This document shows positions 1-64,000 of a stretch of DNA of 64,000 nt, in pieces. Numbering within the stretch: the stretch's first letter is position 1; the number at the start of each line of letters is the position of its first letter. The stretch is from an uncultured bacterium. GTDB taxonomy: Bacteria > Omnitrophota > Omnitrophia > Omnitrophales > Abzuiibacteriaceae. The translations under genes were made by a program, and so were the position numbers. A model generated the notes under the pieces. The model had not been told where the DNA came from. It was given only the letters and a program-made list of their open reading frames with translations, and did not search any database. The stretch is from the NCBI GenBank assembly GCA_964387845.1, contig CAYLXA010000003.1, positions 160,001 to 224,000 on the forward strand, in the 5' to 3' direction.

Positions 1-369
1 GTGCAGAAAATCCTGTGTATTGTGGAAAGCCCGAAAGATGTGGCTTTGATTGAAAAAACAGGCGCTTTTCACGGGCTTTTTCATGTTTTATTCGGAACCT
101 TATCGCCGATCGACGGTGTCGGCCCCCAGGAGCTCCGGCTTGACCGGCTGCTCAAGCGAATTAAAACCACCGGGATCGAAGAAGTAATTTTAGCGACCAA
201 CCCCAACACGGAAGGCGATACCACCGCGCTTTACATGGCTGAGAATTTAAAAGGAACGAGCGTGAAAGTCACGCGAATCGCGCGCGGGGTTCCGGTCGGG
301 AGCCATCTGGATTATGTAGACCCGGCGACGCTAGAACAAGCAATGACGGGGCGGACCGTTTTAAGTTAA
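1..369 (+). CDS. recR: Recombination protein RecR, C-terminal part (Toprim domain); 5' end lies outside the window
   Basis: Translation matches the RecR Toprim/C-terminal region (…ESPKDVALIEKTGAFHG…ILATNPNTEGDTTA…GVPVGSHLDYVD…). The ORF runs from window position 1 with no upstream start. Confidence 0.85.
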   Translation: MQKILCIVESPKDVALIEKTGAFHGLFHVLFGTLSPIDGVGPQELRLDRLLKRIKTTGIEEVILATNPNTEGDTTALYMAENLKGTSVKVTRIARGVPVGSHLDYVDPATLEQAMTGRTVLS

Positions 370-436
370 TTTCGGATTGTGGGTTGCGAATATCGGATTA
401 TCTAATCCGCAATCCGAATTCCGAAATCCACAATAG
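370..436. promoter_or_regulatory. Compound palindrome built from AATCCG/CGGATT motifs between recR and the aldolase/SDR gene
   Basis: Perfect 7-bp stem cggatta-tc-taatccg at 394-409. It is flanked by further inverted copies: tcggattgtgg at 372-382 pairs with ccacaat at 429-435, and aatccg/attccg/aaatcc repeats sit at 411-431. No T-run follows. Confidence 0.35.
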
Positions 437-447
437 ATAGATATTCG

Positions 448-2514
448 ATGATCAAAAATCTTTGGAAGCAAAACCAAATGCAAAATAAGGATGCCCTCGA
501 TCAACTCGTGCTGCGTTCGCGATGGATCGGAAGCGACCCTAAGCTCTGTCTTTGGGGCGGCGGAAATACTTCGACCAAAACAACCGAAAAAAGCCCGTTT
601 GGCGGTGAAGTGAAGGTGTTGTGGGTCAAAGGTTCCGGTTCCGACATGAAATTCTCAGAGCGTAAACATTTTACGCCGCTCGATCTTCAGAAACTCATGT
701 CGCTTCTTTCCGTGGGTGACATGAGCGATCAAATGATGGTCGATTACGTAGCGCAGGCACAATTATCACCAAAAGCACCGCGAGCTTCGGTAGAAGCGCT
801 GCTCCACGCTTTTATTCCATATTCAGACATTGACCACAGCCATGCAGACGCGATTCTCTCAATCACCAACAATACGAACAATGCGCGGCTTATCAAAAAA
901 TTATACGGAGACGAAATGTTGTGGATTCCGTACGTAAAGCCGGGATTCAATTTATCAAAGCGCGTTTATGCGGCGTTTCAGAAAAACAAGCGCGCAAAGG
1001 GTGCCATTTTGGAAAAGCACGGCATCATCACATGGGGAAATTCGTCCAAACAGAGTTATGCGCGCATGGTTGAAATGGTGAGCCGGGCCGAGAAATTTAT
1101 CGAGAAAAAAGCAAAAGGCAAATCAAAGTCAATATTTGGCGGGAAGCGTTTCCGTGAATTAAAAGCAAATGAGCGCGAGAAATTTTTGTCGCAATCTCTT
1201 CCCATTATTCGAAGCGCGGTGAGTAAAAATAAAAGAATGATTTTAACGGTGAATAGCACACCGGGCGTTCTCGAGTTTGTAAATTCCAAAAAAGGCGCAC
1301 AGCTTTCACAAATTGGCTGCGCAACTCCGGATCATATGCTGCGCACAAAAGGAAAACCGCTTTTTCTAAAAATCAAAACAAGCGTGAATGATTTAACCGA
1401 AAATAGTATTCGGCGACAGATCGAAAGTTACGCAAAAGCGCATGAGCGTTATTACAAGAAATTCAAATCGCCCGGTATGCAGATGTTGGATCCTTATCCG
1501 CGTGTCATTTTGATCCCGCAAGTGGGCCTCATTGCTACAGGCAAAGACTTGGCGGCATCAAAAGAATGTTCCGAAATTTATGAGCACTCGATTTCTACCA
1601 TCCGCGGAGGAGAAGTAGTTGGAAAATATAAATCACTTCCGCTCCCGAAAATATTTGAAATGGAATATTGGCCTCTGGAACTTTACAAACTGTCTCTTGC
1701 GCCGCTGGAAGCCAGTTTGGCTAGGAAAGTTGCCATTGTGACGGGCGCTGTTGGCTCTATCGGCCGTTCGATTTCTGAAAAATTGACAAAAGAAGGTGCC
1801 CATGTAGTTCTCACCGATCTGGATACGGCAAAAGCGCAAAAAGCGGCGGATGAGATTAATCAAAAAACGAAATCAAAACGCGCGATAGGTATTAAACTTG
1901 ATGTAACCAGCGAGCAATCGGTCAAAGAAGCGCTACGGAAAACCGTTTTGTTATTTGGCGGGCTTGATTTAGTAGTTTCAAATGCCGGCATTGCGCATAT
2001 TTCATCGGTGGATCAGCTTTCACTTTCGGATTGGGAAAAGTCGCTTAAAGTCAATGCCACAGGACATTTTTTACTCGCGCGCGAAGCAGTCAAAATATTC
2101 AAGCAGCAAAAATTGGGTGGTAATTTAGTTTTTATTGCGACCAAAAATGTTATGGCGCCGGGGAAAGATTTTGGGGCTTACAGCGCGTCAAAATCGGCCG
2201 AAGCGCAGCTGGCGAAAATTCTGGCAATTGAAGGCGGAGAATTTAATATCCGGGCGAACATTGTAAATCCGGACGGCATTTTTGAAAATTCAGGGCTTTG
2301 GAATCAAAAAGTACGTGAAGAACGCGCCAAATCCTACGGAATTCCGGTCGGTAGGCTGGAGGATTTCTATAAAAACCGCAATTTAATGAAAATCCGGATT
2401 TTGCCGGAAGATGTCGCCAATTCCGTTTTCTTTCTCGCCTCGGATTTATCCGCCAAAACTACCGGATGCACGATCACAGTCGACGGCGGTGTCAAGGAAG
2501 CTTTCCCGCGTTAA
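448..2514 (+). CDS. Bifunctional class II aldolase / short-chain dehydrogenase (rhamnulose-1-phosphate aldolase / alcohol dehydrogenase, YuxG-like)
   Basis: 688 aa. N-terminal class II aldolase/adducin-like region with a GGGNTS motif. C-terminal SDR with a TGAVGSIGRS Rossmann motif and a YSASK catalytic motif. Confidence 0.75.
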   Translation: MIKNLWKQNQMQNKDALDQLVLRSRWIGSDPKLCLWGGGNTSTKTTEKSPFGGEVKVLWVKGSGSDMKFSERKHFTPLDLQKLMSLLSVGDMSDQMMVDYVAQAQLSPKAPRASVEALLHAFIPYSDIDHSHADAILSITNNTNNARLIKKLYGDEMLWIPYVKPGFNLSKRVYAAFQKNKRAKGAILEKHGIITWGNSSKQSYARMVEMVSRAEKFIEKKAKGKSKSIFGGKRFRELKANEREKFLSQSLPIIRSAVSKNKRMILTVNSTPGVLEFVNSKKGAQLSQIGCATPDHMLRTKGKPLFLKIKTSVNDLTENSIRRQIESYAKAHERYYKKFKSPGMQMLDPYPRVILIPQVGLIATGKDLAASKECSEIYEHSISTIRGGEVVGKYKSLPLPKIFEMEYWPLELYKLSLAPLEASLARKVAIVTGAVGSIGRSISEKLTKEGAHVVLTDLDTAKAQKAADEINQKTKSKRAIGIKLDVTSEQSVKEALRKTVLLFGGLDLVVSNAGIAHISSVDQLSLSDWEKSLKVNATGHFLLAREAVKIFKQQKLGGNLVFIATKNVMAPGKDFGAYSASKSAEAQLAKILAIEGGEFNIRANIVNPDGIFENSGLWNQKVREERAKSYGIPVGRLEDFYKNRNLMKIRILPEDVANSVFFLASDLSAKTTGCTITVDGGVKEAFPR

Positions 2515-2521
2515 TCTAACC

Positions 2522-4543
2522 TTATTCTTTTGCGGTCAATCCGTTTGTTTTGAGCCATTCCATGAAGGCCTGCTTGGCGGCAGGTGTTAAAATCACAGAC
2601 ACTTTATCTTTTGCTTCAAGCCGTGTATTTCCGTGCGGGACAATAACCATTCCGCGTTTTTTAATCGATGTGATGACAGTTCCTTGTGAAATGTGCAAGT
2701 CTTTGATCGTTTTTCCTGTAATGGATGAGCGCAGCGGAACATTAAATGTCATCGGCAAAATACCGGCCGGCAAAGATTGCTGTTCTTCAAGCCGGTCCAC
2801 TAAATCAGCGCGGTGCCCGGCTAAATCCGTATAAGCTTTAAAAACATGTTCTGATTTTAAAAGACCGACGACCTTTGAAGGATTTGCAGGGTCAACAACC
2901 GGGATTTGATTCATATTACGGCTCAGAAGAAGTTTTGCTGCTTCATTTAAAGGCTCGTTCGAGAAGCAATATTCCGGGATCGGATTCATCAAATCGTGTA
3001 CGATTACGGCATCTAAATTTTCTCCCAGAAGTGTCTTTTGAATTTCTTCAACTTTGATAATGCCCACCCAAGCGCCTTCCTGATTAACCACGAAATAATT
3101 TTCCTTTTTTGCCTTCGATAATCTTTCCATTAATTGTTTTCCCGTCATGGCAGACGGCACAATTTCAAAATCTGTTCCCATCGCATCTTGTACTCGAAGC
3201 GCACCTAAAAGGCGCACTTCTTCAATAGCATGAATGTTGATGCCGCTTCGTTTGAACTTAATCGTATCCATTGAATCGCGGCTTAAAAGCTGTGAGATGG
3301 AAGTTGCGGCAACAGACGCAATCATGAGAGGTAAAATAACATCGTAATTTCCGGTCATCTCAAATACAAGCAGAATGGCGGTTATAGGTGCATGGAAAGC
3401 GCCGGAAAACACGCTCACCATACCAACCAAAGCGTAAGCGCCGGGTGAACCTATTGAAAAGGGAATATGCGGCGCCAGGAATTTTTCGATACAACCACCC
3501 AACATGGCACCGACAAAGAGAGTGGGCGCAAATGTACCCCCCGAACTTCCGGAGCCCAGTGAGATGCAAGTCGCAAAAATTTTTAAAAAAACAAGAATCA
3601 GCAAAAGCCACACGCCGAGCTCTGCGCTGCCATGGAGCGCCATTTCAATTGTTTGGAAGCCCATTCCAAAAATCTGGGGGAAATAGATTCCCATAGATCC
3701 GATTAAAAAACCTCCCACCATCGGTTTAAACCACGGCGGAGACTTGAATTTTTCAAAGGAAGAATCAAATTTGTCCATCATGTAAACAAAAAAGATCGCA
3801 ACCAATGCTGAAACGCACCCAACACCCAAATATAAGAAAATTTCTAGAGGATTTTTCAAGGAATACGTCGGGACAACAAAAGCAGGAGATTGTCCCAGAA
3901 AAATATGACTGACAATAGAGGAGGCGACCGAAGCCACCACAACATTGCTGAGTGCTTTGGCCTCTAAATCCTTCAAAATGATTTCAAGCGCGAACATAAC
4001 ACCTGTGATCGGTGCATTAAATACGGCAGAAATGCCGGCCGCAGTACCACAGGCGATTAGATTTTTAGTCCGTGATTCACTTAATTTTAAAAACTTGCCT
4101 GCAAACGAACCAATACCCGCTCCCATTTGAACGGCGGGGCCTTCCCGGCCGGTTGATGCCCCTGAGCCCAGAGAAATCGCAGAGGTAATGCCTTTCATAA
4201 TGATGCCTCTTGTGCGCATGCGGCCTTTGTTAAGTGTAATTGCTTTTAAAACTTCAGGAACGCCGTTACCAGCCGCTTCCGGCGCAAATAGATAGATTAA
4301 AAGCCCCACAAGAAGTCCGCCAACAGCCGGAATCAGCAACACACGATAGCGGCCCAGATAAGATAAGTGAGTGCTGAGATTGTCAAAAAAAATATGCTCG
4401 CTTAAAGAAATGCCTTTAATGAAGAGAACAATGATCAGACCGGTGACGATACCGATGATGCCTGATAACAACATCGGAAGTGCAAGACGAGCTGTATTGA
4501 GGAAATTATTGAAATTACGCTTGAAGAACAACGCTGCCTTCAT
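2522..4543 (-). CDS. ClC family chloride channel / H+-Cl- antiporter with C-terminal CBS pair and TrkA-C domain
   Basis: GREGP selectivity motif, GSGASTGREGPAVQMGAG, and about 10 TM helices. The C-terminal region carries CBS-like and TrkA-C-like (…VILTPAA…) segments. Confidence 0.8.
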   Translation of the reverse strand: MKAALFFKRNFNNFLNTARLALPMLLSGIIGIVTGLIIVLFIKGISLSEHIFFDNLSTHLSYLGRYRVLLIPAVGGLLVGLLIYLFAPEAAGNGVPEVLKAITLNKGRMRTRGIIMKGITSAISLGSGASTGREGPAVQMGAGIGSFAGKFLKLSESRTKNLIACGTAAGISAVFNAPITGVMFALEIILKDLEAKALSNVVVASVASSIVSHIFLGQSPAFVVPTYSLKNPLEIFLYLGVGCVSALVAIFFVYMMDKFDSSFEKFKSPPWFKPMVGGFLIGSMGIYFPQIFGMGFQTIEMALHGSAELGVWLLLILVFLKIFATCISLGSGSSGGTFAPTLFVGAMLGGCIEKFLAPHIPFSIGSPGAYALVGMVSVFSGAFHAPITAILLVFEMTGNYDVILPLMIASVAATSISQLLSRDSMDTIKFKRSGINIHAIEEVRLLGALRVQDAMGTDFEIVPSAMTGKQLMERLSKAKKENYFVVNQEGAWVGIIKVEEIQKTLLGENLDAVIVHDLMNPIPEYCFSNEPLNEAAKLLLSRNMNQIPVVDPANPSKVVGLLKSEHVFKAYTDLAGHRADLVDRLEEQQSLPAGILPMTFNVPLRSSITGKTIKDLHISQGTVITSIKKRGMVIVPHGNTRLEAKDKVSVILTPAAKQAFMEWLKTNGLTAKE

Positions 4544-4618
4544 ACCTTGGTGATTATATCACCAACAAGACAGTCAACTCCAGTTAGGAATTTAAAACCT
4601 GCTAAAATCCAGATAAAA

Positions 4619-5104
4619 TTATTCGAGAAGACTTCTAAGCATCCAAGCTGTTTTTTCATGAATTTGCATCCGCTGGGTCAGCAAATCCATCGTAACTTGA
4701 TCGCTTGATTTTTCCGCAATTGGAAATATCGAACGCGCTGTTCGAATAACGGCTCCATGGCCTTCAACAAGTGAACGGATCATATCTTCCGCTTTCAGAT
4801 TGCTTTTTTCTTCCTTGATTGAACTCAAAGCAGAAAATTCGCTGTAACTTCCCGGCGCAAATTCATCCAATGCGCGAATGCGTTCAGCAATCAGGTCAAC
4901 CGCGGTCCATAATTCGTTGTAATGTTGTTCAAACATTAAATGCAGTGTTTGAAACATTGGGCCGGTAACGTTCCAGTGAAATTTGTGGGTTTTTAAGTAA
5001 AGAGTGTAAGTATCGGCTAGTAGTTTAGAAACGCCTTTTGCGATTTCTTTACGATTTGTCTCGGGAATTCCAATGTCGACAGGGATAGATGTTTGAGTAC
5101 TCAT
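4619..5104 (-). CDS. dps: Dps (DNA-binding ferritin-like protein)
   Basis: Ferritin-like Dps motifs ([23 protein letters not shown]…[11 protein letters not shown]). Start set at the internal ATG (MSTQTS), which is preceded by GGAGGA; the ORF-track start at 5149 lacks an RBS. Confidence 0.8.
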
Positions 5105-5162
5105 AACGGCTTCCTCCAAGTTAGAAACCCATTTTATCACTTTTAACACGGGTTTATAAGTA

Positions 5163-5197
5163 AAAAGCCGCGCTGAATTAAATCAGTGCGGCTTTTT
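5163..5197. terminator. Intrinsic terminator hairpin (bidirectional; A-run on the left, T-run on the right)
   Basis: aaaaa-gccgcgctga-attaaa-tcagtgcggc-ttttt, lying downstream of the minus-strand gene that ends at 5212. Confidence 0.5.
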
Positions 5198-5211
5198 AGG
5201 AGAAAATAAAA

Positions 5212-5772
5212 CTAACGCTTTTTTGCAGGGCCTTGAGCGGTCACTCTATCGGCTGGGCCGCGGGCGATTCGGTTTTCACGCCGGTCGGCACGGTTTTCAA
5301 CACGATCACGCCTGTCTTCGCGTTTATCCAAAAATTCCTTTCGGTTTTTGCGGATTTCATCACGTTTGGCCTGCCATTCCTCGCGGTGCTTCTTGGCATT
5401 TTCCAAACGTTCCTGCCGGGCTTCTTCGAACTTTTCTCTTAAATCCCGGCGGGCATCTTGAAATTCCTGACGGTTTTCGCGCATCTCGGAGACATTTTCT
5501 TGATGCGTTTCCCTTAATTGTTGGCGCAACTGTTGCGCCAATTCTTTGTTTCCCGATTTCAAAGCATCTTGGATTTGCTCACGAAGCGCCTTTTCTTCTT
5601 CCTTAGCCAAACGGGCACCTTCACGGATTTCTCCGCGCTGCTCTTTTAATGCCGAAGCGTAAGGCCGATCGCCCGGCTGAGCGTCGCCCTCTCGAGTTTC
5701 TTCTGCGATCGAAACACCATAAAACAAAAAACTAACCGCCAAAACAGGCAAAAACACTCTGAATAACTTCAT
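5212..5772 (-). CDS. Secreted, highly charged (E/R/K/Q-rich) coiled-coil protein of unknown function
   Basis: Start set at MKLFRVFLPVLAVSFLFYGV (signal peptide), preceded by GGAGGG. The remainder is low-complexity REQ/EK-rich heptad-like sequence. The longer ORF-track start would overlap pfkA. Confidence 0.55.
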   Translation of the reverse strand: MKLFRVFLPVLAVSFLFYGVSIAEETREGDAQPGDRPYASALKEQRGEIREGARLAKEEEKALREQIQDALKSGNKELAQQLRQQLRETHQENVSEMRENRQEFQDARRDLREKFEEARQERLENAKKHREEWQAKRDEIRKNRKEFLDKREDRRDRVENRADRRENRIARGPADRVTAQGPAKKR

Positions 5773-5849
5773 TGGTAAACCCTCCTCTGCGCCTTTAGCG
5801 CAATGAATTCGGTAATAAGACGAGTCCCGCTCAAAAAGGTTTAATGAGT

Positions 5850-6842
5850 TTAAGTAGCCAGTATCGGCAGAATTTTTAACAGGAAAGGATCTAGCTTCTT
5901 TTTCCTGGACCAAGTCTGTTTGAGCGGTGTCGTGACAAACAAATTTTTTACTTTCCCGACTGCGACTCCGGTTTTTCCTTTTAAAATTTGCGTGACGGCA
6001 AAAGCGCCGAGTTCCGTTGCAATTTTGCGGTCCATCGCGGTCGGAATACCGCCGCGCTGCAAATGCCCCAGGACGACAACGCGGTATTCATTGCCGCTTA
6101 GTTTCTTCAATTTTTCCGCGATTTGAAATGCACCGCCTTCTTTTTCGCCTTCTGCCACAATAATCAAGCTGCTGGTTTTTCCGGCTTGATTGGCTTCGGA
6201 AAGCTGTTTGGAGATTGTGCGAAGATTTGTCGTAGTCTCAGGCACCAAAACTTCCTCGGCACCTCCCGAAATCCCGACATCCAAAGCGATAAAACCGGCA
6301 TGCCGGCCCATCACTTCCACCAAAAACATGCGCTCATGCGATTCGGCCGTGTCCCTGATTTTATCGATGGCCTGGAGAGCGGTATTCACCGCCGTGTCGT
6401 AACCGATCGTAAAATCCGTTCCGTAAATGTCATTATCAATCGTTCCCGGCACCCCGATAATTTTTCCTGTCCATATTTTTGACAAATCATGGGCGCCGCG
6501 ATAAGTTCCGTTGCCGCCGATTGTAATGAGGCCGTCAATCCGGTTTCTTTCCAAAATTTCTTTTGCTTTGAGCTGGCCTTCTTTCGTTTCAAATTCCTTA
6601 CACCGGGAGGTTTTGAGAATCGTTCCGCCCCGTTGAATGATATTGGATACATCGCGCGGCCCAAACTCTTTGAAATCTTCCGACAAAAGGCCCTGATAAC
6701 CTCGGCGGATACCGAAAATTTTAAGGCCCGAAGCAGCAGCCACCCGGACAACCGCGCGGATTGCCGCGTTCATTCCGGGCGCATCACCGCCGCTTGTGAG
6801 AAGTGCGATTGTTTTTATTTTGCGAGTTTGTTTGGTTCTCAT
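5850..6842 (-). CDS. pfkA: ATP-dependent 6-phosphofructokinase
   Basis: N-terminus KIALLTSGGDAPGMNAAIRAVVR, GGDGS-like and PGTIDND motifs, 330 aa. Confidence 0.9.
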   Translation of the reverse strand: MRTKQTRKIKTIALLTSGGDAPGMNAAIRAVVRVAAASGLKIFGIRRGYQGLLSEDFKEFGPRDVSNIIQRGGTILKTSRCKEFETKEGQLKAKEILERNRIDGLITIGGNGTYRGAHDLSKIWTGKIIGVPGTIDNDIYGTDFTIGYDTAVNTALQAIDKIRDTAESHERMFLVEVMGRHAGFIALDVGISGGAEEVLVPETTTNLRTISKQLSEANQAGKTSSLIIVAEGEKEGGAFQIAEKLKKLSGNEYRVVVLGHLQRGGIPTAMDRKIATELGAFAVTQILKGKTGVAVGKVKNLFVTTPLKQTWSRKKKLDPFLLKILPILAT

Positions 6843-6843
6843 A

Positions 6844-7743
6844 TTAATAAGTAAATTCTATACCCGAAACAATGCGCGTATCGAGCTTTTTTGCGCTGCC
6901 CGGGTTGGAATTGTATTCGTTAATGAGGCTGAATTTCAGATTCAAATTGTCGGTAATCGGATTTTTCAGAGCCGTTTCCGCTTTCAGGCGGAATGAGCGC
7001 TCACCGCTCAACGAAGGATAAGCATAAACATCTTCCGAAATCGTCGATTTTCCGATCAAACGTTTTTCAAGATAAATGTGCGGCGTCAAAACAAATTCGC
7101 TTTCGTTTTTTTCGTCCGTTCGAAAGTTCGTAAAGGTCACGCCGGCGCCGGCTTCGGCCATGAATTTAAAATTATCCGAATCGCTGAACCAGTAGCCGAG
7201 TCCCGTGGACGGTGTGTAGCGCGAATCGATATTGGCAAACCGGTCGTGATCGCCCTCGCCCTTTGTAAAGTGAAACCACTTTTTCTCCTCTCCGAAGCTC
7301 CAGGCGTAGCGCACAAGCCCGGAATATTTTTGCGCGTTCATTTTGCGGTCGCGTTCCGAATAATAACCGTCCGCTTTAATGTCGAATTCGTTCACTTTTT
7401 CGACTTTCCGCTTAATTTCAATGGTTCCGGATAGTTCCGAAGTATTTGTATTGCCGCGCTGCCTCGAAAATCCGCCGAAAACTTTTCCGCTCCAAAGTTT
7501 TGGGTCTTCCGAAACGCTTTCCGGAACCGGTTGAGCCGCCACCGCGCCCTTAATTTCCGAAACCGCTTGTTTAGAAATCGTGAGCGTCCCCAAATGTTCT
7601 GTTGTGACAATATAGGAAGCAGCGTCGGTTTTGGCGATAGCCCCCGTAATTTTGTCTCCGTTTACGAGAAAAATCTCATCTGCCAGGACAGATTGTGCGT
7701 TGATAATGAGGAAAAATGTGGCCAAAGTAAAAAGCGTTTTCAT
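6844..7743 (-). CDS. Outer-membrane beta-barrel protein, DUF481 (YdiY-like) family
   Basis: Signal peptide MKTLFTLATFFLIINAQSVLA, and alternating beta-strand pattern ending in an aromatic C-terminal residue (…IEFTY). It sits 1 bp upstream of pfkA on the same strand. Confidence 0.55.
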   Translation of the reverse strand: MKTLFTLATFFLIINAQSVLADEIFLVNGDKITGAIAKTDAASYIVTTEHLGTLTISKQAVSEIKGAVAAQPVPESVSEDPKLWSGKVFGGFSRQRGNTNTSELSGTIEIKRKVEKVNEFDIKADGYYSERDRKMNAQKYSGLVRYAWSFGEEKKWFHFTKGEGDHDRFANIDSRYTPSTGLGYWFSDSDNFKFMAEAGAGVTFTNFRTDEKNESEFVLTPHIYLEKRLIGKSTISEDVYAYPSLSGERSFRLKAETALKNPITDNLNLKFSLINEYNSNPGSAKKLDTRIVSGIEFTY

Positions 7744-8093
7744 ATCAAACCTCCCGTTCGTTAAAGCATATTAGCTTTAAGGCTAGAAACCAATGCGCCC
7801 ATGTTGGTAAAGATAAGAATGCATAAAGCGCCATCGCGAGTAATAACATTGCCAAACGTGGCAGGCGATTTTCTGTAGGCAGTCACTTTAAATTTTACTA
7901 CCGTCCCGTTTTCTGTTCAATGATCTTATCGCTGAATAAAGACCGCTTGCGTATATTTTCATGGAATTTTAAAAAAAATTTTATAAATAAATTTAGAAAG
8001 TCCATTTTGCTCAGTTTTGACACGCTCGTTTAATTTTCTTGACGATATTTTTCTAGGATTTAGTCAAACAAAAACGAAAAAGAGAGGTAGCCC

Positions 8094-8291
8094 ATGTATG
8101 AAAAAGAATTAATGGTTTGCGGGTTGAGGCGGCAGCAAAATATTTTGGGTGAATTGATCAACGATCTTAGCGGAAAAAACAGGCTCAGCACCGCAGAATA
8201 TCGCCATTATGACCGGCAAACCAAACAAGTTGAGAAAAGTTTGAAGCAGCTCTTGACGCTTCGCAGCGAACTTCTTGCAGTTCAAAATTAA
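8094..8291 (+). CDS. Small helical protein, paralogue 1 of a tandem pair (unknown function)
   Basis: 65 aa, RBS agagagg upstream. Shares the pattern LI..L.G..R………Y………..L..L with the downstream ORF. Confidence 0.5.
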   Translation: MYEKELMVCGLRRQQNILGELINDLSGKNRLSTAEYRHYDRQTKQVEKSLKQLLTLRSELLAVQN

Positions 8292-8301
8292 AGGCCCTGA
8301 C

Positions 8302-8520
8302 ATGACAACACAGGAAATAGTTGTGGCCACACTGAAAGATCAGCAGGCGTTGCTTGAAAGCTTAATCACGCAGCTTGAGGGCAGGCCCCGATTTGATGAA
8401 GTAGATTGTCAAATGTACGAAGAAACTTTGAGAGAAATAAGCCAGAATTTAAGCCGGCTCAGAAAATTTCAGAAGCAGCAGTTAAAAACACACGAGAAAG
8501 CCCCTTTTCTTCCCCGCTAA
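8302..8520 (+). CDS. Small helical protein, paralogue 2 of a tandem pair (unknown function)
   Basis: 73 aa starting at MTTQE. Aligns to the upstream 65-aa ORF (QQxLLxSLIxQLxGRxRF….Y…..L..L). Confidence 0.5.
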   Translation: MTTQEIVVATLKDQQALLESLITQLEGRPRFDEVDCQMYEETLREISQNLSRLRKFQKQQLKTHEKAPFLPR

Positions 8521-8545
8521 TTCTTGCCACCCGGCTGGCCGCTTT

Positions 8546-9106
8546 TTATTTGTTTTTATTCCGGTCTATCCAATAAAGCAGGTTGTCTTCGACTTTGTAA
8601 AGCAGGGGGGCGACTTTGATTTTCGGGTAGCGCGCTGAGAGCCGGTCGGTTTCGCTCAAGATAAAATCAATCTCGTTTCCAATCTCGAACATGGGCGAAT
8701 AATGCATAAAATGGTCTTCCGCCATTTTCGTGTCCCAACCGGCACGTTTGGTGAGGCCTTCAATGAATTGGTTTTTTCGGCTGACCAGGTTGACCATCCC
8801 GCATTGCGTGTGGCCGATGAGTGCGATGTGTTCAATCCCGCCGACGGCAATGGCGTAAGAAACTTTGAACTCGCTGTAGCGTAAATTGGCGCCGCCTGCG
8901 CGGATTATAAATGCAAAATTATCCGGAATGTGCAGATGCTTGCGGTTGTCCATGCACATGCCGATCAAGAGCTTTGCTTGTTTGTATTCCTGATGCGGTT
9001 TTTCGGCGTTATGATAAAGAAGTAAATCGCCGATCGGTGTATTCCGGAATTCCTGGGGGATGTCTTCTTTTTTCTGAATTGATAAAAGCCTGTGCATGAC
9101 GCACAT
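8546..9106 (-). CDS. Beta-class carbonic anhydrase
   Basis: Zn-ligand motifs CMDNR (CxDxR) and HTQCGM (HxxCG). Alternative starts are possible at 9106 or 9097. Confidence 0.7.
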   Translation of the reverse strand: MCVMHRLLSIQKKEDIPQEFRNTPIGDLLLYHNAEKPHQEYKQAKLLIGMCMDNRKHLHIPDNFAFIIRAGGANLRYSEFKVSYAIAVGGIEHIALIGHTQCGMVNLVSRKNQFIEGLTKRAGWDTKMAEDHFMHYSPMFEIGNEIDFILSETDRLSARYPKIKVAPLLYKVEDNLLYWIDRNKNK

Positions 9107-9132
9107 TTTATCAATAACTCGGCGAACTGTCT

Positions 9133-9609
9133 TTATTTTTTACCTAGCTGTGCAAAAAACGCTTCGGCGCCTTTTTTGACTTGTTCTTCCGTTAAATCTT
9201 GTTTGTGCGTGGCAATGTTCCATTTGTAACCGAAAGGATCTACAACACATCCGCAGCGGTCTCCCCAAAATACATCCGACATTGGCATAATGGATGTTGC
9301 TCCTGCGGTGACGGCCTGATTAAATAATTTATCCGCATCTTCCACATAAATATACAAACCGATCGGTGAATTGCCGAGAGTTTGAGCGCTAGAACACACA
9401 CCCGGCATTTCATCCCCCATCATGATGATGGAATTTCCGATTTCGATTGTGGCGTGCATCGTGCTTTTACCGTCCGGTGCCGGGAAAATCTGTGCGTTTT
9501 TTGCGCCGAACGCTTTTTTGTAAAATTCGATGGCTTTTCTGCAATCTTTAAATGTGAAACTGGGCGTTACCGTATGATATCCGTCCGGAATGGGTTTTAC
9601 GTTTGCCAT
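9133..9609 (-). CDS. VOC/glyoxalase-family protein (PhnB-like)
   Basis: 158 aa with glyoxalase/bleomycin-resistance fold signatures (…MHATIEIGNSIIMMGDE…FWGDRCGCVVDPFGYKWNI…). Confidence 0.65.
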   Translation of the reverse strand: MANVKPIPDGYHTVTPSFTFKDCRKAIEFYKKAFGAKNAQIFPAPDGKSTMHATIEIGNSIIMMGDEMPGVCSSAQTLGNSPIGLYIYVEDADKLFNQAVTAGATSIMPMSDVFWGDRCGCVVDPFGYKWNIATHKQDLTEEQVKKGAEAFFAQLGKK

Positions 9610-9627
9610 GGTTTGTCCTTTCTATTA

Positions 9628-9984
9628 TTAAGCGTCTACCATTACTTTAAATCCGCCCCAGAACATGCGTTTGCCGTCAAAAGGCATTGGTGTTTTGCAC
9701 ATTTTTTTAATGAACGGGTCATTCATTACTTTTTTATTGACGCTGTCACGGTGCGCGCGTGATTTGTAAACAATATAAGCAAACACCACTTTCTCGCTCG
9801 GTTTCAATTTGACGCTTTGCGGGAAAGAAGTCCATTTGCCTTTTTTGACATCATCCGCAATACATTCGATATATTCCAATGCGCCGTGTTTGCGCCAGAT
9901 TTTTCCGCATTTTGAAGCCAAACTCCGGTATTTGCCCAAATGCTTTTTCGGGACCGGTGCCACATATCCATCCACATATCGCAT
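9628..9984 (-). CDS. DUF1428 family protein
   Basis: N-terminus MRYVDGYVAPVP and length 118 aa are typical of DUF1428. Confidence 0.6.
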   Translation of the reverse strand: MRYVDGYVAPVPKKHLGKYRSLASKCGKIWRKHGALEYIECIADDVKKGKWTSFPQSVKLKPSEKVVFAYIVYKSRAHRDSVNKKVMNDPFIKKMCKTPMPFDGKRMFWGGFKVMVDA

Positions 9985-9999
9985 GATGTTCTCCTTAGT

Positions 10000-10368
10000 T
10001 TATTGTTCTTGTAAATAAGCGTTTGCCTCTTCAAAGGAAGAGACCGTTATAATTTGTACTTTTTTTGAATAATGGAACAAAGACATGATGCTGAAGCCGA
10101 TATCTTGGGAAGGATCGGGAACAATTCGGATGACTTCTGTGACGCCGTGCTGGTTGAAATAATCCATCGACCGCTTGATTGCGTCTTGAACGCCTTGTTC
10201 CATGGATTCAACCTTCGATAAATCCGTCAGAATTTTAAAACCTTTTCTGTGCTTCGGCGTTGCTTTTTGGATGTCGCTGTAAGACCGTTCGGCTTGTGTG
10301 ATATCAATCTGCCCGGAGAATGCAATTATCACAGCGTTTAATTTTTCGTCGTAGGAAACTTGAATCAT
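10000..10368 (-). CDS. STAS/SpoIIAA-like small protein of unknown function
   Basis: 122 aa soluble alpha/beta-like sequence with no clear motifs; the family call is weak. Confidence 0.35.
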   Translation of the reverse strand: MIQVSYDEKLNAVIIAFSGQIDITQAERSYSDIQKATPKHRKGFKILTDLSKVESMEQGVQDAIKRSMDYFNQHGVTEVIRIVPDPSQDIGFSIMSLFHYSKKVQIITVSSFEEANAYLQEQ

Positions 10369-10548
10369 GGTAGTAAGATTTTACTCTTACCATACTTTTT
10401 GTTCAATGGCTGTCGTAGAGAAAATGTACATGAAATTTTTTCACAGCTGGGTTATTATAAGCAGGTCAAAAACCAAATAAATACTTTTGCAGAAAATGAC
10501 AATCCAAGCCGACAATTTAGTCATCATTAATCATTCTGGCGGGGGTAT

Positions 10549-12999
10549 ATGAAAAATTTTTTGAAGCAATTTCTTCTATTAAGCACGTTTTGGATGTGGC
10601 AAGCCGCTGCTTGGGCGAGCGAAGCGGATCTTAAAATTCCGGATCTCCATGAAGGGCGTTTCGATTTATTCGGCGGTCTTACCGGGTATGAAATCCTTCT
10701 TTACGGCGCACTCATCATTTTGGGGACCGTGGGTGTTTCGCTTTATCAATTCATGAAAATCAAGGCGCTTCCGGCGCACCGCTCGATGCTTGACGTTGCT
10801 GAAACGATTTTTAAAACCTGTCAAACGTATCTCAAACAGCAGGTCAGGTTCCTCATGATTCTTTTCGCGATTATTGCCTGCGCGATGTCTTATTATTTTG
10901 TAGGCCTGCAGCATGAATCCGCGGCGACCCTCAGCTTAGTCCTTTTATTTTCAATCGTCGGCATGGCGGGCTCCACGCTTGTCGCGTATTACGGAATTCG
11001 AGTTAACACCTACGCCAATGCACGCACCGCTTTTGCATCACTGAGAGGCGTTCCGTGGGATGTGGTCAATATTCCGCTCCGCGCCGGCATGTCCGTCGGG
11101 CTTTTCTTGATTTCAGTTGAGCTTGTCATGATGGTCATCATTCTTCTTTTTGTTCCGCGCGATATCGTGGGTTACTGTTTTCTTGGTTTCGCGATTGGAG
11201 AATCGCTCGGCGCGAGTGCGCTTCGAATCGCGGGCGGTATTTTCACAAAAATTGCCGACATCGGTTCAGATTTAATGAAAATCGTTTTTCAAGTCAAAGA
11301 AGATGATCCGCGCAATCCGGGCGTGATTGCTGATTGTGCAGGTGATAACGCGGGTGATTCGGTGGGCCCGACAGCGGATGGTTTTGAAACGTATGGCGTC
11401 ACGGGCGTTGCACTCATTTCATTTATCACGCTAGCCGTCAAAGATCCAACGCTTCAAGCCAAACTCATCGTTTGGATTTTTGCGATGCGCTTTTTGATGG
11501 ATTTTATGTCCGGCGTTTCTTATTTTGTGAACAAAACAATTTCGGAAGCCAAATACAAAAACTTAAAAGATTTTGATTTTGAAGAACCGCTCACGCGTCT
11601 TATCAAAATCGCCACAACTCTTTGTATATCAACATCTTACGGCATGTCGTATTTGCTCGTAGGCGATCTTCCAGATCCGACGCTTTGGTGGAAACTGGCT
11701 TCTATTATTGCCTGCGGTACTTTGGCGGCCTATCTGATTCCGGAATTTACAAAGATTTTCACCTCATCACACTCCAAACACGTGCATGAAATTGTGACGG
11801 CTTCGCGCGAAGGCGGCGCATCGCTCACAATTCTCTCGGGCATTGTGGCGGGTTCATTTTCGGCATTTTGGAAGGGGCTTCTCATCGCAGCGCTTATGTT
11901 TGCAGCTTTTCTTATTTCTGGCATGGGAATCCAAAACATTATGCCGCACGCATCCATTTTTGCATTTGGCCTTGTGGCTTACGGATTTCTCTGCATGGGC
12001 CCCGTCAACATTGCGGTTGATTCTTACGGCCCGGTGACGGACAACGCACAATCCATTTTTGAATTGGCGCAGACGGAATCGATCCCCGGAATTGAAAAAG
12101 AAATTGAGAAGGATTTCGGTTTCAAACCGGATTTCAAAGGCGGCAAACATTATTTGGAAGCCAACGACTCGGCGGGGAACACGTTTAAAGCAACCGCGAA
12201 ACCGGTTTTGATCGGAACGGCGGTGGCGGGCGCTACGACCATGATTTTCTCGATCATTCTTCTTTTACAGGAACATCTTCACGCGAGTGCTGTGGCCGCT
12301 GCAGCAGGCGCGTTTGTTCCTGAAAATATCGGTGAAATTCTTTTGGCAGAGAAATTATCTCTCACAGCAGCACCAGTTTTGCTTGGATTTCTTTGCGGCG
12401 GGGCCGTCATTTTCTGGTTCTGCGGCGCTTCGATTCAAGCCGTCACGACGGGCGCTTATTCGGCGGTGGAGTACATCAAGAAGAACATGAAGCTTGATAA
12501 AAAAGAAGCTCAACGCGAGGACTCTATTCGAGTGGTGAAAATTTGCACGGAATACGCGCAAAAAGGAATGTGGAACATTTTCTTAGGACTTTTGGCGCTT
12601 ACGCTCGCGTTTGCGCTTTTTGACCCGTATTTTTTTATTGCTTATCTTGTGGCGATCGCCGTTTTCGGTTTATTTCAAGCCATGTATATGGCAAACGCCG
12701 GCGGCTCGTGGGATAATGCAAAGAAGCTCGTCGAAGTGGATTTCGGCGAGAAAAACACACCGGTTCATGCGGCGACCGTTGTCGGCGACACGGTGGGCGA
12801 TCCGTTCAAAGACACAACATCGGTTTCGCTTAACCCGATCATTAAATTTTCAACACTCTTCGGAATGCTCGCCGTCGAAATCGCAATCAAAATGGACCCT
12901 GCGATGACTCGCGTGAGTGCGCTCGTCTTTTTGGCTGCGGGCCTCTTTTTTGTCTGGAAATCCTTCTACCGGATGCGTATTCCCGCAAAAAAAGTTTGA
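10549..12999 (+). CDS. hppA: Membrane-bound proton-translocating pyrophosphatase (V-type H+-PPase), K+-independent type
   Basis: Signatures GGIFTKIADIGSDLMK, DDPRNPGVIADCAGDNAGDSVGPTADGFE and DNAKK…GDTVGDPFKDTTSVSLN. GNTFKA carries the Lys diagnostic of K+-independent enzymes. There is an N-terminal extension with a signal-peptide-like segment. Confidence 0.9.
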   Translation: MKNFLKQFLLLSTFWMWQAAAWASEADLKIPDLHEGRFDLFGGLTGYEILLYGALIILGTVGVSLYQFMKIKALPAHRSMLDVAETIFKTCQTYLKQQVRFLMILFAIIACAMSYYFVGLQHESAATLSLVLLFSIVGMAGSTLVAYYGIRVNTYANARTAFASLRGVPWDVVNIPLRAGMSVGLFLISVELVMMVIILLFVPRDIVGYCFLGFAIGESLGASALRIAGGIFTKIADIGSDLMKIVFQVKEDDPRNPGVIADCAGDNAGDSVGPTADGFETYGVTGVALISFITLAVKDPTLQAKLIVWIFAMRFLMDFMSGVSYFVNKTISEAKYKNLKDFDFEEPLTRLIKIATTLCISTSYGMSYLLVGDLPDPTLWWKLASIIACGTLAAYLIPEFTKIFTSSHSKHVHEIVTASREGGASLTILSGIVAGSFSAFWKGLLIAALMFAAFLISGMGIQNIMPHASIFAFGLVAYGFLCMGPVNIAVDSYGPVTDNAQSIFELAQTESIPGIEKEIEKDFGFKPDFKGGKHYLEANDSAGNTFKATAKPVLIGTAVAGATTMIFSIILLLQEHLHASAVAAAAGAFVPENIGEILLAEKLSLTAAPVLLGFLCGGAVIFWFCGASIQAVTTGAYSAVEYIKKNMKLDKKEAQREDSIRVVKICTEYAQKGMWNIFLGLLALTLAFALFDPYFFIAYLVAIAVFGLFQAMYMANAGGSWDNAKKLVEVDFGEKNTPVHAATVVGDTVGDPFKDTTSVSLNPIIKFSTLFGMLAVEIAIKMDPAMTRVSALVFLAAGLFFVWKSFYRMRIPAKKV

Positions 13000-13134
13000 T
13001 AGAGCCCTGCACAAAAGTTGCTTTCTGGTCTGTAAACTAGTAAACCCCTTTTACTGCAGAAAGAGGTTTATACTGTTCGGAATGGCAAACTCCAGCGTGC
13101 ATCGGTATGACAGTAGAAATTAAGGAGAGATACC

Positions 13135-13428
13135 ATGAGTGAAGAATTTGAACCCAAAGAGACTGCTTCGAGCCTGGCGCAAAATGATTCTGAAAATACA
13201 GTCGCTATTTTGAATGATATTCAGCAGAAACCTTTCGGAAAATCCGGAAGGCCGTTTAACTGGTTCAATCGGAATCGTTCCGAATCACGCGGAAACGAAT
13301 TCAGGCAAGAAGGATTTTCTTCGCAATCCTCAGGCGCGCGTCATTTTGATAAGCCCCGAGGCGAGGAAAGGCATGATTTTGGCGGGAAAAAGAAGAAATT
13401 TTTTCATCGAGGGAAAAGGCCGCGCTAA
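13135..13428 (+). CDS. Small basic low-complexity protein (hypothetical)
   Basis: RBS aaggagag 7 nt upstream. 97 aa rich in R/G/S/F/K; no homology recognised. Confidence 0.4.
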   Translation: MSEEFEPKETASSLAQNDSENTVAILNDIQQKPFGKSGRPFNWFNRNRSESRGNEFRQEGFSSQSSGARHFDKPRGEERHDFGGKKKKFFHRGKRPR

Positions 13429-13518
13429 ATTTGCTGCAAAACTTTACGTTGACATCTTGCCGAAACCGTGTAGACTCACGCCCGAAGTACATTGGTGAAG
13501 CTTTAAGGATAGTTTGAA

Positions 13519-13552
13519 CACCGCAAGCTTATCATAGCTTGCGGTTTTTTTG
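13519..13552 (+). terminator. Intrinsic terminator (10-bp perfect stem plus T7) in the csp leader / downstream of the 13135 ORF
   Basis: ccgcaagct-tatcat-agcttgcgg followed by ttttttt. Confidence 0.6.
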
Positions 13553-13587
13553 TTTAAGACACCCTGCTTCGCAGAAGGGAAATTAAA

Positions 13588-13791
13588 ATGGCACAAGGTA
13601 CAGTTAAGTGGTTCAATAACGAAAAAGGATTTGGATTCATTGCACCCGAGAATTCCGCGAAAGATGTGTTTGTTCATCATACCGCGATTCAAGGCGAAGG
13701 CTACAAAAGCTTGAACGAAGGTGACAACGTCCAATTTGACATCGTCAGCGGACCCAAAGGCGACCAAGCAGCTAACGTTGTAAAACGTTAA
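13588..13791 (+). CDS. Cold-shock protein (CspA family)
   Basis: [18 protein letters not shown]…DVFVHHTAI with RNP1/RNP2 motifs. Confidence 0.95.
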
Positions 13792-13805
13792 ACGCTTTGA
13801 TTTTT

Positions 13806-13846
13806 ACAAAAACCCCGTTCTCTTGCAAAAGAGAGCGGGGTTTTTG
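13806..13846. terminator. Bidirectional intrinsic terminator between csp (+) and katG (-)
   Basis: acaaaaa-ccccgttctctt-gcaa-aagagagcgggg-ttttt, a 12-bp stem with one G·U pair. Confidence 0.7.
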
Positions 13847-13852
13847 TGTTTA

Positions 13853-16093
<2,241 letters not shown>

Positions 16094-16149
16094 TTAACTC
16101 CTTTTTAGATTTTGCACTTTTTGCATATACCTTCCAAAACAACTTTCTT

Positions 16150-16185
16150 ATCTATTAATAAGAATAATTCCTATTTGCATATGAT
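16150..16185. promoter_or_regulatory. AT-rich Fur/PerR-like box candidate upstream of katG
   Basis: ttaataagaataatt, a mirror repeat with AATAAT hexamers, in the katG upstream region. Confidence 0.15.
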
Positions 16186-16234
16186 TTTACAATCAGCTAA
16201 CGACAAGCAAGATGTTAATCATTTAACTCAATTA

Positions 16235-16801
16235 TCAATCTAACTCTTTAAGAACCTTAACCGGGTTTCCGCCCACAACTGTTTTGGAAGGAACGTCTTT
16301 TGCAACAACGGCGCCTGCAGCAATAATACTCTCATCGCCAATTTTAATTCCTGGGCATAAAACAGCACTTCCTCCAATCCAAACATCATTTCCTATATGA
16401 ACAGTTTTTCCAAACTCTAGCCCTCTGCGCCGCTCCTGCGCATCTAGCGGGTGGCCAGCCGTATAAATTTGGACATTAGGTCCTAACATAACGTTAGAAC
16501 CGATTATAATTTTAGCCACATCCAATAAGATACAATTGAAATTCAAATAGACATTCTCACCGAGTTCGATATTTTTCCCATAATCACAATAAAAAGGCGG
16601 CTGAAGCCATAGCCCCGAACCGACTTTGCCAAATAACTTCTTGCACAAGGCCAATCGATCGCCATTTTTGATATCTTGAACAGAGCTATTTAGTTTGTTC
16701 AGTAAATCACGTGCTTTCTTGCGCATACGCACAAGTTCCGCATCACTTGCGTTATAAAGTTCTCCCGAAATCATTTTTTCATATTCAGTCATAGTTTCCA
16801 T
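16235..16801 (-). CDS. maa: Maltose/galactoside O-acetyltransferase (hexapeptide-repeat, left-handed beta-helix)
   Basis: N-terminal Mac domain (…ELYNASDAELVRMRKKARDLLNKLN), then hexapeptide repeats (IGDESIIAAGAVV…). Start set at METMTEYEKM. Confidence 0.75.
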   Translation of the reverse strand: METMTEYEKMISGELYNASDAELVRMRKKARDLLNKLNSSVQDIKNGDRLALCKKLFGKVGSGLWLQPPFYCDYGKNIELGENVYLNFNCILLDVAKIIIGSNVMLGPNVQIYTAGHPLDAQERRRGLEFGKTVHIGNDVWIGGSAVLCPGIKIGDESIIAAGAVVAKDVPSKTVVGGNPVKVLKELD

Positions 16802-16885
16802 TATACCCGCACTGGACAAAAAAAGAACCCGCTTAACCAATTACGATTAAGCGGGTTTATGTAATGGCTACCGTGAATTTAAACA

Positions 16886-16923
16886 AAAATGGCCACAACG
16901 CATAAAACGAAGTGGCCATTTTG
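16886..16923 (-). terminator. Terminator hairpin downstream of tRNA-Asn
   Basis: aaaatggccac-loop-gtggccatttt. Read on the minus strand it is followed by ttttgttt. Confidence 0.5.
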
Positions 16924-16931
16924 TTTAAATC

Positions 16932-17004
16932 CTCCCGAGCCAGGGCTCGAACCTGGGACCCAGCGATTAACAGTCGCTTGCTCTACCAACTGAGCTACTC
17001 GGGA
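16932..17004 (-). tRNA. tRNA-Asn (anticodon GUU)
   Basis: Reverse complement reads TCCCGAG-TA-GCTC-AGTTGGTA-GAGC-A-AGCGA-CTGTTAA-TCGCT-GGGTC-CCAGG-TTCGAGC-CCTGG-CTCGGGA-G. Cloverleaf with a 7-bp acceptor stem, GTTC T-loop and anticodon loop CT-GTT-AA; CCA is not encoded. Confidence 0.9.
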
Positions 17005-17149
17005 ATGAGTGAGGCGAGTAAGGATTATAGCGAAATAACGGGCAATTTTGAAGCTGATTATAAGACCGATTTAGAAAGCCTTATTCTCATAAAGCCGGCA
17101 AGAATAAATACCTACATTGCTGCCAGCGGCTGTAGCAGTCAATCCTATT

Positions 17150-18496
17150 TCAGTAAACCAAAGTTTTTGGAAGTTCTTTCCCGCCGGTTTCATGCCACCA
17201 GTTTAATGTTTTCTTTTTAAGGTCTTTCATCATTTCTTCATGTTCTGGGTTTTGAGACAAGTTATTTCTCTCAAAAGGATCATCCGGCAGATAGTATAAA
17301 TCCTGGTCACCTGCTTTGCGGGCGGGGAAATCGGTCATGACATGTTGAATTCGGAAATAATTGTTCCGATCTTCCGTTATGTCTTTCACGTAGAAAATAT
17401 ACTTCCATTTCTCGGTCCTAGCATAAAAAGCATAAACGTCGCTTTCCGGCGCCGGATTCTTTGATGCAACCGAAGGATATATTGCTCCAAACAGGGTATC
17501 TCGGAATTCGGCATTTTTTCCTTCAATAGCAGGTTTCAAAGATTTTCCGGCCATGCTTTCCGGCGGCGCAATTCCGGCGTAATCCAGAATGGTCGGGACA
17601 ATATCAAGCGCGCTGATCATTTTTGGAATCACTTGTCCGCTTTTGATATGATCGGGCCAGTAAAAAATAACGGGCGTCCGCAATCCCATTTCGAATGCGG
17701 ATCCTTTGGAAACAAGGCCGTTGCACCATCCATTATCGATGACGAAAATAACCAGCGTATTTTTAAGCAGGTCCTTTTCTTTTAGTTTTTCTAAAACAGC
17801 GTTAATGCTGGCATCAAGCCAGTATTCCATAGCAAAACTTAATCTTTCGATTTCGCGGTAACGCTTATGCTTTTCTTTCGGCACCCAAGATGGGATTGGT
17901 ATGTCATCCTGTTTGAAAAAATTTAAAAATTCCTTCGGAGGCCGAAGAGGCACGTGAGGAATTCGCGGCGCGTACCATACAAAAAAGTTCTGATTTTTAA
18001 GCTTATCAAAAAATTTGAATAGATCTTTTTGATCGCGCCTGACAAAAAAATAATCCTTGCCTTTACCATGAGTAAAACCAAGGCGCTCCGGCTTTCCTTC
18101 CCAATATTTTCCTTGTGCAAATGTTGCGTAGCCTGTGTCGCGCAGAAGAGCAGGTAATAGGTACTTCGCGTTTAATTGGTCGGGGCCGCTGTTGTAGTAA
18201 ATTCCATGCTGATGGGGGTACATTCCGGAAAGAAATCCTGCCAAAGTAGGGCGGCATCGCGACATCGGCACATAAGCTGTCGGGAACAAAGTGCCTTCTT
18301 GCGCGAGTTTATCAATGGTTGGCGTTTTGACATTGGGATTTCCGGTGAATCCTGTGTGCGTGTGGTTATGATCGTCTGAAATAATGAGTAATATATTGGG
18401 ACGAACGCCAGATTCTGCAAAACATTTCAAATTTAAACTTAGCAATACCGCAACAAATAAGATTGCGCACCTAGTCAAAAACCTATTTTTTATCAC
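17150..18496 (-). CDS. Sulfatase-family (alkaline-phosphatase superfamily) secreted hydrolase with non-canonical active-site motif
   Basis: Signal peptide and a PNILLIISDDH N-terminal block. The active-site region reads C-R-P-T-L-AGFLSG instead of C-x-P-x-R. C-terminal sulfatase-like blocks are present. Confidence 0.65.
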   Translation of the reverse strand: MIKNRFLTRCAILFVAVLLSLNLKCFAESGVRPNILLIISDDHNHTHTGFTGNPNVKTPTIDKLAQEGTLFPTAYVPMSRCRPTLAGFLSGMYPHQHGIYYNSGPDQLNAKYLLPALLRDTGYATFAQGKYWEGKPERLGFTHGKGKDYFFVRRDQKDLFKFFDKLKNQNFFVWYAPRIPHVPLRPPKEFLNFFKQDDIPIPSWVPKEKHKRYREIERLSFAMEYWLDASINAVLEKLKEKDLLKNTLVIFVIDNGWCNGLVSKGSAFEMGLRTPVIFYWPDHIKSGQVIPKMISALDIVPTILDYAGIAPPESMAGKSLKPAIEGKNAEFRDTLFGAIYPSVASKNPAPESDVYAFYARTEKWKYIFYVKDITEDRNNYFRIQHVMTDFPARKAGDQDLYYLPDDPFERNNLSQNPEHEEMMKDLKKKTLNWWHETGGKELPKTLVY

Positions 18497-18743
18497 GCCT
18501 ATATCCTTTTCTATTTCCCCAAAAAATACAAAGACAAGTTAAAAGCAGCATCAAAAAAATGGATTCATAATTAAGCTGGATCAAACAATCTTCCAAAGAT
18601 CTGCCTATTACGATTAAATCTGCAATCCGGCTCAAAGCACTGTAAACCCCGTAGCAAGCACCATCAATCAGGTAGCCTCTGCCGGCAAAGAAAGCCAGCC
18701 AGCAAATTATTGCTAAAAGAAAAAACGGTCTTTGCTTTATCAT
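18483..18743 (-). CDS. Small membrane protein (hypothetical)
   Basis: 86 aa with 2-3 predicted TM helices. Overlaps the SGNH gene stop (ATGA) and the sulfatase start, consistent with operon membership. Confidence 0.35.
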   Translation of the reverse strand: MIKQRPFFLLAIICWLAFFAGRGYLIDGACYGVYSALSRIADLIVIGRSLEDCLIQLNYESIFLMLLLTCLCIFWGNRKGYRRDKK

Positions 18744-19672
18744 GAATTAAAACACCGATTAACTGCTACTTCAGCGAACAGCCTGGCGCCGGCGGTATTT
18801 AAGTGATCTTCAGATGAAAACAAATCAGGGTCGTCGATCACGTACGATCCATTAAAATATTTGTAGCTGTAACGATCCGCAAGTTGCCGGATAAAAGCGT
18901 AAGCTTCCGAGAATTGTGGAAAATTTTTTGACATGTCTAAATATTGAGGCGACATAGGATAGGACACTAGACAGACATCCGCATTTTTATTTTTCAGATA
19001 TGAAAAAATAAGCTCGAGTTTATTAGCGGCTTTTCCGCTATGAAAATCTGATGCCGGAAGTTGCAGCTGAACTCTCTTTTGAATTCTAGATTTGATTTCG
19101 TTTGCCGTATAAGTTTGCGACATCGGGTCGTCCAGAGTTTGGGCGCCGTCCTTGTGAAGAACAAATTTGCTCTTAAAACTTCCGCGCTTTAAAAAAACTT
19201 TAAAGTAATTTAGCAAATTAATTTTATGCCGGGCGGTCAGTATCAGTATTGGAGGGTCTTCCGGAGATTCATAATCCTTTAAAAATAATTCGGAGTTCAT
19301 TTTTTCGCGGTAATCAGAAAAGAAATGCGGATCGACCTGTAGAATTATTTTTCCAGGCTGTTTTTTGGAGAAGTAGAGCATTATTTTTCCTACGAGCACA
19401 TCTAAGTTTTCGTAAGAAGCGGCGAGGTTGATAAAACCAGCTTGTCCGGTGAAACCTTGGCTTGTATGAGAGTCGCCGAAGGCAACATTTTCAGCGGTTG
19501 AATTAAAAAATAAAGCGCGGTGATGCTCAAAAACATCCCGTTTTTGAACTTTTGTGCGAATCAATATTTCTGCGGAGAGCAAAAAAACGAAAGTAATTAT
19601 GAAAGAAGTGGCGGCAAAAACTTTTAACCAAATCTTAAAATTGGAAGTAGAGGAATTCACTATTGGATTCAA
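18740..19672 (-). CDS. SGNH/GDSL-like acyl-esterase, partner of the MBOAT acyltransferase (AlgJ/AlgX/PatB-like)
   Basis: N-terminal TM anchor, AFGDSHT (GDS block I) and EDHLN (DxxH block V). Lies immediately downstream of the MBOAT gene. Confidence 0.55.
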   Translation of the reverse strand: MNPIVNSSTSNFKIWLKVFAATSFIITFVFLLSAEILIRTKVQKRDVFEHHRALFFNSTAENVAFGDSHTSQGFTGQAGFINLAASYENLDVLVGKIMLYFSKKQPGKIILQVDPHFFSDYREKMNSELFLKDYESPEDPPILILTARHKINLLNYFKVFLKRGSFKSKFVLHKDGAQTLDDPMSQTYTANEIKSRIQKRVQLQLPASDFHSGKAANKLELIFSYLKNKNADVCLVSYPMSPQYLDMSKNFPQFSEAYAFIRQLADRYSYKYFNGSYVIDDPDLFSSEDHLNTAGARLFAEVAVNRCFNS

Positions 19673-21164
19673 CGAATAAGAAAATAAAATTGAGAGAAGC
19701 CAATATGCCGAGCAAGAAAGCGGTTTTGACAGACGGCTCCCAAGAGTTAATAAGTGTCGGCGATTCTATTTTTCGGATATGGACAAGTTCGTCTTCCGCT
19801 TTAAGCACGGGGTTGAATTTTTTCATCCATTCTTGCGAATTTGGCAATGCAAATGCGATCAGCAACATTCCGACTGTCAGTAAAATCTGATACACGAATC
19901 GAATCGAAATGGCATCAAACACAAAACCATTCCATCCAAACATGCTTTTGTAAAATAGCAAACTAGCTTGCAAAGATTCAGCTCTGAATAAAACCCACGA
20001 AATGAGCACGACAAAAAAAGTGAGCGCGGTTGATCCCATATTTTTTAAAAATGCGTACCGATTTATAATTTCCATTTTATTTCCGAGGGTTTTCGCCCAA
20101 AGGTGGTTGAGTCCTATGAATAACCCATGCAGCACTCCCCACAATATGAAAGTCCAATGAGCGCCGTGCCACAGCCCGCCCAGCAGCATGGTCACCATAA
20201 TATTCATGCATTGGCGTACCACCCCCTTGCGGTTTCCGCCTAAAGGAATGTAGAGGTATTGCCAAAGAAATCTGGAAAGCGTCATGTGCCAGCGTCTCCA
20301 AAATTCTACAATCGACGATGCTTTATAGGGCGAGTTAAAGTTCATGGGTAGGACAATCCCAAACATCCTTGCCAATCCTATTGCCATATCCGAATAGCCA
20401 GAGAAATCGAAATAAATCTGCAATGCATAAGCAATTACCGCTCCCCAGGCTCCCGAAAAGCTTGGCGAAGTTCCTGCGGCCGCAGCTTCAAAAACCGGCG
20501 TTGAAAAAGTGGATATTGTGTCTGCCAGCAGTACCTTTTTGCTGAGTCCGAGAACAAATAATGTAATTCCAACAGAAAAATTTTCATGCAGCCGGGTTGT
20601 TTTTTCAGGGCGGTTGTTTTGCAAAAATTGCGGCATCATTTCGTGATGATGGACGATGGGGCCGGCAATGAGTTGGGGGAAAAAAGTAACAAATAAACAA
20701 TAGGTAATGAAATCGTAATCTTGCGCCTTTTTTTTATAAACATCCACCAAGTAAGTAATTTGTTGAAATGTGAAGAAAGAAATCGCGAGCGGAAGAATGA
20801 TTTTGTGAATACTAAAAGATTGGCCAAATAACCAGTTTATATTCTCAATTAAAAATCCGGCGTATTTATAATAAGCTAACAGCAAAAGATTAAAACCAAT
20901 TCCAAGAATTGTTATAAGCTTTGCAGGACCCTTCTTATTTTTCTTGATTAATTTTCCTATGAAAACACCGGTGAGGTAGTTGAAGCCAATCGATATAAGA
21001 ATTAAAAGCAAATAGCTAAAATTCCACCAGCCATAAAAAAACAAAGAAGCGGTAGCGAGCCAGGCGATCGAGATTTTTTGCCCGGAAGTTTCTTTCAATA
21101 TGTAATAAACGGATGCTGTTATGGGCAGGAAGGCGAAAATAAATTCGAAAGAATTAAATAGCAT
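19635..21164 (-). CDS. MBOAT-family membrane O-acyltransferase (AlgI/DltB/PatA-like)
   Basis: 509 aa polytopic protein. MBOAT histidine region …FWRRWHMTLSRFLWQYLYIPLGGNR… and N-terminus MLFNSFEFIFAFLP. Confidence 0.85.
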   Translation of the reverse strand: MLFNSFEFIFAFLPITASVYYILKETSGQKISIAWLATASLFFYGWWNFSYLLLILISIGFNYLTGVFIGKLIKKNKKGPAKLITILGIGFNLLLLAYYKYAGFLIENINWLFGQSFSIHKIILPLAISFFTFQQITYLVDVYKKKAQDYDFITYCLFVTFFPQLIAGPIVHHHEMMPQFLQNNRPEKTTRLHENFSVGITLFVLGLSKKVLLADTISTFSTPVFEAAAAGTSPSFSGAWGAVIAYALQIYFDFSGYSDMAIGLARMFGIVLPMNFNSPYKASSIVEFWRRWHMTLSRFLWQYLYIPLGGNRKGVVRQCMNIMVTMLLGGLWHGAHWTFILWGVLHGLFIGLNHLWAKTLGNKMEIINRYAFLKNMGSTALTFFVVLISWVLFRAESLQASLLFYKSMFGWNGFVFDAISIRFVYQILLTVGMLLIAFALPNSQEWMKKFNPVLKAEDELVHIRKIESPTLINSWEPSVKTAFLLGILASLNFIFLFVESNSEFLYFQF

Positions 21165-21327
21165 GGCTGCTATTTTAGCTAGAAACAGCTTACTATCAAC
21201 AAAACTTTTATCATGATGCAGAGTGCGTACATGATCAAAATTGGATCAAAGGATTGGATGTGGTTAAACTTGCGGTTTAATTTTTTGACTTTTGATATAA
21301 TGACACCGTGCTTTACGAGATGAACTT

Positions 21328-21789
21328 ATGAATTTTGGAGAAATCGTTCAGGAAATTCAATACGTGCTGGCACCCGCAATTATGGTGTCGAGTGCGGCGC
21401 TTCTATTACTTGGATTTCAGAACAAATTTGCTACCCTGGCCAGCCGGTTTCGTGCGCTCAATCAGGAGCGGCGGGCACTTGCTGTCAAAAATTTCCGCAC
21501 TAAGGAAGAGAACGAGCGTTTCGATAATTTAGTGACACAAGTGAATCATTTGCATGAGCGCGCAACCTGCGTCAAGAATGCGATTCTCCTGACGTATTTA
21601 TCAATTGTTTGCTTTGTTTTAACATCCGTTTTGCTTTTTGTAAGCATTCACGCCAATCTTCAATTCTTTCAATTTATTATTACCCTTTTTCTTGTCGGCC
21701 TTGTTTTAATCTTGGCAACTTCACTGATCATGATAAAAGAAATTTCGATCGCATTTAAAGTTGTAACACTCGAGAAAAAATCTGCCTGA
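21328..21789 (+). CDS. DUF2721-like membrane protein
   Basis: 153 aa, with an N-terminal TM, an amphipathic middle region and a C-terminal TM pair. Confidence 0.4.
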   Translation: MNFGEIVQEIQYVLAPAIMVSSAALLLLGFQNKFATLASRFRALNQERRALAVKNFRTKEENERFDNLVTQVNHLHERATCVKNAILLTYLSIVCFVLTSVLLFVSIHANLQFFQFIITLFLVGLVLILATSLIMIKEISIAFKVVTLEKKSA

Positions 21790-21805
21790 TGAAGGGCTCT
21801 GAAAT

Positions 21806-22348
21806 ATGAGCGATGAAGATTCAAATTTAGCCGCTTTGAGGCACGCCCGCGAAGCTTTTTTAAAGCAAATCGAGCAGGAAAAAGATCCCGTCAAGAAAGA
21901 AAAACTCAAAGAATTTATCCCTTACATGGAAAGAACTTTTTCGCTGCATGAGATCGACTGGTTTCGGGTTAAAGCGATTGAGACAGCGAATGCGGCACGT
22001 GCTTTTGCAGATTCCGAGGAATCTGAGAAGGAATTTCAAGTTTCAAACCGGGTTTTCTGGCTCAGGGCGCTTGCTTTGCTGTGGACTTTATTTTTAATCA
22101 TGAGCCCGATCGTTATTTGGACCGGTATGCAGAATGTATATGTTTACCAAACTAACGAAGGCTCTGAGATTATCAGCGAAACTTTCGAGGGTGATCACAT
22201 CATTATCGGAGAAAACAAAATTCCGATGGAATTCAACCGGCGTGAATGGACGCTTCTGAAGGATCCCGTTGCAAGAGTTGCAGGCGTGATTCTTGCTTTT
22301 TTCGGTTTGGTTGCGCTGACTTTGGGTAAAACAGAATTATTGAAATGA
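21806..22348 (+). CDS. Hypothetical membrane protein
   Basis: 180 aa: charged N-terminal half, then two TM helices. RBS-like gaaatatg. Confidence 0.4.
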   Translation: MSDEDSNLAALRHAREAFLKQIEQEKDPVKKEKLKEFIPYMERTFSLHEIDWFRVKAIETANAARAFADSEESEKEFQVSNRVFWLRALALLWTLFLIMSPIVIWTGMQNVYVYQTNEGSEIISETFEGDHIIIGENKIPMEFNRREWTLLKDPVARVAGVILAFFGLVALTLGKTELLK

Positions 22349-22349
22349 T

Positions 22350-22781
22350 CTAACGTCTTGCGGCTTCCCGGAGCGCAGTATTGATTTTCTCGACCAGGCT
22401 GTGAAGTTCGTCGTCTTTGCGGATCCGGATTTGATGCGTAAAGTCGCCTGTTTTGATGATTTCTGTCAGGGATTTTTCAATCCGGTAAATGGGCCCTGCA
22501 AGGCGATGTGTCAGGCGGATGGCGGAATAAGTCATTGCGGCGAATAAAATCGGAATGCCAACCGCTAGAATCCAATTAACACGCTCAAGCGCCGGGAAAA
22601 GCGTTTCCGCAATCAGTTCCGGAATCGCGACTTCGCGCGCGACTGCCTGCCAAATCAAATAATAAAGGCAAACCAAGACAAAAATTGCAGGCACGCCCAT
22701 TGCGGTCAAAATAAACCTTAAATACTTTTGCTGCAGCGGGTGATCAGCGAATGCGTTTTTTCGGCGGTTTGCGTGTTTCAT
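22350..22781 (-). CDS. Small membrane protein with C-terminal HAMP domain
   Basis: Two TM helices followed by a HAMP-like segment (…RLAGPIYRIEKSLTEIIKTGDFTHQIRIRKDDELHSLVEKIN…). Confidence 0.5.
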   Translation of the reverse strand: MKHANRRKNAFADHPLQQKYLRFILTAMGVPAIFVLVCLYYLIWQAVAREVAIPELIAETLFPALERVNWILAVGIPILFAAMTYSAIRLTHRLAGPIYRIEKSLTEIIKTGDFTHQIRIRKDDELHSLVEKINTALREAARR

Positions 22782-22785
22782 AGGC

Positions 22786-23496
22786 CTAAATTTTCCCGAT
22801 TAGAATATCGTCAAAAAAGCCTTCCGCTTCACTTTTGGTTCCTTCGGCGTCTGTCATCAAAGCAATTGCGACAACCTTCATTTTTGGTTTTTCACCGAAC
22901 AACTTTTGATAATCTTCGTAAACATTTCGGTGCTCACTCGCCCATTCGCTATTTTTTAGACGGCCCGACCGTAAAACCAACTGCCTAATTTTATCCGAGT
23001 AAGGGCTTTTGATAATTGTATTTTCCGGAATTGACTCGTCCCATACGTATTCAACGCACTTAAAGTTTGTAAAAAACCCTTGAGAAAAAATCACATAGAC
23101 CCGAGCCGCGAAATCATCACGCTTTTTTGGATCGGCCTCAGTTTTTTTATCGGGAAATTTGCCGACGCGCCATTTCCATAATAAATGCGGATATTCGGAA
23201 ATATCGAATTTGATTTTAAAGAAAATCGCAGATGCCGATTTCATGCTTTCCGAACGGACAAAACCACCGGGTTCTTCTAATTCAATCCAATATTTAACGC
23301 GGCCGTGGAATACTTTCTCCTCCCATTCTTTAAGCGCGCCGGGATGGTTAAAGTCAAAAACGTGGAACATATTTTGAATGGTGGGTGTTAAAGAAATGGG
23401 CGGTTTAAAGGGTACCGGCGTTAGAAATAGAGCAGCCGACAAAACCAGTATAATGAGTACACCAAGCCAGAAAAAATGCGAATCTTTATTTTTCAC
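22786..23496 (-). CDS. DUF3047 family protein (N-terminally anchored)
   Basis: 236 aa with one N-terminal TM and features typical of DUF3047 (…[12 protein letters not shown]…ARVYVIF…). Confidence 0.45.
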
Positions 23497-23531
23497 CTTT
23501 TAGTTATCGGCTATTGGGCTACAATATATCT

Positions 23532-24089
23532 ATGAATTATTTGACCGCTTTTATCCTTACGATTTCTTTATTGGCCGTATTTCATGAAAGGAGCTTTGCG
23601 ATGGTTGGAAAACCCGAATCAAGAAAACCTCAGAAAGGCGAGCAGTGCAGCCTGCCGACGAATGATGCGGAATTGCGGAAAATATTAACACCCGAGCAAT
23701 ATAAAGTTGTGCGTGAAAACGGAACCGAAATGCCGTTTATGAATGCTTATTGGAACAACAAAAAGCCCGGCATTTATGTGGATATTGTTTCAGGTGAAGC
23801 GCTTTTCAGCTCAACCGAAAAATTTGATTCCGGGACCGGTTGGCCGAGCTTTACGGCACCGATAAAGATAGAGAACGTTGTTGAAAAATCGGATGAAAGC
23901 CACGGCATGGCCCGCACGGAAGTCCGTTCTAAAGAGGGCGACTCTCATTTGGGCCACGTGTTTCCGGACGGCCCAGGCCCCACTGGCATGCGTTACTGCA
24001 TTAATTCCGCGGCGCTCCGTTTTATTCCGGCGGAAGATCTTGAAAAAGAAGGTTATGGAAAGTACCGCTATTTGTTCGAGAAGAAATAA
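23532..24089 (+). CDS. msrB: Peptide-methionine (R)-S-oxide reductase MsrB, with signal peptide
   Basis: SelR motifs [17 protein letters not shown] and RYCINSAAL. Start set at the ATG (MNYLTAFIL…); a TTG lies in frame at 23514. Confidence 0.85.
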
Positions 24090-25451
24090 TCAGCGCACGT
24101 ATCGGCGCATGTAACGAAAAGCAGGTGCAAGCCGGCCGTGTTCCATGATAACGCCGCGCCGGATTTCGGCCGGAATCGCCGCGTGTTCCGTGAGGTCGAG
24201 TGCGCCATGTGAAGCGATTTGATAAACGTAATCTCGAATTTGCGCGCTGAACTCGCGCGATGAGTCCTCCGGAAATTCGCACGGCAATTGATCGACCGCA
24301 AGAACCGCGATTCCGCTTCCCGAAATTCCATCCCTGATTTTTCCTGTTTTTGGATCATAAATAAAAGTGGGATTTCCGGGGTCCGTTGTTTTTTTCGTGA
24401 TTTCGATTGTGCCGCCGATATCACAGGTCAAATCGCCGATTAAACCCAGCCGGAACGGCTTTGCTTTCCGGTAGAGTTTTTTAACCATCGATTCCGGAAC
24501 AAGGCGCGGGTAGCGTTTATCCCAATAGCTTGCATTGATCAATAAATTGAGAAGCGGAAGATAATAATCCAGGTTTGATTCATATTGTTTCGGATTTTCC
24601 AAATAGTCTTCAAAATAAAATCCACCCTTTTTCTTTGGCCGGAGCTTTTCTTCGCGCTGAAACATGATCTTGTAAACCTCATTCGTCCGGTGTTTTTGGT
24701 GGCGGATGAACCGCGCCATATCGTTCGGATGAATTTCAATGGGGTCAAAAATATCGATCACTTCCTCGGCGCCATGCGCGACGTTGCCGTGTCCCGTAAT
24801 TCCGACAATGAAAGGTGAAAGCCGGCGGTCAAAGCCGGTGCGCCTGATTTCACGCGCAATTTGGCGTAAGTGCCGTTTGGCGGTTGCGTAATTTCCGTAA
24901 TCAATTGAACGCCGCACAAATTCAAACGGCGTTTTCAGGTTCTGCAGCCGGCGTCGGATCCCCAAATAGTGGAGTGAATCAATCATGCCGCAAATTCCAG
25001 CGAAGCGCCCAAAATAGACAAGCCGGTTTTTGGCGGCATCGATGATGTGCTCATAGTCCACCAAGGTAATTTTTTTGCGCATAAGCGTTTTTAATAAAAG
25101 CCGGTTGTGTTCCTGGCCTTTTGTCGTGTGCGAAAAGAAAGCGTACATTTTTCCGGAAAGCAGCTCATGCGGATCGGGTTCTTTGACGCCTAGCAAGAAC
25201 TTTGCTTTTTGGAAGTGTGTGACGATTTTCGCGCCTGCGCGCCGGTAGGCGGAATCTTTAAAAATCCGGTTGGAACTTGAAAGGACCTCAACATGAATTT
25301 TGCGGTCGACCAGCCAGCCCACATCTTCAGGTGTGAGCGCCGCCCGCTTTTCCCAGATGTTTTTGGCTTCCGAAAGCAACCCTACGACAAGCGGTTTTCT
25401 CATGAAAAATATGATATCACACGGCGCATCCTGTTTTACAGGCGCTTTCAT
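24090..25451 (-). CDS. AlaDH/PNT-domain protein, lysine-ketoglutarate reductase / saccharopine dehydrogenase-like
   Basis: 453 aa. N-terminal AlaDh_PNT-like region, and a LTCDIGGTIEI motif resembling the DxxCDxGG of LKR/SDH-type enzymes. Confidence 0.4.
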   Translation of the reverse strand: MKAPVKQDAPCDIIFFMRKPLVVGLLSEAKNIWEKRAALTPEDVGWLVDRKIHVEVLSSSNRIFKDSAYRRAGAKIVTHFQKAKFLLGVKEPDPHELLSGKMYAFFSHTTKGQEHNRLLLKTLMRKKITLVDYEHIIDAAKNRLVYFGRFAGICGMIDSLHYLGIRRRLQNLKTPFEFVRRSIDYGNYATAKRHLRQIAREIRRTGFDRRLSPFIVGITGHGNVAHGAEEVIDIFDPIEIHPNDMARFIRHQKHRTNEVYKIMFQREEKLRPKKKGGFYFEDYLENPKQYESNLDYYLPLLNLLINASYWDKRYPRLVPESMVKKLYRKAKPFRLGLIGDLTCDIGGTIEITKKTTDPGNPTFIYDPKTGKIRDGISGSGIAVLAVDQLPCEFPEDSSREFSAQIRDYVYQIASHGALDLTEHAAIPAEIRRGVIMEHGRLAPAFRYMRRYVR

Positions 25452-25582
25452 TTAGTTTTTCGGTCTTTCTTGAGTGATTTAGAAAGTCTTTTCTCGGATA
25501 GTGGCCGCCTGGTATCAAACTATTTTTTCGGTTAGGCTTTCTTTAGTATTTTATCAACCTATTAACAAGGAGGTGAGCCAGA

Positions 25583-25960
25583 TTGGCTAAGCGAAGAATT
25601 TTAATTATTGATGACAATCTTGATGTTATTGAGTCAGTCAAAACGACCCTGGAAGAAACCGGAAATTACGAAGTCCGGGGCGAAACCAGGGCTTCAAACG
25701 GTTTGAACACCGCGCGTCTTTACCATCCCGATTTGATTCTTCTCGACATCATCATGCCTGAAATTGCGGGCAATGAAGTAGCGAGGCGGATCAAAGATGA
25801 TCCCGAAACAAAAAACATCCCGCTTGCTTATTTCAGCGTGATTGTTTCGGAGGATGAAATCCGCTCGCGCAACGGAATCATCGGCGGGAATAGGTTCATT
25901 CCGAAAGCTTCGAACTTGCAAGAGCTTGTTCACTCAATAGAAGAAAGCATCGGAAAATAA
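25583..25960 (+). CDS. Stand-alone response-regulator receiver domain protein (CheY-like)
   Basis: ILIIDDN…DLILLDIIMP…K; TTG start 7 nt after AAGGAGGTGA. Confidence 0.8.
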   Translation: MAKRRILIIDDNLDVIESVKTTLEETGNYEVRGETRASNGLNTARLYHPDLILLDIIMPEIAGNEVARRIKDDPETKNIPLAYFSVIVSEDEIRSRNGIIGGNRFIPKASNLQELVHSIEESIGK

Positions 25961-26287
25961 TCCTTTCTTTGGTCATTGCGAGCCGCTGTCACAAAGCCAG
26001 ATTCTTTCCGCCAGTTCAACTCGCTGGTACATTTCTGTCGAAGCTCAATTTATTTCTCGGAGCGCCATTACGGAAAAAATTTGAATGGCTCAAATTTTTG
26101 ACGTAGGCTGAGTACGGCGATTTTAGTTTAGGCAACTGGCCTTAAAATCGCCGCACGGAGGAAAGCGAAGAGAAACAAGTTGAGCTGAGATTGCTTTATC
26201 ATAGATTAAAGTGATTCGTAATGACAATGTACAAAAGAAGCTGACGGGGAAAGAAATTTTGGCTATGCTAATCAAGAGGCAGCCAAA

Positions 26288-27457
26288 ATGAAACAGTGTA
26301 TTCTCAAAAAGGGCAAAGAAAAAGCTCTCCAGAACCGCCATCCTTGGATTTTCTCGGGTGCCATAGACGAAATTGATAATACGCTTACGCCCGGCGATCT
26401 CATTGAAGTTCTCTCATCAAAAAAAGAGTATTTGGCAACCGGTTATTTTAACCCCCATTCGCAGATCTCAGTCCGCGTTCTTAGTTTTTCAAACCAAAAA
26501 ATCGGTCAAGAATTTTTTGAAAAGCGGATCAAAGACGCTATTTATTTAAGGTCGAATTATTTCAAAGAAAATACAAACGCTTACCGCCTTATCCATTCAG
26601 AGGGCGATTTTTTACCAGGTCTGATTGTTGACCGGTATGGCGATTTTTTGGCCGTGCAATTTTTAACGGCCGGAATGGACCGGTTCCGTGACGTCATTGC
26701 AGGAATTTTATCCGAAGAACTAAGGCCGAAAGGAATTTTTGAACGGGCAGATGCCAAAGAGCGCGAACTCGAAAAGCTTGGTTCAAAAAATGGAGTCATT
26801 TTTGGCGAAGCGCCGCCCGAGAAGATTGAAATTTTGGAAAATGGTTTACGGTTTCTCGTGAACTTGCGCGAAGGCCAAAAAGGCGGATTTTTCTTAGACC
26901 AACGCGAAAACCGGAAACTGATTGAATCCGTCAGCTCCGGCAGGAAAGTCCTCAATTGTTTTTCTTACTCAGGCGCATTTTCGGTTTATGGAGCACGGGG
27001 TGGCGCGCTGGAAATTGTTTCGGTCGATAGTTCGCAGCCGGCGCTTGAATTGGCGGATGAAAATTTTAAATTAAATCAACTCAATGTTTCGCACAAAACC
27101 GTTAAAAAAGACGTTTTCGAATTCTTGCGGGAAGATAAATCCGAATTCGATCTCATCATTCTCGATCCGCCGGCATTTTGTAAAAATAAGCAGCAAATAG
27201 ATCAAGCAGCGCGCGGCTACAAAGATATCAACCTTCAGGCGATCAAAAAGCTATCGGCGCGCGGCTTGTTGTTTACCGCATCCTGCTCCTCATTTATTTC
27301 ACCCGACTTGTTTCAAAAAATCATTTTTGGCGCGGCGAAAGATGCTTCGCGCGATCTGCGGATCATTCAAAAAACTTCTCACGCGCTGGATCATCCGATT
27401 AATATTTATCATCCGGAAGGCGAATATTTAAAAGGGTTGCTTTGCCAAGTTCTTTAG
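26288..27457 (+). CDS. rlmI: 23S rRNA m5C methyltransferase RlmI-like (PUA plus class I SAM MTase)
   Basis: N-terminal PUA-like region (…NRHPWIFSGAIDEI…), C-terminal SAM MTase (…VLNCFSYSGAFSV…DLIILDPPAF…). Confidence 0.75.
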   Translation: MKQCILKKGKEKALQNRHPWIFSGAIDEIDNTLTPGDLIEVLSSKKEYLATGYFNPHSQISVRVLSFSNQKIGQEFFEKRIKDAIYLRSNYFKENTNAYRLIHSEGDFLPGLIVDRYGDFLAVQFLTAGMDRFRDVIAGILSEELRPKGIFERADAKERELEKLGSKNGVIFGEAPPEKIEILENGLRFLVNLREGQKGGFFLDQRENRKLIESVSSGRKVLNCFSYSGAFSVYGARGGALEIVSVDSSQPALELADENFKLNQLNVSHKTVKKDVFEFLREDKSEFDLIILDPPAFCKNKQQIDQAARGYKDINLQAIKKLSARGLLFTASCSSFISPDLFQKIIFGAAKDASRDLRIIQKTSHALDHPINIYHPEGEYLKGLLCQVL

Positions 27458-27463
27458 GATAAC

Positions 27464-27670
27464 TTGAAGACTATGTCGCTATTTTATTTCCACGCATTCT
27501 TGATTGCTTCTGCGTCTATTTTCGGATTTTATTTTTCATGGTGGGAATTTTCTGCCTATTCAAAATCAGCGGAGGTTTTAAATTTGGCCGCTGCAGTCAG
27601 TTCTTTGGCGGCTTCTATCGCGCTTCTGGTTTATTTGGTTTGGTTTGTCAGGAAGAAATTACTGAAGTAG
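27464..27670 (+). CDS. Small 2-TM membrane protein (hypothetical)
   Basis: 68 aa with two hydrophobic helices. Confidence 0.3.
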   Translation: MKTMSLFYFHAFLIASASIFGFYFSWWEFSAYSKSAEVLNLAAAVSSLAASIALLVYLVWFVRKKLLK

Positions 27671-27671
27671 T

Positions 27672-29036
27672 TTATTGCCAGGTCAAATAGATTTTTTCTT
27701 CACGTTCTTTCCACCACCTGTATAAATCCCGCGGCAGTGGAATCCATGCCGAGCTGTCTTTTGTCAATTCATCCAATAGAAATTTGTAATTCGTAATCCA
27801 TTTCTCTCGTCCGCTCAATTGAGGCTCCGGATGTGTCAAAATATTCGCCGCGCCGCCGCGCTTTTTTATTTTTCCGATCATTTCAAGCTGAAATTTAAGA
27901 ACGCGTTCGGGTGAAAAACCGCGCATCTCAAGAACAAAATCTTCCGCTACGTTCGTTGGAAATTCAAGCAGATTGGTTTTTTCGATTCTGTACGGAAAAC
28001 AAGTGCTGCAGCCTTCGGATGCCGGAACGGGGCTGTTGACATTTTCAAACGTATCATGCACGCTCAGATCATAATGAACAAATGCATTCAAAGCCCGAAA
28101 AAGCGCCGGTGTATGATGGTAGCTCGGGCTTCTGAATCCGGTACAGTTAAAATCCCGCAAAAAGGAGGAGGCTTCCATTAAACGTTCGCGTATTTTGTTT
28201 TCCGGCAAATAAGTAGTCTGATGATCGTGCCGGATGCCGTGACATCCGATTTCGTGGCCCGCATCAAATAATTTTTGGATCGCGCTGTGTTCTGTGCCGG
28301 CTATTTTCGCGACAATCAGCCAAAGCGAGCGCAGATTTTTAGCTTCTTCGATTTTCCGAAAGGCCTCGATTCCGTTTTCGTGCCGGAATCCCCAGGCGGT
28401 ATCCACATCATGGTTCAGAAAAGCCACGAAGCATTTTCCGTCGGGCCACAACGGAACCCCCGGAAATTTTTGATTGCCTGCGTTGTCAATCAATGCTTTT
28501 ACCAAAAACCGCCAAACATCAACCGAAAAATCTTTAAAAGGTTTCGGATAGACCGGCCGGGATTTGTTGCTGAGCAGTGTCCGCGATAAATTAAAAGAAA
28601 GCATTGCCGTTTTCCGGACGAATCCGGGAAGCCCGTCGGGGTCGATTCCCAACCTTACATAAATGGGCGGCTTGCGGTTGACGTATTTTTCCTGCTGGAT
28701 GAATTCAATCGTTTGATCCGGATCGAAATAAAAATGAAATTTTCCGGCGTTATCGATTGTCACCAAAGGAAAAGTTTCGCCCGATTCTTGTTCGAGGTGC
28801 GCAATTGTTTTTCCGGTTGGCGTAATCTCCGAAGCGATTTGAAGGTGGGAAAATAGGCCGTCTTGGATTTCTTCTCTGAAGTTGTCCAAAAGTTGTGCGG
28901 CTTCACCTGAAAATATGATTCGGCCGAACCGGGTTTGAAGCGCCGAAGACAAATGGAGTTCAATCGGTTTTCCGGGGCCTACCAATATTTCGAAAACACT
29001 TTTCGGAAATCCCCAGAATCGGAAGATATTTTTCAT
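27672..29036 (-). CDS. Polysaccharide deacetylase-like (NodB-homology) protein
   Basis: …FLNHDVDT… and GHEIGCHGIRHD histidine motifs of the carbohydrate esterase 4 fold; 454 aa. Confidence 0.5.
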   Translation of the reverse strand: MKNIFRFWGFPKSVFEILVGPGKPIELHLSSALQTRFGRIIFSGEAAQLLDNFREEIQDGLFSHLQIASEITPTGKTIAHLEQESGETFPLVTIDNAGKFHFYFDPDQTIEFIQQEKYVNRKPPIYVRLGIDPDGLPGFVRKTAMLSFNLSRTLLSNKSRPVYPKPFKDFSVDVWRFLVKALIDNAGNQKFPGVPLWPDGKCFVAFLNHDVDTAWGFRHENGIEAFRKIEEAKNLRSLWLIVAKIAGTEHSAIQKLFDAGHEIGCHGIRHDHQTTYLPENKIRERLMEASSFLRDFNCTGFRSPSYHHTPALFRALNAFVHYDLSVHDTFENVNSPVPASEGCSTCFPYRIEKTNLLEFPTNVAEDFVLEMRGFSPERVLKFQLEMIGKIKKRGGAANILTHPEPQLSGREKWITNYKFLLDELTKDSSAWIPLPRDLYRWWKEREEKIYLTWQ

Positions 29037-29039
29037 CGC

Positions 29040-29771
29040 TCAGACTGAAACGGCTGAGTATGCAATCCGCATGGCAAGCGGCCTTAGAAATGAAAAGGCA
29101 TTTAAAAATTTATCGAAGGGAATCAAAATTGAAACCGGCGCGGGGCCCAAGCCGTTTGGGATAAAAGCGAAAAATTCCAAGTGTTCGAAGCGAAAACCCG
29201 TTTTCTGGAAGAGCGACTCCAACGTGCGCTGGTTCGATTCTTTAATTTGAGGAAGCCATTCGCGCATTTCATTTTTATTCATCCACGACATCCATTGATA
29301 ATAAGGGCATGCGCCGTTCATATCGATCACCACAAGGCGGCCGCCCGGTTTCAGGATTTTTTTGTAATTTAAAAGCGCATTTTCCTTGTGCATGTAATAA
29401 CTGAAGGTATTGATGCCGGCCAGAACATCGAAAGCGCCTTTTGTATCGCGATCCTTGATAAATTCAGCGGGATTTTCACAATCGCCTTGATAAAAAGAAG
29501 TTTGAGGAGAACGCTTCTTCGCTTGCTTGATCATTTCGGCACTGATGTCCATGCCGACAACTTTTAATCCGTGCTCGCTGAGCCATTGGGTATAAACACC
29601 GGTTCCGCAGCCAAGCTCCAGAACGGTTCCGGATTTTGGAAGTACTTTTCGCAAAAACGGCTGGTAGTAAGTGTCAAAGTTATAGGATTGGCCGGCCAGA
29701 ATGACGCCGTGTTTGGTGTCGTAAACGTCCGCGAATTCGTCGTAGTATTTTTGAATTTGTTCGTGCGCCAT
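29040..29771 (-). CDS. Class I SAM-dependent methyltransferase
   Basis: Motif I VLELGCGTGVYTQWL; 243 aa. Confidence 0.75.
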   Translation of the reverse strand: MAHEQIQKYYDEFADVYDTKHGVILAGQSYNFDTYYQPFLRKVLPKSGTVLELGCGTGVYTQWLSEHGLKVVGMDISAEMIKQAKKRSPQTSFYQGDCENPAEFIKDRDTKGAFDVLAGINTFSYYMHKENALLNYKKILKPGGRLVVIDMNGACPYYQWMSWMNKNEMREWLPQIKESNQRTLESLFQKTGFRFEHLEFFAFIPNGLGPAPVSILIPFDKFLNAFSFLRPLAMRIAYSAVSV

Positions 29772-29896
29772 AAATTAGGAAAGAAATTGTAACACGTTAT
29801 CCAATTAACGGCATCTTAAAGTAAAGCGTGAGTTTCAGCTTCCATTTATAAAGGCGAGGCTATACAATTCACTTAATTTAAGGTGATTCGGGTTCA

Positions 29897-31096
29897 ATGC
29901 CGAAAACTATATCACCCAATCGGTTTAGCAAAATGAACAAAAAATGGACTAAAAACACCTCAAAATACCTTATTCCCGGCTGCTTGGCAATTTGCCTGCT
30001 TTTTTTGGTATCGGGCTGCGGCGAGAATAAAAATGGGGCCCCAATCGTTAAAATCGGCTGCGCAGCGCCCCTGACAGGCGATCAGGCACAAATCGGTATC
30101 GATATGTGCAACGGCGTGCGGCTTGCGATTGACCACGCAAACGAAAAGCAAATAGGAATCCCCGGCCACAAAATCGAAATATTTGCGCTCGATGACCAGC
30201 ATAATCCCGCGCAGGCCGTTAATGTTTCCAAAAAGTTTGTATCTGATTTGAATGTCGCAGCGGTTGTGGGCCATTTTAATTCAAGCTGCACAAAACCAAC
30301 CTCTGCGGTTTATCACGAAGCCGGCATGACGCAAATCACGCCCGCTTCAACCAATCCTGAATTATCCAAGCAGGGTTTCAAGACATTTTTCCGGATCGCC
30401 GCAACGGATGATGTGCAGGGCCCGAAAGGCGCCGAATTCGCGGCGCGCGAGCTCGGCGTAAAGAAAGTATTCATCATTGATGACAAAACCACTTACGGAA
30501 AAGGCCTTGCCGATGAATTTGAAAAGCGTGCGCGGTCGCTTGAGATCGAAGTTTTGGGCCACGAAGGTATTACGCAAGGCGATAAAGATTTCAAGCCGCT
30601 TTTAACAAAAATCAAGCCCTTAGCGCCGGATTTGATTTATTTCGGCGGTATTTATCCAGAAGGCGCTTTGCTTTTGAGGCAGGCGCGCTCGCTTGAACTC
30701 CCGGCGCCTTTTATGGGCGGCGACGGTATCGCGACTCCTATTTTCATTGAACTCGCGAGCCCGGCGTTAAGCGAAGGAACTTATGCGACGATGGTCGGCG
30801 GCGATATGAAAAAAGTGCCAAGTGCCGCAGAATTCATCAAATCTTATGAAGCGCGCTACGGAGAAATTGGCCAGTGGTCTGCGTATGGCTACGATGCGGC
30901 GAATATTTTGATTCAGGCGATCCAAAAAGCAGGCACGAAAGACCGCAAAGCGGTTTTGAAAGCAATGCGCGAATTTCCTTCCTTTCAGGGCGTCACAGGT
31001 GAGGTTGTTTTCGATAAACGCGGCGATAACGAGAAGCAATTTATCGGCGTTTTCAAAGTCGAGAACGGCAAACTGGTGTACGTAGGCCCCGCGTAA
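29897..31096 (+). CDS. Branched-chain amino acid ABC transporter substrate-binding lipoprotein (LivJ/K family)
   Basis: Lipobox LVSGC and type I periplasmic binding-protein fold. First gene of a five-gene Liv-type operon. Confidence 0.85.
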   Translation: MPKTISPNRFSKMNKKWTKNTSKYLIPGCLAICLLFLVSGCGENKNGAPIVKIGCAAPLTGDQAQIGIDMCNGVRLAIDHANEKQIGIPGHKIEIFALDDQHNPAQAVNVSKKFVSDLNVAAVVGHFNSSCTKPTSAVYHEAGMTQITPASTNPELSKQGFKTFFRIAATDDVQGPKGAEFAARELGVKKVFIIDDKTTYGKGLADEFEKRARSLEIEVLGHEGITQGDKDFKPLLTKIKPLAPDLIYFGGIYPEGALLLRQARSLELPAPFMGGDGIATPIFIELASPALSEGTYATMVGGDMKKVPSAAEFIKSYEARYGEIGQWSAYGYDAANILIQAIQKAGTKDRKAVLKAMREFPSFQGVTGEVVFDKRGDNEKQFIGVFKVENGKLVYVGPA

Positions 31097-31107
31097 TTTC
31101 CAACCGT

Positions 31108-32019
31108 ATGGACGGCGTTTTCCTCCAGCAACTTGCAAACGGCCTCACAATCGGCATGATTTATGCGCTGATTGCGCTCGGCTATACGATGGTGTACGGC
31201 ATCGCCCAGCTCATCAATTTTGCGCACGGCGAAGTGTTTATGGTCGGCGCTTATCTCGGGCTTTTGGCGAACATGATTCTGCAGAGTTTTTTCCCGGATT
31301 CTCCCGAAACAATTTTTTTAGTGACCATTATTTTCATATTTTCGATGGCGGGCACCGGGCTTCTCGGAATCGTAATTGAACGTTTTGCTTATCGGCCGCT
31401 TCGGAACGCCCCTCGCCTCGCGCCGCTCATTACGGCGATCGGCGTTTCATTTTTGCTTCAAAATGCGGTCATGATTCTATTCGGGCCTCAGGACAGGCCT
31501 TTTCCGGGTTTAATTGAAGTCGAGACTTATAATTTTGCGGGCGTCACGATTACAAAACTTCAAATTTTAATCGCGGTTGTTTCCGTTGCGCTCATGCTGA
31601 TCCTGCATGGTTTCATTAAAAATACGCGCACCGGGAAAGCCATGCGCGCGCTGGCGGATGATTATCAGGCCGCAAGTCTCGTAGGCATTAACACCAACCG
31701 AACAATTGCAGCTGCATTTTTAATTGGCTCAAGTCTTGCCGGTGCAGGGGGTGTCATGTTCGGCATGTACTACAACACGATTAATTTTCACGACGGCTAT
31801 TTGGCGGGCCTCAAAGCATTCACGGCGGCTGTTCTGGGCGGAATAGGAAACATTCCGGGCGCCATGATTGGCGGGCTTTTGCTGGGCGTCTTGGAAGGCC
31901 TCGCGGCGGGTTATTTATCATCCGAATGGAAAAACGTGTTCGCGTTTTTTGTGTTGATCCTAATCCTGCTCTTCCGCCCATCAGGGCTCTTGGGATCGCG
32001 CGTGGTGAAAAAGGTCTAG
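31108..32019 (+). CDS. livH: Branched-chain amino acid ABC transporter permease LivH
   Basis: Polytopic membrane protein of the LivH family, in operon context. Confidence 0.85.
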   Translation: MDGVFLQQLANGLTIGMIYALIALGYTMVYGIAQLINFAHGEVFMVGAYLGLLANMILQSFFPDSPETIFLVTIIFIFSMAGTGLLGIVIERFAYRPLRNAPRLAPLITAIGVSFLLQNAVMILFGPQDRPFPGLIEVETYNFAGVTITKLQILIAVVSVALMLILHGFIKNTRTGKAMRALADDYQAASLVGINTNRTIAAAFLIGSSLAGAGGVMFGMYYNTINFHDGYLAGLKAFTAAVLGGIGNIPGAMIGGLLLGVLEGLAAGYLSSEWKNVFAFFVLILILLFRPSGLLGSRVVKKV

Positions 32020-32022
32020 CAT

Positions 32023-33006
32023 ATGAAGAATAAATCTGAAACCCACGCAAAAAAATGGTTTCCCAAGAATTTCCAAATCTCGTTTTTGATTCTTATTGTT
32101 TTGCTTTATCCTTTTGTTGATCAAAATCCTTATCACATTGATGTTCTCGTCACCGCAGGAATTTTTATGCTGCTTTCGCTCGGCCTCAATGTGATTGTGG
32201 GCTACGCGGGAATCCTCAATCTGGGTTATGCCGCACTTTTTGCCGTCGGTGCTTACACGTATGCACTTTTCAATATTCATTTCAACATTCCGTTTTGGGC
32301 GGGCATGTGGGTGAGTGCCATCAGCACCGCGGTTTTCGGCATGATGCTTGCGTTTCCGGCGCTCCGGCTCGGCGGCGATTATTTGGCGATCGTGACGCTC
32401 GGCGCAGGTGAAATTGTCCGGATCGTGCTCAATAATTTGGAAATTACAGGAGGCCCGAACGGCTTGCTGGGAATCGACCATCCGACACTTTGGTTCGTGA
32501 ATTACGATTTCGGCGTTGCTTCGATGCCGTATTATTTTTTAATTTATACTTCGGTTGCCGTTGTTATTTTCTTCTTGCGGCGGCTCGAATCATCGCGGCT
32601 TGGCCGCGCGTGGGTCGCGATGCGCGAAGATGAGCTTGCGGCATCCTGCATGGGGATTAATTTAATGTGGGCCAAATTGTCTTCATTTGCGATCGGCGGG
32701 TTTATTGCCGGAATTGCGGGCGCTATTTTTGCGTCGAAACAGGGAACCGTTTCGCCCGACAGTTTCGATTTTATTGTTTCCGTGATGGTGCTTTCGATGG
32801 TGGTATTGGGCGGCTTGGGCAGCATCCGCGGCGTGGTTTTAGGCGCGTTTGCGCTGAGTCTTTTGCCCGAACTTTTGCGGGGATTTGAAGTTTACCGGAT
32901 GCTGCTTTTCGGCCTCGCGATGATTTTGATTATGATTCTCAGGCCGCAGGGAATTTTGGGCGAGCTTCATCACAAAGAAGAATTTCTTGAGAAGAATAAA
33001 AAATGA
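32023..33006 (+). CDS. livM: Branched-chain amino acid ABC transporter permease LivM
   Basis: LivM-type permease, in operon context. Confidence 0.85.
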   Translation: MKNKSETHAKKWFPKNFQISFLILIVLLYPFVDQNPYHIDVLVTAGIFMLLSLGLNVIVGYAGILNLGYAALFAVGAYTYALFNIHFNIPFWAGMWVSAISTAVFGMMLAFPALRLGGDYLAIVTLGAGEIVRIVLNNLEITGGPNGLLGIDHPTLWFVNYDFGVASMPYYFLIYTSVAVVIFFLRRLESSRLGRAWVAMREDELAASCMGINLMWAKLSSFAIGGFIAGIAGAIFASKQGTVSPDSFDFIVSVMVLSMVVLGGLGSIRGVVLGAFALSLLPELLRGFEVYRMLLFGLAMILIMILRPQGILGELHHKEEFLEKNKK

Positions 33007-33797
33007 AAAAAGCCGATTCACTTTCGAAATTTCCGCTTCTGACCGTCGACGGTATCACCAAGCGTTTCGGCGGCGTTACCGCGATTGAAAATTTGAGCTT
33101 TACGGTTGATCACGGGAAAATCATCGGCCTGATCGGCCCCAATGGTGCAGGAAAAACCACGCTTTTTAATTGTATTACGGGCCTTTATGCTCCCGACGGA
33201 GGGTCCATTGCTTTGGGTGATTTTCAAACGTCGCTCAACCGTCTTTATCCTTATGAAATCGCGCGGCGCGGGATTGCGCGCACGTTCCAAACCATTCGGC
33301 TTTTTAAACACATGACGGCGCTTGAAAATGTAATGGTCGGTGCACACACAAAAACGCGGGCGGGAATTTTTGATGCGCTTTTGCAGCCCAAATGGGTTAG
33401 GGTTCAGGAAAAAAAGCTCAGGCAAAATGCACACCGGCTGCTTCATTTTTTCAAACTTGATTCCAAGGCAAACGAACTCGCCTGTAATTTATCCTACGGC
33501 CACCAGCGGAAACTCGAAATTGCCCGCGCGCTGGCCTCAGGGCCGAAACTTTTGCTTTTGGATGAACCGGCAGCCGGCATGAATCCGCGCGAGAAAGAAG
33601 AACTTTTGGATTTGATTCGTGCGATCCGCGACCGGGGAATTTCGATTTTATTAATCGAACACGATATGAAATTCATCATGCCGGTTTCCGAGCATGTGAT
33701 TGTTTTGGATTACGGGAAAAAATTGGCGGAAGGAAAGCCGAAAGAAGTGCAGCACAATCCTCTTGTCATCGAAGCTTATTTGGGAAAACGGAATTAA
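33003..33797 (+). CDS. livG: ABC transporter ATP-binding protein LivG
   Basis: Walker A GPNGAGKTT, ABC signature LSYGHQRKLEIARAL, Walker B LLLDEPAAG. Confidence 0.9.
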   Translation: MKKADSLSKFPLLTVDGITKRFGGVTAIENLSFTVDHGKIIGLIGPNGAGKTTLFNCITGLYAPDGGSIALGDFQTSLNRLYPYEIARRGIARTFQTIRLFKHMTALENVMVGAHTKTRAGIFDALLQPKWVRVQEKKLRQNAHRLLHFFKLDSKANELACNLSYGHQRKLEIARALASGPKLLLLDEPAAGMNPREKEELLDLIRAIRDRGISILLIEHDMKFIMPVSEHVIVLDYGKKLAEGKPKEVQHNPLVIEAYLGKRN

Positions 33798-34508
33798 ATG
33801 AATTTACTCGAAGTCTCGGACTTGCACTCGGGTTACGGAAAAATCGAAATCCTGAAAGGAATCGACATTCAGGTTCCGATCGGTAAAATCGTGTCTTTGA
33901 TCGGTTCTAACGGCGCCGGCAAATCGACTTTTCTGATGACACTCTCGGGAATTGTGAAAACCCGGAAGGGGAAAATTAAATTCGGCGGAAAAATAATTCA
34001 TGATCTCGCGCCGGATGAAATCGTAAAGCTCGGCGTTACACAGGTTCCGGAAGGCCGGCGGATTTTTCCGCGTTTGACGGTCGAAGAAAATCTCGACATG
34101 GGCGCTTATACACGCCGCGGCCCCTGCGACCTCAAAAAAGAATGCGATGAAATCTTCGGCCTTTTCCCGATATTAAAGGAACGTTTGAAATCTTTGGCCG
34201 GAAACTTAAGCGGCGGCGAGCAGCAAATGCTGGCGATGGGAAGGGCTTTAATGGCCCATCCGAAATTTTTGCTGCTGGATGAGCCCAGCCTCGGCCTTGC
34301 GCCGAAAATGGCCGAGCTTATTTTTTCGCTCATTAAGAAAATTAATAAAAAAGGAATTACTATTTTGCTTGTAGAGCAAAATGCCTGGAAAGCGCTCGAA
34401 CTTGCCGATTACGCTTATGTGATCGAAGGCGGCAAGATCCAGATGGAGGGTGAAGGCGAAAAGCTTCTCAAAGACCCGACCGTTAAGAGCAGTTACTTAG
34501 GAGAATGA
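33798..34508 (+). CDS. livF: ABC transporter ATP-binding protein LivF
   Basis: Walker A GSNGAGKST, signature LSGGEQQMLAMGRAL, Walker B LLLDEPS. Confidence 0.9.
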   Translation: MNLLEVSDLHSGYGKIEILKGIDIQVPIGKIVSLIGSNGAGKSTFLMTLSGIVKTRKGKIKFGGKIIHDLAPDEIVKLGVTQVPEGRRIFPRLTVEENLDMGAYTRRGPCDLKKECDEIFGLFPILKERLKSLAGNLSGGEQQMLAMGRALMAHPKFLLLDEPSLGLAPKMAELIFSLIKKINKKGITILLVEQNAWKALELADYAYVIEGGKIQMEGEGEKLLKDPTVKSSYLGE

Positions 34509-34547
34509 GTTTTAGGTTTTTAACCGATTTACCTATATAATACACAA

Positions 34548-35813
34548 ATGACCTCACACGCAGAAAGTACGCCATCGGGTTTTTACGGTCTCGGTATTGC
34601 TCCCAAGATTTTGGAAATCCTGGACAAAATGAAATTTGTAACGCCGACGCCGATTCAGCACAAAGCGATTCCCATCGGTATCGAAGGGAAGGATATCGTC
34701 GGTATCGCACAAACCGGAACCGGAAAAACACTCGCATTTTCGATTCCCATTATTCAGCGCCTTGCGCAAAAGAAAGGCCGCGCACTGATTTTGGTGCCGA
34801 CCCGTGAACTTGCACTTCAGGTGGATGAGACCGTTCAAAAGCTGGCGCCTCATTTCAGCCTCAAATCCGCCGTTTTAATCGGCGGTGCTTCGATGCACTT
34901 GCAAATTCAGGCCTTGCGGCGGAATCCGCGCATCATCATCGCAACGCCGGGGCGTTTAATCGATCACATTGAACAGCGGACAATCATGTTGGGCGATGTG
35001 AATGTGCTCGTGCTGGATGAAGCCGACCGGATGCTCGACATGGGATTTAAGCCTCAGATTGAGCGTATTTTAAAGTCGATTCCAAAAGACAGGCAAACCA
35101 TGCTGTTTTCGGCGACGATGCCCGGTGAAATCGTGCAAATCGCAAATTCTTATATGCAGCTTCCGGTCAGGACCGAAATTGCGCCGGCCGGCACTGCTGC
35201 CGAGAAAGTTTCGCAGGAAATATTCATCGTGCGCCGCAATTCAAAGAGTGACCTCTTGCGCCGGATTTTGGATCAGTACCGCGGCACGGTTTTACTTTTT
35301 ATCCGGACCAAGATCGGCGCCACACAAATTACGCGCGCCATCCGCCACATGGGCCATCATGTTGCCGAAATTCATTCCGATCGGTCACTTGGCCAGCGCC
35401 GCGAAGCCCTGGACGGTTTTAAATCCGGCAAATACCGCATTTTAGTCGCCACCGACATTGCTGCGCGCGGGATTGACGTGACCGGAATTGAACTGGTTCT
35501 GAACTACGATTTGCCGGAAGACGCTGAAAATTATGTGCACCGGATCGGCCGCACAGGGCGCGCAGGCTCCGAAGGTCACGCGATTTCGTTTGCAACGCCC
35601 GATCAAGGCGATGACGTTAAAAATATCGAAAAGCTGATCCGCTCCGCGATTCCTATTTCAGAACACCCCGAGTTTCCTCCCGAAACTTTTTCTGATCTAC
35701 CAGTTGCCAAAAGCCATCACCGCGGCCGTAGACCAGGCGGACATGGCGGCGGAAGGCCGTTTGGAAAACCGCACGGCGGCGGCAACCGATTTGGACGCAG
35801 ACGTTTTCGCTAA
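34548..35813 (+). CDS. rhlE: DEAD-box ATP-dependent RNA helicase (RhlE-like)
   Basis: Q-motif, AQTGTGKT, DEAD (VLVLDEADRM), SAT, HRIGRTGRAG, and a basic Gly/Arg-rich C-terminal tail. Confidence 0.9.
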   Translation: MTSHAESTPSGFYGLGIAPKILEILDKMKFVTPTPIQHKAIPIGIEGKDIVGIAQTGTGKTLAFSIPIIQRLAQKKGRALILVPTRELALQVDETVQKLAPHFSLKSAVLIGGASMHLQIQALRRNPRIIIATPGRLIDHIEQRTIMLGDVNVLVLDEADRMLDMGFKPQIERILKSIPKDRQTMLFSATMPGEIVQIANSYMQLPVRTEIAPAGTAAEKVSQEIFIVRRNSKSDLLRRILDQYRGTVLLFIRTKIGATQITRAIRHMGHHVAEIHSDRSLGQRREALDGFKSGKYRILVATDIAARGIDVTGIELVLNYDLPEDAENYVHRIGRTGRAGSEGHAISFATPDQGDDVKNIEKLIRSAIPISEHPEFPPETFSDLPVAKSHHRGRRPGGHGGGRPFGKPHGGGNRFGRRRFR

Positions 35814-35818
35814 TCCAC

Positions 35819-36157
35819 ATGGAAAAGAAGTACAAGCGGATGCTCGCCGGCATGGCGCGCAAATTAAAATCCAAACGTAAAAAGTCCGGCCGGGAGCCGT
35901 GGTTTCTGTATATTTTGGAGTGTAATGGCGGCACATTTTACACAGGCGTCACAAAGGACCTTGAGCGCCGTTTAAAAATGCACAACTCCGGGAAGGCATC
36001 ACGTTACACCCGCGTTCATTTGCCGGTTAAACTTCTTTATCACGAAATCTGCAAAAATCGTACGGAAGCGCTTATTCGAGAGTGCGCCGTAAAAGCGCTC
36101 CCCAAATCAAAAAAAGCCGAGCTTGCGTATTCAAATCCGGCCCCAAAAGCGGTATAA
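35819..36157 (+). CDS. GIY-YIG nuclease-family small protein (YhbQ/UPF0213-like)
   Basis: WFLYILECNGGTFYTGVTKDLERRLKMHNSG GIY-YIG core, with a basic N-terminal extension. Confidence 0.7.
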   Translation: MEKKYKRMLAGMARKLKSKRKKSGREPWFLYILECNGGTFYTGVTKDLERRLKMHNSGKASRYTRVHLPVKLLYHEICKNRTEALIRECAVKALPKSKKAELAYSNPAPKAV

Positions 36158-36168
36158 TTCCAGTTCCT

Positions 36169-36780
36169 ATGGCAAAATCGAGTGCAACTCCGGACATTTT
36201 CAAAATCCTGGTTTATTTTTTTCTGACGGCCAGTTTGCTCACGTATTTTATCCCCGCGTTTAAAGTCGACATTCCGCCGTTTGGGCGCATTAACTGGAGC
36301 GTTCATGACGTCGTGAAAATGATTCCGAAGGGAATGTTTAGCCCAAAGCAAAAAAGCGTTCCGGAAATGCAGTTTGACTTTCTGGATATGATCAAGAAAG
36401 TGCTTCCGGAAAAGAAGCAAAAAACATTTTCTCCGGCATTTTTGGCAGGTGTTTTTATCCCGGTTGCGCTTTTAATCGCTTATGTGACGGTTTTCTTTAA
36501 TTTTTTTCTCGTACATTTGAAGAAAACCGACACACTAATTGTTTCTGCCGCGATTTCGTTTGCCGCGTCGCTTTACTCGTTGTTTGCAACTTATTATTTA
36601 AGCGTGCAGGCAAGAATGGCGTTCCAAAATGCGCTTAATAAAGCATCAGAAGGGCTTTTTGGAATAATCGCGAAAAGTTTTGTCACGAAAAATATTGTCG
36701 AGCCCGATTCCGGATTTTACATTTTGACAGCGTTTACTTTTCTGTCACTCGTAGCAGCAATTTACAAGAAACACGCCTGA
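36169..36780 (+). CDS. Hypothetical 4-TM membrane protein
   Basis: Start moved to MAKSSATP (ATG at 36169); the longer ORF-track start overlaps the GIY-YIG gene by 76 bp. Confidence 0.45.
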   Translation: MAKSSATPDIFKILVYFFLTASLLTYFIPAFKVDIPPFGRINWSVHDVVKMIPKGMFSPKQKSVPEMQFDFLDMIKKVLPEKKQKTFSPAFLAGVFIPVALLIAYVTVFFNFFLVHLKKTDTLIVSAAISFAASLYSLFATYYLSVQARMAFQNALNKASEGLFGIIAKSFVTKNIVEPDSGFYILTAFTFLSLVAAIYKKHA

Positions 36781-37112
36781 TGACATTTGCCGAGCTGATC
36801 GAAGAAATCAAAAAAGAATCGTTTGAAGAGCTGCGCCACGAGTCTGATTCGGGGATAGAATTTGTCGTCCGGAATGAAAAATTAATCAAGCTTGACCCGA
36901 CGCTTCAAAAATTTTTCGGCCCGGCAACGAAACCGGCCGGCGTTAGGCCTCGAGGCGAGGAAGATGCTTTGGCGTCAAATTTCGGCGGCGTGATGAAAAA
37001 TCAGACACTTTACGCCATCGCCCACGACGGCGTTTCACATTTGGCCATGATCTGGCCATGGGGCGACGGGCAGAAAGCAACCGTAAAAATATTCAAACTG
37101 GAGCAAGCATAA
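36780..37112 (+). CDS. Hypothetical soluble protein (110 aa)
   Basis: Start overlaps the upstream stop (ATGA), consistent with translational coupling; no family recognised. Confidence 0.4.
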   Translation: MTFAELIEEIKKESFEELRHESDSGIEFVVRNEKLIKLDPTLQKFFGPATKPAGVRPRGEEDALASNFGGVMKNQTLYAIAHDGVSHLAMIWPWGDGQKATVKIFKLEQA

Positions 37113-37113
37113 A

Positions 37114-37722
37114 ATGCAGGCAGAAATTTTAAACGAAACATTGAGAGAAAAAACACTGGAAGCTGCCAAACAACACAAACTGTCTTGGATTCAGCTCGGG
37201 CAATATTTGTACACCGTCTACAAAGATAAACATTACCGGAATTGGGGATTTTTGAATTTTGAAACTTACTGTGCAAAAGAGTTAAGGATTAAATCGACGA
37301 CCGCATCGAAACTTTTGAAGTCTTATTATTTTCTCGAAAAGCAGAAGCCGGATTTGGTAAAAGCCGATTCGGAATCAACCGCTTCGAAGCAAGCGCCTAA
37401 TTTTGAATCGGTAAATATGTTCCGCCTTGCTCAAAACAATAAAAAGTTAACATCACAGGATGTCCGCGAAATCGAAAAAGCCGTTTTTGACCATGAAAGA
37501 GAGCCGAAAGAAATCCGGGCACAGATGAAAAAGCTGCTTTCCGAGCGCGACGACCGAAGCCCGAAAGAAATCAAACAAGAACGGAGAAATTCAACGATCA
37601 AACGGTTGATTTCAACACTCATGAACGCCGAAAAAGAGCTCAAAAACGGCAATTTATTGCCCGGTTATTTGCTCGATCAAATCGGCGACCTAGTTGTGAA
37701 GTTGGAAGATCAGCTCGAATAA
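37114..37722 (+). CDS. Hypothetical protein with N-terminal putative DNA-binding helical domain and charged coiled-coil C-terminus
   Basis: …WIQLGQYLYTVYKDKHYRNWGFLNFETYCAKELRIKSTTASKLL… resembles phage/ParB-associated HTH-like domains (DUF3102-like). Start lies 1 nt after the upstream stop. Confidence 0.4.
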   Translation: MQAEILNETLREKTLEAAKQHKLSWIQLGQYLYTVYKDKHYRNWGFLNFETYCAKELRIKSTTASKLLKSYYFLEKQKPDLVKADSESTASKQAPNFESVNMFRLAQNNKKLTSQDVREIEKAVFDHEREPKEIRAQMKKLLSERDDRSPKEIKQERRNSTIKRLISTLMNAEKELKNGNLLPGYLLDQIGDLVVKLEDQLE

Positions 37723-37785
37723 AACCCCTCTTTTTTATCTGTAAATTCAGTCAAAATCTGTCAAAACAAACTTGCCGTGAGCCAC

Positions 37786-37813
37786 TGGACAAAGGCGGAA
37801 TTAGCGTTACAAT
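37786..37813 (+). promoter_or_regulatory. Sigma-70-like promoter candidate (TGGACA-N16-TACAAT) for the 37876 gene
   Basis: -35 TGGACA at 37786-91 and -10 TACAAT at 37808-13, about 60 nt upstream of the start. Confidence 0.3.
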
Positions 37814-37875
37814 AATTGGGTTTCTCAAATAGGCGGGCTCACCCGCACATCACATTCGTGAAAAGGAGAAGTTCA

Positions 37876-38268
37876 ATGAAAAGAAATTCATTAGTTTGGT
37901 TGGTATTGGCATTGTTGGTTGTTGGCATTATTCCTACAGGTTTTGCTGCCGATGAAGCAGCGCCGGCAGCAGCAGAAGCTCCCGCCGCGGCCGCTCCCGC
38001 AGTTCCGGCAATTAAGATGGTTTCGGGAACGATCACAGAAGTGTCCGGCAATTCTCTCAAGCTTGATCAGCGCGGAACCGCAGTAAGTTTGACATTGGGC
38101 GCAGAAGCTTCGATCCGCAAGGGCGCACAGACCATAGACGCGACAAAGTTAACCGTCGGTGATCAAGTGCTTGCACTCATCAGCGGTGATAATGAAGTAA
38201 AATCTCTCTTCGTGAAAACAGCGCCTGCCGCTGCAGCAGAAGCTCCGGCCGCACCAGCCGCGAATTAA
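37876..38268 (+). CDS. Small secreted protein with Ala/Pro-rich flanks around a ~70-aa central domain (unknown function)
   Basis: RBS AAAGGAGAAG. Signal peptide MKRNSLVWLVLALLVVGIIPTGFA, then (A/P/E)-rich segments at both ends (AAPAAAEAPAAAAPAVPA … APAAAAEAPAAPAAN). Confidence 0.6.
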   Translation: MKRNSLVWLVLALLVVGIIPTGFAADEAAPAAAEAPAAAAPAVPAIKMVSGTITEVSGNSLKLDQRGTAVSLTLGAEASIRKGAQTIDATKLTVGDQVLALISGDNEVKSLFVKTAPAAAAEAPAAPAAN

Positions 38269-38283
38269 TTTCTAAAATCTACG

Positions 38284-38316
38284 TAGGGGCACGGGTTATC
38301 GTGCCCCTACTTCTTT
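38284..38316 (+). terminator. Intrinsic terminator
   Basis: gtaggggcacg-ggttat-cgtgcccctac followed by ttctttt. Confidence 0.65.
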
Positions 38317-38317
38317 T

Positions 38318-39271
38318 ATGCGTTCCGAAATTAAAAACCTTCCGCCTGTTTTCCTTGAAAGATTAAAGCGCATTTTCCCGTTTTCGAAATGGGATGAGCT
38401 TGTCAATACATTCGCTCAGGAAAAACCGACGACCTTCCGTGTTAATACGCTAAAAGCCAAATCGGCGGAAATCGAAGAGAAATTGTCCGGTTCGGGATTT
38501 CAGATTCACCGCATATCTTGGTATCCGGATGCGTTTCTCATCAGAAAAGGCACGCTCCGGGATTTGCAGGCAACCGATTTTTACAAAAAAGGCGAAATCT
38601 ATGTCCAAAGCCTGCCAAGCATGATTCCGCCGCTCGTGCTTCTGCCTGCATCCGGCGATTATGTACTGGACTTGACGGCTGCGCCCGGTAGTAAAACAAC
38701 ACAAATGGCTTGCCTGATGAACGGGGAAGGAAAAATTCTGGCGAATGACAACAACAAACCGCGCTTCTTTAGATTAAAAAGCAATGTTGAATTACAAGGC
38801 GCCCCCAATATTGAACTCTCGCTTCATTACGGTGAAACATTCGGCAAAAAATTTCCGGAAACTTTCGATAAAATTTTATTGGATGCGCCTTGTAGCGCTG
38901 AAGGCCGTTTTGAGGCGTCCGAACCTTCTTCGTTTGGTTACTGGAAACCGTCAAAAGTTTATGAAATGGCAAAGAAGCAAAAGAAGCTCTTGTTTTCGGC
39001 GCTTCATGCGTTGAAGCCCGGCGGCACGCTTGTTTATTCAACTTGCACATATGCACCGGAAGAAAACGAAGGCGTTCTCAATTGGGCACTCCAGAAATTC
39101 GGCGATGCGGTCAAAGTAGAACCGGTTTCGGTTCAACTTCCTAATCAGATGTCCGGAATTACGTCATGGGAAAAGGAGAGTTTTAATCCTGCGGTTAAGA
39201 AGGCGGTCCGGATTTTACCCAATCAACAAATGGAAGGTTTTTTTATAGCGAAACTTTCGCGTTCAGCGTAA
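38318..39271 (+). CDS. NOL1/NOP2/Sun-family RNA m5C methyltransferase (RsmB/RsmF-like)
   Basis: LDLTAAPGSKTT, FDKILLDAPCSAEG and PEENE motifs. Confidence 0.75.
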   Translation: MRSEIKNLPPVFLERLKRIFPFSKWDELVNTFAQEKPTTFRVNTLKAKSAEIEEKLSGSGFQIHRISWYPDAFLIRKGTLRDLQATDFYKKGEIYVQSLPSMIPPLVLLPASGDYVLDLTAAPGSKTTQMACLMNGEGKILANDNNKPRFFRLKSNVELQGAPNIELSLHYGETFGKKFPETFDKILLDAPCSAEGRFEASEPSSFGYWKPSKVYEMAKKQKKLLFSALHALKPGGTLVYSTCTYAPEENEGVLNWALQKFGDAVKVEPVSVQLPNQMSGITSWEKESFNPAVKKAVRILPNQQMEGFFIAKLSRSA

Positions 39272-39275
39272 TCAA

Positions 39276-39644
39276 TTACGAGATCGGTGGCTCTTGGAAC
39301 ATGTGTGTTCCGCCTTCCGGGAGTTTGACGTCGAGCGACGAAAACGGGAAAGTCGCCAAATGAATGAAGCCGCCGGCCGTATCCGCAAGTCCGTACCACA
39401 ATCCAACCACGGCACCTTCAATGATGTTTTTGCCGTTCATTCCGGCGGTGTAAGGATGGTAAATCAATTCCGACCAGCCGAGCAGAGCATTTTTCGCGCC
39501 GAAGCCGAGTTTTCCGATAATACGTTCTGCACGGGTTTCTCTTTCGGTCCAATGGCTGGCTTCATATCTTCCGAGCTCTTCCGCGAACAAAGGAGCGCTT
39601 AACAGCATCAAGCTTACCGTTAAAATAGTAATTTTTTGTAACAC
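39276..39644 (-). CDS. Small secreted protein, paralogue A (possibly exosortase-system-associated TIGR04073-like family)
   Basis: Signal peptide, then a conserved core shared with 40621-40989: KLGFG…LGWSEL…P…G……GLADTAGGF…ATFP…LPEGG. Confidence 0.5.
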   Translation of the reverse strand: MLQKITILTVSLMLLSAPLFAEELGRYEASHWTERETRAERIIGKLGFGAKNALLGWSELIYHPYTAGMNGKNIIEGAVVGLWYGLADTAGGFIHLATFPFSSLDVKLPEGGTHMFQEPPIS

Positions 39645-39739
39645 ATTGGCCTCCTGGCTTTGATGCTACTAATATCGGCTCCGGCGGAAATTTTCTTCTC
39701 CAGAATTTTCAGAAAAATAGGTATACTACCCCTTAAATC

Positions 39740-40624
39740 ATGCGCCTCAGTGAACTCTACAGATCCAAAAGAATCGATGTTTCCATCGAGCTTTTTCCTC
39801 CCAGAACAGAAGAAGCATCCAAAGACATGTTTCAGGCTGTTCAAGATTTGAGACAGTTTGACCCTGCATTTTTTTCCATGACCTACGGCGCTTCAGGCTC
39901 GACACGCGACCTGACGCTCGGATTGGTTGACAGACTTAAAAACGAAGTCGGCGTCGAAACCATGTGTCATTTGACAGTGGTAGGCCAATCCAAGACTGAA
40001 ATCCAGTCGGTGCTTAAATTCCTGAAAGAGAAGGGAATCTACAACATTATTGCGCTTCGCGGCGATCCGCCGAAAGATACGAAAGAATTTAAGCCGCATC
40101 CGGACGGTTTTCGTTATGCCATAGAGCTTGTGAAGGAAGCTAAAAAGGAAAATTGTTTTTCCATTGCAGTCGCCGGATTCCCGGAAATGCATCCGGATTC
40201 TCTAAATCGCGATTCTGACATTCAACATTTAAAACAAAAAGTAGATGCCGGAGCCGACGTTATAATTACCCAACTTTTCTTTGATAATCATTATTTCTTT
40301 GAATATTTGGAATATGTCCGTAAGGCGGGCATTAATGTCCCCGTGATTCCGGGAATTTTGCCGATTCTTTCCGCTCAGCAGGTCCGCCGTTTTACGGCGC
40401 TGTGTAAATCCAAAATTCCGCCGGATGTGGACCGCGAGCTTCATAAATATGAAAATGATGCGGAATCGTGCGCGAAATACGGAATCGAATTGGCAAGCCG
40501 GCAATGCGAGGGGCTGATCAGGGCCGGGGTGCCGGGCCTTCATTTTTATTGTTTGAATCGGTCGAAATCGGTCAAAACAGTTTTAGAACAGTTGAAATTG
40601 AAAGACAGGACAAGAGCAGTTTAA
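39740..40624 (+). CDS. metF: 5,10-methylenetetrahydrofolate reductase
   Basis: …SIELFPPRTEEA…FSMTYGASGSTRD…; 294 aa. Confidence 0.85.
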   Translation: MRLSELYRSKRIDVSIELFPPRTEEASKDMFQAVQDLRQFDPAFFSMTYGASGSTRDLTLGLVDRLKNEVGVETMCHLTVVGQSKTEIQSVLKFLKEKGIYNIIALRGDPPKDTKEFKPHPDGFRYAIELVKEAKKENCFSIAVAGFPEMHPDSLNRDSDIQHLKQKVDAGADVIITQLFFDNHYFFEYLEYVRKAGINVPVIPGILPILSAQQVRRFTALCKSKIPPDVDRELHKYENDAESCAKYGIELASRQCEGLIRAGVPGLHFYCLNRSKSVKTVLEQLKLKDRTRAV

Positions 40625-40989
40625 AATTCGTGATGTTCGATGCCGCCCTCGGGAAGCGGAATCGAAAGAACGGTGACGGGGAAAGTAACGGCGTTTAAGA
40701 ATCCGCCGGCCGTATCGGCGAAACCGAACAATATGCCTTTTCCGATTCCGAGTAAAATGTTTTCATCGGTCATGAATGATTCGTACGGCTCGGTTGCAAG
40801 CTCGGTCCATCCGAGAAAAAAATTCCAGACGCCGAAGTTAAGTTTTCCGAACACGCGGTCAATATAGAGCTTTTCTTTTTTCCATTCGGATGGGCGGTAA
40901 TCAGTTTCTTCGGCGGCTAGGACCGGTGAAGCAATAAGCAGCGCGATAAACACAAAAGCAGCGGATAATTTCAAGATTTTGGCTGACAT
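40621..40989 (-). CDS. Small secreted protein, paralogue B of 39276-39644
   Basis: Start set at MSAKILKLSAAFVFIALLIASPVLAAEE (signal peptide). Core KLNFG…LGWTEL…P…GFADTAGGF…VTFP…LPEGG. Its stop overlaps the metF stop convergently. Confidence 0.5.
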   Translation of the reverse strand: MSAKILKLSAAFVFIALLIASPVLAAEETDYRPSEWKKEKLYIDRVFGKLNFGVWNFFLGWTELATEPYESFMTDENILLGIGKGILFGFADTAGGFLNAVTFPVTVLSIPLPEGGIEHHEF

Positions 40990-41010
40990 GGGTGCTATTA
41001 TAACGCAAGC

Positions 41011-42504
41011 TTGAGCAAAGTCATGGAAAAATATATCCTCGCACTTGATTTGGGAACGACCGGCAACCGGGCGATTCTTTTTGATAAAAATCAAAGAGTC
41101 GTTCACAAAGCCTACCGCGAATTTACCCAATATTTTCCAAAGCCGGGCTGGGTTGAGCATGATCCCGAAGAAATTTGGCGTTCAACGCTGGGCGTTATGA
41201 AGCAGGTGTTATCCCGCATTAATTCCTCTCAAATTGCTGCGATTGGAATCACCAATCAGCGCGAAACCGCGGTCGTTTGGAATAAAAAAACCGGCAAACC
41301 CGTCATGAATGCGATTGTCTGGCAATGCCGCAGAACGCAGTCCGAGTGCGATGCGCTCAGAAAGCGCGGGCTTTCGAAATTGATTAAATCACGAAGCGGC
41401 CTCACGATCGATCCGTATTTTTCCGCATCAAAAGTGAAATGGATTTTGGATCATGTCAAAAGCGCAAAAGCGCGCGCCAAACGCGGCGAACTTTTGTTTG
41501 GAACCGTTGATTCGTGGATCATTTGGAAATTGACCGGCGGAAAAGTGCACGCGACGGATTATTCAAATGCTTCGCGGACCATGCTTCTCAATATTAAAAC
41601 GCTGAAATGGGACAAAAAGCTTTGCGCCATATTCGGTGTTCCGGTCAAAATGCTTCCGAAATTGGCTGATTCGAGCGGTTTAATCGGAAAAACATCAAGC
41701 CGCGTGCTCGGCCGTGAAATCCCGATTACGGGTGTTGCCGGCGACCAGCAGGCGGCAATGTTCGCGCAAGGCTGTTTTATGCCCGGTATCGTCAAAAATA
41801 CTTACGGAACGGGGCTTTTTCTTCAAGTCAACACGAAGAAAAAAATTCCGGTTTCGAAAAATCTTCTCAATACCATTGCATGGAAAATCGGAAAAGAAGT
41901 CGACTACGCACTCGAAGGCAGTATTTTTATCGGCGGCGCGGCGCTTCAATGGCTGCGTGACGGGCTTCAAATCATTAAGAAGGCAAGTGACGCCGATAAA
42001 ATGGCTGAGGCACTCAAAGAAAACGACGGCATTTATTTTGTGCCCGCATTGGTCGGGCTGGGTGCGCCCTATTGGGATTCTTCGGCAAGAGGTGTTATCA
42101 TTGGTATTACGCGCGGCACGCGGCGGGAGCATATTGCGCGCGCGGCGCTTGAATCGATTGCTTATCAAACGAAAGACGTTATTATCGCAATGGAGCGTGA
42201 TTTGAAGAAATCGATCAAAAAACTGCAAGTTGACGGCGGCGCTGCGGCGAGTAATTTTTTAATGCAGTTTCAAAGCGATATTTTGAACTGTCAAGTTGAA
42301 CGACCTTCGGTGTTGGAAACAACAGCGCTCGGAGCAGCCGGGCTTGCGGGAATAGCGGTTCATTTCTGGAAAAATAGAAACGAATTTATCCGGAAGAGGT
42401 CGGTTGACCGCGTGTTTCATCCGAAGATGAATTCCGGAACACGAAATCATCTTTATTCACAATGGAAAATAGCAGTGGAACGTTCAAAAAGGTGGGCTTT
42501 ATAA
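41011..42504 (+). CDS. glpK: Glycerol kinase
   Basis: ALDLGTTGNRAILF, FGTVDSW and GDQQAAMFAQ motifs of the FGGY kinase family. Confidence 0.9.
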   Translation: MSKVMEKYILALDLGTTGNRAILFDKNQRVVHKAYREFTQYFPKPGWVEHDPEEIWRSTLGVMKQVLSRINSSQIAAIGITNQRETAVVWNKKTGKPVMNAIVWQCRRTQSECDALRKRGLSKLIKSRSGLTIDPYFSASKVKWILDHVKSAKARAKRGELLFGTVDSWIIWKLTGGKVHATDYSNASRTMLLNIKTLKWDKKLCAIFGVPVKMLPKLADSSGLIGKTSSRVLGREIPITGVAGDQQAAMFAQGCFMPGIVKNTYGTGLFLQVNTKKKIPVSKNLLNTIAWKIGKEVDYALEGSIFIGGAALQWLRDGLQIIKKASDADKMAEALKENDGIYFVPALVGLGAPYWDSSARGVIIGITRGTRREHIARAALESIAYQTKDVIIAMERDLKKSIKKLQVDGGAAASNFLMQFQSDILNCQVERPSVLETTALGAAGLAGIAVHFWKNRNEFIRKRSVDRVFHPKMNSGTRNHLYSQWKIAVERSKRWAL

Positions 42505-42505
42505 A

Positions 42506-42769
42506 ATGACAGCACCGAAAGTAGTTGTTTATACGAAAAAACATTGCCCTTATTGCGAAGCAGCGAAGCGGCTGCTTGCCGAAAAAAAAGTTCAGTTTCA
42601 GGAGATTAGTATCGAAGGTAATGAGAAATTACGAAACGAAATTGCCGCAAAATCCGGCCAGCAGACTGTCCCGCAAATTTTTGTAAATGAAAAACCTCTA
42701 GGCGGCTTCCAGGATATTTCCGAACTCGATCAACGCGGCGAATTGGATAAAATTTTGGGTACCAAATAA
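42506..42769 (+). CDS. Glutaredoxin (Grx3-like)
   Basis: CPYC active site, TVPQIF, GGFQD. Confidence 0.85.
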   Translation: MTAPKVVVYTKKHCPYCEAAKRLLAEKKVQFQEISIEGNEKLRNEIAAKSGQQTVPQIFVNEKPLGGFQDISELDQRGELDKILGTK

Positions 42770-42771
42770 TC

Positions 42772-43887
42772 ATGGATCCTAATTCAACATTAAAATCACT
42801 TCTGGATTTTATGCTCCATGAAAAAGGAAGCGACCTTTATTTAAAATCAAGCGCACCGCCGTATTACCGCGCGGCGCATGAGCTCAAAAAGTTCCCCTAT
42901 CCGAACGATGCGGCGATTTCTATAGATCAAATGAACAAAATCGCACAGCATTTGATGAAGCCGCATCATCAGGAGCTTCTTGAGCGCGAAAGAAGCGTTG
43001 ATTTATCGTTCCGCATCGAAGGCCACGGCCGTTTGCGTGCCAATTTATTTTATCAGCAGGGCGAGTTATCATGCGTAATCCGGATTGCCTGGACGCAGAT
43101 TCCGAGCTTTGAAGAATTGAAACTTCCGAAAATTCTCAAAAAGTCGGCACTTTCAGACCGCGGATTAGTGATTATTTCAGGCGCCGTATCATCCGGGAAA
43201 AGCACTACGGCAAATTGTTTGATCGACATCATTAATCAAAATGTCGAAAAACACATCGTGACGATCGAAGATCCGCTTGAATTTATTCATCAGGATAAAA
43301 AATCCCTGATGAACCAGCGCGAAATTGGTCAAGACACGCCCAATTTTGTGAACGCGCTCCGATATGCTGTCAGGCAGGCGCCGGACGTTATTTTTATCGG
43401 TGAAATGCGGGATTCCGAAACATTCTTGAGCGCGCTTGCAGCCGCCGAAATCGGCCGGCTTGTGATTACGACAGTTCATGCGCGAAGTGCCATGCATACG
43501 TTTGAACGTTTGGTGAGTTTTTTCCCGCCTGAGGCCCGCATCCGGATCTTGACGGAAATTTCCTACAATCTGAATATTATTTCCTGCCAGCGCCTGGTAC
43601 CGCTTAAAACCGGGAAAGGCTACGCACCGGCGTTCGAAATTTTAGCCAACAACAACATCGTGGCGGATCTTGTCAGACAACAACGCTTTGATAAATTACA
43701 GCAAGTCATGCAAAACGGCGCATCCGAAGGCATGCAGACCATGAATCAATCGCTCATTCAATTGAAAGAGCAGGGCCTCATTTCCGAACTTGAAATGTTC
43801 CGCGCATCCGACAAGCCGCAGGAGCTTTCGATGAATATGCGCGGCATCGAATTCGGCGGCGGAGGCGGCAAGATCATAGGCGATTAA
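42772..43887 (+). CDS. pilT: PilT-family type IV pilus retraction / twitching-motility ATPase
   Basis: Walker A GAVSSGKST, Asp box, Walker B, and His box (TVHAR). Confidence 0.75.
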   Translation: MDPNSTLKSLLDFMLHEKGSDLYLKSSAPPYYRAAHELKKFPYPNDAAISIDQMNKIAQHLMKPHHQELLERERSVDLSFRIEGHGRLRANLFYQQGELSCVIRIAWTQIPSFEELKLPKILKKSALSDRGLVIISGAVSSGKSTTANCLIDIINQNVEKHIVTIEDPLEFIHQDKKSLMNQREIGQDTPNFVNALRYAVRQAPDVIFIGEMRDSETFLSALAAAEIGRLVITTVHARSAMHTFERLVSFFPPEARIRILTEISYNLNIISCQRLVPLKTGKGYAPAFEILANNNIVADLVRQQRFDKLQQVMQNGASEGMQTMNQSLIQLKEQGLISELEMFRASDKPQELSMNMRGIEFGGGGGKIIGD

Positions 43888-43888
43888 C

Positions 43889-44506
43889 ATGCAGTTTGAT
43901 CTATTTAACCGGACACAGAATCAAATTCTAGACGCAGAATCCTACCCCGAATTTAAAAAGCTCCTAATCGATTCTAAATGCACGAAATGCCAGTTGTGTG
44001 GTGGCCGCAAGAATATTGTTGTCGACCGCGGCAATTCCGATACAAAAATCATGCTGATCGGCGAAGCGCCCGGTGAAAATGAGGATTTGCAGGGGAAGGC
44101 ATTTGTCGGCCGAGCGGGCAGGCTCATGGATCAATTGATGCTTGAAGTTGGCATTGATACCAATCAAGACACACTAATCGCAAACATTGTCAAATGCCGT
44201 CCGCCGGAAAACCGGGCGCCGAAGCAAGACGAAGTGGATCAATGCAAGCCGTTTCTGCTCAAACAAATTCAGCTTGTGAATCCGAAAATCATCGTGCTTT
44301 TGGGCGCAACTGCTCTGAAGCACTTGATTCCTGAGAAAGCCAAAGCGGCGATGAGCTCTGAGGTCGGAAACGCCTTTACGCATCAGGATTTTCCGGGTAT
44401 TCAATTGATGGTTCTTTATCATCCTGCATATATCTTGCGCGATCCGCGCAAAAAGCCGCTCATGCAGGAACATCTCAAAAAATTGAAGCGGTTAATCTCA
44501 AAATAA
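43889..44506 (+). CDS. Uracil-DNA glycosylase, family 4
   Basis: C-x2-C…GEAPG motif (KCTKCQLCGG…LIGEAPGENED) and the HPAYILR C-terminal motif. Confidence 0.8.
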   Translation: MQFDLFNRTQNQILDAESYPEFKKLLIDSKCTKCQLCGGRKNIVVDRGNSDTKIMLIGEAPGENEDLQGKAFVGRAGRLMDQLMLEVGIDTNQDTLIANIVKCRPPENRAPKQDEVDQCKPFLLKQIQLVNPKIIVLLGATALKHLIPEKAKAAMSSEVGNAFTHQDFPGIQLMVLYHPAYILRDPRKKPLMQEHLKKLKRLISK

Positions 44507-44595
44507 ATTTGTCCTAGACGCTTTCATCTTTCGAGGATAAAATTTGAGCCTGTTTTGATCAATCCTCATTTTAATCAGTTAACCGCGAGGTTTTC

Positions 44596-45552
44596 ATGAA
44601 AATTTATTCAGATATCACCAAAACCATCGGCAATACACCGCTTGTGCGCCTAAACCGGGTTACAAAAGGCTGCAGCGCGGAAATTGTTGCCAAATTGGAG
44701 TTTTTCAACCCGATGGCGAGCGTCAAAGACCGGATCGGCGTTAATATGATTGAAGATGCGGAAAAAAAGGGTGTTTTAAAGCCCGGCGCGACCGTGATTG
44801 AACCTACGAGCGGTAATACGGGAATTGCGCTTGCGTTTGTTTGTGCCGCAAAGGGTTATAAATTGATTCTGACAATGCCCGAAACCATGAGCATTGAACG
44901 CAGAATGCTTTTGACGCTTCTCGGTGCGGAAGTTGTACTGACAAAAGGCGAAGAAGGCATGCGCGGCGCGATTAAAAAGGCCGAAGAGTTGGTTGCATCA
45001 ACACCCGGTTCATTTATGCCGCAGCAATTTAAAAATCCCGCCAATGTTGAAATCCACCGGAAATCCACCGCGGAAGAAATCTGGCGCGATACGGACGGTA
45101 AAGTCGATATTTTAATTTCAGGTGTCGGAACCGGCGGAACTATTACAGGCGTTTCTGAAGTCATCAAAACTAAAAAATCGAGCTTTAAAGCCATCGCAGT
45201 TGAACCGAAAGATTCGCCGGTGCTTTCAGGCGGAAAGCCGGGCCCGCATAAAATTCAGGGAATTGGCGCCGGGTTTATTCCGGATATTCTCAATACGAAA
45301 ATTATTGATGAAATTATCCAAGTATCAAATGAAGAGTCGCTTGAATGGGCACGCCGGCTTGCAAAAGAAGAAGGCCTTCTCGTCGGAATTTCTTCGGGCG
45401 CTGCTGTTTCTGCCGCAGTTCAGGTCGGGAAACGGCCCGAAAATAAAGGCAAGTTGATTGTCGTCATCATTCCAAGTTTCGGCGAGCGCTATTTGAGCAC
45501 GGCACTTACGGAAGGCGTTCGTGATATTGCAACCGCACAAGCCGCCCGGTGA
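44596..45552 (+). CDS. cysK: Cysteine synthase A (O-acetylserine sulfhydrylase)
   Basis: [12 protein letters not shown]-terminus, PLP Lys motif (SVKDRIG), GTGGT. Confidence 0.9.
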
Positions 45553-47081
45553 CCGATCGATTTAAATTAGCAGCCGGTTTTGGTTTGTTGGTTGCCGTTT
45601 TACTGCTTTTTTTCTGCCTTTCACGCGACTTCGTATCCGCTTCGGAATCTTCATTCCGGTTAAGCAGCGCTACTTTCTTAATTTTCAGAATCACAATCGC
45701 ACTTTTCTGCATATTTTTGCTCGTCTCACAGAATGTTTCTTTCTCCAAATATATCCCGGGCGCTGTTTTATTTCTTTTTGTGCTGATGTTCTTAGAAAAG
45801 TGGACTCAGCATATGAGCTTCAATACGCATTCCCATGATGTGGGGCTTTTTCACAGCGCGCTCTGGAATTCGTTGCACGGAAATTGGCTGCTTGATTCGG
45901 TACGAGGCCAGTTTTATCTGGCAGACCATTTGATTTTCTTTTTGTATTTTCTCATCCCGTTTTATTGGATTTACTCGGGCCCTGAAACTTTGTATTTTTT
46001 ATCAGCCGTTGCGTTTGCATTTAGTGCATTCTTCATTTTCAAACTTGCAAAAGAGCGCTTGAAGAATGAGCTCGCGGCCTTTTTAATTTTCACCGCTTTT
46101 GCGAGCAACCGTTACATTTGGGGCGCTTTTCTGCATGAATTTCATCCGGATTTTTTTGCGCCGCTGTTTTTGTTTATACTGTTTTTTTCTTTCTATCAGA
46201 AAAAATTTTTCCCGTTCTTTCTGTCGTTTGTCTGCATTTTAATTTTGAAAGAAGATTACGCGCTCTATTTAATCCCGGCTGGAATTTATTTTTTTATCCA
46301 AAAAGAAGGAAAACCGACCGGCCTTGCTGTGATTTTAATCAGCGTGGTTTATTTCGGAGCGGCTTATTTCTGGATACTGCCGCACATGCAGAAAATTTCA
46401 GGGATAACTTCGGGTTACACATACGTTAACTCGTGGTCTCATTTGGGTTCCGGGCCTTTTGATATTGTTAGAAATTTGGTTTTAAATCCGGCGGCTTTTC
46501 TTTCTTCAATTTCTTACAAAACAATCTTTACTTTTTTCACCAAGTTCATTTTCTTGCCCTTTTTAAGCCCCGCAAGCCTTCTATTTCTACTTCCGCCGAT
46601 TTTTTTATATACATCTGCCCAGTTTGAGCTGATCCGAGGCCTGAGCGTGCATTACGGTCTGATTCCGGCGGCGTTTGGATTCATTGCTGTGATTGAGGCT
46701 GTGAGAAATCTGGAGAAGATGAAAATACCGAAAAATCTGACTCCCATTCTGATTTCCATTTTATGTGTTGTCGGTCTTTTCCGATTCACTTTCTTCATCC
46801 CAATGCCGGAGTCGGGAGAGCTTAAAATGCGCCAAGACGGGTTCATGAAAAAAAGGCCGATTTGTGTCCAGTCATCCCTTTTCCCGCATTTAGTTCCTGA
46901 CGGCTCATTTTCCATTTTTCCGGAATGTTCCGCAGGAGATAAATACTTACTTTTATTTGCAAAGGCCGAAACCTACCCGTTTTCAAAACCGGAGTTTCAG
47001 AAACGTTTGTCTGAAATTATTGCAAGCGACAAGTGGCAACTTAAAGAGAATTCCGGCGGAGTCATGCTGTTTGAAAAGTGA
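45549..47081 (+). CDS. DUF2079-like polytopic membrane protein (putative GT-C-type glycosyltransferase)
   Basis: 510 aa with at least 10 TM helices. Early conserved block …[21 protein letters not shown]…. GTG start overlapping the cysK stop. Confidence 0.4.
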
Positions 47082-47149
47082 GTTCGCAATTAAATATATC
47101 TATGATATGATCACTGCTTATAAATAGAGTTTTCAAATCAAGGAAAGTT

Positions 47150-48136
47150 ATGCCTAATTTTTGGAGCAATGCAAAAGTTTTAGTAACGGGCGCGCATGGT
47201 TTTACGGGGTCTCACCTGTGTCATGAGCTTGTGGCACAAGGTGCTCAGGTAAAAGCGTTTGTGAAGAACGGTGGCATGATCGCAAACCTTGCCGATATCC
47301 GCGATAAAATCACGATCTATTCGGGTGACGTTACGGATATTACAAGCCTTTTCACCTCAATGGAGGGCGTCGACTACGTATTTAATGCCGCCGCCATTGT
47401 TCCCGTTATCGAAGCCCGTCAGTCTCCGCAAGCCTGTCTTCAAGTGAATACCATCGGTGCCTACAACGTTGCTTATGCTGCGATGAAATCGGGTATTAAA
47501 AAAATGCTTCACGTAAGCACCTGTCATATTTACGGATTTAGTTCAGCCGACGAGCTTCCGATCAAAGAAACCCTGGTTCCTCGCCCAAGAGACGTTTATG
47601 CAGCATCAAAATATGCCGCAGAGATTTGTTTAAAAACACTGGTTGATGAAGGTTTTCCCATTACTTTTACCCGGGCGTTTGCGATGTATGGCCCCGGCCA
47701 ACGGGAACAGTTGTTTATTCCGAGAGTAATTGCCCATTTGCTTAGAGGAGAAGCGCCCAAGCTTGGCAATTCTCACCCGACACGCGACTACTGCTTTATC
47801 AAAGACACGGTTAGAGGTTATTTACTTGCGCTTGAAAAGGGAAAGCCGGGCGAAGTTTATCATTTGAGTTCCGGGAAAGAAGTTGTCATGAAAGATTTGT
47901 ATGATCTAATTGCAAAGCTATTGGGAAGTAATTTAAAAGCCACCTGGAATATGGATCCTAGGCCGCACGAAATTGACAGGCTTTGCGGAAATTCAGACAA
48001 AGCCCGTTCTGCATTCAACTGGAAGCCCGAAGTGAGTTTTGAAGAGGGCCTTAAAATTACGATTGAATGGTGGAAAAGCCATCCGGAATTATGGAAGCCC
48101 GGTTCCGGCCACCCTGTTGCGCCTTTAGCAAGATAA
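47150..48136 (+). CDS. NAD-dependent sugar-nucleotide epimerase/dehydratase (extended SDR)
   Basis: VLVTGAHGFTGSHL Rossmann motif and YAASKYAAE catalytic YxxxK. Confidence 0.75.
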   Translation: MPNFWSNAKVLVTGAHGFTGSHLCHELVAQGAQVKAFVKNGGMIANLADIRDKITIYSGDVTDITSLFTSMEGVDYVFNAAAIVPVIEARQSPQACLQVNTIGAYNVAYAAMKSGIKKMLHVSTCHIYGFSSADELPIKETLVPRPRDVYAASKYAAEICLKTLVDEGFPITFTRAFAMYGPGQREQLFIPRVIAHLLRGEAPKLGNSHPTRDYCFIKDTVRGYLLALEKGKPGEVYHLSSGKEVVMKDLYDLIAKLLGSNLKATWNMDPRPHEIDRLCGNSDKARSAFNWKPEVSFEEGLKITIEWWKSHPELWKPGSGHPVAPLAR

Positions 48137-48142
48137 AAAATC

Positions 48143-50509
48143 GTGCTTAAAGCAAAAGCCGCGAATGCATCCCATTGTTTTTGGTTTCTTCTAATTGTTC
48201 TTGCCCAGTTTATTTTCTTTGCGTATTGGATCATAACGCAAAGGATGTTCAGTGAGCACGACACATTCCATTTTTTTAGTCTCCAATATTATTATTTAAA
48301 TCATGCCGTGATGTATGGAGCCATTCCGCAATGGATCCCGTTTCTGACACACGGACTGATCGCCAGCCAGTTTTACGCTTTACAATCTGGACTCCTGCAA
48401 AATGTATTCATGCTGATTGCGCCCGTCTTTAAGCCGTTTAATTTTCTCAATATTTTTTACGCCAGCATGTTTATAGACGAATTGTTTCTTCTGGCCGGTT
48501 CGTGGCTTTTGGCAAAACGTTATTTTAAGTCAGTTTACACGGTTTTTTTTGTCTGCATTTCTGTCATCGGGTCAGCAATTTGGGCCTACCAGCCGTGGTT
48601 TAATTTCCGGTTCTATTATGCAATTCCGCTTATTCTTTTCTTTTTTCACACATTCTTAGATACGGGCCGCTGGCGGTATTTTGTTCTTGGCATGAATCTA
48701 ATTGCCATTCAAACGCTAGGCAATTTGTCCTATCTCATTCCGTTTACGACCGCCGCTCTTTTTGTATACTTTCTGTTGCATTTTTTTCTAAATCAGGAAA
48801 CTGTTCTCAAACAATTCAGCCAAATCCGGTTCAATCACTCGTTATGGATTCCGGCTTTTTGGATAGCCGTGTCTTTTACGGCGGTTTATGCAATCTTGGC
48901 TTTCGGCACCGATCAAGTTTTGTATTACGGCCACTTGCGGGCCCGCGACGGCAGTGTTGCATTAGAAAGTTTTATGCATACGAGGCCTGAAATGGGAAGG
49001 TTTAGCTTTTTTGAGTTCATGCTGGGCATTTTGCCTTTTAATGATTACACCATGTATACAGGTTTTATCTCGGCTTTTATGGTTATGTGGGCGCTGGTTA
49101 CTAAGTGGGATAGCCGGAAATCCGCTTTGATCTTGTTTTGTGCTTTCATTTTATTTTTCGCCTACGGCACTTTTGTGAGTATTTTCTTCTACCATGTCTG
49201 GCCCATGATGAAATATTTCCGCCACATTGAATTGACGATGAGTTTTTGTAAGTTGTTTCTTTGCTTTTTAGCAGGGTTTGGCTTTGAGGCGTTTTTTATA
49301 TCTCAAGAACCTTCCGGAAGAATAAAAATCCTTTTCGCTGCACTAGCTTTAATTATTTCCGCAGGTTTTTCTGCCGTCATGGCCAATCCTGATTTGTCCG
49401 GAAAAATATTTTCCTTTTTTAAATTAGACCCCGCTTTTGTTGATTTTTTGTACAGGAAGTATGAAGCAAGAGGCCTTTTGATTTTAGCGGCGGGATTGGC
49501 TTTTTCCGCAGTTTTGCTGATAAGTCTTAAAAAAAAGTTTGCTGCAATTCTGTGGTTTGTATTAATGGTTCATAGTTTGGATCTTTTTTTTTACAAGTGG
49601 CAGTTATTTTATGACGGCAGCACAAAATTGAGCCCAAAACAGTACCAGACGCTGCAATTTACCAAGATTCCCTTTTTTGAAAGCCGGGAAAGTAGTTATA
49701 CGGAAAGAGAGGTTATTTTTGGAGATGAGCCTAGCAAATTTTTTGAGGGAAGCAATGCCAGGTATTGGACACTTTTTACATTTCTTTTTCAAGATAGCTT
49801 TAACAGCGAGCGGCAAACCGATCAGTGGCTGAAGCCGCTCGATCATTTGATAAAGGCTTACCATGGCCAGTCTATTCATGATACAGAAGCTGTGCCTGCT
49901 GACGGATTTAATCAAAGGGAGCACAAACTCATTCTGCCTAATAAACCCTCGCTCCAAAAAATCAGCTCCCTCACCGAAGACAAAATCCAGTTCTTCTCGG
50001 ATGCCCATATCCTGGGTTCTCCGGATGAGGTTGCCGGATTAATGACAGACCCTCAATTTAAGGGAGATCTTCTTTTCTTGAATCAGCCGGGCCATGATCC
50101 TAAACCCTTTAACCGGCCGCTTGATTCCAATGAGCGCCTGAATCTCGACTATGAAGTCACTCATTTTGATTCCAATCAAATCCAAGTCTCAGTCAATATC
50201 CCGGGCAATCAACCCGCCTGGATATTCTACAGCGATGTCTGGCATCCTTTTTGGAAGGTAATAGTCAACGGTAAAACAAAAACAGTCTATAAAGCCGATC
50301 TTGCCTATAAAGCCGCCCCCCTAGAACCCGGGCAAAACAACATACGTTTCTACTTCGAATCCAACTGGATCTCTTTCCTTCATCTCTTCTTTAACCTCCA
50401 TGCCGTCTTCTGGCTCCTCATCCTGTGCCTGCTCATTGCCAAGATCTGTGTGCCGGAGGGGAGGTGGGGCAGGTTAAAAATTTTCGCTTTGATGCTTAAA
50501 GAGATATGA
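48143..50509 (+). CDS. YfhO-like GT-C family membrane glycosyltransferase, paralogue A
   Basis: 788 aa. N-terminal polytopic domain carrying the HDTFHFF…GAIPQWIP motif typical of YfhO-type proteins, then a large extracytoplasmic C-terminal domain and a terminal TM. Its last ~170 aa are identical to paralogue B. Confidence 0.55.
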   Translation: MLKAKAANASHCFWFLLIVLAQFIFFAYWIITQRMFSEHDTFHFFSLQYYYLNHAVMYGAIPQWIPFLTHGLIASQFYALQSGLLQNVFMLIAPVFKPFNFLNIFYASMFIDELFLLAGSWLLAKRYFKSVYTVFFVCISVIGSAIWAYQPWFNFRFYYAIPLILFFFHTFLDTGRWRYFVLGMNLIAIQTLGNLSYLIPFTTAALFVYFLLHFFLNQETVLKQFSQIRFNHSLWIPAFWIAVSFTAVYAILAFGTDQVLYYGHLRARDGSVALESFMHTRPEMGRFSFFEFMLGILPFNDYTMYTGFISAFMVMWALVTKWDSRKSALILFCAFILFFAYGTFVSIFFYHVWPMMKYFRHIELTMSFCKLFLCFLAGFGFEAFFISQEPSGRIKILFAALALIISAGFSAVMANPDLSGKIFSFFKLDPAFVDFLYRKYEARGLLILAAGLAFSAVLLISLKKKFAAILWFVLMVHSLDLFFYKWQLFYDGSTKLSPKQYQTLQFTKIPFFESRESSYTEREVIFGDEPSKFFEGSNARYWTLFTFLFQDSFNSERQTDQWLKPLDHLIKAYHGQSIHDTEAVPADGFNQREHKLILPNKPSLQKISSLTEDKIQFFSDAHILGSPDEVAGLMTDPQFKGDLLFLNQPGHDPKPFNRPLDSNERLNLDYEVTHFDSNQIQVSVNIPGNQPAWIFYSDVWHPFWKVIVNGKTKTVYKADLAYKAAPLEPGQNNIRFYFESNWISFLHLFFNLHAVFWLLILCLLIAKICVPEGRWGRLKIFALMLKEI
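48257..48345 (+). repeat. 89-bp block 100% identical to 53150-53238 (N-terminal region of the YfhO-like paralogues)
   Basis: Direct comparison: cacgacacattccatttttttagtctccaatattattatttaaatcatgccgtgatgtatggagccattccgcaatggatcccgtttct in both copies. Confidence 0.9.
49194..49247 (+). repeat. 54-bp block 100% identical to 54087-54140
   Basis: atgtctggcccatgatgaaatatttccgccacattgaattgacgatgagttttt in both copies; it encodes VWPMMKYFRHIELTMSF. Confidence 0.9.
49955..50464 (+). repeat. 510-bp block 100% identical to 54767-55276 (C-terminal ~170 codons of the YfhO-like paralogues)
   Basis: Verified line by line. Identity begins at caaaaaatcagctccctcaccgaagac and ends at tgtgccggaggggagg. Flanking sequence diverges immediately on both sides. 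Confidence 0.9.
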
Positions 50510-50542
50510 TAAGCTGACATTTAAGATTTTGAATTAGGATTA

Positions 50543-51562
50543 TTGTTCAATCGAAACCAATTCAAAAACCCTATGTTTCAAAACAAAAAAGTACTAGTGA
50601 CCGGCGGCAGCGGGATGATCGGCCGGTTTTTGGTCGATTTTCTCATTGAAAAGGGCGCCAAAGTCAGGGTTGCGTCTCTGGATGATCCGTCGCGCGTACA
50701 TGCCAAAGCAGAATTCCGCCGTGCAAATTTAACGGAATTTAGTGCCTGCCTGGCGGCCTGCGAAGGCATGGATTATGTTTTTCATTTGGCAGGAATCAAG
50801 GGCTCCCCATTAATGGCGGCCAAAAGGCCCGCTAGTTTCTTTGTCCCTATTATTTCATTCAATACCAACATGATGGAAGCGGCGCGTCAGTGCAAAGTCG
50901 AGCGCTATTTGTATACCAGCACTATCGGAGTTTACGCTCCGGCTGAAGTATTCTATGAAGACGATGTATGGAAAGCATTTCCTTCCGAGAATGACAAGTT
51001 TGCGGGATGGGCCAAGCGCATCGGGGAACTTCAGGCCGAAGCCTATAAAATTGAGCACGGCTGGAACGGTGTTCAGATTGTCAGGCCGGCCAACGTGTAC
51101 GGCCCTTATGATAATTTTGACCCCAACAATTCAACTGTCATAGCGTCATTAATTAAACGGGCCGTAGATGGTGAAAATCCGCTTACGGTTTGGGGCGATG
51201 GTTCGCCGATCCGAGATTTTATTCACGCCAAAGACGTTGCCCGCGGCATGCTGATTGTGATGGAAAAAATGCCCGGAAAGCCCGTCAATTTGGGAAGTGG
51301 CGTGGGTGTTACCATTAAACAAATTGTCGAAGTTATCGTGAGCCATTTAAAGAAAAAACCCGAAATTATGTGGGATACGTCAAAGCCGTTGGGCGATAAA
51401 AAGCGCCTGATGGATGTTGCGCGCGCCAAGTCTATCGGTTTTGAACCCGAAATATCGATTGAGCAAGGGATTCATGAACTCATGGATTGGTATCGAGCCA
51501 ATAGGCAGTTACTTGATAAACGGTATAATGTTTTTACTCAAGATAGATTGATGTCAACCTAG
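50543..51562 (+). CDS. GDP-L-fucose synthase-like NAD(P)-dependent epimerase/reductase
   Basis: VLVTGGSGMIGR, YxxxK (YAPAE…), and NVYGPYDNFDPNNSTVIASLIKRA, which resembles the Fcl NLYGPxDNF…HVIPALI block. Confidence 0.6.
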   Translation: MFNRNQFKNPMFQNKKVLVTGGSGMIGRFLVDFLIEKGAKVRVASLDDPSRVHAKAEFRRANLTEFSACLAACEGMDYVFHLAGIKGSPLMAAKRPASFFVPIISFNTNMMEAARQCKVERYLYTSTIGVYAPAEVFYEDDVWKAFPSENDKFAGWAKRIGELQAEAYKIEHGWNGVQIVRPANVYGPYDNFDPNNSTVIASLIKRAVDGENPLTVWGDGSPIRDFIHAKDVARGMLIVMEKMPGKPVNLGSGVGVTIKQIVEVIVSHLKKKPEIMWDTSKPLGDKKRLMDVARAKSIGFEPEISIEQGIHELMDWYRANRQLLDKRYNVFTQDRLMST

Positions 51563-51615
51563 AAAGGCGGCGCTGTATTTCCCAAAATTTTTTAATTACC
51601 GGGATTCGAAGCGGC

Positions 51616-52344
51616 TTGGGCCGATATTTGCACGAAGAACTCAAAGGGCGAGGTATTTCTCGAGAAACGATTGGTGAAGAATTTAATCAAATAATAAAAT
51701 CAGGCGCTCAAACGATTATTCATTGTGCCTTTAACTCGTTTCAGAACGCCGACCCTGCATTAGCAAGCAATCTTCGTAAAGAAAATCTCGTGTTCACAAA
51801 AAAACTGACCCAAATCCCTCATCAAAAGTTTATTTTTATTTCCAGTGTAGATGTTTATCCAAGAAATTCGGAACTGCACAACGAAAATGAAGTTATTCAA
51901 GAGAACCAAGTCGAAGGCGTATACGCCAAAAGCAAATTTGAATGTGAATCAGCCGTTCAAATCGGGTGTAAAAATTATTTAATATTGCGCTCTTCGTCAC
52001 TCCTTGGTAAATATTCGAGACCGAGCAGTTTAATTCGCATATTAAAAGAAGAAAATTGCCGGCTGACATTGTCGCCTGATTCGGATTTAAATTGCGTACT
52101 TTATGAAGATGTTCTCGGATTTTTGCGTCTTTCAGTCAAAGAAAGTCTGAAGGGAGTTTATAACACCGTGTCATCGGGAAATATTTTGGTGTCTGATGCT
52201 GCGAAATTATTAAAGAAAAAAGTAGAGTTTGGAAATTATAGTTATCAGGTCGGAAACGTCGATAATCGTAAAGCTTCATTGATATATCCGGCATTTAAGA
52301 AGACATCAGAGCAAATATTCAAACAATTTTCTAGACAAATATGA
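51616..52344 (+). CDS. NAD-dependent epimerase/reductase (RmlD-like); start uncertain
   Basis: YAKSK catalytic motif. The Rossmann motif ITGIRSGLG is encoded in frame upstream (51589-51630) of the called TTG start, with no ATG/GTG after the in-frame stop at 51544. Confidence 0.5.
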   Translation: MGRYLHEELKGRGISRETIGEEFNQIIKSGAQTIIHCAFNSFQNADPALASNLRKENLVFTKKLTQIPHQKFIFISSVDVYPRNSELHNENEVIQENQVEGVYAKSKFECESAVQIGCKNYLILRSSSLLGKYSRPSSLIRILKEENCRLTLSPDSDLNCVLYEDVLGFLRLSVKESLKGVYNTVSSGNILVSDAAKLLKKKVEFGNYSYQVGNVDNRKASLIYPAFKKTSEQIFKQFSRQI

Positions 52345-53012
52345 AGACAACTTTATTAGTTCCTACTCTGAACGAAATTGAAGGCATGAAAATCATCATG
52401 CCAAGAATTGACCCTAAGTGGGTTGATGAAATTTTAGTAATCGACGGCGGCTCTACGGACGGAACCATTGAATATGCGAAGGAGCACGGCTATCGGCTGA
52501 TACATCAAAAATCAAAAGGAATCACATTGGCCTATAAAGAAGCTTTGGATCAAATTTCAAACGATGTTGTCATTGCGTTCAGCCCTGACGGCAACTCAGT
52601 TCCTGAAATAATTCCGGATTTGATACGGGCCATGAAAGAAGGATACGACATGGTGATCGTTTCTCGCTATTTAAAAGGAGCTGGTAGTGAAGATGACGAC
52701 CCCGTTACCGCATTTGGGAATTGGATGTTTACCGCGATCATCAATCTGGTTTTTGGAGGGCATTATACCGATACGCTCGTGATGTTCCGGGCTTTTAAGA
52801 CGAGCGTTGTTAAATCGTTTCCGACCAATGTGCCGCGCGCAGGCCTTGAACCCATGCTTTCCATCCGGTGCGCTAAGCATAAACTCAAAGTTTCTGAAAT
52901 TCCGGGTAAAGAACCAAAGCGAATCGGCGGAATCCGAAAAATGGTCCCTATTTTGAATGGGCTCGATATTGTAAAGCTCATCGTCCAAGAGAGACTTTCA
53001 CCGAATTCTTAA
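52341..53012 (+). CDS. GT2-family glycosyltransferase (polyprenyl-phosphate sugar synthase, DPM1/GtrB/CsbB-like)
   Basis: …LVPTLNE…ILVIDGGSTDGT… and DxD-like …AFSPDGNS… of GT-A fold; 223 aa. Confidence 0.75.
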   Translation: MKTTLLVPTLNEIEGMKIIMPRIDPKWVDEILVIDGGSTDGTIEYAKEHGYRLIHQKSKGITLAYKEALDQISNDVVIAFSPDGNSVPEIIPDLIRAMKEGYDMVIVSRYLKGAGSEDDDPVTAFGNWMFTAIINLVFGGHYTDTLVMFRAFKTSVVKSFPTNVPRAGLEPMLSIRCAKHKLKVSEIPGKEPKRIGGIRKMVPILNGLDIVKLIVQERLSPNS

Positions 53013-53035
53013 GCCTTCCTTTATTAGAGGTTAGC

Positions 53036-55309
53036 TTGGAAAAGATAAAAAAATTTTTTAATCTAGAATTCCGTTTATTTTTTCTGCTAGTTTCAATTCA
53101 AGCCGCTTTTTTTTTGACGTTAATTCTGCAAAAAAGGCTCCCAAATTCACACGACACATTCCATTTTTTTAGTCTCCAATATTATTATTTAAATCATGCC
53201 GTGATGTATGGAGCCATTCCGCAATGGATCCCGTTTCTCACGCACGGATTGATTGCAAACGGATTTTATGCGCTGCAATGCGGGTTTCTACAGAACGTGC
53301 TTATGGCGGCTGCGCCGTTTTTGAGCAAAATCAATTTCTTGCCCGTATTTTATGCGGGCATGTTTGTCGATGAGCTTCTGCTGGTTGTTGGTACTTGGCT
53401 GCTTGCCAAAAGATTTTTTTCATCTTTATCGACCGTTTTTTTTGTTTGCATCTCGGTCGTCGGCTCCTCCGTTTGGGTAACCCAACCGTGGTTTAATTTT
53501 CGGTTTCTTTATACGGTTCCGCTTATGATTTATTTTTTTCATCTGTTTCTTGAATCTGCCAAATGGCGGTATTTTTTCCTAGGATTTGGCTTAATGGCCT
53601 TTCAAACGCTCGGCAATTTGGCGTATTCGATTCCGTTTACCAGTGTTTTTATTTTCATGTACTTTTTATTTTATACAGCTTTAAATTTCAGAAACGTACT
53701 GGCTCAAGCCAAACAAATAAAATTTAATTTTTCGTTGCTGATTCCGGCTTTGTGGGTGATTGCACTATTCGTGCTCTGTTACAGCATTCTTTCATTCGGA
53801 ACGGATGAGGTAATGCATTACGGTTTTAACAGGAATCGAGACGGCACTGTCAGCCTCGGTGATTTTTTGGATGCAAGCCCACTTTTGGCCAGGCTCAGTC
53901 CCGATGAGCTTCTGTTTGGTGCGCTTCCGTCAATTGATTACTCGCTATATGCAGGAGTGGCGGCAGTTTATTTTGCGATAGCGGGCGCTATTGCAAACAG
54001 AAGTAGAAATAAAATCGTATTTGTTTTATTGGCCATTTTTATCATGCTCTTTTCTCAGGGAGCTTTTGTCAGCATGTTTTTTTATTATGTCTGGCCCATG
54101 ATGAAATATTTCCGCCACATTGAATTGACGATGAGTTTTTTCAGGCTATCCATGTGCTTTTTAGCGGGTTTTGGCTTCGAGTGGCTCTTGGTTCACAAGA
54201 CGGAAACAGGGAGGGCACATGTTTTTATAGCGTCGGTTTGCTTTATCGCATCATTAGGATATTTTATTTTGGGCTATGGTGAAAATAGCAACGGTTTTTT
54301 AATATTGATAATCGGAACTTTATTTTCATTTTTTCTTTTATTTGACAGAAAGAAGTGGCATGGAGTTACTGTTGTACTTTTATTAATGCTCCATAGCGTT
54401 GATATATTTGCATATAAATGGACCGAGTTTGAAAAGAAAAGTTTTTTACTCAATGAGCAACAGTATGAAATTCTAAAATTTTCAAAGATCCCGTTTGTTA
54501 GTAAAAGAGACCAAGGATATTCGGGTCGAGAACCTATTTTGGGCGATTTGCTTCAGTTCGTGATTCGCGGAGGGAATTATTGGACGATTTATGCATTTCT
54601 TTTCAAAGATGACTTCGATAGCTATTTACAGACCCATCAATGGATGCTACCTCTCGACCAGTATTTAAGGGCCTATGCCGGGGTTTCTATATATGATCGT
54701 CAATCGGTGCCAATACCTACGTTTCGCATCAACCGCGCTTTGGTATTTCCAAGAAGTTCTTCTTTGCAAAAAATCAGCTCCCTCACCGAAGACAAAATCC
54801 AGTTCTTCTCGGATGCCCATATCCTGGGTTCTCCGGATGAGGTTGCCGGATTAATGACAGACCCTCAATTTAAGGGAGATCTTCTTTTCTTGAATCAGCC
54901 GGGCCATGATCCTAAACCCTTTAACCGGCCGCTTGATTCCAATGAGCGCCTGAATCTCGACTATGAAGTCACTCATTTTGATTCCAATCAAATCCAAGTC
55001 TCAGTCAATATCCCGGGCAATCAACCCGCCTGGATATTCTACAGCGATGTCTGGCATCCTTTTTGGAAGGTAATAGTCAACGGTAAAACAAAAACAGTCT
55101 ATAAAGCCGATCTTGCCTATAAAGCCGCCCCCCTAGAACCCGGGCAAAACAACATACGTTTCTACTTCGAATCCAACTGGATCTCTTTCCTTCATCTCTT
55201 CTTTAACCTCCATGCCGTCTTCTGGCTCCTCATCCTGTGCCTGCTCATTGCCAAGATCTGTGTGCCGGAGGGGAGGCAGCGCGGCGTGAAGATATATGAA
55301 TTAATTTAG
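53036..55309 (+). CDS. YfhO-like GT-C family membrane glycosyltransferase, paralogue B
   Basis: 757 aa with the same architecture as paralogue A, to which it is roughly 35-65% identical over most of its length. Three segments (89, 54 and 510 bp) are 100% nucleotide-identical to A. Confidence 0.55.
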   Translation: MEKIKKFFNLEFRLFFLLVSIQAAFFLTLILQKRLPNSHDTFHFFSLQYYYLNHAVMYGAIPQWIPFLTHGLIANGFYALQCGFLQNVLMAAAPFLSKINFLPVFYAGMFVDELLLVVGTWLLAKRFFSSLSTVFFVCISVVGSSVWVTQPWFNFRFLYTVPLMIYFFHLFLESAKWRYFFLGFGLMAFQTLGNLAYSIPFTSVFIFMYFLFYTALNFRNVLAQAKQIKFNFSLLIPALWVIALFVLCYSILSFGTDEVMHYGFNRNRDGTVSLGDFLDASPLLARLSPDELLFGALPSIDYSLYAGVAAVYFAIAGAIANRSRNKIVFVLLAIFIMLFSQGAFVSMFFYYVWPMMKYFRHIELTMSFFRLSMCFLAGFGFEWLLVHKTETGRAHVFIASVCFIASLGYFILGYGENSNGFLILIIGTLFSFFLLFDRKKWHGVTVVLLLMLHSVDIFAYKWTEFEKKSFLLNEQQYEILKFSKIPFVSKRDQGYSGREPILGDLLQFVIRGGNYWTIYAFLFKDDFDSYLQTHQWMLPLDQYLRAYAGVSIYDRQSVPIPTFRINRALVFPRSSSLQKISSLTEDKIQFFSDAHILGSPDEVAGLMTDPQFKGDLLFLNQPGHDPKPFNRPLDSNERLNLDYEVTHFDSNQIQVSVNIPGNQPAWIFYSDVWHPFWKVIVNGKTKTVYKADLAYKAAPLEPGQNNIRFYFESNWISFLHLFFNLHAVFWLLILCLLIAKICVPEGRQRGVKIYELI
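54767..55276 (+). repeat. Second copy of the 510-bp identical block
   Basis: See 49955-50464. Confidence 0.9.
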
Positions 55310-56287
55310 AGGAAGTTTTATGATGCTGGCTGAAATTAGCGGCTCACCGATTTCAATTTCGGTTCCAACCTGAAGATAATCACTTGCAACGAAACCAAGC
55401 GCAAGCGGCTTTGAAAGCGCAGGCGAAAACACGGCGCTTGTGATCCGGCCGATTTCCTTTCCCGATTTTTGAATTTTATCTCCCAAATTAGGGATTTTGT
55501 CTCCGGCCACAATAATTCCGGTTAACTGTTTTGCAAATTTTCCGCGGCTGTCGATTCGCGCGACAATTTCCTGGCCCGGGTAGCAGCCTTTTGTAAAGCT
55601 CACAGCTTTTGGCTCGATTAGTTTCACTTCCGGCAAGATAATGTCTTCAGTCAGGTCAATTCCATACCGCGGCGTTCCGGATTCAACGCGTAAAATCTGA
55701 ATAATTTCAGATTCAATTTGCGAGATGCCCAGCGGCTGCGCAGCGCTTTTGATTTTTTCGAGTGCTTTGCTTTTTTCTTGGCTCGGAATCACAATGCACC
55801 AAGTTTTAAATCCGAAAAGGGAGATACAGAAAATCCGGCAGTCAAAATCTTTTGCTTTTGACGGCCCGTGCGAAAAAATCTCCTTCGGGTAATCACTATT
55901 AAAAAGCGTTTTAACGGCATCTTCAGCTTTCGGGCCCAAAATCGCCAAGATCGAAAGCTCTTTAGATTGATTGGTAAATGTTACATCGTCGGTAACCGTA
56001 AATTTTTCTAGAACGCCAATGACTTTCTCGGTAATCGAAGATTCCATAGCAAGCCACGTTCTTTCATTTTCAACAAACACATTCATGTCGGCGATGATTT
56101 TAGCCTGAGCATTCAACAGGCAAGCATAACAGCCGCTTCCGGATTTTATGTTTTTGATATCATTTGTGAGCATCCGGTGAAGAAATGAAACGGCATCTTT
56201 TCCGTTCACTTCGATTAAGGCCCGGTTTGAAAGATCAATGATTGCGCCGTTAGATTTTGCGGATTTGTATTGATCCATGTTTTTCAT
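55301..56287 (-). CDS. ygfZ: YgfZ-family folate-binding protein (GcvT-like, Fe-S cluster repair/tRNA modification)
   Basis: KGCYPGQE signature near the C-terminus and a GcvT-like fold; 328 aa. Confidence 0.75.
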   Translation of the reverse strand: MKNMDQYKSAKSNGAIIDLSNRALIEVNGKDAVSFLHRMLTNDIKNIKSGSGCYACLLNAQAKIIADMNVFVENERTWLAMESSITEKVIGVLEKFTVTDDVTFTNQSKELSILAILGPKAEDAVKTLFNSDYPKEIFSHGPSKAKDFDCRIFCISLFGFKTWCIVIPSQEKSKALEKIKSAAQPLGISQIESEIIQILRVESGTPRYGIDLTEDIILPEVKLIEPKAVSFTKGCYPGQEIVARIDSRGKFAKQLTGIIVAGDKIPNLGDKIQKSGKEIGRITSAVFSPALSKPLALGFVASDYLQVGTEIEIGEPLISASIIKLPLN

Positions 56288-58449
56288 ATTTTTGTCGTCA
56301 AGCGGGTTCCGATCCAGAATAAAGCCAGTGATGCCAACACACCAAAAAGAATCTGGAGATTTGTAAAAGGTTCATAATCCATCGAAACATGCCGGTCTCC
56401 CGGTTTTACTTTGATGCGCATCAAGCGGTCTTCTTTTGCATAAATACCCCTCTCTTTCCCGTTGACGAGCGCTTTCCAGCCTTTTAAATCAATAAACGTT
56501 GCAACCAACTCTTCTTCCCGTTGAATGGAAGGCAGCTTCACCTTTAGGCCGTTGCCTTTTATTTGAATCGACGCAGGATCGAGCCAGGACCTGACGTTCC
56601 CATTTTGGAGATAAACAATACTAACCGGTTCCGGATTTTCAAAAAGCAAGAGAATGGATTGCTGGCCGGCAACGCGCCAGTTATTTTCCATCAATTCCCG
56701 GCGCGGCCCCGTCAAAATGTATTTAATTCCGAGGCGGTTCACTTTTTCCTGGTCCCAGGGCCCCACAAAATGATAAGCAAGCGGCGTCAGGTCAACTTCG
56801 ATCATTTTTTCTTTCATCAGAAAATCCGCGAAACGCTTGTTTACCAAAATGCTGCGCCCCGCGCTGCCAAGAACATATTTTTCGGCAGCCCGTAAATCGT
56901 GCCCATGCGCGGTGACAATTTCGGCAGCAAGGCGTGAATTAGGCGTCATTGCGTCGAGAAATTTTTCAGGCAGAAATTTTGATTCCCAGCTGTTTGAGTA
57001 ATGATGAATAGGAAAAGGGCCCGGGTCTTTGCTGACGCAGCATTCGGACCAATCTTCGAGATTCAAAATATTGGCTGCTATGGTTACCTTTGACCAAATC
57101 AGCGACAGGCCCAGCAGCCCGCAAAAAATCAGGCCGATGTTTGATCGGGCTTGTTTGCCGGAATCTATTTTTGAAGCCAAACAATAAATTGCGTACAAAA
57201 TAACAAAAGCCAAGAAAAAGAAAACGGGAAATTTATATTTCCACTCAATTTGATGCCAATCGAGCCAAAAAACTGATGCGAGAAGAACCGCCGCAAGAAT
57301 AGCTAAGGAAACCGCCAAAAACTTTTTCGAAAAGGCATTTTTTGAAATTTTATCCAGCGCGATTCCGGCCGGAACGGCAAAAAAAACGCTCGAAATCCAC
57401 CAAATTCGCGTGGCATCGGTGGATTTAAGAAGCGGGGCGGATAAGTAAAAGTCTTTGAAACGCAAAAGGAGAAAGACAAAAATGACAGGCCCAATTCCTA
57501 AGATCAGAAACCGGACAGGAAAATAAATATTCTTTTTGAAATCATTCTTAAAACTCCAAACAAGCCCGATTAAGGATAAGGTGACAAGCGGCAGTGAAAA
57601 ATAAATCGCGGAATCCATGTGATGGCGCCATGGTTTTTGCTGGCCGATCAGGCCCGATAAAAGCCGCTTAAAAGTGTAATCCGGAGCCAAATATTTTTGG
57701 CCGACGCGCGCGCTTTCTTTTACATGTTCAAAAAAGTTCATAAAATCTGCGTAATAAAATAAAAATCCTGCCGCGATCACGATCAAAGTCAAAATCATTT
57801 TTTTGTCAAACCTGGCTCGGGACAAAAAGAGTTGGTTCAACACGATAAAAGGGATCATCAAAAAAACAAGATTGGTGCTTGTGCTTAAAGTTGCGGTCAC
57901 CATAGCCGCATAAAACAAGAAAAGGTACTTCGCGTTAGGTTTGTCATTGAAGCGCTCTTGAAATATCAAAATTGCTATAAAACATAAAAGCGACAATTGA
58001 TAGTAATGGTGTGCGAAATGCCATAAAAATCCGGGCGAAAAAAAGGTGACGACTGCGCAAATAGCGGCAATTCCGGCCGGCATATATTTTTTCAAATAAA
58101 AAATAAGCGCAAACACCGTCAAAAACGCAATCGCAGCCCGATTTATTGTCATGGCTACCGGATTCGGAAAAAAATAATAGGTAAGGGCGTGGGGCGAAAA
58201 CGGATAAGTGGTTGCATCGCCTAAAATAGGTGTTCCGAAATTGTGGTACAAGTTCATCATCGGAATTTGGCCGTCGCGCATGATCGAACGGGCTATGAAA
58301 AGATTGGGAAACGTGTGATTGGCGTCGTCTGCCTTGTCGAATGCGGCACAATCGGTAAAAAAGAAAACTTTGATGATCACGAACAAAGCAATCGCCAGAG
58401 GAACAAACCCGTACACAATTTGTTTCTTAAAGCTAAACGGCATGAGCAT
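56284..58449 (-). CDS. YfhO-like GT-C family membrane glycosyltransferase, divergent paralogue C
   Basis: 721 aa. N-terminal …ANHTFPNLFIARSIMRDGQIPMMN… parallels the HDTFHFF…GAIPQW block of A and B. The C-terminal domain parallels …W..L/VVNGK……KA…, followed by a terminal TM. It overlaps ygfZ (ATGA) downstream and mutY upstream. Confidence 0.5.
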   Translation of the reverse strand: MLMPFSFKKQIVYGFVPLAIALFVIIKVFFFTDCAAFDKADDANHTFPNLFIARSIMRDGQIPMMNLYHNFGTPILGDATTYPFSPHALTYYFFPNPVAMTINRAAIAFLTVFALIFYLKKYMPAGIAAICAVVTFFSPGFLWHFAHHYYQLSLLCFIAILIFQERFNDKPNAKYLFLFYAAMVTATLSTSTNLVFLMIPFIVLNQLFLSRARFDKKMILTLIVIAAGFLFYYADFMNFFEHVKESARVGQKYLAPDYTFKRLLSGLIGQQKPWRHHMDSAIYFSLPLVTLSLIGLVWSFKNDFKKNIYFPVRFLILGIGPVIFVFLLLRFKDFYLSAPLLKSTDATRIWWISSVFFAVPAGIALDKISKNAFSKKFLAVSLAILAAVLLASVFWLDWHQIEWKYKFPVFFFLAFVILYAIYCLASKIDSGKQARSNIGLIFCGLLGLSLIWSKVTIAANILNLEDWSECCVSKDPGPFPIHHYSNSWESKFLPEKFLDAMTPNSRLAAEIVTAHGHDLRAAEKYVLGSAGRSILVNKRFADFLMKEKMIEVDLTPLAYHFVGPWDQEKVNRLGIKYILTGPRRELMENNWRVAGQQSILLLFENPEPVSIVYLQNGNVRSWLDPASIQIKGNGLKVKLPSIQREEELVATFIDLKGWKALVNGKERGIYAKEDRLMRIKVKPGDRHVSMDYEPFTNLQILFGVLASLALFWIGTRLTTKI

Positions 58450-59539
58450 ATTGTTCGAAGGTTGTTTTCAATAGACTTTGGTAAGGGACCGGAAAAGAAA
58501 GCTTCGTGATTCCGGAACGTGAAACCCAGCGGCTTCCGGAATTAACATGGCCTTGATTCGTTTTGAAAACAAACGGCGAAATTGTCATCTTCAAATGTGT
58601 TAAGTGATGCGTAATCGGTTCGATTGAAGCTATGGGCGCGGCTTTCATTTTGTATTCATTATGAATGTAGCGTTCGATTAATTCACGGAACGAATTTTTA
58701 ACCGGCGAAGTGATGCTTGGCACTTCCCAAAGCCCGCCCCAAATGCCTTTCGCCGGCCGTTTCCGGACCAAAATTTTTCCGTCATTCAAGATAAAAGCAG
58801 CCGCAATCCGGACTTCTTTTTTCTGCAGAGCCTTGGATTTGATCGGCAATGATTCCTGATTTCCTTTTTTATATGCGGAACAAACCGAAGAAACCGGACA
58901 AGCCGTGCAATTGGGCATCGCCGGAATGCAAATCAAGGAACCAAGTTCCATGAGCGCTTGATTAAAATCTCCAGGTGATTTTTCAGGAACCAACTGTCCG
59001 GCAATTTCGTATAAAAATTTCTGCGTTTCGGGTTTTAAAATATCCTTTTTGATATTAAAAAGCCGGGAAAGAACGCGCGCCACATTTCCATCGACAAGCG
59101 GCACGCGCTTTTCGAATCCGATGCTGGCGATGGCGCCTGCCGTGTAGCGTCCGATTCCCGGAAGCGCGAAGAGAGAATCAAAATCACTCGGAATTTTTCC
59201 GCCGTGTTTTTCACAAATCATTTGCGCCGCTTTATGCAGATTTCGCGCGCGCGTGTAATAACCAAGCCCCTCCCAAAGTTTTAAAACCTTATCGATCGGC
59301 GCTGCGGCGAGTGATTCGATATCGGGAAACACTTTCATCCAGCGTTCGAAATAGGGAATCACGGTCTTGATCTGAGTTTGCTGAAGCATGACCTCAGAGA
59401 TGAATGTTCGGTAAGGGCTTTTTTGGGAGCGCCAGGGCATGGGACGCTTATTTTTGGAAAACCAGGCAAGCAGGTTTTTTTGAATCTTTACCTGTACATT
59501 TCCCGAAACTTTCGAATTCATAGAGCTAGAATTTATCAT
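58433..59539 (-). CDS. mutY: A/G-specific adenine DNA glycosylase MutY
   Basis: HhH-GPD (…LPGIGRYTAGAIASI…), a 4Fe-4S cysteine cluster (C-x6-C-x2-C-x5-C), and a C-terminal NUDIX-like domain. Confidence 0.85.
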   Translation of the reverse strand: MINSSSMNSKVSGNVQVKIQKNLLAWFSKNKRPMPWRSQKSPYRTFISEVMLQQTQIKTVIPYFERWMKVFPDIESLAAAPIDKVLKLWEGLGYYTRARNLHKAAQMICEKHGGKIPSDFDSLFALPGIGRYTAGAIASIGFEKRVPLVDGNVARVLSRLFNIKKDILKPETQKFLYEIAGQLVPEKSPGDFNQALMELGSLICIPAMPNCTACPVSSVCSAYKKGNQESLPIKSKALQKKEVRIAAAFILNDGKILVRKRPAKGIWGGLWEVPSITSPVKNSFRELIERYIHNEYKMKAAPIASIEPITHHLTHLKMTISPFVFKTNQGHVNSGSRWVSRSGITKLSFPVPYQSLLKTTFEQYAHAV

Positions 59540-59553
59540 ATAATGTTGGGCTT

Positions 59554-60900
59554 ATGAATCATAATTTAGAAAAGCTGGATAAGAAACATATCTGGCATCC
59601 TTTCACGCAAATGCGCGATTGGGAGCGTGACGACATTCTTGTTATCGAGTCCGGCAAGGGATGTTTCCTGCGCGATACGAAGGGCAGGCGCTACATTGAC
59701 GGCGTTTCATCGCTTTGGTGCAATGTGCACGGCCACCGGGTTCCCGAAATTGACCGCGCAGTCAAAAAACAGCTCGGAAAAATTGCACATTCGACTTTTT
59801 TGGGGCTTTCGAATGTTCCCGCCGTTTTGCTGGCGCAAAAATTAGTCAAAATCGCGCCCAAAGGGCTTTCACGCGTTTTTTATTCGGATTCCGGCTCCGA
59901 ATCGGTCGAAATCGCGGTCAAAATGGCGTTTCAATATTGGCAAAACCTTGGCGAAAAGAAGAAAACCAAATTTATCCGGCTCACAAACGCTTACCACGGC
60001 GATACGCTCGGCTCCGTGTCGGTTGGCGGCATTCAATTGTTCCACGATATTTATCACTCGCTTACTTTTAAAACGATTTCAGTTCCGGCACCGTACCGGT
60101 ATCGCGACTCATTTTCCGGCACCGAATCCGAGTACGCCAAATTTTGCGCAGATCGGCTGGAGAAAATTATTCAGAAGCATGCCCGTGAAACGGCAGCGCT
60201 CATCATCGAACCTTTGATGCAGGGAGCTGCCGGAATGATCAATCAACCCCGCGGATTCATTTCGCGTGCAAGACAGCTGACAAAAAAGTATAATGTGCTG
60301 CTCATTTTTGACGAGGTGGCAACGGGTCTTGGGCGGACCGGAAAATGGTTTGCGGCGGATCATGAAAGAGTTTCGCCGGACATTTTGTGCATCGCGAAAG
60401 GTTTGACGGGCGGTTATTTGCCTCTTGCTGTAACTCTAGCAACAGAAAATATTTACAACGCTTTTAAGGCCGATTACGCTGCCCTCAAAACGTTCTTTCA
60501 TGGCCATACTTATACGGCGAATCAGCTGGCTTCAGCCGCGGCACTTGCCAATCTCGCAGTTTTTGATAAAAATAAGACGCTCACGAAGCTCAATTCCAAG
60601 TTAAAGTTCTTATCTAAAAGGCTTGAATCATTTTGGAAGCTCCGGCATGTCGGCGATATCCGCCAGACTGGTTTTATGGCCGGCATTGAACTTGTCCGAG
60701 ACCGGATGACGAAAGAACCGTACGATTGGAAGGAAAAAATCGGGATCCGGGTCATTGAGGAAGCGCGTAAGCATGGCGTCATCATCCGGCCGCTTGGAAA
60801 TGTGATCGTGCTGATGCCGCCGCTTGCGATCGAAATGAAAACGCTCGAAAAATTGTTGAATGTAGTTTATAGGTCAATTCAGAAAGTAACGGAACGTTAA
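59554..60900 (+). CDS. bioA: Adenosylmethionine-8-amino-7-oxononanoate aminotransferase
   Basis: Class III aminotransferase with a BioA-like N-terminus (HIWHPFTQM) and PLP Lys region (…DILCIAKGLTGGYLPLA…). Confidence 0.85.
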   Translation: MNHNLEKLDKKHIWHPFTQMRDWERDDILVIESGKGCFLRDTKGRRYIDGVSSLWCNVHGHRVPEIDRAVKKQLGKIAHSTFLGLSNVPAVLLAQKLVKIAPKGLSRVFYSDSGSESVEIAVKMAFQYWQNLGEKKKTKFIRLTNAYHGDTLGSVSVGGIQLFHDIYHSLTFKTISVPAPYRYRDSFSGTESEYAKFCADRLEKIIQKHARETAALIIEPLMQGAAGMINQPRGFISRARQLTKKYNVLLIFDEVATGLGRTGKWFAADHERVSPDILCIAKGLTGGYLPLAVTLATENIYNAFKADYAALKTFFHGHTYTANQLASAAALANLAVFDKNKTLTKLNSKLKFLSKRLESFWKLRHVGDIRQTGFMAGIELVRDRMTKEPYDWKEKIGIRVIEEARKHGVIIRPLGNVIVLMPPLAIEMKTLEKLLNVVYRSIQKVTER

Positions 60901-60903
60901 ATT

Positions 60904-61614
60904 ATGGGTCGGGGGATTTTTATAACGGGAACGGGGACCGGTGTCGGGAAAACAATTATTTCCGCCGGCCTCGCGCTCGCGCTGAAAGAGCGAGGCATCA
61001 AAGTCGGTGTAATGAAACCAATCGCGACAGGCTGTGTCGGCGAGAACGGAACGCTCATCAGTACGGATGCTGTTTATTTGTTTGAAGCGGCAGAGAATGA
61101 ATACGCACCTCTCACCAATCCTTACCGTTTCCGAAATCCGGTTGCGCCGAACGTGGCGCAGATTTATGAGCAGCGCGAAATCGATACGGATGCGATTTTG
61201 GCGGCGTATAAAAAATTGACGGAACTTTACGATTTTGTCATCGTCGAAGGCATCGGCGGTTTGATGGTTCCGATCAAGAAGAAATATTTTGTCACCAATT
61301 TAGTGCGCGAAATGGATTTGCCGGTGGTGATTGTGGCGCACATCGGACTTGGTTCTATCAATCACACGCTTTTAACGGTTGATTCCGCCATGATCCGCGG
61401 GCTTCAAATCCGCGGCATTATTTTTAACCGCGCGCCGCTTGTTAATTTTTCGCTCGCGGAACTCACAAACCCGAAAGTGATCAATGAACTGACGGGTCTT
61501 CCTATTTTGGGAACGCTTCCCGAGCTTGAAGATGTGAACGTGGAGCAGTTCCGCTACGGTCGGCTGCTTGAGATTTTCAAAGACCGGATTAATATCGAAC
61601 AAATTCTGAAATAA
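60904..61614 (+). CDS. bioD: Dethiobiotin synthetase
   Basis: P-loop ITGTGTGVGKT; 236 aa; follows bioA. Confidence 0.85.
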   Translation: MGRGIFITGTGTGVGKTIISAGLALALKERGIKVGVMKPIATGCVGENGTLISTDAVYLFEAAENEYAPLTNPYRFRNPVAPNVAQIYEQREIDTDAILAAYKKLTELYDFVIVEGIGGLMVPIKKKYFVTNLVREMDLPVVIVAHIGLGSINHTLLTVDSAMIRGLQIRGIIFNRAPLVNFSLAELTNPKVINELTGLPILGTLPELEDVNVEQFRYGRLLEIFKDRINIEQILK

Positions 61615-61616
61615 TT

Positions 61617-62687
61617 ATGAACAAAAAAGTGCTGGTAGCCATGTCCGGCGGTGTCGATTCTTCAGTAGCTGCATACTTACTGAAAGAAGCCGGGTGGACT
61701 GTGGGCGGTGCCACAATTCGCACCTGGGCGAGCGGCGAATGCAAGGATATCAACACCAAAACCTGCTGCGGCGTGATTGGTGTTGAAGATGCGCGGGACG
61801 TTGCCTGGAAGCTTGATATTCCGTACCACGTTTTTAATTTTGAAAAGGAATTTAAAGCAAAAGTCGTCGATTATTTTTCGCGCGAATATTTAAACGGACG
61901 GACGCCGAATCCGTGCATCGCGTGTAATCAGCATATTAAATTTGAATTATTTTTGGCGCGTGCACGCGAACTCGGATACGACCATATCGCAACCGGCCAT
62001 TATGCGCAAATGACGTTTGATGAATCCACAAAACGCTACGGCGTTAAAGAAGGCGCGGATGGCACCAAAGATCAGGCGTATGTCCTCTTCCCGCTTTCTC
62101 AGGATGTTCTCTCGCATTTAGAGCTCCCCATTGGGAAATATCCAAAGACCGAAATTCGCCGGGTTGCGAGAAAATTGGAACTAAGAGTTGCGGACAAGCC
62201 CGACTCAATGGAAATTTGTTTTATCCCCAGCAATGATTACGCAGGATTCCTGGAGCGGGAGCTTAAACTTGAAGAAAAAACCGGCGACATTGTGGATCAA
62301 GATGGCAAAGTACTCGGACAGCACAAAGGTTACTACCACTACACCATCGGCCAGAGGAAGGGAATCAACATCGCACATCAGCACGCGCTTTATGTGACGG
62401 ATATTATCCCGGAGAAAAATTTGGTTGTGGTGGGCGCCAAATCTGATGTGAAACGTTCCCGCTGTGAAGTTGCGGATGTGAATTGGCTTCATCCGGTCAA
62501 CGGCAAGCCTGTAAGAGTTCAGGCTAAAATTCGCGCGCATCACGAAAAAGCGTGGGGAATGTTGAGAAAAATTTCCGAATCCGACGCTGAAGTTATCTTT
62601 GAAGACCCGCAAGATGCCATCACGCCCGGTCAGGCCTGTGTTTTTTATGACGGCGATAAAGTTTTGGGCGGGGGCTGGATCAAATGA
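61617..62687 (+). CDS. mnmA: tRNA-specific 2-thiouridylase MnmA
   Basis: PP-loop VLVAMSGGVDSSVAA, catalytic Cys region (…NPCIACNQHIKF…), 356 aa. Confidence 0.9.
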   Translation: MNKKVLVAMSGGVDSSVAAYLLKEAGWTVGGATIRTWASGECKDINTKTCCGVIGVEDARDVAWKLDIPYHVFNFEKEFKAKVVDYFSREYLNGRTPNPCIACNQHIKFELFLARARELGYDHIATGHYAQMTFDESTKRYGVKEGADGTKDQAYVLFPLSQDVLSHLELPIGKYPKTEIRRVARKLELRVADKPDSMEICFIPSNDYAGFLERELKLEEKTGDIVDQDGKVLGQHKGYYHYTIGQRKGINIAHQHALYVTDIIPEKNLVVVGAKSDVKRSRCEVADVNWLHPVNGKPVRVQAKIRAHHEKAWGMLRKISESDAEVIFEDPQDAITPGQACVFYDGDKVLGGGWIK

Positions 62688-63514
62688 TATTTTGGAATAA
62701 GCGAAAAAAACTTGAAGCGATTCTTAAAAAGTACCGCCAAGTGGTCATCGCCTATTCCGGAGGGATTGATTCCGCATTTCTGCTCAAAATCGCACGCGAC
62801 GCTTTGGGAAAAGAAAATGTCAAAGCCGTGACAGCGGTGAGTCCTGCTGTTCCGGAGCGCGAAGTCGAAGAAGCTTCCAAATTTGCGCAAGCAATCGATG
62901 CCGAACATATCCTGATTAAAACGCAGGAAATCGAAAACCCGAATTACGCACAAAATCCGGAGAATCGCTGTTATTTCTGCAAGAAAGAACTTTATACCAA
63001 ACTCACCGAACTTGCCCAAACGTGGCAGATCAAAACCATTTGCAGCGGAACGACTTTAAGCGATCTTGGGGATTGGCGCCCCGGACTAGACGCCGCAAAA
63101 GAATTTAAAATAGAAAGCCCGCTCATGGCTGCAAAGTTTTCGAAGGACGATGTCAGGCATGAAGCGCGCAAACTCAATCTCAGCATTTGGGACAAACCCG
63201 CGACCCCGTGCTTGGCCAGCCGGTTTGCGTACGGCAATTCCATCACGGAAGAAAAACTGAATAAGATCGAAATCGGCGAAAATTATTTAAAAGATCTCGG
63301 CTTCAAAATTTTTCGCTTGAGGCATTTGGGCAAGGACGCGCGGCTTGAATTGGGTGAAATCGAATCAAAACTTTGCGCCAATCCATTTTTTCGGGACAAT
63401 ATTACACAATTTATTCATTCTCTTGGTTTTGAATCGCTGACATTTGATCAGTACCGTTCGGGCCGTTTAAACGAGGATGCCGGAATTAGGGCACAACATA
63501 TCGCCACTATTTAA
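62684..63514 (+). CDS. PP-loop ATP pyrophosphatase of the LarE/TIGR00268 family (sulfur transferase-like)
   Basis: VVIAYSGGIDSAFLL PP-loop. 276 aa with a conserved Cys in the …CSGTTLSDLGDWRPG… region. Confidence 0.6.
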   Translation: MIFWNKRKKLEAILKKYRQVVIAYSGGIDSAFLLKIARDALGKENVKAVTAVSPAVPEREVEEASKFAQAIDAEHILIKTQEIENPNYAQNPENRCYFCKKELYTKLTELAQTWQIKTICSGTTLSDLGDWRPGLDAAKEFKIESPLMAAKFSKDDVRHEARKLNLSIWDKPATPCLASRFAYGNSITEEKLNKIEIGENYLKDLGFKIFRLRHLGKDARLELGEIESKLCANPFFRDNITQFIHSLGFESLTFDQYRSGRLNEDAGIRAQHIATI

Positions 63515-63522
63515 AAATCGTC

Positions 63523-64000
63523 ATGAAAATCCGAGGACATTTTCTTAAACTACCGGATTATAAAGACCTTAGTCTCTCTACAACCCGCATCAAACAAGCC
63601 GCCTTGCCCGCCGAGGTTGTTTTGCCGCTCAAACAGCATGTCGGCCTTCCTTCATACCCGATTATTAAGCAGGGAACGCCGGTTCAGGCGGGCACTAAAA
63701 TTGCAGTCGGGCAAAACGAATTTTCATCCAATCTACATGCCAGCATTTCAGGCGTTGTTTCCGAAATTAATTCGGAGTGGATACGGATCGAATCGGACAA
63801 GAAGGATGAATGGGACCCCTCTATTCAAGAAGATCGTAACTGGGAAGATGCGTCGCCTCAGGAAATTTTAAAACAAATCCAAGAATGCGGCATTGTCGGA
63901 ATGGGCGGCCGGGGTTTTCCGACTCATTTAAAAATAAAACTGCTTCAAGAAAATCCTGTTGATTGGCTGGTCGTCAACGGCTGTGAGTCCGAGCCTTTTT
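63523..64000 (+). CDS. rnfC: Rnf/Rsx electron-transport complex subunit C (RnfC), N-terminal part; 3' end lies outside the window
   Basis: Manual translation from the ATG at 63523: MKIRGHFLKLPDYKD…GMGGRGFPTHLKIK…VVNGCESEPF. It is absent from the ORF track because no stop occurs before the window end; the track's 63617-63871 ORF is a different frame. Confidence 0.75.
   Translation, partial: MKIRGHFLKLPDYKDLSLSTTRIKQAALPAEVVLPLKQHVGLPSYPIIKQGTPVQAGTKIAVGQNEFSSNLHASISGVVSEINSEWIRIESDKKDEWDPSIQEDRNWEDASPQEILKQIQECGIVGMGGRGFPTHLKIKLLQENPVDWLVVNGCESEPF

Follow-up and report, generated by a model that had tools for sequence, protein, structure and literature searches.

A candidate locus for sugar transfer across the inner membrane, with two undescribed families of GT-C-fold proteins, in an uncultured Omnitrophota bacterium

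The locus at 45549–58449 of the window, i.e. the whole 64,000-nucleotide stretch of Omnitrophota DNA that was analysed, probably encodes a pathway in which a modified sugar, first coupled to a lipid carrier within the cell, is transferred onto a target outside the inner membrane. This reading builds on the folds, family relations, conserved residues and gene linkage that the analysis has established. The overall scheme is already known, and the membrane enzymes belong to unstudied families. The first-pass annotation had placed 11 ORFs in the locus, and all 11 were confirmed in position; those with a proposed role are listed in Table 1. Among the others, cysK and ygfZ matched PALP and GCV_T, respectively, in profile searches; ygfZ also matched the YgfZ domain model TIGR03317 (72 bits, cutoff 49) and mutY matched TIGR01084 (350 bits, cutoff 286.5).

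Table 1. Features of the locus, numbered by position in the window
Feature	Coordinates	Strand	Size	Description
DUF2079 protein	45549..47081	+	510 aa	Polytopic membrane protein, candidate fourth GT-C-type enzyme
SDR1	47150..48136	+	328 aa	Extended SDR on sugar nucleotide; Pfam Epimerase 8.9e-47
A	48143..50509	+	788 aa	GT-C-fold glycosyltransferase, undescribed family, YfhO-type architecture
Repeat copy 1	49955..50464	+	510 nt	Exact repeat, 3′ end of gene A
SDR2	50543..51562	+	339 aa	GDP-fucose-synthase-like extended SDR, opens the SDR2-SDR3-GT2 cassette
SDR3	51577..52344	+	~255 aa	Short RmlD-like SDR; canonical ORF 51616-52344
GT2	52341..53012	+	223 aa	GT2 without TM, predicted polyprenyl-phosphate sugar synthase
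B	53036..55309	+	757 aa	GT-C-fold glycosyltransferase, paralogue of A
Repeat copy 2	54767..55276	+	510 nt	Exact repeat, 3′ end of gene B
C	56284..58449	-	721 aa	GT-C-fold glycosyltransferase, second undescribed family

The GT-C-fold membrane proteins

Proteins A, B and C possess a polytopic membrane core with the GT-C fold. In the model of A, helices extend up to residues 466–492 and are followed by a beta-rich domain (493–740) and a final helix (741–769); in the model of C, helix 432–461 is followed by a domain (462–696) and a final helix (697–720). YfhO is reported to have about 13 TM helices, the final two of which flank a large extracytoplasmic domain (PMC5836110), and A and C, as modelled, share this layout, with about 13 helices and an outside domain of 235–250 aa between the last two. 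In both models, a conserved acidic residue sits straight after helix 1, in the first extracytoplasmic loop, and the catalytic Asp of GT-C enzymes is positioned directly after TM1 (PMC11127046, PMC5836110). This residue is D40 in A, conserved in at least 90% of 43 homologues, and D41 in C, conserved in at least 90% of 50 homologues, with D38, D41 and D42 invariant in the 7 closest ones.

The term “YfhO-like”, under which these proteins were first annotated, holds for their architecture and C-terminal domain, but the YfhO profile leaves the membrane cores unmatched and none of the three reaches the gathering threshold of Pfam YfhO (PF09586), 28.5 bits. C gave only a sub-threshold YfhO match of 20.9 bits confined to its final 67 residues (profile positions 759–825 of 835), and A and B matched no Pfam or NCBIfam model. 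Weak matches to the YfhO profile were obtained with 24 of 43 A-family and 16 of 50 C-family homologues; all seven that were inspected cover only the C-terminal ~70–120 profile positions, the best at 28.5–31.1 bits. No YfhO structure was found by PDB sequence search.

What had been described as three divergent paralogues is in fact one recent pair, A and B (60% identical across 770 residues and wholly identical in the final ~170), together with C, which aligns with A over the C-terminal domain only. A/B and C represent two separate, undescribed families in uncultured diderm phyla. The common 3′ end of genes A and B is identical at the DNA level over 510 nt, i.e. their last ~170 codons, and covers part of the outside domain and the last TM helix. 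The flanks of the repeat, taken at the same offset, are identical at a random level only (~20–35%), because the collinear alignment of the two paralogues has another offset. The matching region is not identical in the paralogue pair of the closest relative, L001, and a short-read contig of independent origin is interrupted 30 nt within the end of the repeat.

The DUF2079 assignment was upheld by Pfam search (PF09852, E 8e-42, 144.3 bits against a gathering threshold of 28.2). This protein has about 10 hydrophobic segments, and its gene is syntenic in L001 and adjoins A-family genes in four further loci (L013, L021, L032 and L043). Its hhalign match to the C family is weak (66% probability, E 5e-5, 249 N-terminal columns), and pairs the post-TM Asp motif of DUF2079 with FDxxDD of C; DUF2079 is thereby a candidate member of the GT-C clan.

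The acceptor of these enzymes is most likely an exported envelope polysaccharide. An unlikely alternative to such decoration is that the three to four GT-Cs build a periplasmic or surface glycan chain stepwise outside the membrane from one lipid-linked monosaccharide, as mycobacterial Emb, Aft and Mpt build arabinan and mannan from decaprenyl-P-arabinose and polyprenyl-P-mannose. Polymer building would agree with the presence of several GT-C genes per GT2, both here and elsewhere (3 to 5 A-family genes stand in tandem in L005 and L006), and with a GT-C_AftD protein that lies 4 kb from the Levybacteria copy of the cassette. It would also agree with A and B having an identical outside-domain stretch but diverged cores, a combination that two linkages on a single polymer would be expected to give. 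Structural matches include AftA, AftD and EmbA-C as well, yet these are not better than PglB, STT3 and PMT, and a primer-making gene was not found in the locus. Moreover, the neighbourhoods of C-family genes contain a classical 314-aa GtrB-type GT2 in 14 of 34 loci, as well as ABC-2 exporters, GHMP kinase and nucleotidyltransferase, and exporters with cytoplasmic GT2s near C genes fit the decoration of a polymer made inside. Glycosylation of proteins (pilins, S-layer or outer-membrane proteins) instead of a polysaccharide, in the manner of PMT, PglB and TfpW, is considered quite unlikely.

The GT2, its linkage to GT-C genes and the SDR enzymes

The GT2 (Pfam PF00535, 54.6 bits) had been expected to act on polyprenyl phosphates, which its solved sequence relatives support, all seven PDB sequence matches being polyprenyl-phosphate glycosyltransferases (DPMS, ArnC or GtrB). 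Against this assignment, it falls below every curated NCBIfam equivalog cutoff, with AglJ (3.6e-31, 108.6 bits, cutoff 325) and Dol-P-hexose transferase (7e-24, 83.9 bits, cutoff 375) as its top matches, and weakly matches the PpgS model of 226 positions (E 3.4e-4). No hydrophobic segment was detected in its 223 residues and it has no membrane anchor of its own, which likewise counts against the assignment, as does the S-P-D that it carries at the position of D-A-D in P. furiosus DPMS; the motif FSPDGNS is conserved in 15 of 15 orthologues aligned. Homologues of this GT2 fall into more than 7,000 clusters at 90% identity, and the groups that hold them include Patescibacteria, Elusimicrobiota, Omnitrophota and Verrucomicrobiota.

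In many genomes from at least five phyla, close GT2 orthologues adjoin A- or C-family genes or are found in their vicinity. Such orthologues (phmmer 1e-58 to 1e-79) were no more than 10 kb away from an A-family gene in 11 of about 60 loci and, at the same distance limit, from a C-family gene in 7 of the about 34 loci holding one, in several phyla. Near-duplicates may be among these loci (L002/L007; L075/L076/L084). The orthologues linked to A-family genes are 45–56% identical and come from MAGs of Desulfobacterota, Omnitrophota, Planctomycetota, Verrucomicrobiota and Acidobacteriota; this type of GT2 also lies near C-family genes in metagenome contigs, and at the locus whose GT2 is closest to that of the window (78%), a C-family gene lies 3 kb upstream. 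On the other side, most of the A- and C-family loci fetched, many of them on short contigs, show no GT2 within 10 kb. The idea of a short GT2 that makes a lipid-linked sugar for GT-C proteins outside the membrane, which was central to the first-pass annotation, is supported by the polyprenyl-phosphate relatives of the GT2 and by the recurrence of the GT2/GT-C pairing across phyla. The GT-Cs may use a polyprenyl-phosphate-linked donor, to which their repeated proximity to a predicted synthase of such lipid-linked sugars points indirectly.

The closest relative, L001, keeps the order DUF2079, A, B, ygfZ, C, mutY, with no SDR or GT2 at the locus; the GT-Cs therefore do not need the cassette in cis, and the sugar genes are not a fixed component of the locus. 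The position of C beside mutY and ygfZ, pointed out earlier as unusual, is real, but the mutY-C-ygfZ arrangement was seen in this lineage only and is hence silent on function; cysK, ygfZ and mutY are neighbours by lineage-specific synteny.

The SDR2-SDR3-GT2 cassette itself is conserved, being present also in genomes of Patescibacteria and Elusimicrobiota and on metagenome contigs. It could be a mobile module for another pathway, placed incidentally beside A, B and C, whose donor would then come from elsewhere; the absence of the cassette from L001 would agree with this, as would the flanks fetched for L117, L118 and L121, which show no GT-C gene, and the GT2 is 64–78% identical to Patescibacteria, Elusimicrobiota and Omnitrophota homologues against ~54% to A-adjacent ones, which suggests horizontal acquisition. 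Yet this is the least probable of the explanations considered. Against it, the GT2 lies immediately (23 nt) upstream of the A-family gene B, an order shared with six other loci (L002, L005, L007, L008, L026 and L036), the cassette type is found near a C-family gene in L120 and near an AftD-type GT-C in L116, and the 220-aa and 234-aa GT2 types have all motifs in common.

Profile searches identified the three presumed NDP-sugar epimerase/reductase genes as extended SDRs (Table 1). The best NCBIfam scores of SDR1 are LegB (195 bits, cutoff 475) and RmlB (155, cutoff 365), with Gmd at 63 (cutoff 415), and in its alignment with the dTDP-glucose 4,6-dehydratase 8shh, STCHIYG lies opposite STDEVYG. 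With TCH instead of TDE and scores under every cutoff, SDR1 is not supported as an NDP-hexose 4,6-dehydratase (RmlB/Gmd/LegB); its position is occupied by a NUDIX gene in L001. SDR2 is 64–71% identical to the cassette orthologues in L116, L117 and L118, has matches of 1e-172 in L120 and L121, and scores 151.9 bits with NCBIfam Fcl (cutoff 500). Aligned with E. coli Fcl (1bsv), it has G at Cys109 and Y at His179, which serve as the epimerisation acid/base; since both residues are replaced and the equivalog cutoff is missed, it is not supported as a GDP-L-fucose synthase. With the catalytic residues of dehydratase and fucose synthase missing from SDR1 and SDR2, the earlier suggestion of deoxy-sugars and a GDP-fucose synthase is not retained.

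In SDR3, the Pfam Epimerase and RmlD_sub_bind matches begin at profile position ~51–55. The canonical ORF lacks the glycine-rich loop, which is supplied by the in-frame codons upstream, NFLITGIRSGLG, among which there is no ATG, GTG or TTG. Orthologues of 231–264 aa begin M-x-FL(I/T)TGxxSGLG, the sequence is the same in an independent assembly, and the real start is likely ATT 51577. The stop of SDR3 and the start of GT2 share 4 nt, an overlap also present in L116, L120 and L121.

Proposed route to the outside of the inner membrane

For the preferred reading, lipid-linked sugar transfer to an acceptor outside the inner membrane, we infer all chemical steps, together with the sugar and the acceptor, as follows. 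Cytoplasmic SDR1, SDR2 and SDR3 would tailor the sugar, either as a nucleotide sugar or once on the lipid, and the soluble, TM-less GT2 would move it to polyprenyl phosphate on the cytoplasmic side of the inner membrane. After flipping by a transporter presumably encoded away from the locus, A, B, C and possibly the DUF2079 protein would transfer it onto a periplasmic acceptor. For this transfer the enzymes would rely on the conserved Asp that follows TM1 (D40 in A; D38/D41/D42 in C), while the acceptor probably docks on the beta-rich outside domain that separates the last two helices.

It may also be, though we put this forward only tentatively, that SDR2, SDR3 and the TM-less GT2 form a widespread, uncharacterised route to an unusual lipid-linked sugar, with one or both of the SDRs acting on the polyprenyl-phosphate sugar. 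DprE2 of mycobacteria acts on such a substrate, and ORF13 of Citrobacter O2 was proposed to do likewise. If this is true, the A and C families would be the founders of new GT-C (CAZy) families using the donor of this trio, with which they would assemble or decorate a glycan of the envelope that is peculiar to uncultured diderm phyla.

As for the flippase, the first-pass annotation saw no GtrA-like protein, and indeed none was found among the small multi-TM ORFs of the window tested by Pfam, nor any flippase among 10 small multi-TM ORFs of related loci, apart from a DMT_6 protein in two loci. There is a precedent for an unlinked flippase in B. subtilis, where gtcA lies at another locus than csbB-yfhO (gene IDs, PMC8035078), and flippases from other families exist, e.g. 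MATE (PMC11127046).

Comparison with known systems

Measured against three-component systems, the locus encodes a polyprenyl-phosphate glycosyltransferase together with GT-Cs, and a flippase was not found. It differs from GtrA/GtrB/Gtr(type) O-antigen glucosylation and from ArnC/ArnE-F/ArnT lipid A modification in having no linked GtrA or ArnE/F, and in GT-Cs with an extra beta-rich domain and terminal helix. GtrB and ArnC are membrane-anchored tetramers with DxD, whereas the GT2 of the locus is soluble with S-P-D. TM-less polyprenyl-phosphate sugar synthases include PpgS (Rv3631) of M. tuberculosis and human DPM1, which works with DPM2/3. GacI of S. pyogenes, which partners the small membrane protein GacJ, is, as proposed for the GT2 of the locus, a short GT2 domain that lacks membrane helices of its own and feeds a GT-C (PMC8035078). 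Unlike in GacI, PpgS and DPM1, a partner membrane protein was not found at the locus, the similarity to PpgS is marginal, and this GT2 group is set apart by its FSPDGNS motif and its close tie with a short SDR.

The GT136 pentofuranose systems of Citrobacter youngae O antigens differ by a lipid donor made from PRPP via polyprenyl phosphoribose synthase, not by a GT2, and by a C-terminal CBM with no further helix after it (PMC11127046). They resemble the locus, as interpreted here, in that a completed polysaccharide receives its decoration in the periplasm from a GT-C whose C terminus carries a beta-rich carbohydrate-binding module, that the choice of the added sugar lies with an auxiliary SDR epimerase and that the flippase is not GtrA-type.

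CsbB/GtcA/YfhO, which glycosylates lipoteichoic and wall teichoic acids in Firmicutes (PMC5836110, PMC8035078), is unlike the locus in several respects: the hosts here belong to diderm lineages, which have no teichoic acids, the GT2 lacks C-terminal membrane helices and is accompanied by three or four GT-C-type genes, the outside domain has ~235–250 aa where that of B. subtilis YfhO has 389 aa, and the membrane cores are unmatched by the YfhO profile. Both nevertheless have a GT-A and GT-C pair with an unlinked flippase and a GT-C of about 13 helices with a big outside domain between the final two, and the C-terminal ~70 residues are picked up by the YfhO profile in C as well as in many homologues of A and C.

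Gene order and transcription of the locus

The locus had been flagged by a first-pass annotation, whose gene map was borne out by the ORF listing and by profile searches. The forward-strand genes from cysK to membrane protein B are separated by gaps of only -4 to 68 nt and are thus likely to be carried on one transcript, and the reverse-strand genes mutY, C and ygfZ overlap by 17 and 4 nt. The order mutY-C-ygfZ is common to the window and to L001, its closest relative, and was not seen in other C-family loci; we read it as lineage-specific synteny. Promoter and terminator scans of the locus gave no more sites than chance would and were set aside. The single Rfam match in the window is a tRNA far from the locus. 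A second envelope-related block lies on the reverse strand at 17150-21164, and it resembles gene sets for O-acylation of polysaccharide or peptidoglycan.

Features of the window, with positions and strand
Feature	Position	Strand	Remark
sulfatase-family protein	17150-18496	-	
86-aa two-helix protein	18483-18743	-	
weakly DltD-like protein	18740-19672	-	
MBOAT acyltransferase	19635-21164	-	
tRNA gene	16932-17004	-	only Rfam match in window
cysK	44596-45552	+	318 aa
DUF2079 protein	45549-47081	+	510 aa
SDR1	47150-48136	+	328 aa
membrane protein A	48143-50509	+	788 aa
SDR2	50543-51562	+	339 aa
SDR3	51616-52344	+	242 aa as canonical ORF
GT2	52341-53012	+	223 aa
membrane protein B	53036-55309	+	757 aa
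ygfZ	55301-56287	-	converges on + strand genes
membrane protein C	56284-58449	-	721 aa; converges on + strand genes
mutY	58433-59539	-	converges on + strand genes

Membrane proteins A, B and C

The large membrane proteins A and B (60% identical at the protein level) matched no model of Pfam or NCBIfam, and C matched just one, YfhO, at a sub-threshold 20.9 bits over its last 67 residues. A homologue search returned 62 members of the A/B family, all from metagenomes or MAGs; among species-representative genomes the family occurs in Omnitrophota, Planctomycetota, Verrucomicrobiota, Desulfobacterota, Acidobacteriota and Myxococcota, and that scan gave no match closer than 41% identity. For the C family, a library clustered at 50% identity yielded 145 representatives at E<=1e-30. 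By BLASTP, C matches A only in a short C-terminal stretch, and in profile-profile comparison the families align solely over their C-terminal ~77-88 columns (97.8% probability over ~77 columns). The C-family HMM also gives weak collinear matches (E about 1e-5) to a few A-family proteins across their membrane core, a hint, though not proof, that the cores may be distantly homologous. At the related locus L018 (4191-6491), a 766-aa protein matches the HMMs of both the A family (5.6e-21) and the C family (6.3e-8) in core and tail, and may be an intermediate bridging the two. No signal was obtained when the DUF2079 protein was compared with the A family, and the one PDB match of the A-family profile, a designed coiled coil, was dismissed as chance.

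AlphaFold2 models of A and C were confident (pLDDT 89.7 and 93.8) and have about 13 helices, the last two flanking a beta-rich domain of 235-250 residues at 493-740 in A and 462-696 in C. B. subtilis YfhO is described as built in the same way, with about 13 helices and a large domain between the last two (PMC5836110). A Foldseek search with the C model agrees with a GT-C assignment. Moreover, a conserved acidic residue stands straight after the first helix (D40 in the A family; D38, D41 and D42 in the C family), the position at which GT-C enzymes carry their catalytic Asp (PMC11127046). Because of this fold, helix layout and acidic residue, we regard A, B and C as GT-C enzymes. They are predicted to have the YfhO-type architecture seen in the models of A and C, but none of the three belongs to the YfhO family as Pfam delimits it. 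The earlier label "YfhO-like" is therefore apt for the modelled architecture of A and C, but not at the Pfam threshold. That these proteins are unrelated transporters, an outcome which by the first-pass annotation would have spoken against its reading, was ruled out, as the significant structural matches include no transporter.

The public annotation of A (P0001, 754 aa) begins at Met35 and so loses the first transmembrane helix (window 48143-48245). Since homologues retain this helix and the model gives it a pLDDT of about 96, the GTG at 48143 is the better start. In L001, the B orthologue as called (722 aa) shows the same truncation.

The 3' ends of A and B contain an exact direct repeat of 510 nt (49955-50464 and 54767-55276), which takes in the last helix and part of the outside domain; elsewhere the two proteins are only about 60% identical. 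In the L001 paralogue pair the corresponding regions are similar, not identical. The repeat likely reflects a recent gene conversion, by which one putative acceptor-binding module would have been kept on two different cores. An assembly artefact was considered as well: across 2,745 nt an independent short-read contig matches the window without a difference, and it ends exactly at the edges of the repeat. A real repeat would have this effect, which does not by itself prove both copies.

The GT2 gene, its linkage and the sugar cassette

GT2 is a GT-A domain of 223 residues without a hydrophobic segment. As the first-pass annotation had proposed, its relatives act on polyprenyl phosphates: all seven of those found in the PDB by sequence are polyprenyl-phosphate glycosyltransferases, led by P. 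furiosus DPMS (3.5e-13) and followed by ArnC and GtrB. The best curated models, AglJ and a haloarchaeal Dol-P-hexose transferase, were both far below cutoff. At the position of the DPMS D-A-D motif GT2 carries S-P-D, and the motif FSPDGNS is conserved in 15 of 15 aligned orthologues. PpgS and DPM1 are other enzymes of this type that have no transmembrane segment. A further one, GacI, is partnered by the small membrane protein GacJ (PMC8035078). The family is large (>7,000 clusters at E<=1e-20), and within it the window's GT2 is 64-78% identical to versions of about 220 aa, including those of Patescibacteria, Elusimicrobiota and Omnitrophota.

Linkage was assessed at about 60 A-family loci, whose ORFs were searched with the window proteins. 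A GT2 orthologue (1e-61 to 1e-79) is the direct neighbour of an A-family gene, or at most about 1.5 kb away from one, at L002, L005, L007, L008, L026, L030, L036, L038 and L045, and within 10 kb at L009 and L029, in organisms from five phyla. The chance of finding a GT2 within 10 kb of a given gene is roughly 1% (1-2 GT2 per several-Mb genome), a figure that is our own estimate and not a computed control. Tandem arrays of A-family genes are common among these loci, and DUF2079 genes adjoin them in five. For the C family, a window-type GT2 was present in seven of 50 metagenome loci and a 314-aa GtrB-type GT2 (DADLQ, two C-terminal helices) in 14/34; further recurrent genes encode pairs of ABC-2 exporters, a GHMP kinase and a nucleotidyltransferase.

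Genes for B12-binding radical SAM proteins (about 470-520 aa, often several per locus) also neighbour A-family genes, forming the third most frequent neighbour cluster (31 genes in 17 of the about 60 loci: L002, L005, L008 and 14 others); they were seen too at L068 and three other C-family loci. Also recurrent are PMT_2-type GT-C proteins (9 loci), TPR proteins (9) and an unannotated 520-aa membrane protein (7).

At five loci (L116, L117, L118, L120 and L121), GT2 follows SDR genes that are one-to-one orthologues of the window's SDR2 and SDR3. In L116-L118 these are 64-71% and 33-43% identical to those of the window, with an extra SDR gene between SDR3 and GT2 in L118. L120 has the GT2 closest to the window's and a C-family gene 3 kb upstream on the same strand, and L116 an AftD-type GT-C gene 4 kb downstream of the cassette. 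In the latter, a Candidatus Levybacteria genome (GCA_016204525.1, 985-5430), SDR2, SDR3 and GT2 are 64%, 43% and 71% identical to the window. The Patescibacteria cassette is thus far more alike than distance predicts, which suggests horizontal spread. L001, a 525-kb JGI contig, keeps the order pilT-UDG-cysK-DUF2079-A-B-ygfZ-C-mutY-bioA-bioD and has neither SDR nor GT2 genes at the locus. A NUDIX hydrolase gene (9423-10004) takes the SDR1 position, and the stretch from the A to the B orthologue, occupied by SDR2-SDR3-GT2 in the window, contains only a 53-codon ORF (12439-12600). Since L001 keeps the GT-C genes without these, the cassette is variable and the GT-C set the stable part of the locus.

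The best model for SDR2 is GDP-fucose synthase, at 152 against a cutoff of 500, and it carries G and Y where the E. coli enzyme has Cys109 and His179. SDR1 resembles dTDP-glucose 4,6-dehydratases with TCH replacing the TDE motif, and SDR3 is a short RmlD-like SDR. An SDR can also act on a sugar already linked to the lipid, as DprE2 is described to do and as Citrobacter O2 ORF13 is proposed to do (PMC11127046). By analogy, the SDRs of the window might act in this way, a live alternative besides the usual nucleotide-sugar route.

No ATG, GTG or TTG was found upstream of the glycine-rich loop of SDR3 (window 51544-51620, NFLITGIRSGLG), whose orthologues start directly before this motif. The likely start is an ATT at 51577, 9 nt past a GAAAGG. 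The missing start codon is not a read error, because L119, an independent assembly, has the same sequence.

Proposed pathway and its alternatives

The best-supported model, which we consider reasonably probable, has four steps. The SDRs would tailor a sugar, the soluble GT2 would load it onto polyprenyl phosphate, an unlinked transporter would flip the lipid-linked sugar, and A, B, C and perhaps the DUF2079 protein would transfer it in the periplasm. The beta-rich domain would bind the acceptor, in parallel to the carbohydrate-binding module of GT136 and Emb proteins (PMC11127046). As acceptor we favour an exported polysaccharide, to which the gene contexts of the C family point. The observation behind the first-pass annotation stands, and its interpretation is supported in part. 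Neither of the two outcomes that the annotation had named as speaking against it arose: the large proteins group with GT-C enzymes rather than transporters, and the GT2 with enzymes that use polyprenyl phosphates.

The annotation had seen no GtrA-like flippase. Small hydrophobic ORFs were scanned in the window and about 110 related loci, and none of the small multi-TM ORFs tested by Pfam is GtrA-like. A small four-helix transporter of the DMT_6 (DUF486) family is encoded directly downstream of a C-family gene in L069 (5564-5956) and 4 kb from an A-family gene in L051 (5536-5916); in these two loci only, it is a possible ArnE/F-like flippase candidate. As the B. subtilis flippase is regularly encoded away from its partners (PMC8035078), the missing linked flippase is weak evidence.

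Perhaps, instead, the GT-C proteins assemble a polymer stepwise in the manner of Emb/Aft enzymes. The AftD-type neighbour of the L116 cassette would suit this reading and the YfhO-type architecture the four-step model, and we find stepwise assembly unlikely. Protein glycosylation, in which the acceptor would be a protein rather than the polysaccharide favoured by the C-family contexts, is somewhat less likely again. Least probable is a mobile cassette incidentally beside unrelated GT-C genes, for which its absence from L001 would be natural and the GT2 linkage in five phyla a coincidence.

The locus offers a concrete, expressible gene set for learning which sugar is transferred and to which destination. 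If the chemistry is ordinary (glucose or GlcNAc on an O-chain), its value is better annotation only. We found no papers on DUF2079 or on GT-C enzymes in Omnitrophota. To our knowledge, next to nothing is known of GT-A/GT-C glycosylation in Omnitrophota, Planctomycetota-Verrucomicrobiota, Desulfobacterota and Patescibacteria, whose envelopes, as far as we know, are not yet open to analysis in culture. Such extracytoplasmic glycosylation is well studied in Firmicutes, enterobacteria and mycobacteria. The GT-A/GT-C logic is established; what is not, and what the locus adds to it, are two GT-C families that Pfam and NCBIfam models miss, a soluble GT2 whose metal-binding motif is altered and a three-gene sugar cassette strongly conserved over very distant lineages.

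Follow-up and report, generated by a model that had tools for sequence, protein, structure and literature searches.

Within the 64,000-nt window that represents the whole stretch of DNA analysed, two neighbouring genes encoding membrane glycosyltransferases of the GT-C fold share three blocks of perfect nucleotide identity embedded in sequence that is otherwise strongly diverged, and we consider the best explanation to be very recent intragenomic gene conversion between anciently diverged tandem paralogues, to which we assign a probability of roughly 70%. The first gene, g1 (48143-50509, forward strand), encodes 788 aa from a GTG start and is designated a-type, and the second, g2 (53036-55309, forward strand), encodes 757 aa from a TTG start, represents a separate type and corresponds to database protein P0004. 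An initial annotation of this DNA had also interpreted the blocks as recent conversion and this part of its reading is supported, while the role it proposed for a variable outer domain is not and its YfhO label has to be qualified.

The three blocks, termed B1 to B3, lie on the forward strand at 48257-48345 and 53150-53238 (B1, 89 nt), 49194-49247 and 54087-54140 (B2, 54 nt) and 49955-50464 and 54767-55276 (B3, 510 nt), with the first copy of each in g1 and its exact match in g2. As first annotated all three pairs are 100% identical at the nucleotide level, and adding even one base at either end of any pair breaks the identity. B1 covers aa 39-68 (HDTFHFFSLQYYYLNHAVMYGAIPQWIPFL), the first loop past TM1 with the near-invariant residue D40, B2 covers aa 351-368 (VWPMMKYFRHIELTMSF), the most conserved motif of the family in which W353, P354, M356, R360 and H361 are invariant, and B3 covers aa 605-774, comprising the C-terminal soluble beta-domain and the terminal TM helix, its two copies forming direct repeats that flank a 4.3-kb segment. 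The block edges are indeed abrupt; to the right of B1 the residues THGLIA are still shared with the synonymous sites already different and at the left edge of B3 the flanks of g1 and g2 are unalignable.

A codon alignment of the two genes contained 748 differences over 2271 aligned nt, with runs of identity of 510, 89 and 54 nt followed by runs of only 14, 12 and 12 nt. The GENECONV-type test proposed alongside the original observation finds the blocks significant, as permuting the differences 10,000 times gave a longest, second and third run of no more than 46, 25 and 21 nt. Outside the blocks protein identity is 29% at the N-terminus, 52% in the first middle segment (mid1) and 40% in the second (mid2), approximately 45% overall, of which the original estimate of about 35-65% is a fair description, and dS between the genes is saturated (undefined by NG86). 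The same codon is used at 61 of 140 identical degenerate residues in mid1 and at 34 of 82 in mid2 (approximately 43%), in contrast to 27 of 28 in B1, 13 of 13 in B2 and 164 of 164 in B3. Third-position identity to the orthologues of related genomes across the same blocks is 37-47% for B1, 67-72% for B2 and 36-41% for B3; B1 and B2, both too short for trees, are 100% identical between g1 and g2 versus 76-87% nucleotide identity to orthologues. As an empirical null we took 338 inter-genome gene pairs of the family, among which the longest shared identical run was at most 33 nt, and even B2, statistically the weakest block, exceeds this maximum with its 54 nt. Neither chance nor codon bias nor constraint on the protein can account for the blocks.

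The N-terminal module of both proteins is a multi-spanning membrane part with a GT-C fold, the fold matches including structures 7bvf, 6x0o and 7bve. In the structural model helices extend up to aa 492 and are followed by a soluble domain (493-740) and a terminal helix (741-769), with B3 consisting of strands across 615-738 and the helix at 741-769. This layout agrees with the YfhO-type architecture, in which approximately 13 TM helices precede a large extracytoplasmic C-terminal domain that is closed off by one last TM helix (compare PMC8035078). At least 90% of 49 homologues retain D40, which in the model follows directly after a helix at 7-31; it may be catalytic, its loop would be extracytoplasmic, and it may correspond to the acidic residue that GT-C enzymes conserve in the first outer loop after TM1. 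B1 and B2 coincide with the two loop motifs of highest conservation, both predicted to be periplasmic. The initial annotation had suggested that a variable extracytoplasmic acceptor domain changes as the anchors remain fixed, an idea that finds no support, the largest identical block being an outer domain in its own right; in B3 the outer C-terminal beta-domain (aa 605-740) is joined to the terminal TM helix, and the parts that vary between g1 and g2 are, in the model, mainly TM helices together with the first half of the soluble domain.

Neither g1 nor g2 has a match in Pfam or NCBIfam even at E=10, nor in profiles of PDB sequences, and both fall below the gathering score of 28.5 bits for PF09586. 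Weak matches to PF09586 were seen for 30 of the 49 homologues (E<=0.01; best E 1.1e-7), some of which carry precomputed 'weak' hits. The description YfhO-like is thus appropriate at the level of the family and not for g1 and g2 themselves, and because the two proteins miss the PF09586 threshold and their homologues match it weakly we regard the family as related to YfhO yet separate and un-modelled. It is sizeable, with at least 933 clusters of 50% identity at E<=1e-30.

Directly upstream of g1 is an NAD-dependent sugar epimerase/dehydratase (47150-48136, forward strand; PF01370 E 8.9e-47, PF16363 E 2.1e-46), whose slot is occupied by a NUDIX gene in relatives with conserved synteny. A 2.5-kb insert separates g1 from g2 and opens with a second NAD-dependent sugar epimerase/dehydratase (50543-51562, forward strand; PF01370 E 2.1e-47), continues with an SDR/RmlD-like gene of 242 aa, here gene X (51616-52344, forward strand), whose Pfam match begins at profile position 55 with the N-terminal Rossmann part unmatched, and ends directly upstream of g2 with a GT2 resembling polyprenyl-phosphate sugar synthases of the AglJ, Dol-P-hexose transferase or ArnC kind (52341-53012, forward strand; PF00535 E 1.7e-14), which also matches TIGR04182 (E 3.6e-31) and NF041391 (E 7.2e-24), both under the equivalog cut-offs. 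Beyond g2 on the reverse strand is g3 (56284-58449, 721 aa), a distant relative approximately 20% identical to g1 and g2 that has a weak C-terminal match to PF09586 (E 1.4e-4, under the gathering score), shares no identity block with either gene and is found in the related locus L001 and missing from L002.

Orthologues of g1 are present as the first gene of L001 and the sole gene of L002, both 60% identical, and closer relatives were found neither in genome contigs (best 41%) nor in metagenome contigs, where the best was L001's own JGI contig. Neighbour-joining trees with bootstrapping, computed in numpy on the variable parts and on B3, show that B3 is phylogenetically incongruent with its flanks. 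In the variable parts g1 groups with L1_a and L2 at 100% and 99% bootstrap, and in the B3 tree the identical g1 and g2 sequence groups with L2 (96% support) and L1_a falls outside the clade. A clear orthologue of g2 is lacking, the gene being equidistant from L1_a, L1_b and L2. Tentatively the direction of conversion in B3 was from g1 to g2, a call that depends on one single-copy orthologue (L2) which is possibly itself a hybrid. The short tails after B3 were also considered as an indicator of direction and are uninformative because the last g2 codons overlap a convergent GCV_T gene.

The family includes arrays in which two to five GT-C genes stand in tandem, in several loci directly behind one GT2; a GT2 is positioned within approximately 100 nt upstream of the array in L005, L007 and L008 and is also nearby in L019, L030 and L037. 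Such a placement, like that of the Dol-P/Und-P-hexose-synthase-like GT2 ahead of g2, hints only indirectly at the lipid-phosphate-linked sugar donor that GT-C enzymes use. Patches of identity of 56-196 nt, above the 33-nt inter-genome maximum, were present in 6 of the 12 other arrays examined, with lengths in independent MAGs of 196 and 180 nt (L008), 67 nt (L001), 59 nt (L005), 58 nt (L012) and 56 nt (L041). Several coincide with the motifs of B1 and B2 or lie at the C-terminal end, all of those that were permutation-tested were longer than in every permutation, and their positions differ from array to array. The same-genome pairs of L006, L019, L020, L042 and L044 have identical runs of at most 32 nt. 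Runs of up to 68 nt in L007 were discounted as conversion patches, as they lack significance in a pair with an overall identity of 84%.

In the scenario that we favour g1 and g2 would be anciently diverged tandem paralogues of the YfhO-related GT-C family in a fast-evolving surface-glycan locus of an Omnitrophota-like bacterium, and we infer that non-reciprocal homologous recombination very recently copied three segments of one gene onto the other. Two short tracts would be centred on the two most conserved motifs, namely the first loop after TM1 with its near-invariant Asp (B1) and WPMMKYFRH (B2), and the 510-nt tract (B3) would have replaced an entire module consisting of the C-terminal periplasmic beta-domain and the last TM helix. 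Conserved motifs may supply short runs of identity for starting or resolving the exchange, with selection perhaps sparing only tracts that respect module boundaries. The two enzymes would thus share one acceptor-side module and differ in the membrane part, and they may differ in lipid-linked sugar donor because g2 has its own epimerase, SDR-like gene and GT2. Speaking against conversion, the longest identical run between g1 and g2 outside the blocks is only 14 nt, which makes the start and resolution of a RecA-type exchange hard to explain, most of all at the left edge of B3. In addition, to obtain three perfect tracts that are separate from each other one has to assume a number of very recent events or else a single complex one with multiple switches.

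A different history, which we consider conceivable though unlikely, begins with a recent duplication, or with an insertion of Campbell type or by unequal crossover anchored in B3, that gave rise to a pair of near-identical copies or junctions, after which the variable parts (the N-terminus, mid1, mid2 and the insert of epimerase, gene X and GT2) were imported from other strains or species through homologous recombination at the blocks, leaving these as leftovers. Gene content at the locus is variable among relatives, which carry one or two GT-C genes, a NUDIX or an epimerase gene, and are with or without the epimerase/X/GT2 insert and g3, and the membrane genes of the locus are far more diverged from relatives (60-66%) than the flanking housekeeping genes (73-95%). 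Direct repeats of 510 nt around 4.3 kb are also the kind of trace that integration or unequal exchange at B3 would leave, gene X has an aberrant GC3 of 0.321 against a background of 0.505 +/- 0.046, and g2 stands without a clear orthologue at equal distance from L1_a, L1_b and L2. However, such a history does not reduce the number of recombination events between equally diverged sequences below that which conversion requires, and a single crossover in B3 gives identical copies only if B3 of donor and recipient were already identical. Furthermore g1 is a-type across both mid1 and mid2 and g2 is of its own type throughout, so that there is no sign of shuffling, the composition of g2 fits that of g1 and of the genome (GC3 0.450 for g2 versus 0.475 for g1), and the same kind of patches occur in arrays without an insert between the genes.

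The main alternative named in the initial annotation was an assembly chimera, in which the blocks represent a collapsed or chimeric repeat arising in a metagenome assembler by bubble popping or strain mixing, with the real sequences of the two genes diverged, or no more than similar, at these places. The full locus is known from a single assembly, with P0001 and P0004 each on one contig in the database, and the 510-nt exact repeat is longer than a typical read, making the B3 copies indistinguishable to a de Bruijn assembler, such that slightly differing copies would receive one consensus. In addition the contig names of patch-positive arrays all resemble those of short-read assemblies, and L006, the only long-read array examined, has no patches. 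In order to compare the window with an independent assembly of the reads we used the k=31 Logan assembly of run SRR15237813, whose contigs correspond to window positions 37150-48286, 50435-53179 and 55247-64000, so that 22.6 kb in and about the locus are reproduced without a mismatch. The end of contig L040, at 48286, falls 30 nt inside the first copy of B1, contig L039 starts at 50435 with the last 30 nt of the first copy of B3 and ends at 53179, 30 nt into the second copy of B1, and contig L046 starts at 55247 with the last 30 nt of the second copy of B3 (8754 nt of overlap, 0 mismatches). Every break lies precisely k-1 = 30 nt within a block; at the level of k-mers the reads therefore contain the four outer unique-to-repeat junctions, and the block ends are truly common to two contexts. 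The graph topology also forces the tandem order, leading from the segment past the first copy of B3 through the insert and back into B1. At 89 nt and 54 nt, B1 and B2 each fit within a single read, and since sequences of 50-60% identity have no common k-mers that could be collapsed the copies must at minimum be near-identical. The a-type character of g1 to the left and to the right of B2 argues against a switch of paralogue at this block, and a Logan contig of 33.9 kb argues for low strain heterogeneity. With full agreement across three contigs from one independent assembly, an artefact of assembly is weakened to an improbable explanation of the blocks and keeps a small residual weight.

Programmed variation, with the blocks serving as recombination sites of a site-specific system or shufflon, as pilE/pilS-type cassettes or as part of a diversity-generating retroelement, is very improbable, even if in-register direct repeats inside surface-glycan genes would suit it and the 510-nt repeats would permit RecA-mediated deletion or amplification of a 4.8-kb unit. 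No recombinase, integrase, transposase or reverse transcriptase is encoded within approximately 10 kb on each side, where the neighbours are syntenic housekeeping genes, no inverted repeats connect g1 and g2, no Rfam element was found, and both genes are full-length ORFs and not silent cassettes. With 0 mismatches in the blocks there is no pattern of adenine-specific mutagenesis. Purifying selection at the nucleotide level on an embedded DNA or RNA element, or extreme codon bias, might be suspected from the coincidence of B1 and B2 with the most conserved protein motifs and from the Trp and Met codons in which B2 is rich, but is effectively refuted by the orthologue comparison, the synonymous sites of the blocks being unconserved in orthologues and in other same-genome paralogues, and is further opposed by the 164 of 164 identical degenerate codons of B3 versus approximately 43% elsewhere, by patch positions that vary between arrays and by the absence of an Rfam match. 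Promoter and terminator scans revealed nothing remarkable within the blocks.

Gene conversion is a known kind of process and its mechanism is not new, although it has not been described before for this enzyme family. Conversion of whole domains between ancient bacterial paralogues has been reported for the release-factor genes RF1 and RF2, where it occurred in both directions in different lineages (Ishikawa et al. 2015, PMC4530459). As we propose for g1 and g2, an entire domain of shared function is overwritten there while the parts conferring specificity stay diverged, and the process is recurrent (PMC4530459). RF1 and RF2 are however not linked to each other, and phylogenies were the means by which their conversions, which are old, came to light, whereas g1 and g2 are in tandem 4.8 kb apart, carry two short motif tracts in addition and have tracts that are nucleotide-perfect and thus very recent. 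Examples of concerted evolution are provided by tufA/tufB and the rRNA operons. Concerted evolution of duplicated bacterial genes has been surveyed (PMC6053082). Recombination between the copies renders such paralogues closer within a genome than to their orthologues, as in the blocks described here, but the pairs are homogenised over their full length to more than 95% identity, in contrast to the patchy and otherwise synonymously saturated g1 and g2. Mosaic surface-protein paralogues generated by gene conversion include babA/babB of Helicobacter pylori, opa and pil of Neisseria and antigen loci of M. tuberculosis. The babA/babB genes are treated in a review (PMC3960876) and the M. tuberculosis loci in a preprint (PMC13061034). 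Like g1 and g2, babA/babB and opa/pil yield chimeric alleles by recombination between paralogues related to the cell surface; these are however adhesins and antigens of pathogens under immune selection and often have silent donors, whereas g1 and g2 are both intact enzymes of glycan modification in an environmental uncultured lineage.

Two further comparisons concern the enzymes themselves. In the multi-component transmembrane glycosylation systems of the CsbB/GtcA/YfhO kind (Rismondo et al. 2018, PMC5836110; review PMC8035078) several GT-A/GT-C pairs may exist per genome (PMC5836110; PMC8035078), and the outer domains of large GT-Cs have been speculated to bind the acceptor polymer (review PMC8035078). 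The g1/g2 locus is similar in that a predicted polyprenyl-phosphate-sugar GT-A/GT2 adjoins a large multi-spanning GT-C with an extracytoplasmic C-terminal domain, and differs in that g1 and g2 fall short of the YfhO Pfam model, in the tandem arrays of GT-C genes, and in that no flippase of GtrA/GtcA type was noticed among the locus's large ORFs. Judging from their lineage names we take the hosts (Omnitrophota and Desulfobacterota) to be of Gram-negative type, and teichoic acid is therefore not expected as the acceptor. The embC-embA-embB genes of mycobacteria are tandem GT-C arabinosyltransferase paralogues, each with a C-terminal periplasmic domain of carbohydrate-binding type, resembling g1 and g2 in organisation with no sequence relationship beyond the fold, and, as far as we are aware, perfect conversion tracts have not been described for the emb genes.

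If real, the g1/g2 blocks would provide a clean natural case of domain-scale conversion between synonymously saturated paralogues, in a little-known family (YfhO-related GT-C) and phylum (Omnitrophota). The pattern of identity hints at a C-terminal periplasmic domain that g1 and g2 could exchange functionally and that has a common acceptor-side role, in which case differences in specificity would reside in the membrane part. A more far-reaching and decidedly unlikely reading is that in Omnitrophota and Desulfobacterota the paralogues of tandem GT-C arrays recurrently re-assort their modules by recombination at conserved motifs and at the C-terminal boundary, a process maintained by selection, with the arrays acting as a combinatorial toolkit and the 510-nt repeats letting the 4.8-kb unit be deleted or amplified in a reversible manner. 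Were this so, a shared acceptor-binding domain would be combined with varied membrane and donor parts and the surface glycan could vary at the population level via the 510-nt repeats. Our analysis also flags a sizeable family outside Pfam and NCBIfam that is often arranged in tandem arrays behind a single GT2. In practical terms, repeats of this sort fragment assemblies made from short reads and may lead pipelines for orthology and annotation astray.

A foreign origin of g2 was considered on the basis of composition and gave no signal, gene X being the sole exception at the locus. The variable locus is flanked by a predicted DUF2079 membrane protein (45549-47081, forward strand; PF09852 E 8e-42), which recurs beside members of the family elsewhere.

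The tandem genes g1 (48143-50509, an ORF of 788 aa) and g2 (53036-55309, 757 aa, same strand), paralogues encoding GT-C-fold membrane glycosyltransferases, share three block pairs with 100% identity, B1 (89 nt, 48257-48345 and 53150-53238), B2 (54 nt, 49194-49247 and 54087-54140) and B3 (510 nt, 49955-50464 and 54767-55276). They are the sole long repeats in the 64-kb window, and the initial annotation located them correctly, as no block can be extended by a single base at either end. This confirms the observation, which is robust insofar as it can be judged without reads. In a codon alignment 748 of 2271 nt differ between the genes and the next longest runs of identity measure 14, 12 and 12 nt, while in 10,000 permutations the three longest runs reached at most 46, 25 and 21 nt compared with the observed 510, 89 and 54. 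Outside the blocks protein identity falls to 52% (aa 69-350), 40% (aa 369-604) and 29% (N-terminus) and dS is saturated. Identical degenerate residues there use the same codon in 61/140 and 34/82 cases, compared with 27/28, 13/13 and 164/164 inside B1, B2 and B3. Identity also stops as abruptly at the block edges as had been claimed, with synonymous sites differing to the right of B1 where the amino acids are still identical.

We consider recent non-reciprocal homologous recombination between g1 and g2 to be the best account of the blocks, with a probability of roughly 0.7. Gene conversion, the process originally proposed, is supported by the saturated flanks, the permutation test and the incongruence of trees that conversion is expected to produce. 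In the variable segments g1 forms a clade (bootstrap 100% and 99%) with L1_a, one of two family genes on the contig L001, and L2, the single gene of L002, with g2 and the second L001 gene (L1_b) outside; in the B3 tree the identical g1/g2 pair joins L2 at 96% bootstrap and L1_a leaves the clade. The direction was tentatively from g1 to g2. The L001 paralogues are likewise closer in the B3 domain (distance 0.54 vs 0.61 and 1.06 elsewhere) and have a perfect 67-nt run at YSDVWHPFWKATVNGK. Such an event is of a kind already known, domain-sized conversion between the ancient bacterial paralogues RF1 and RF2 (PMC4530459) being a direct precedent. The main difficulty for conversion is that several block edges have no flanking homology. 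Short identity for starting or resolving an exchange might come from conserved motifs, and selection could keep those tracts whose ends agree with module boundaries. The opposite order of events, in which the blocks are what remains of a duplication or an insertion at B3 and the variable parts arrived by import, appears unlikely. L2 itself (L002 10001-12367, P0002) is of the g1 type (a-type) in its variable parts, with a C-terminal domain 59% identical to the L001 b-type gene, as close as to anything, and 52% to L1_a; it could be a hybrid from a deletion between two tandem copies.

It is improbable that the blocks are wholly an artefact of assembly, although full-length g1 and g2 are known from one NCBI contig only, as three flanking proteins recur in an independent assembly, that of run SRR15237813 by Logan. 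Three Logan contigs match the window with 0 mismatches over 37150-48286 (11.1 kb compared of a 33.9-kb contig), 50435-53179 and 55247-64000 (8.75 kb overlap, 12.8-kb contig), and their ends or starts lie exactly 30 nt inside B1 copy 1, B3 copy 1, B1 copy 2 and B3 copy 2. Logan is built with k=31, so that 30 nt equals k-1 and the read graph branches exactly at these four edges. The junctions from upstream sequence to B1, from B3 to the insert separating the genes, from the insert to B1 and from B3 to downstream sequence are therefore present in the reads, and since the sequence leaving B3 copy 1 passes through the insert back into B1 the tandem arrangement is forced. At B2, g1 is a-type to the left and right, so nothing indicates a switch between paralogues there. 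The two 510-nt copies of B3, be they identical or near-identical and collapsed, resemble each other far more than their flanks do.

A programmed switching system is very improbable, with no recombinase or reverse transcriptase within about 10 kb to either side and no inverted repeats linking the genes. Nucleotide-level selection for identity can effectively be dismissed, as third positions in B1 and B3 are only 37-47% and 36-41% identical to orthologues in related contigs (67-72% in B2). Among 338 inter-genome family gene pairs (45-75% nt identity) the longest exact run was 33 nt, and same-genome tandem pairs in L006, L019, L020, L042/43 and L044/45 reached at most 32 nt, so the common codon usage of one genome is an insufficient explanation. 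B2, a short block with many Trp and Met codons, is the weakest of the three, yet it is longer than every control.

Family genes commonly occur in tandem arrays of 2-5, of which we examined 13, counting L042/L043 and L044/L045 once each and taking the 33-nt inter-genome maximum as reference. Besides the window (510, 89 and 54 nt), exact runs above that maximum were found in L008 (196 nt at aa 98-163 and 180 nt at aa 709-768), L001 (67 nt), L005 (59 nt), L012 (58 nt) and L041 (56 nt), those of L005 and L041 lying at the WPMMKYFRH motif; 34 nt in L015 is borderline and 68 nt in L007 is not significant, as that pair is 84% identical overall. The patches thus cluster at conserved motifs and the C-terminus. 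A caveat on recurrence is that L006, the single long-read array examined, had no patches, and recurrent module homogenisation in this unstudied GT-C family is an interesting hint, still unproven. In the Smithella-like MAG array L005 (4958-7425) the second copy is split into overlapping ORFs (4958-6488 and 6462-7425), pointing to either a pseudogene with a frameshift or an error in sequencing. L042/L043 and L044/L045 carry three-gene arrays among many B12-binding radical-SAM genes (PF02310 + PF04055), each pair having the same 7.4-kb array identical in two independent assemblies or samples.

Neither g1 nor g2 matched Pfam or NCBIfam even at E=10, and a family profile found no match among PDB sequences. 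A confident AlphaFold2 model built from 49 homologues (pLDDT 89.6, pTM 0.91) has ~13 membrane helices as far as aa 492, followed by a soluble domain (493-740, beta-rich from ~615) and a terminal helix (741-769). Weak Pfam YfhO matches in 30 of the 49 homologues (best E 1.1e-7), taken with the unmatched g1 and g2, point to a family related to YfhO but not covered by the models of current libraries. It comprises at least 933 clusters at 50% identity (E<=1e-30), with members also in Desulfobacterota-type MAGs. Members reach no Pfam or NCBIfam model beyond weak sub-threshold YfhO matches; some are ~1000-1160 aa long, and ankyrin repeats occur in one of them, P0057. As deposited (P0001, 754 aa), g1 begins at a Met that lies 34 codons beyond the GTG at 48143 (48143-48244). 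The longer ORF adds a helix (aa 7-31, pLDDT >95) matching the N-terminal helix of homologues in the alignment, so that the database start has probably been placed too late and TM1 lost.

Within the protein, B1 (aa 39-68) opens the first loop after TM1 and includes the near-invariant D40, B2 (aa 351-368) covers the WPMMKYFRH motif with five invariant residues, and B3 (aa 605-774) corresponds in the model to the last TM helix and the C-terminal, beta-rich portion of the soluble domain. Helix counting and the positive-inside rule would place all three on the periplasmic side. The parts that differ between g1 and g2 are chiefly membrane helices, together with the soluble domain's first half. The initial annotation, right on process, was wrong in its functional gloss of a variable outer acceptor domain with fixed anchors, because the longest of the identical blocks is itself an outer domain. 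More naturally, g1 and g2 would have a common putative acceptor-side module and diverged membrane and donor parts; in one review, binding of the acceptor polymer is put forward speculatively as the role of such outer domains (PMC8035078).

This part of the window runs PALP, DUF2079, epimerase, g1, epimerase, an SDR-like gene X, GT2, g2 and, on the minus strand, GCV_T, the distant third relative g3 and MutY; the MnmA of the window shares 59-69% identity with proteins carrying the name Candidatus Omnitrophica/Omnitrophota. On the same backbone L001 has NUDIX, two GT-C genes and g3, and L002 has NUDIX and a single GT-C gene without g3. Flanking housekeeping proteins are 73-95% identical to those of L001/L002 and DUF2079, g1 and g3 only 60-66%, which together with the variable gene content indicates a fast-evolving locus. 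Among these syntenic contigs the DUF2079-to-GCV_T segment (window 45549-58449) varies in having NUDIX or epimerase, one or two GT-C genes, and the epimerase/X/GT2 insert and g3 or not. The GT2 of the window is similar to synthases of polyprenyl-phosphate hexoses; in L005, L007 and L008 a GT2 immediately precedes the array, and L019, L030 and L037 have one nearby. GT2 beside GT-C is in keeping with multi-component transmembrane glycosylation systems, which combine a GT-A with a GT-C enzyme (PMC5836110, PMC8035078). No flippase gene was noticed among the large ORFs of the locus. Gene X (51616-52344, 242 aa, SDR/RmlD-like) matches Pfam from profile position 55, leaving its N-terminal nucleotide-binding part unmatched, and with a GC3 of 0.321, ~4 SD below window genes (0.505 +/- 0.046), may be decaying or foreign. 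The large membrane protein g3 (56284-58449, minus strand) is ~20% identical to g1 and g2, has only a weak YfhO C-terminal Pfam match (E 1.4e-4), and is 60% identical in L001 and absent from L002. With DUF2079 (45549-47081), g1, g2 and g3 make four large membrane proteins within 13 kb, all probable or possible GT-C-type enzymes. Elsewhere in the window a 51-nt direct repeat (39346-39396 and 40679-40729, 71% identity) flanks the MTHFR gene (39740-40624), its copies lying inside two 122-aa minus-strand ORFs (~39276-39644 and ~40621-40989, coordinates converted from L040). These ORFs have no Pfam match and look like small paralogues bracketing MTHFR; the pair is also found in L001 and L002.
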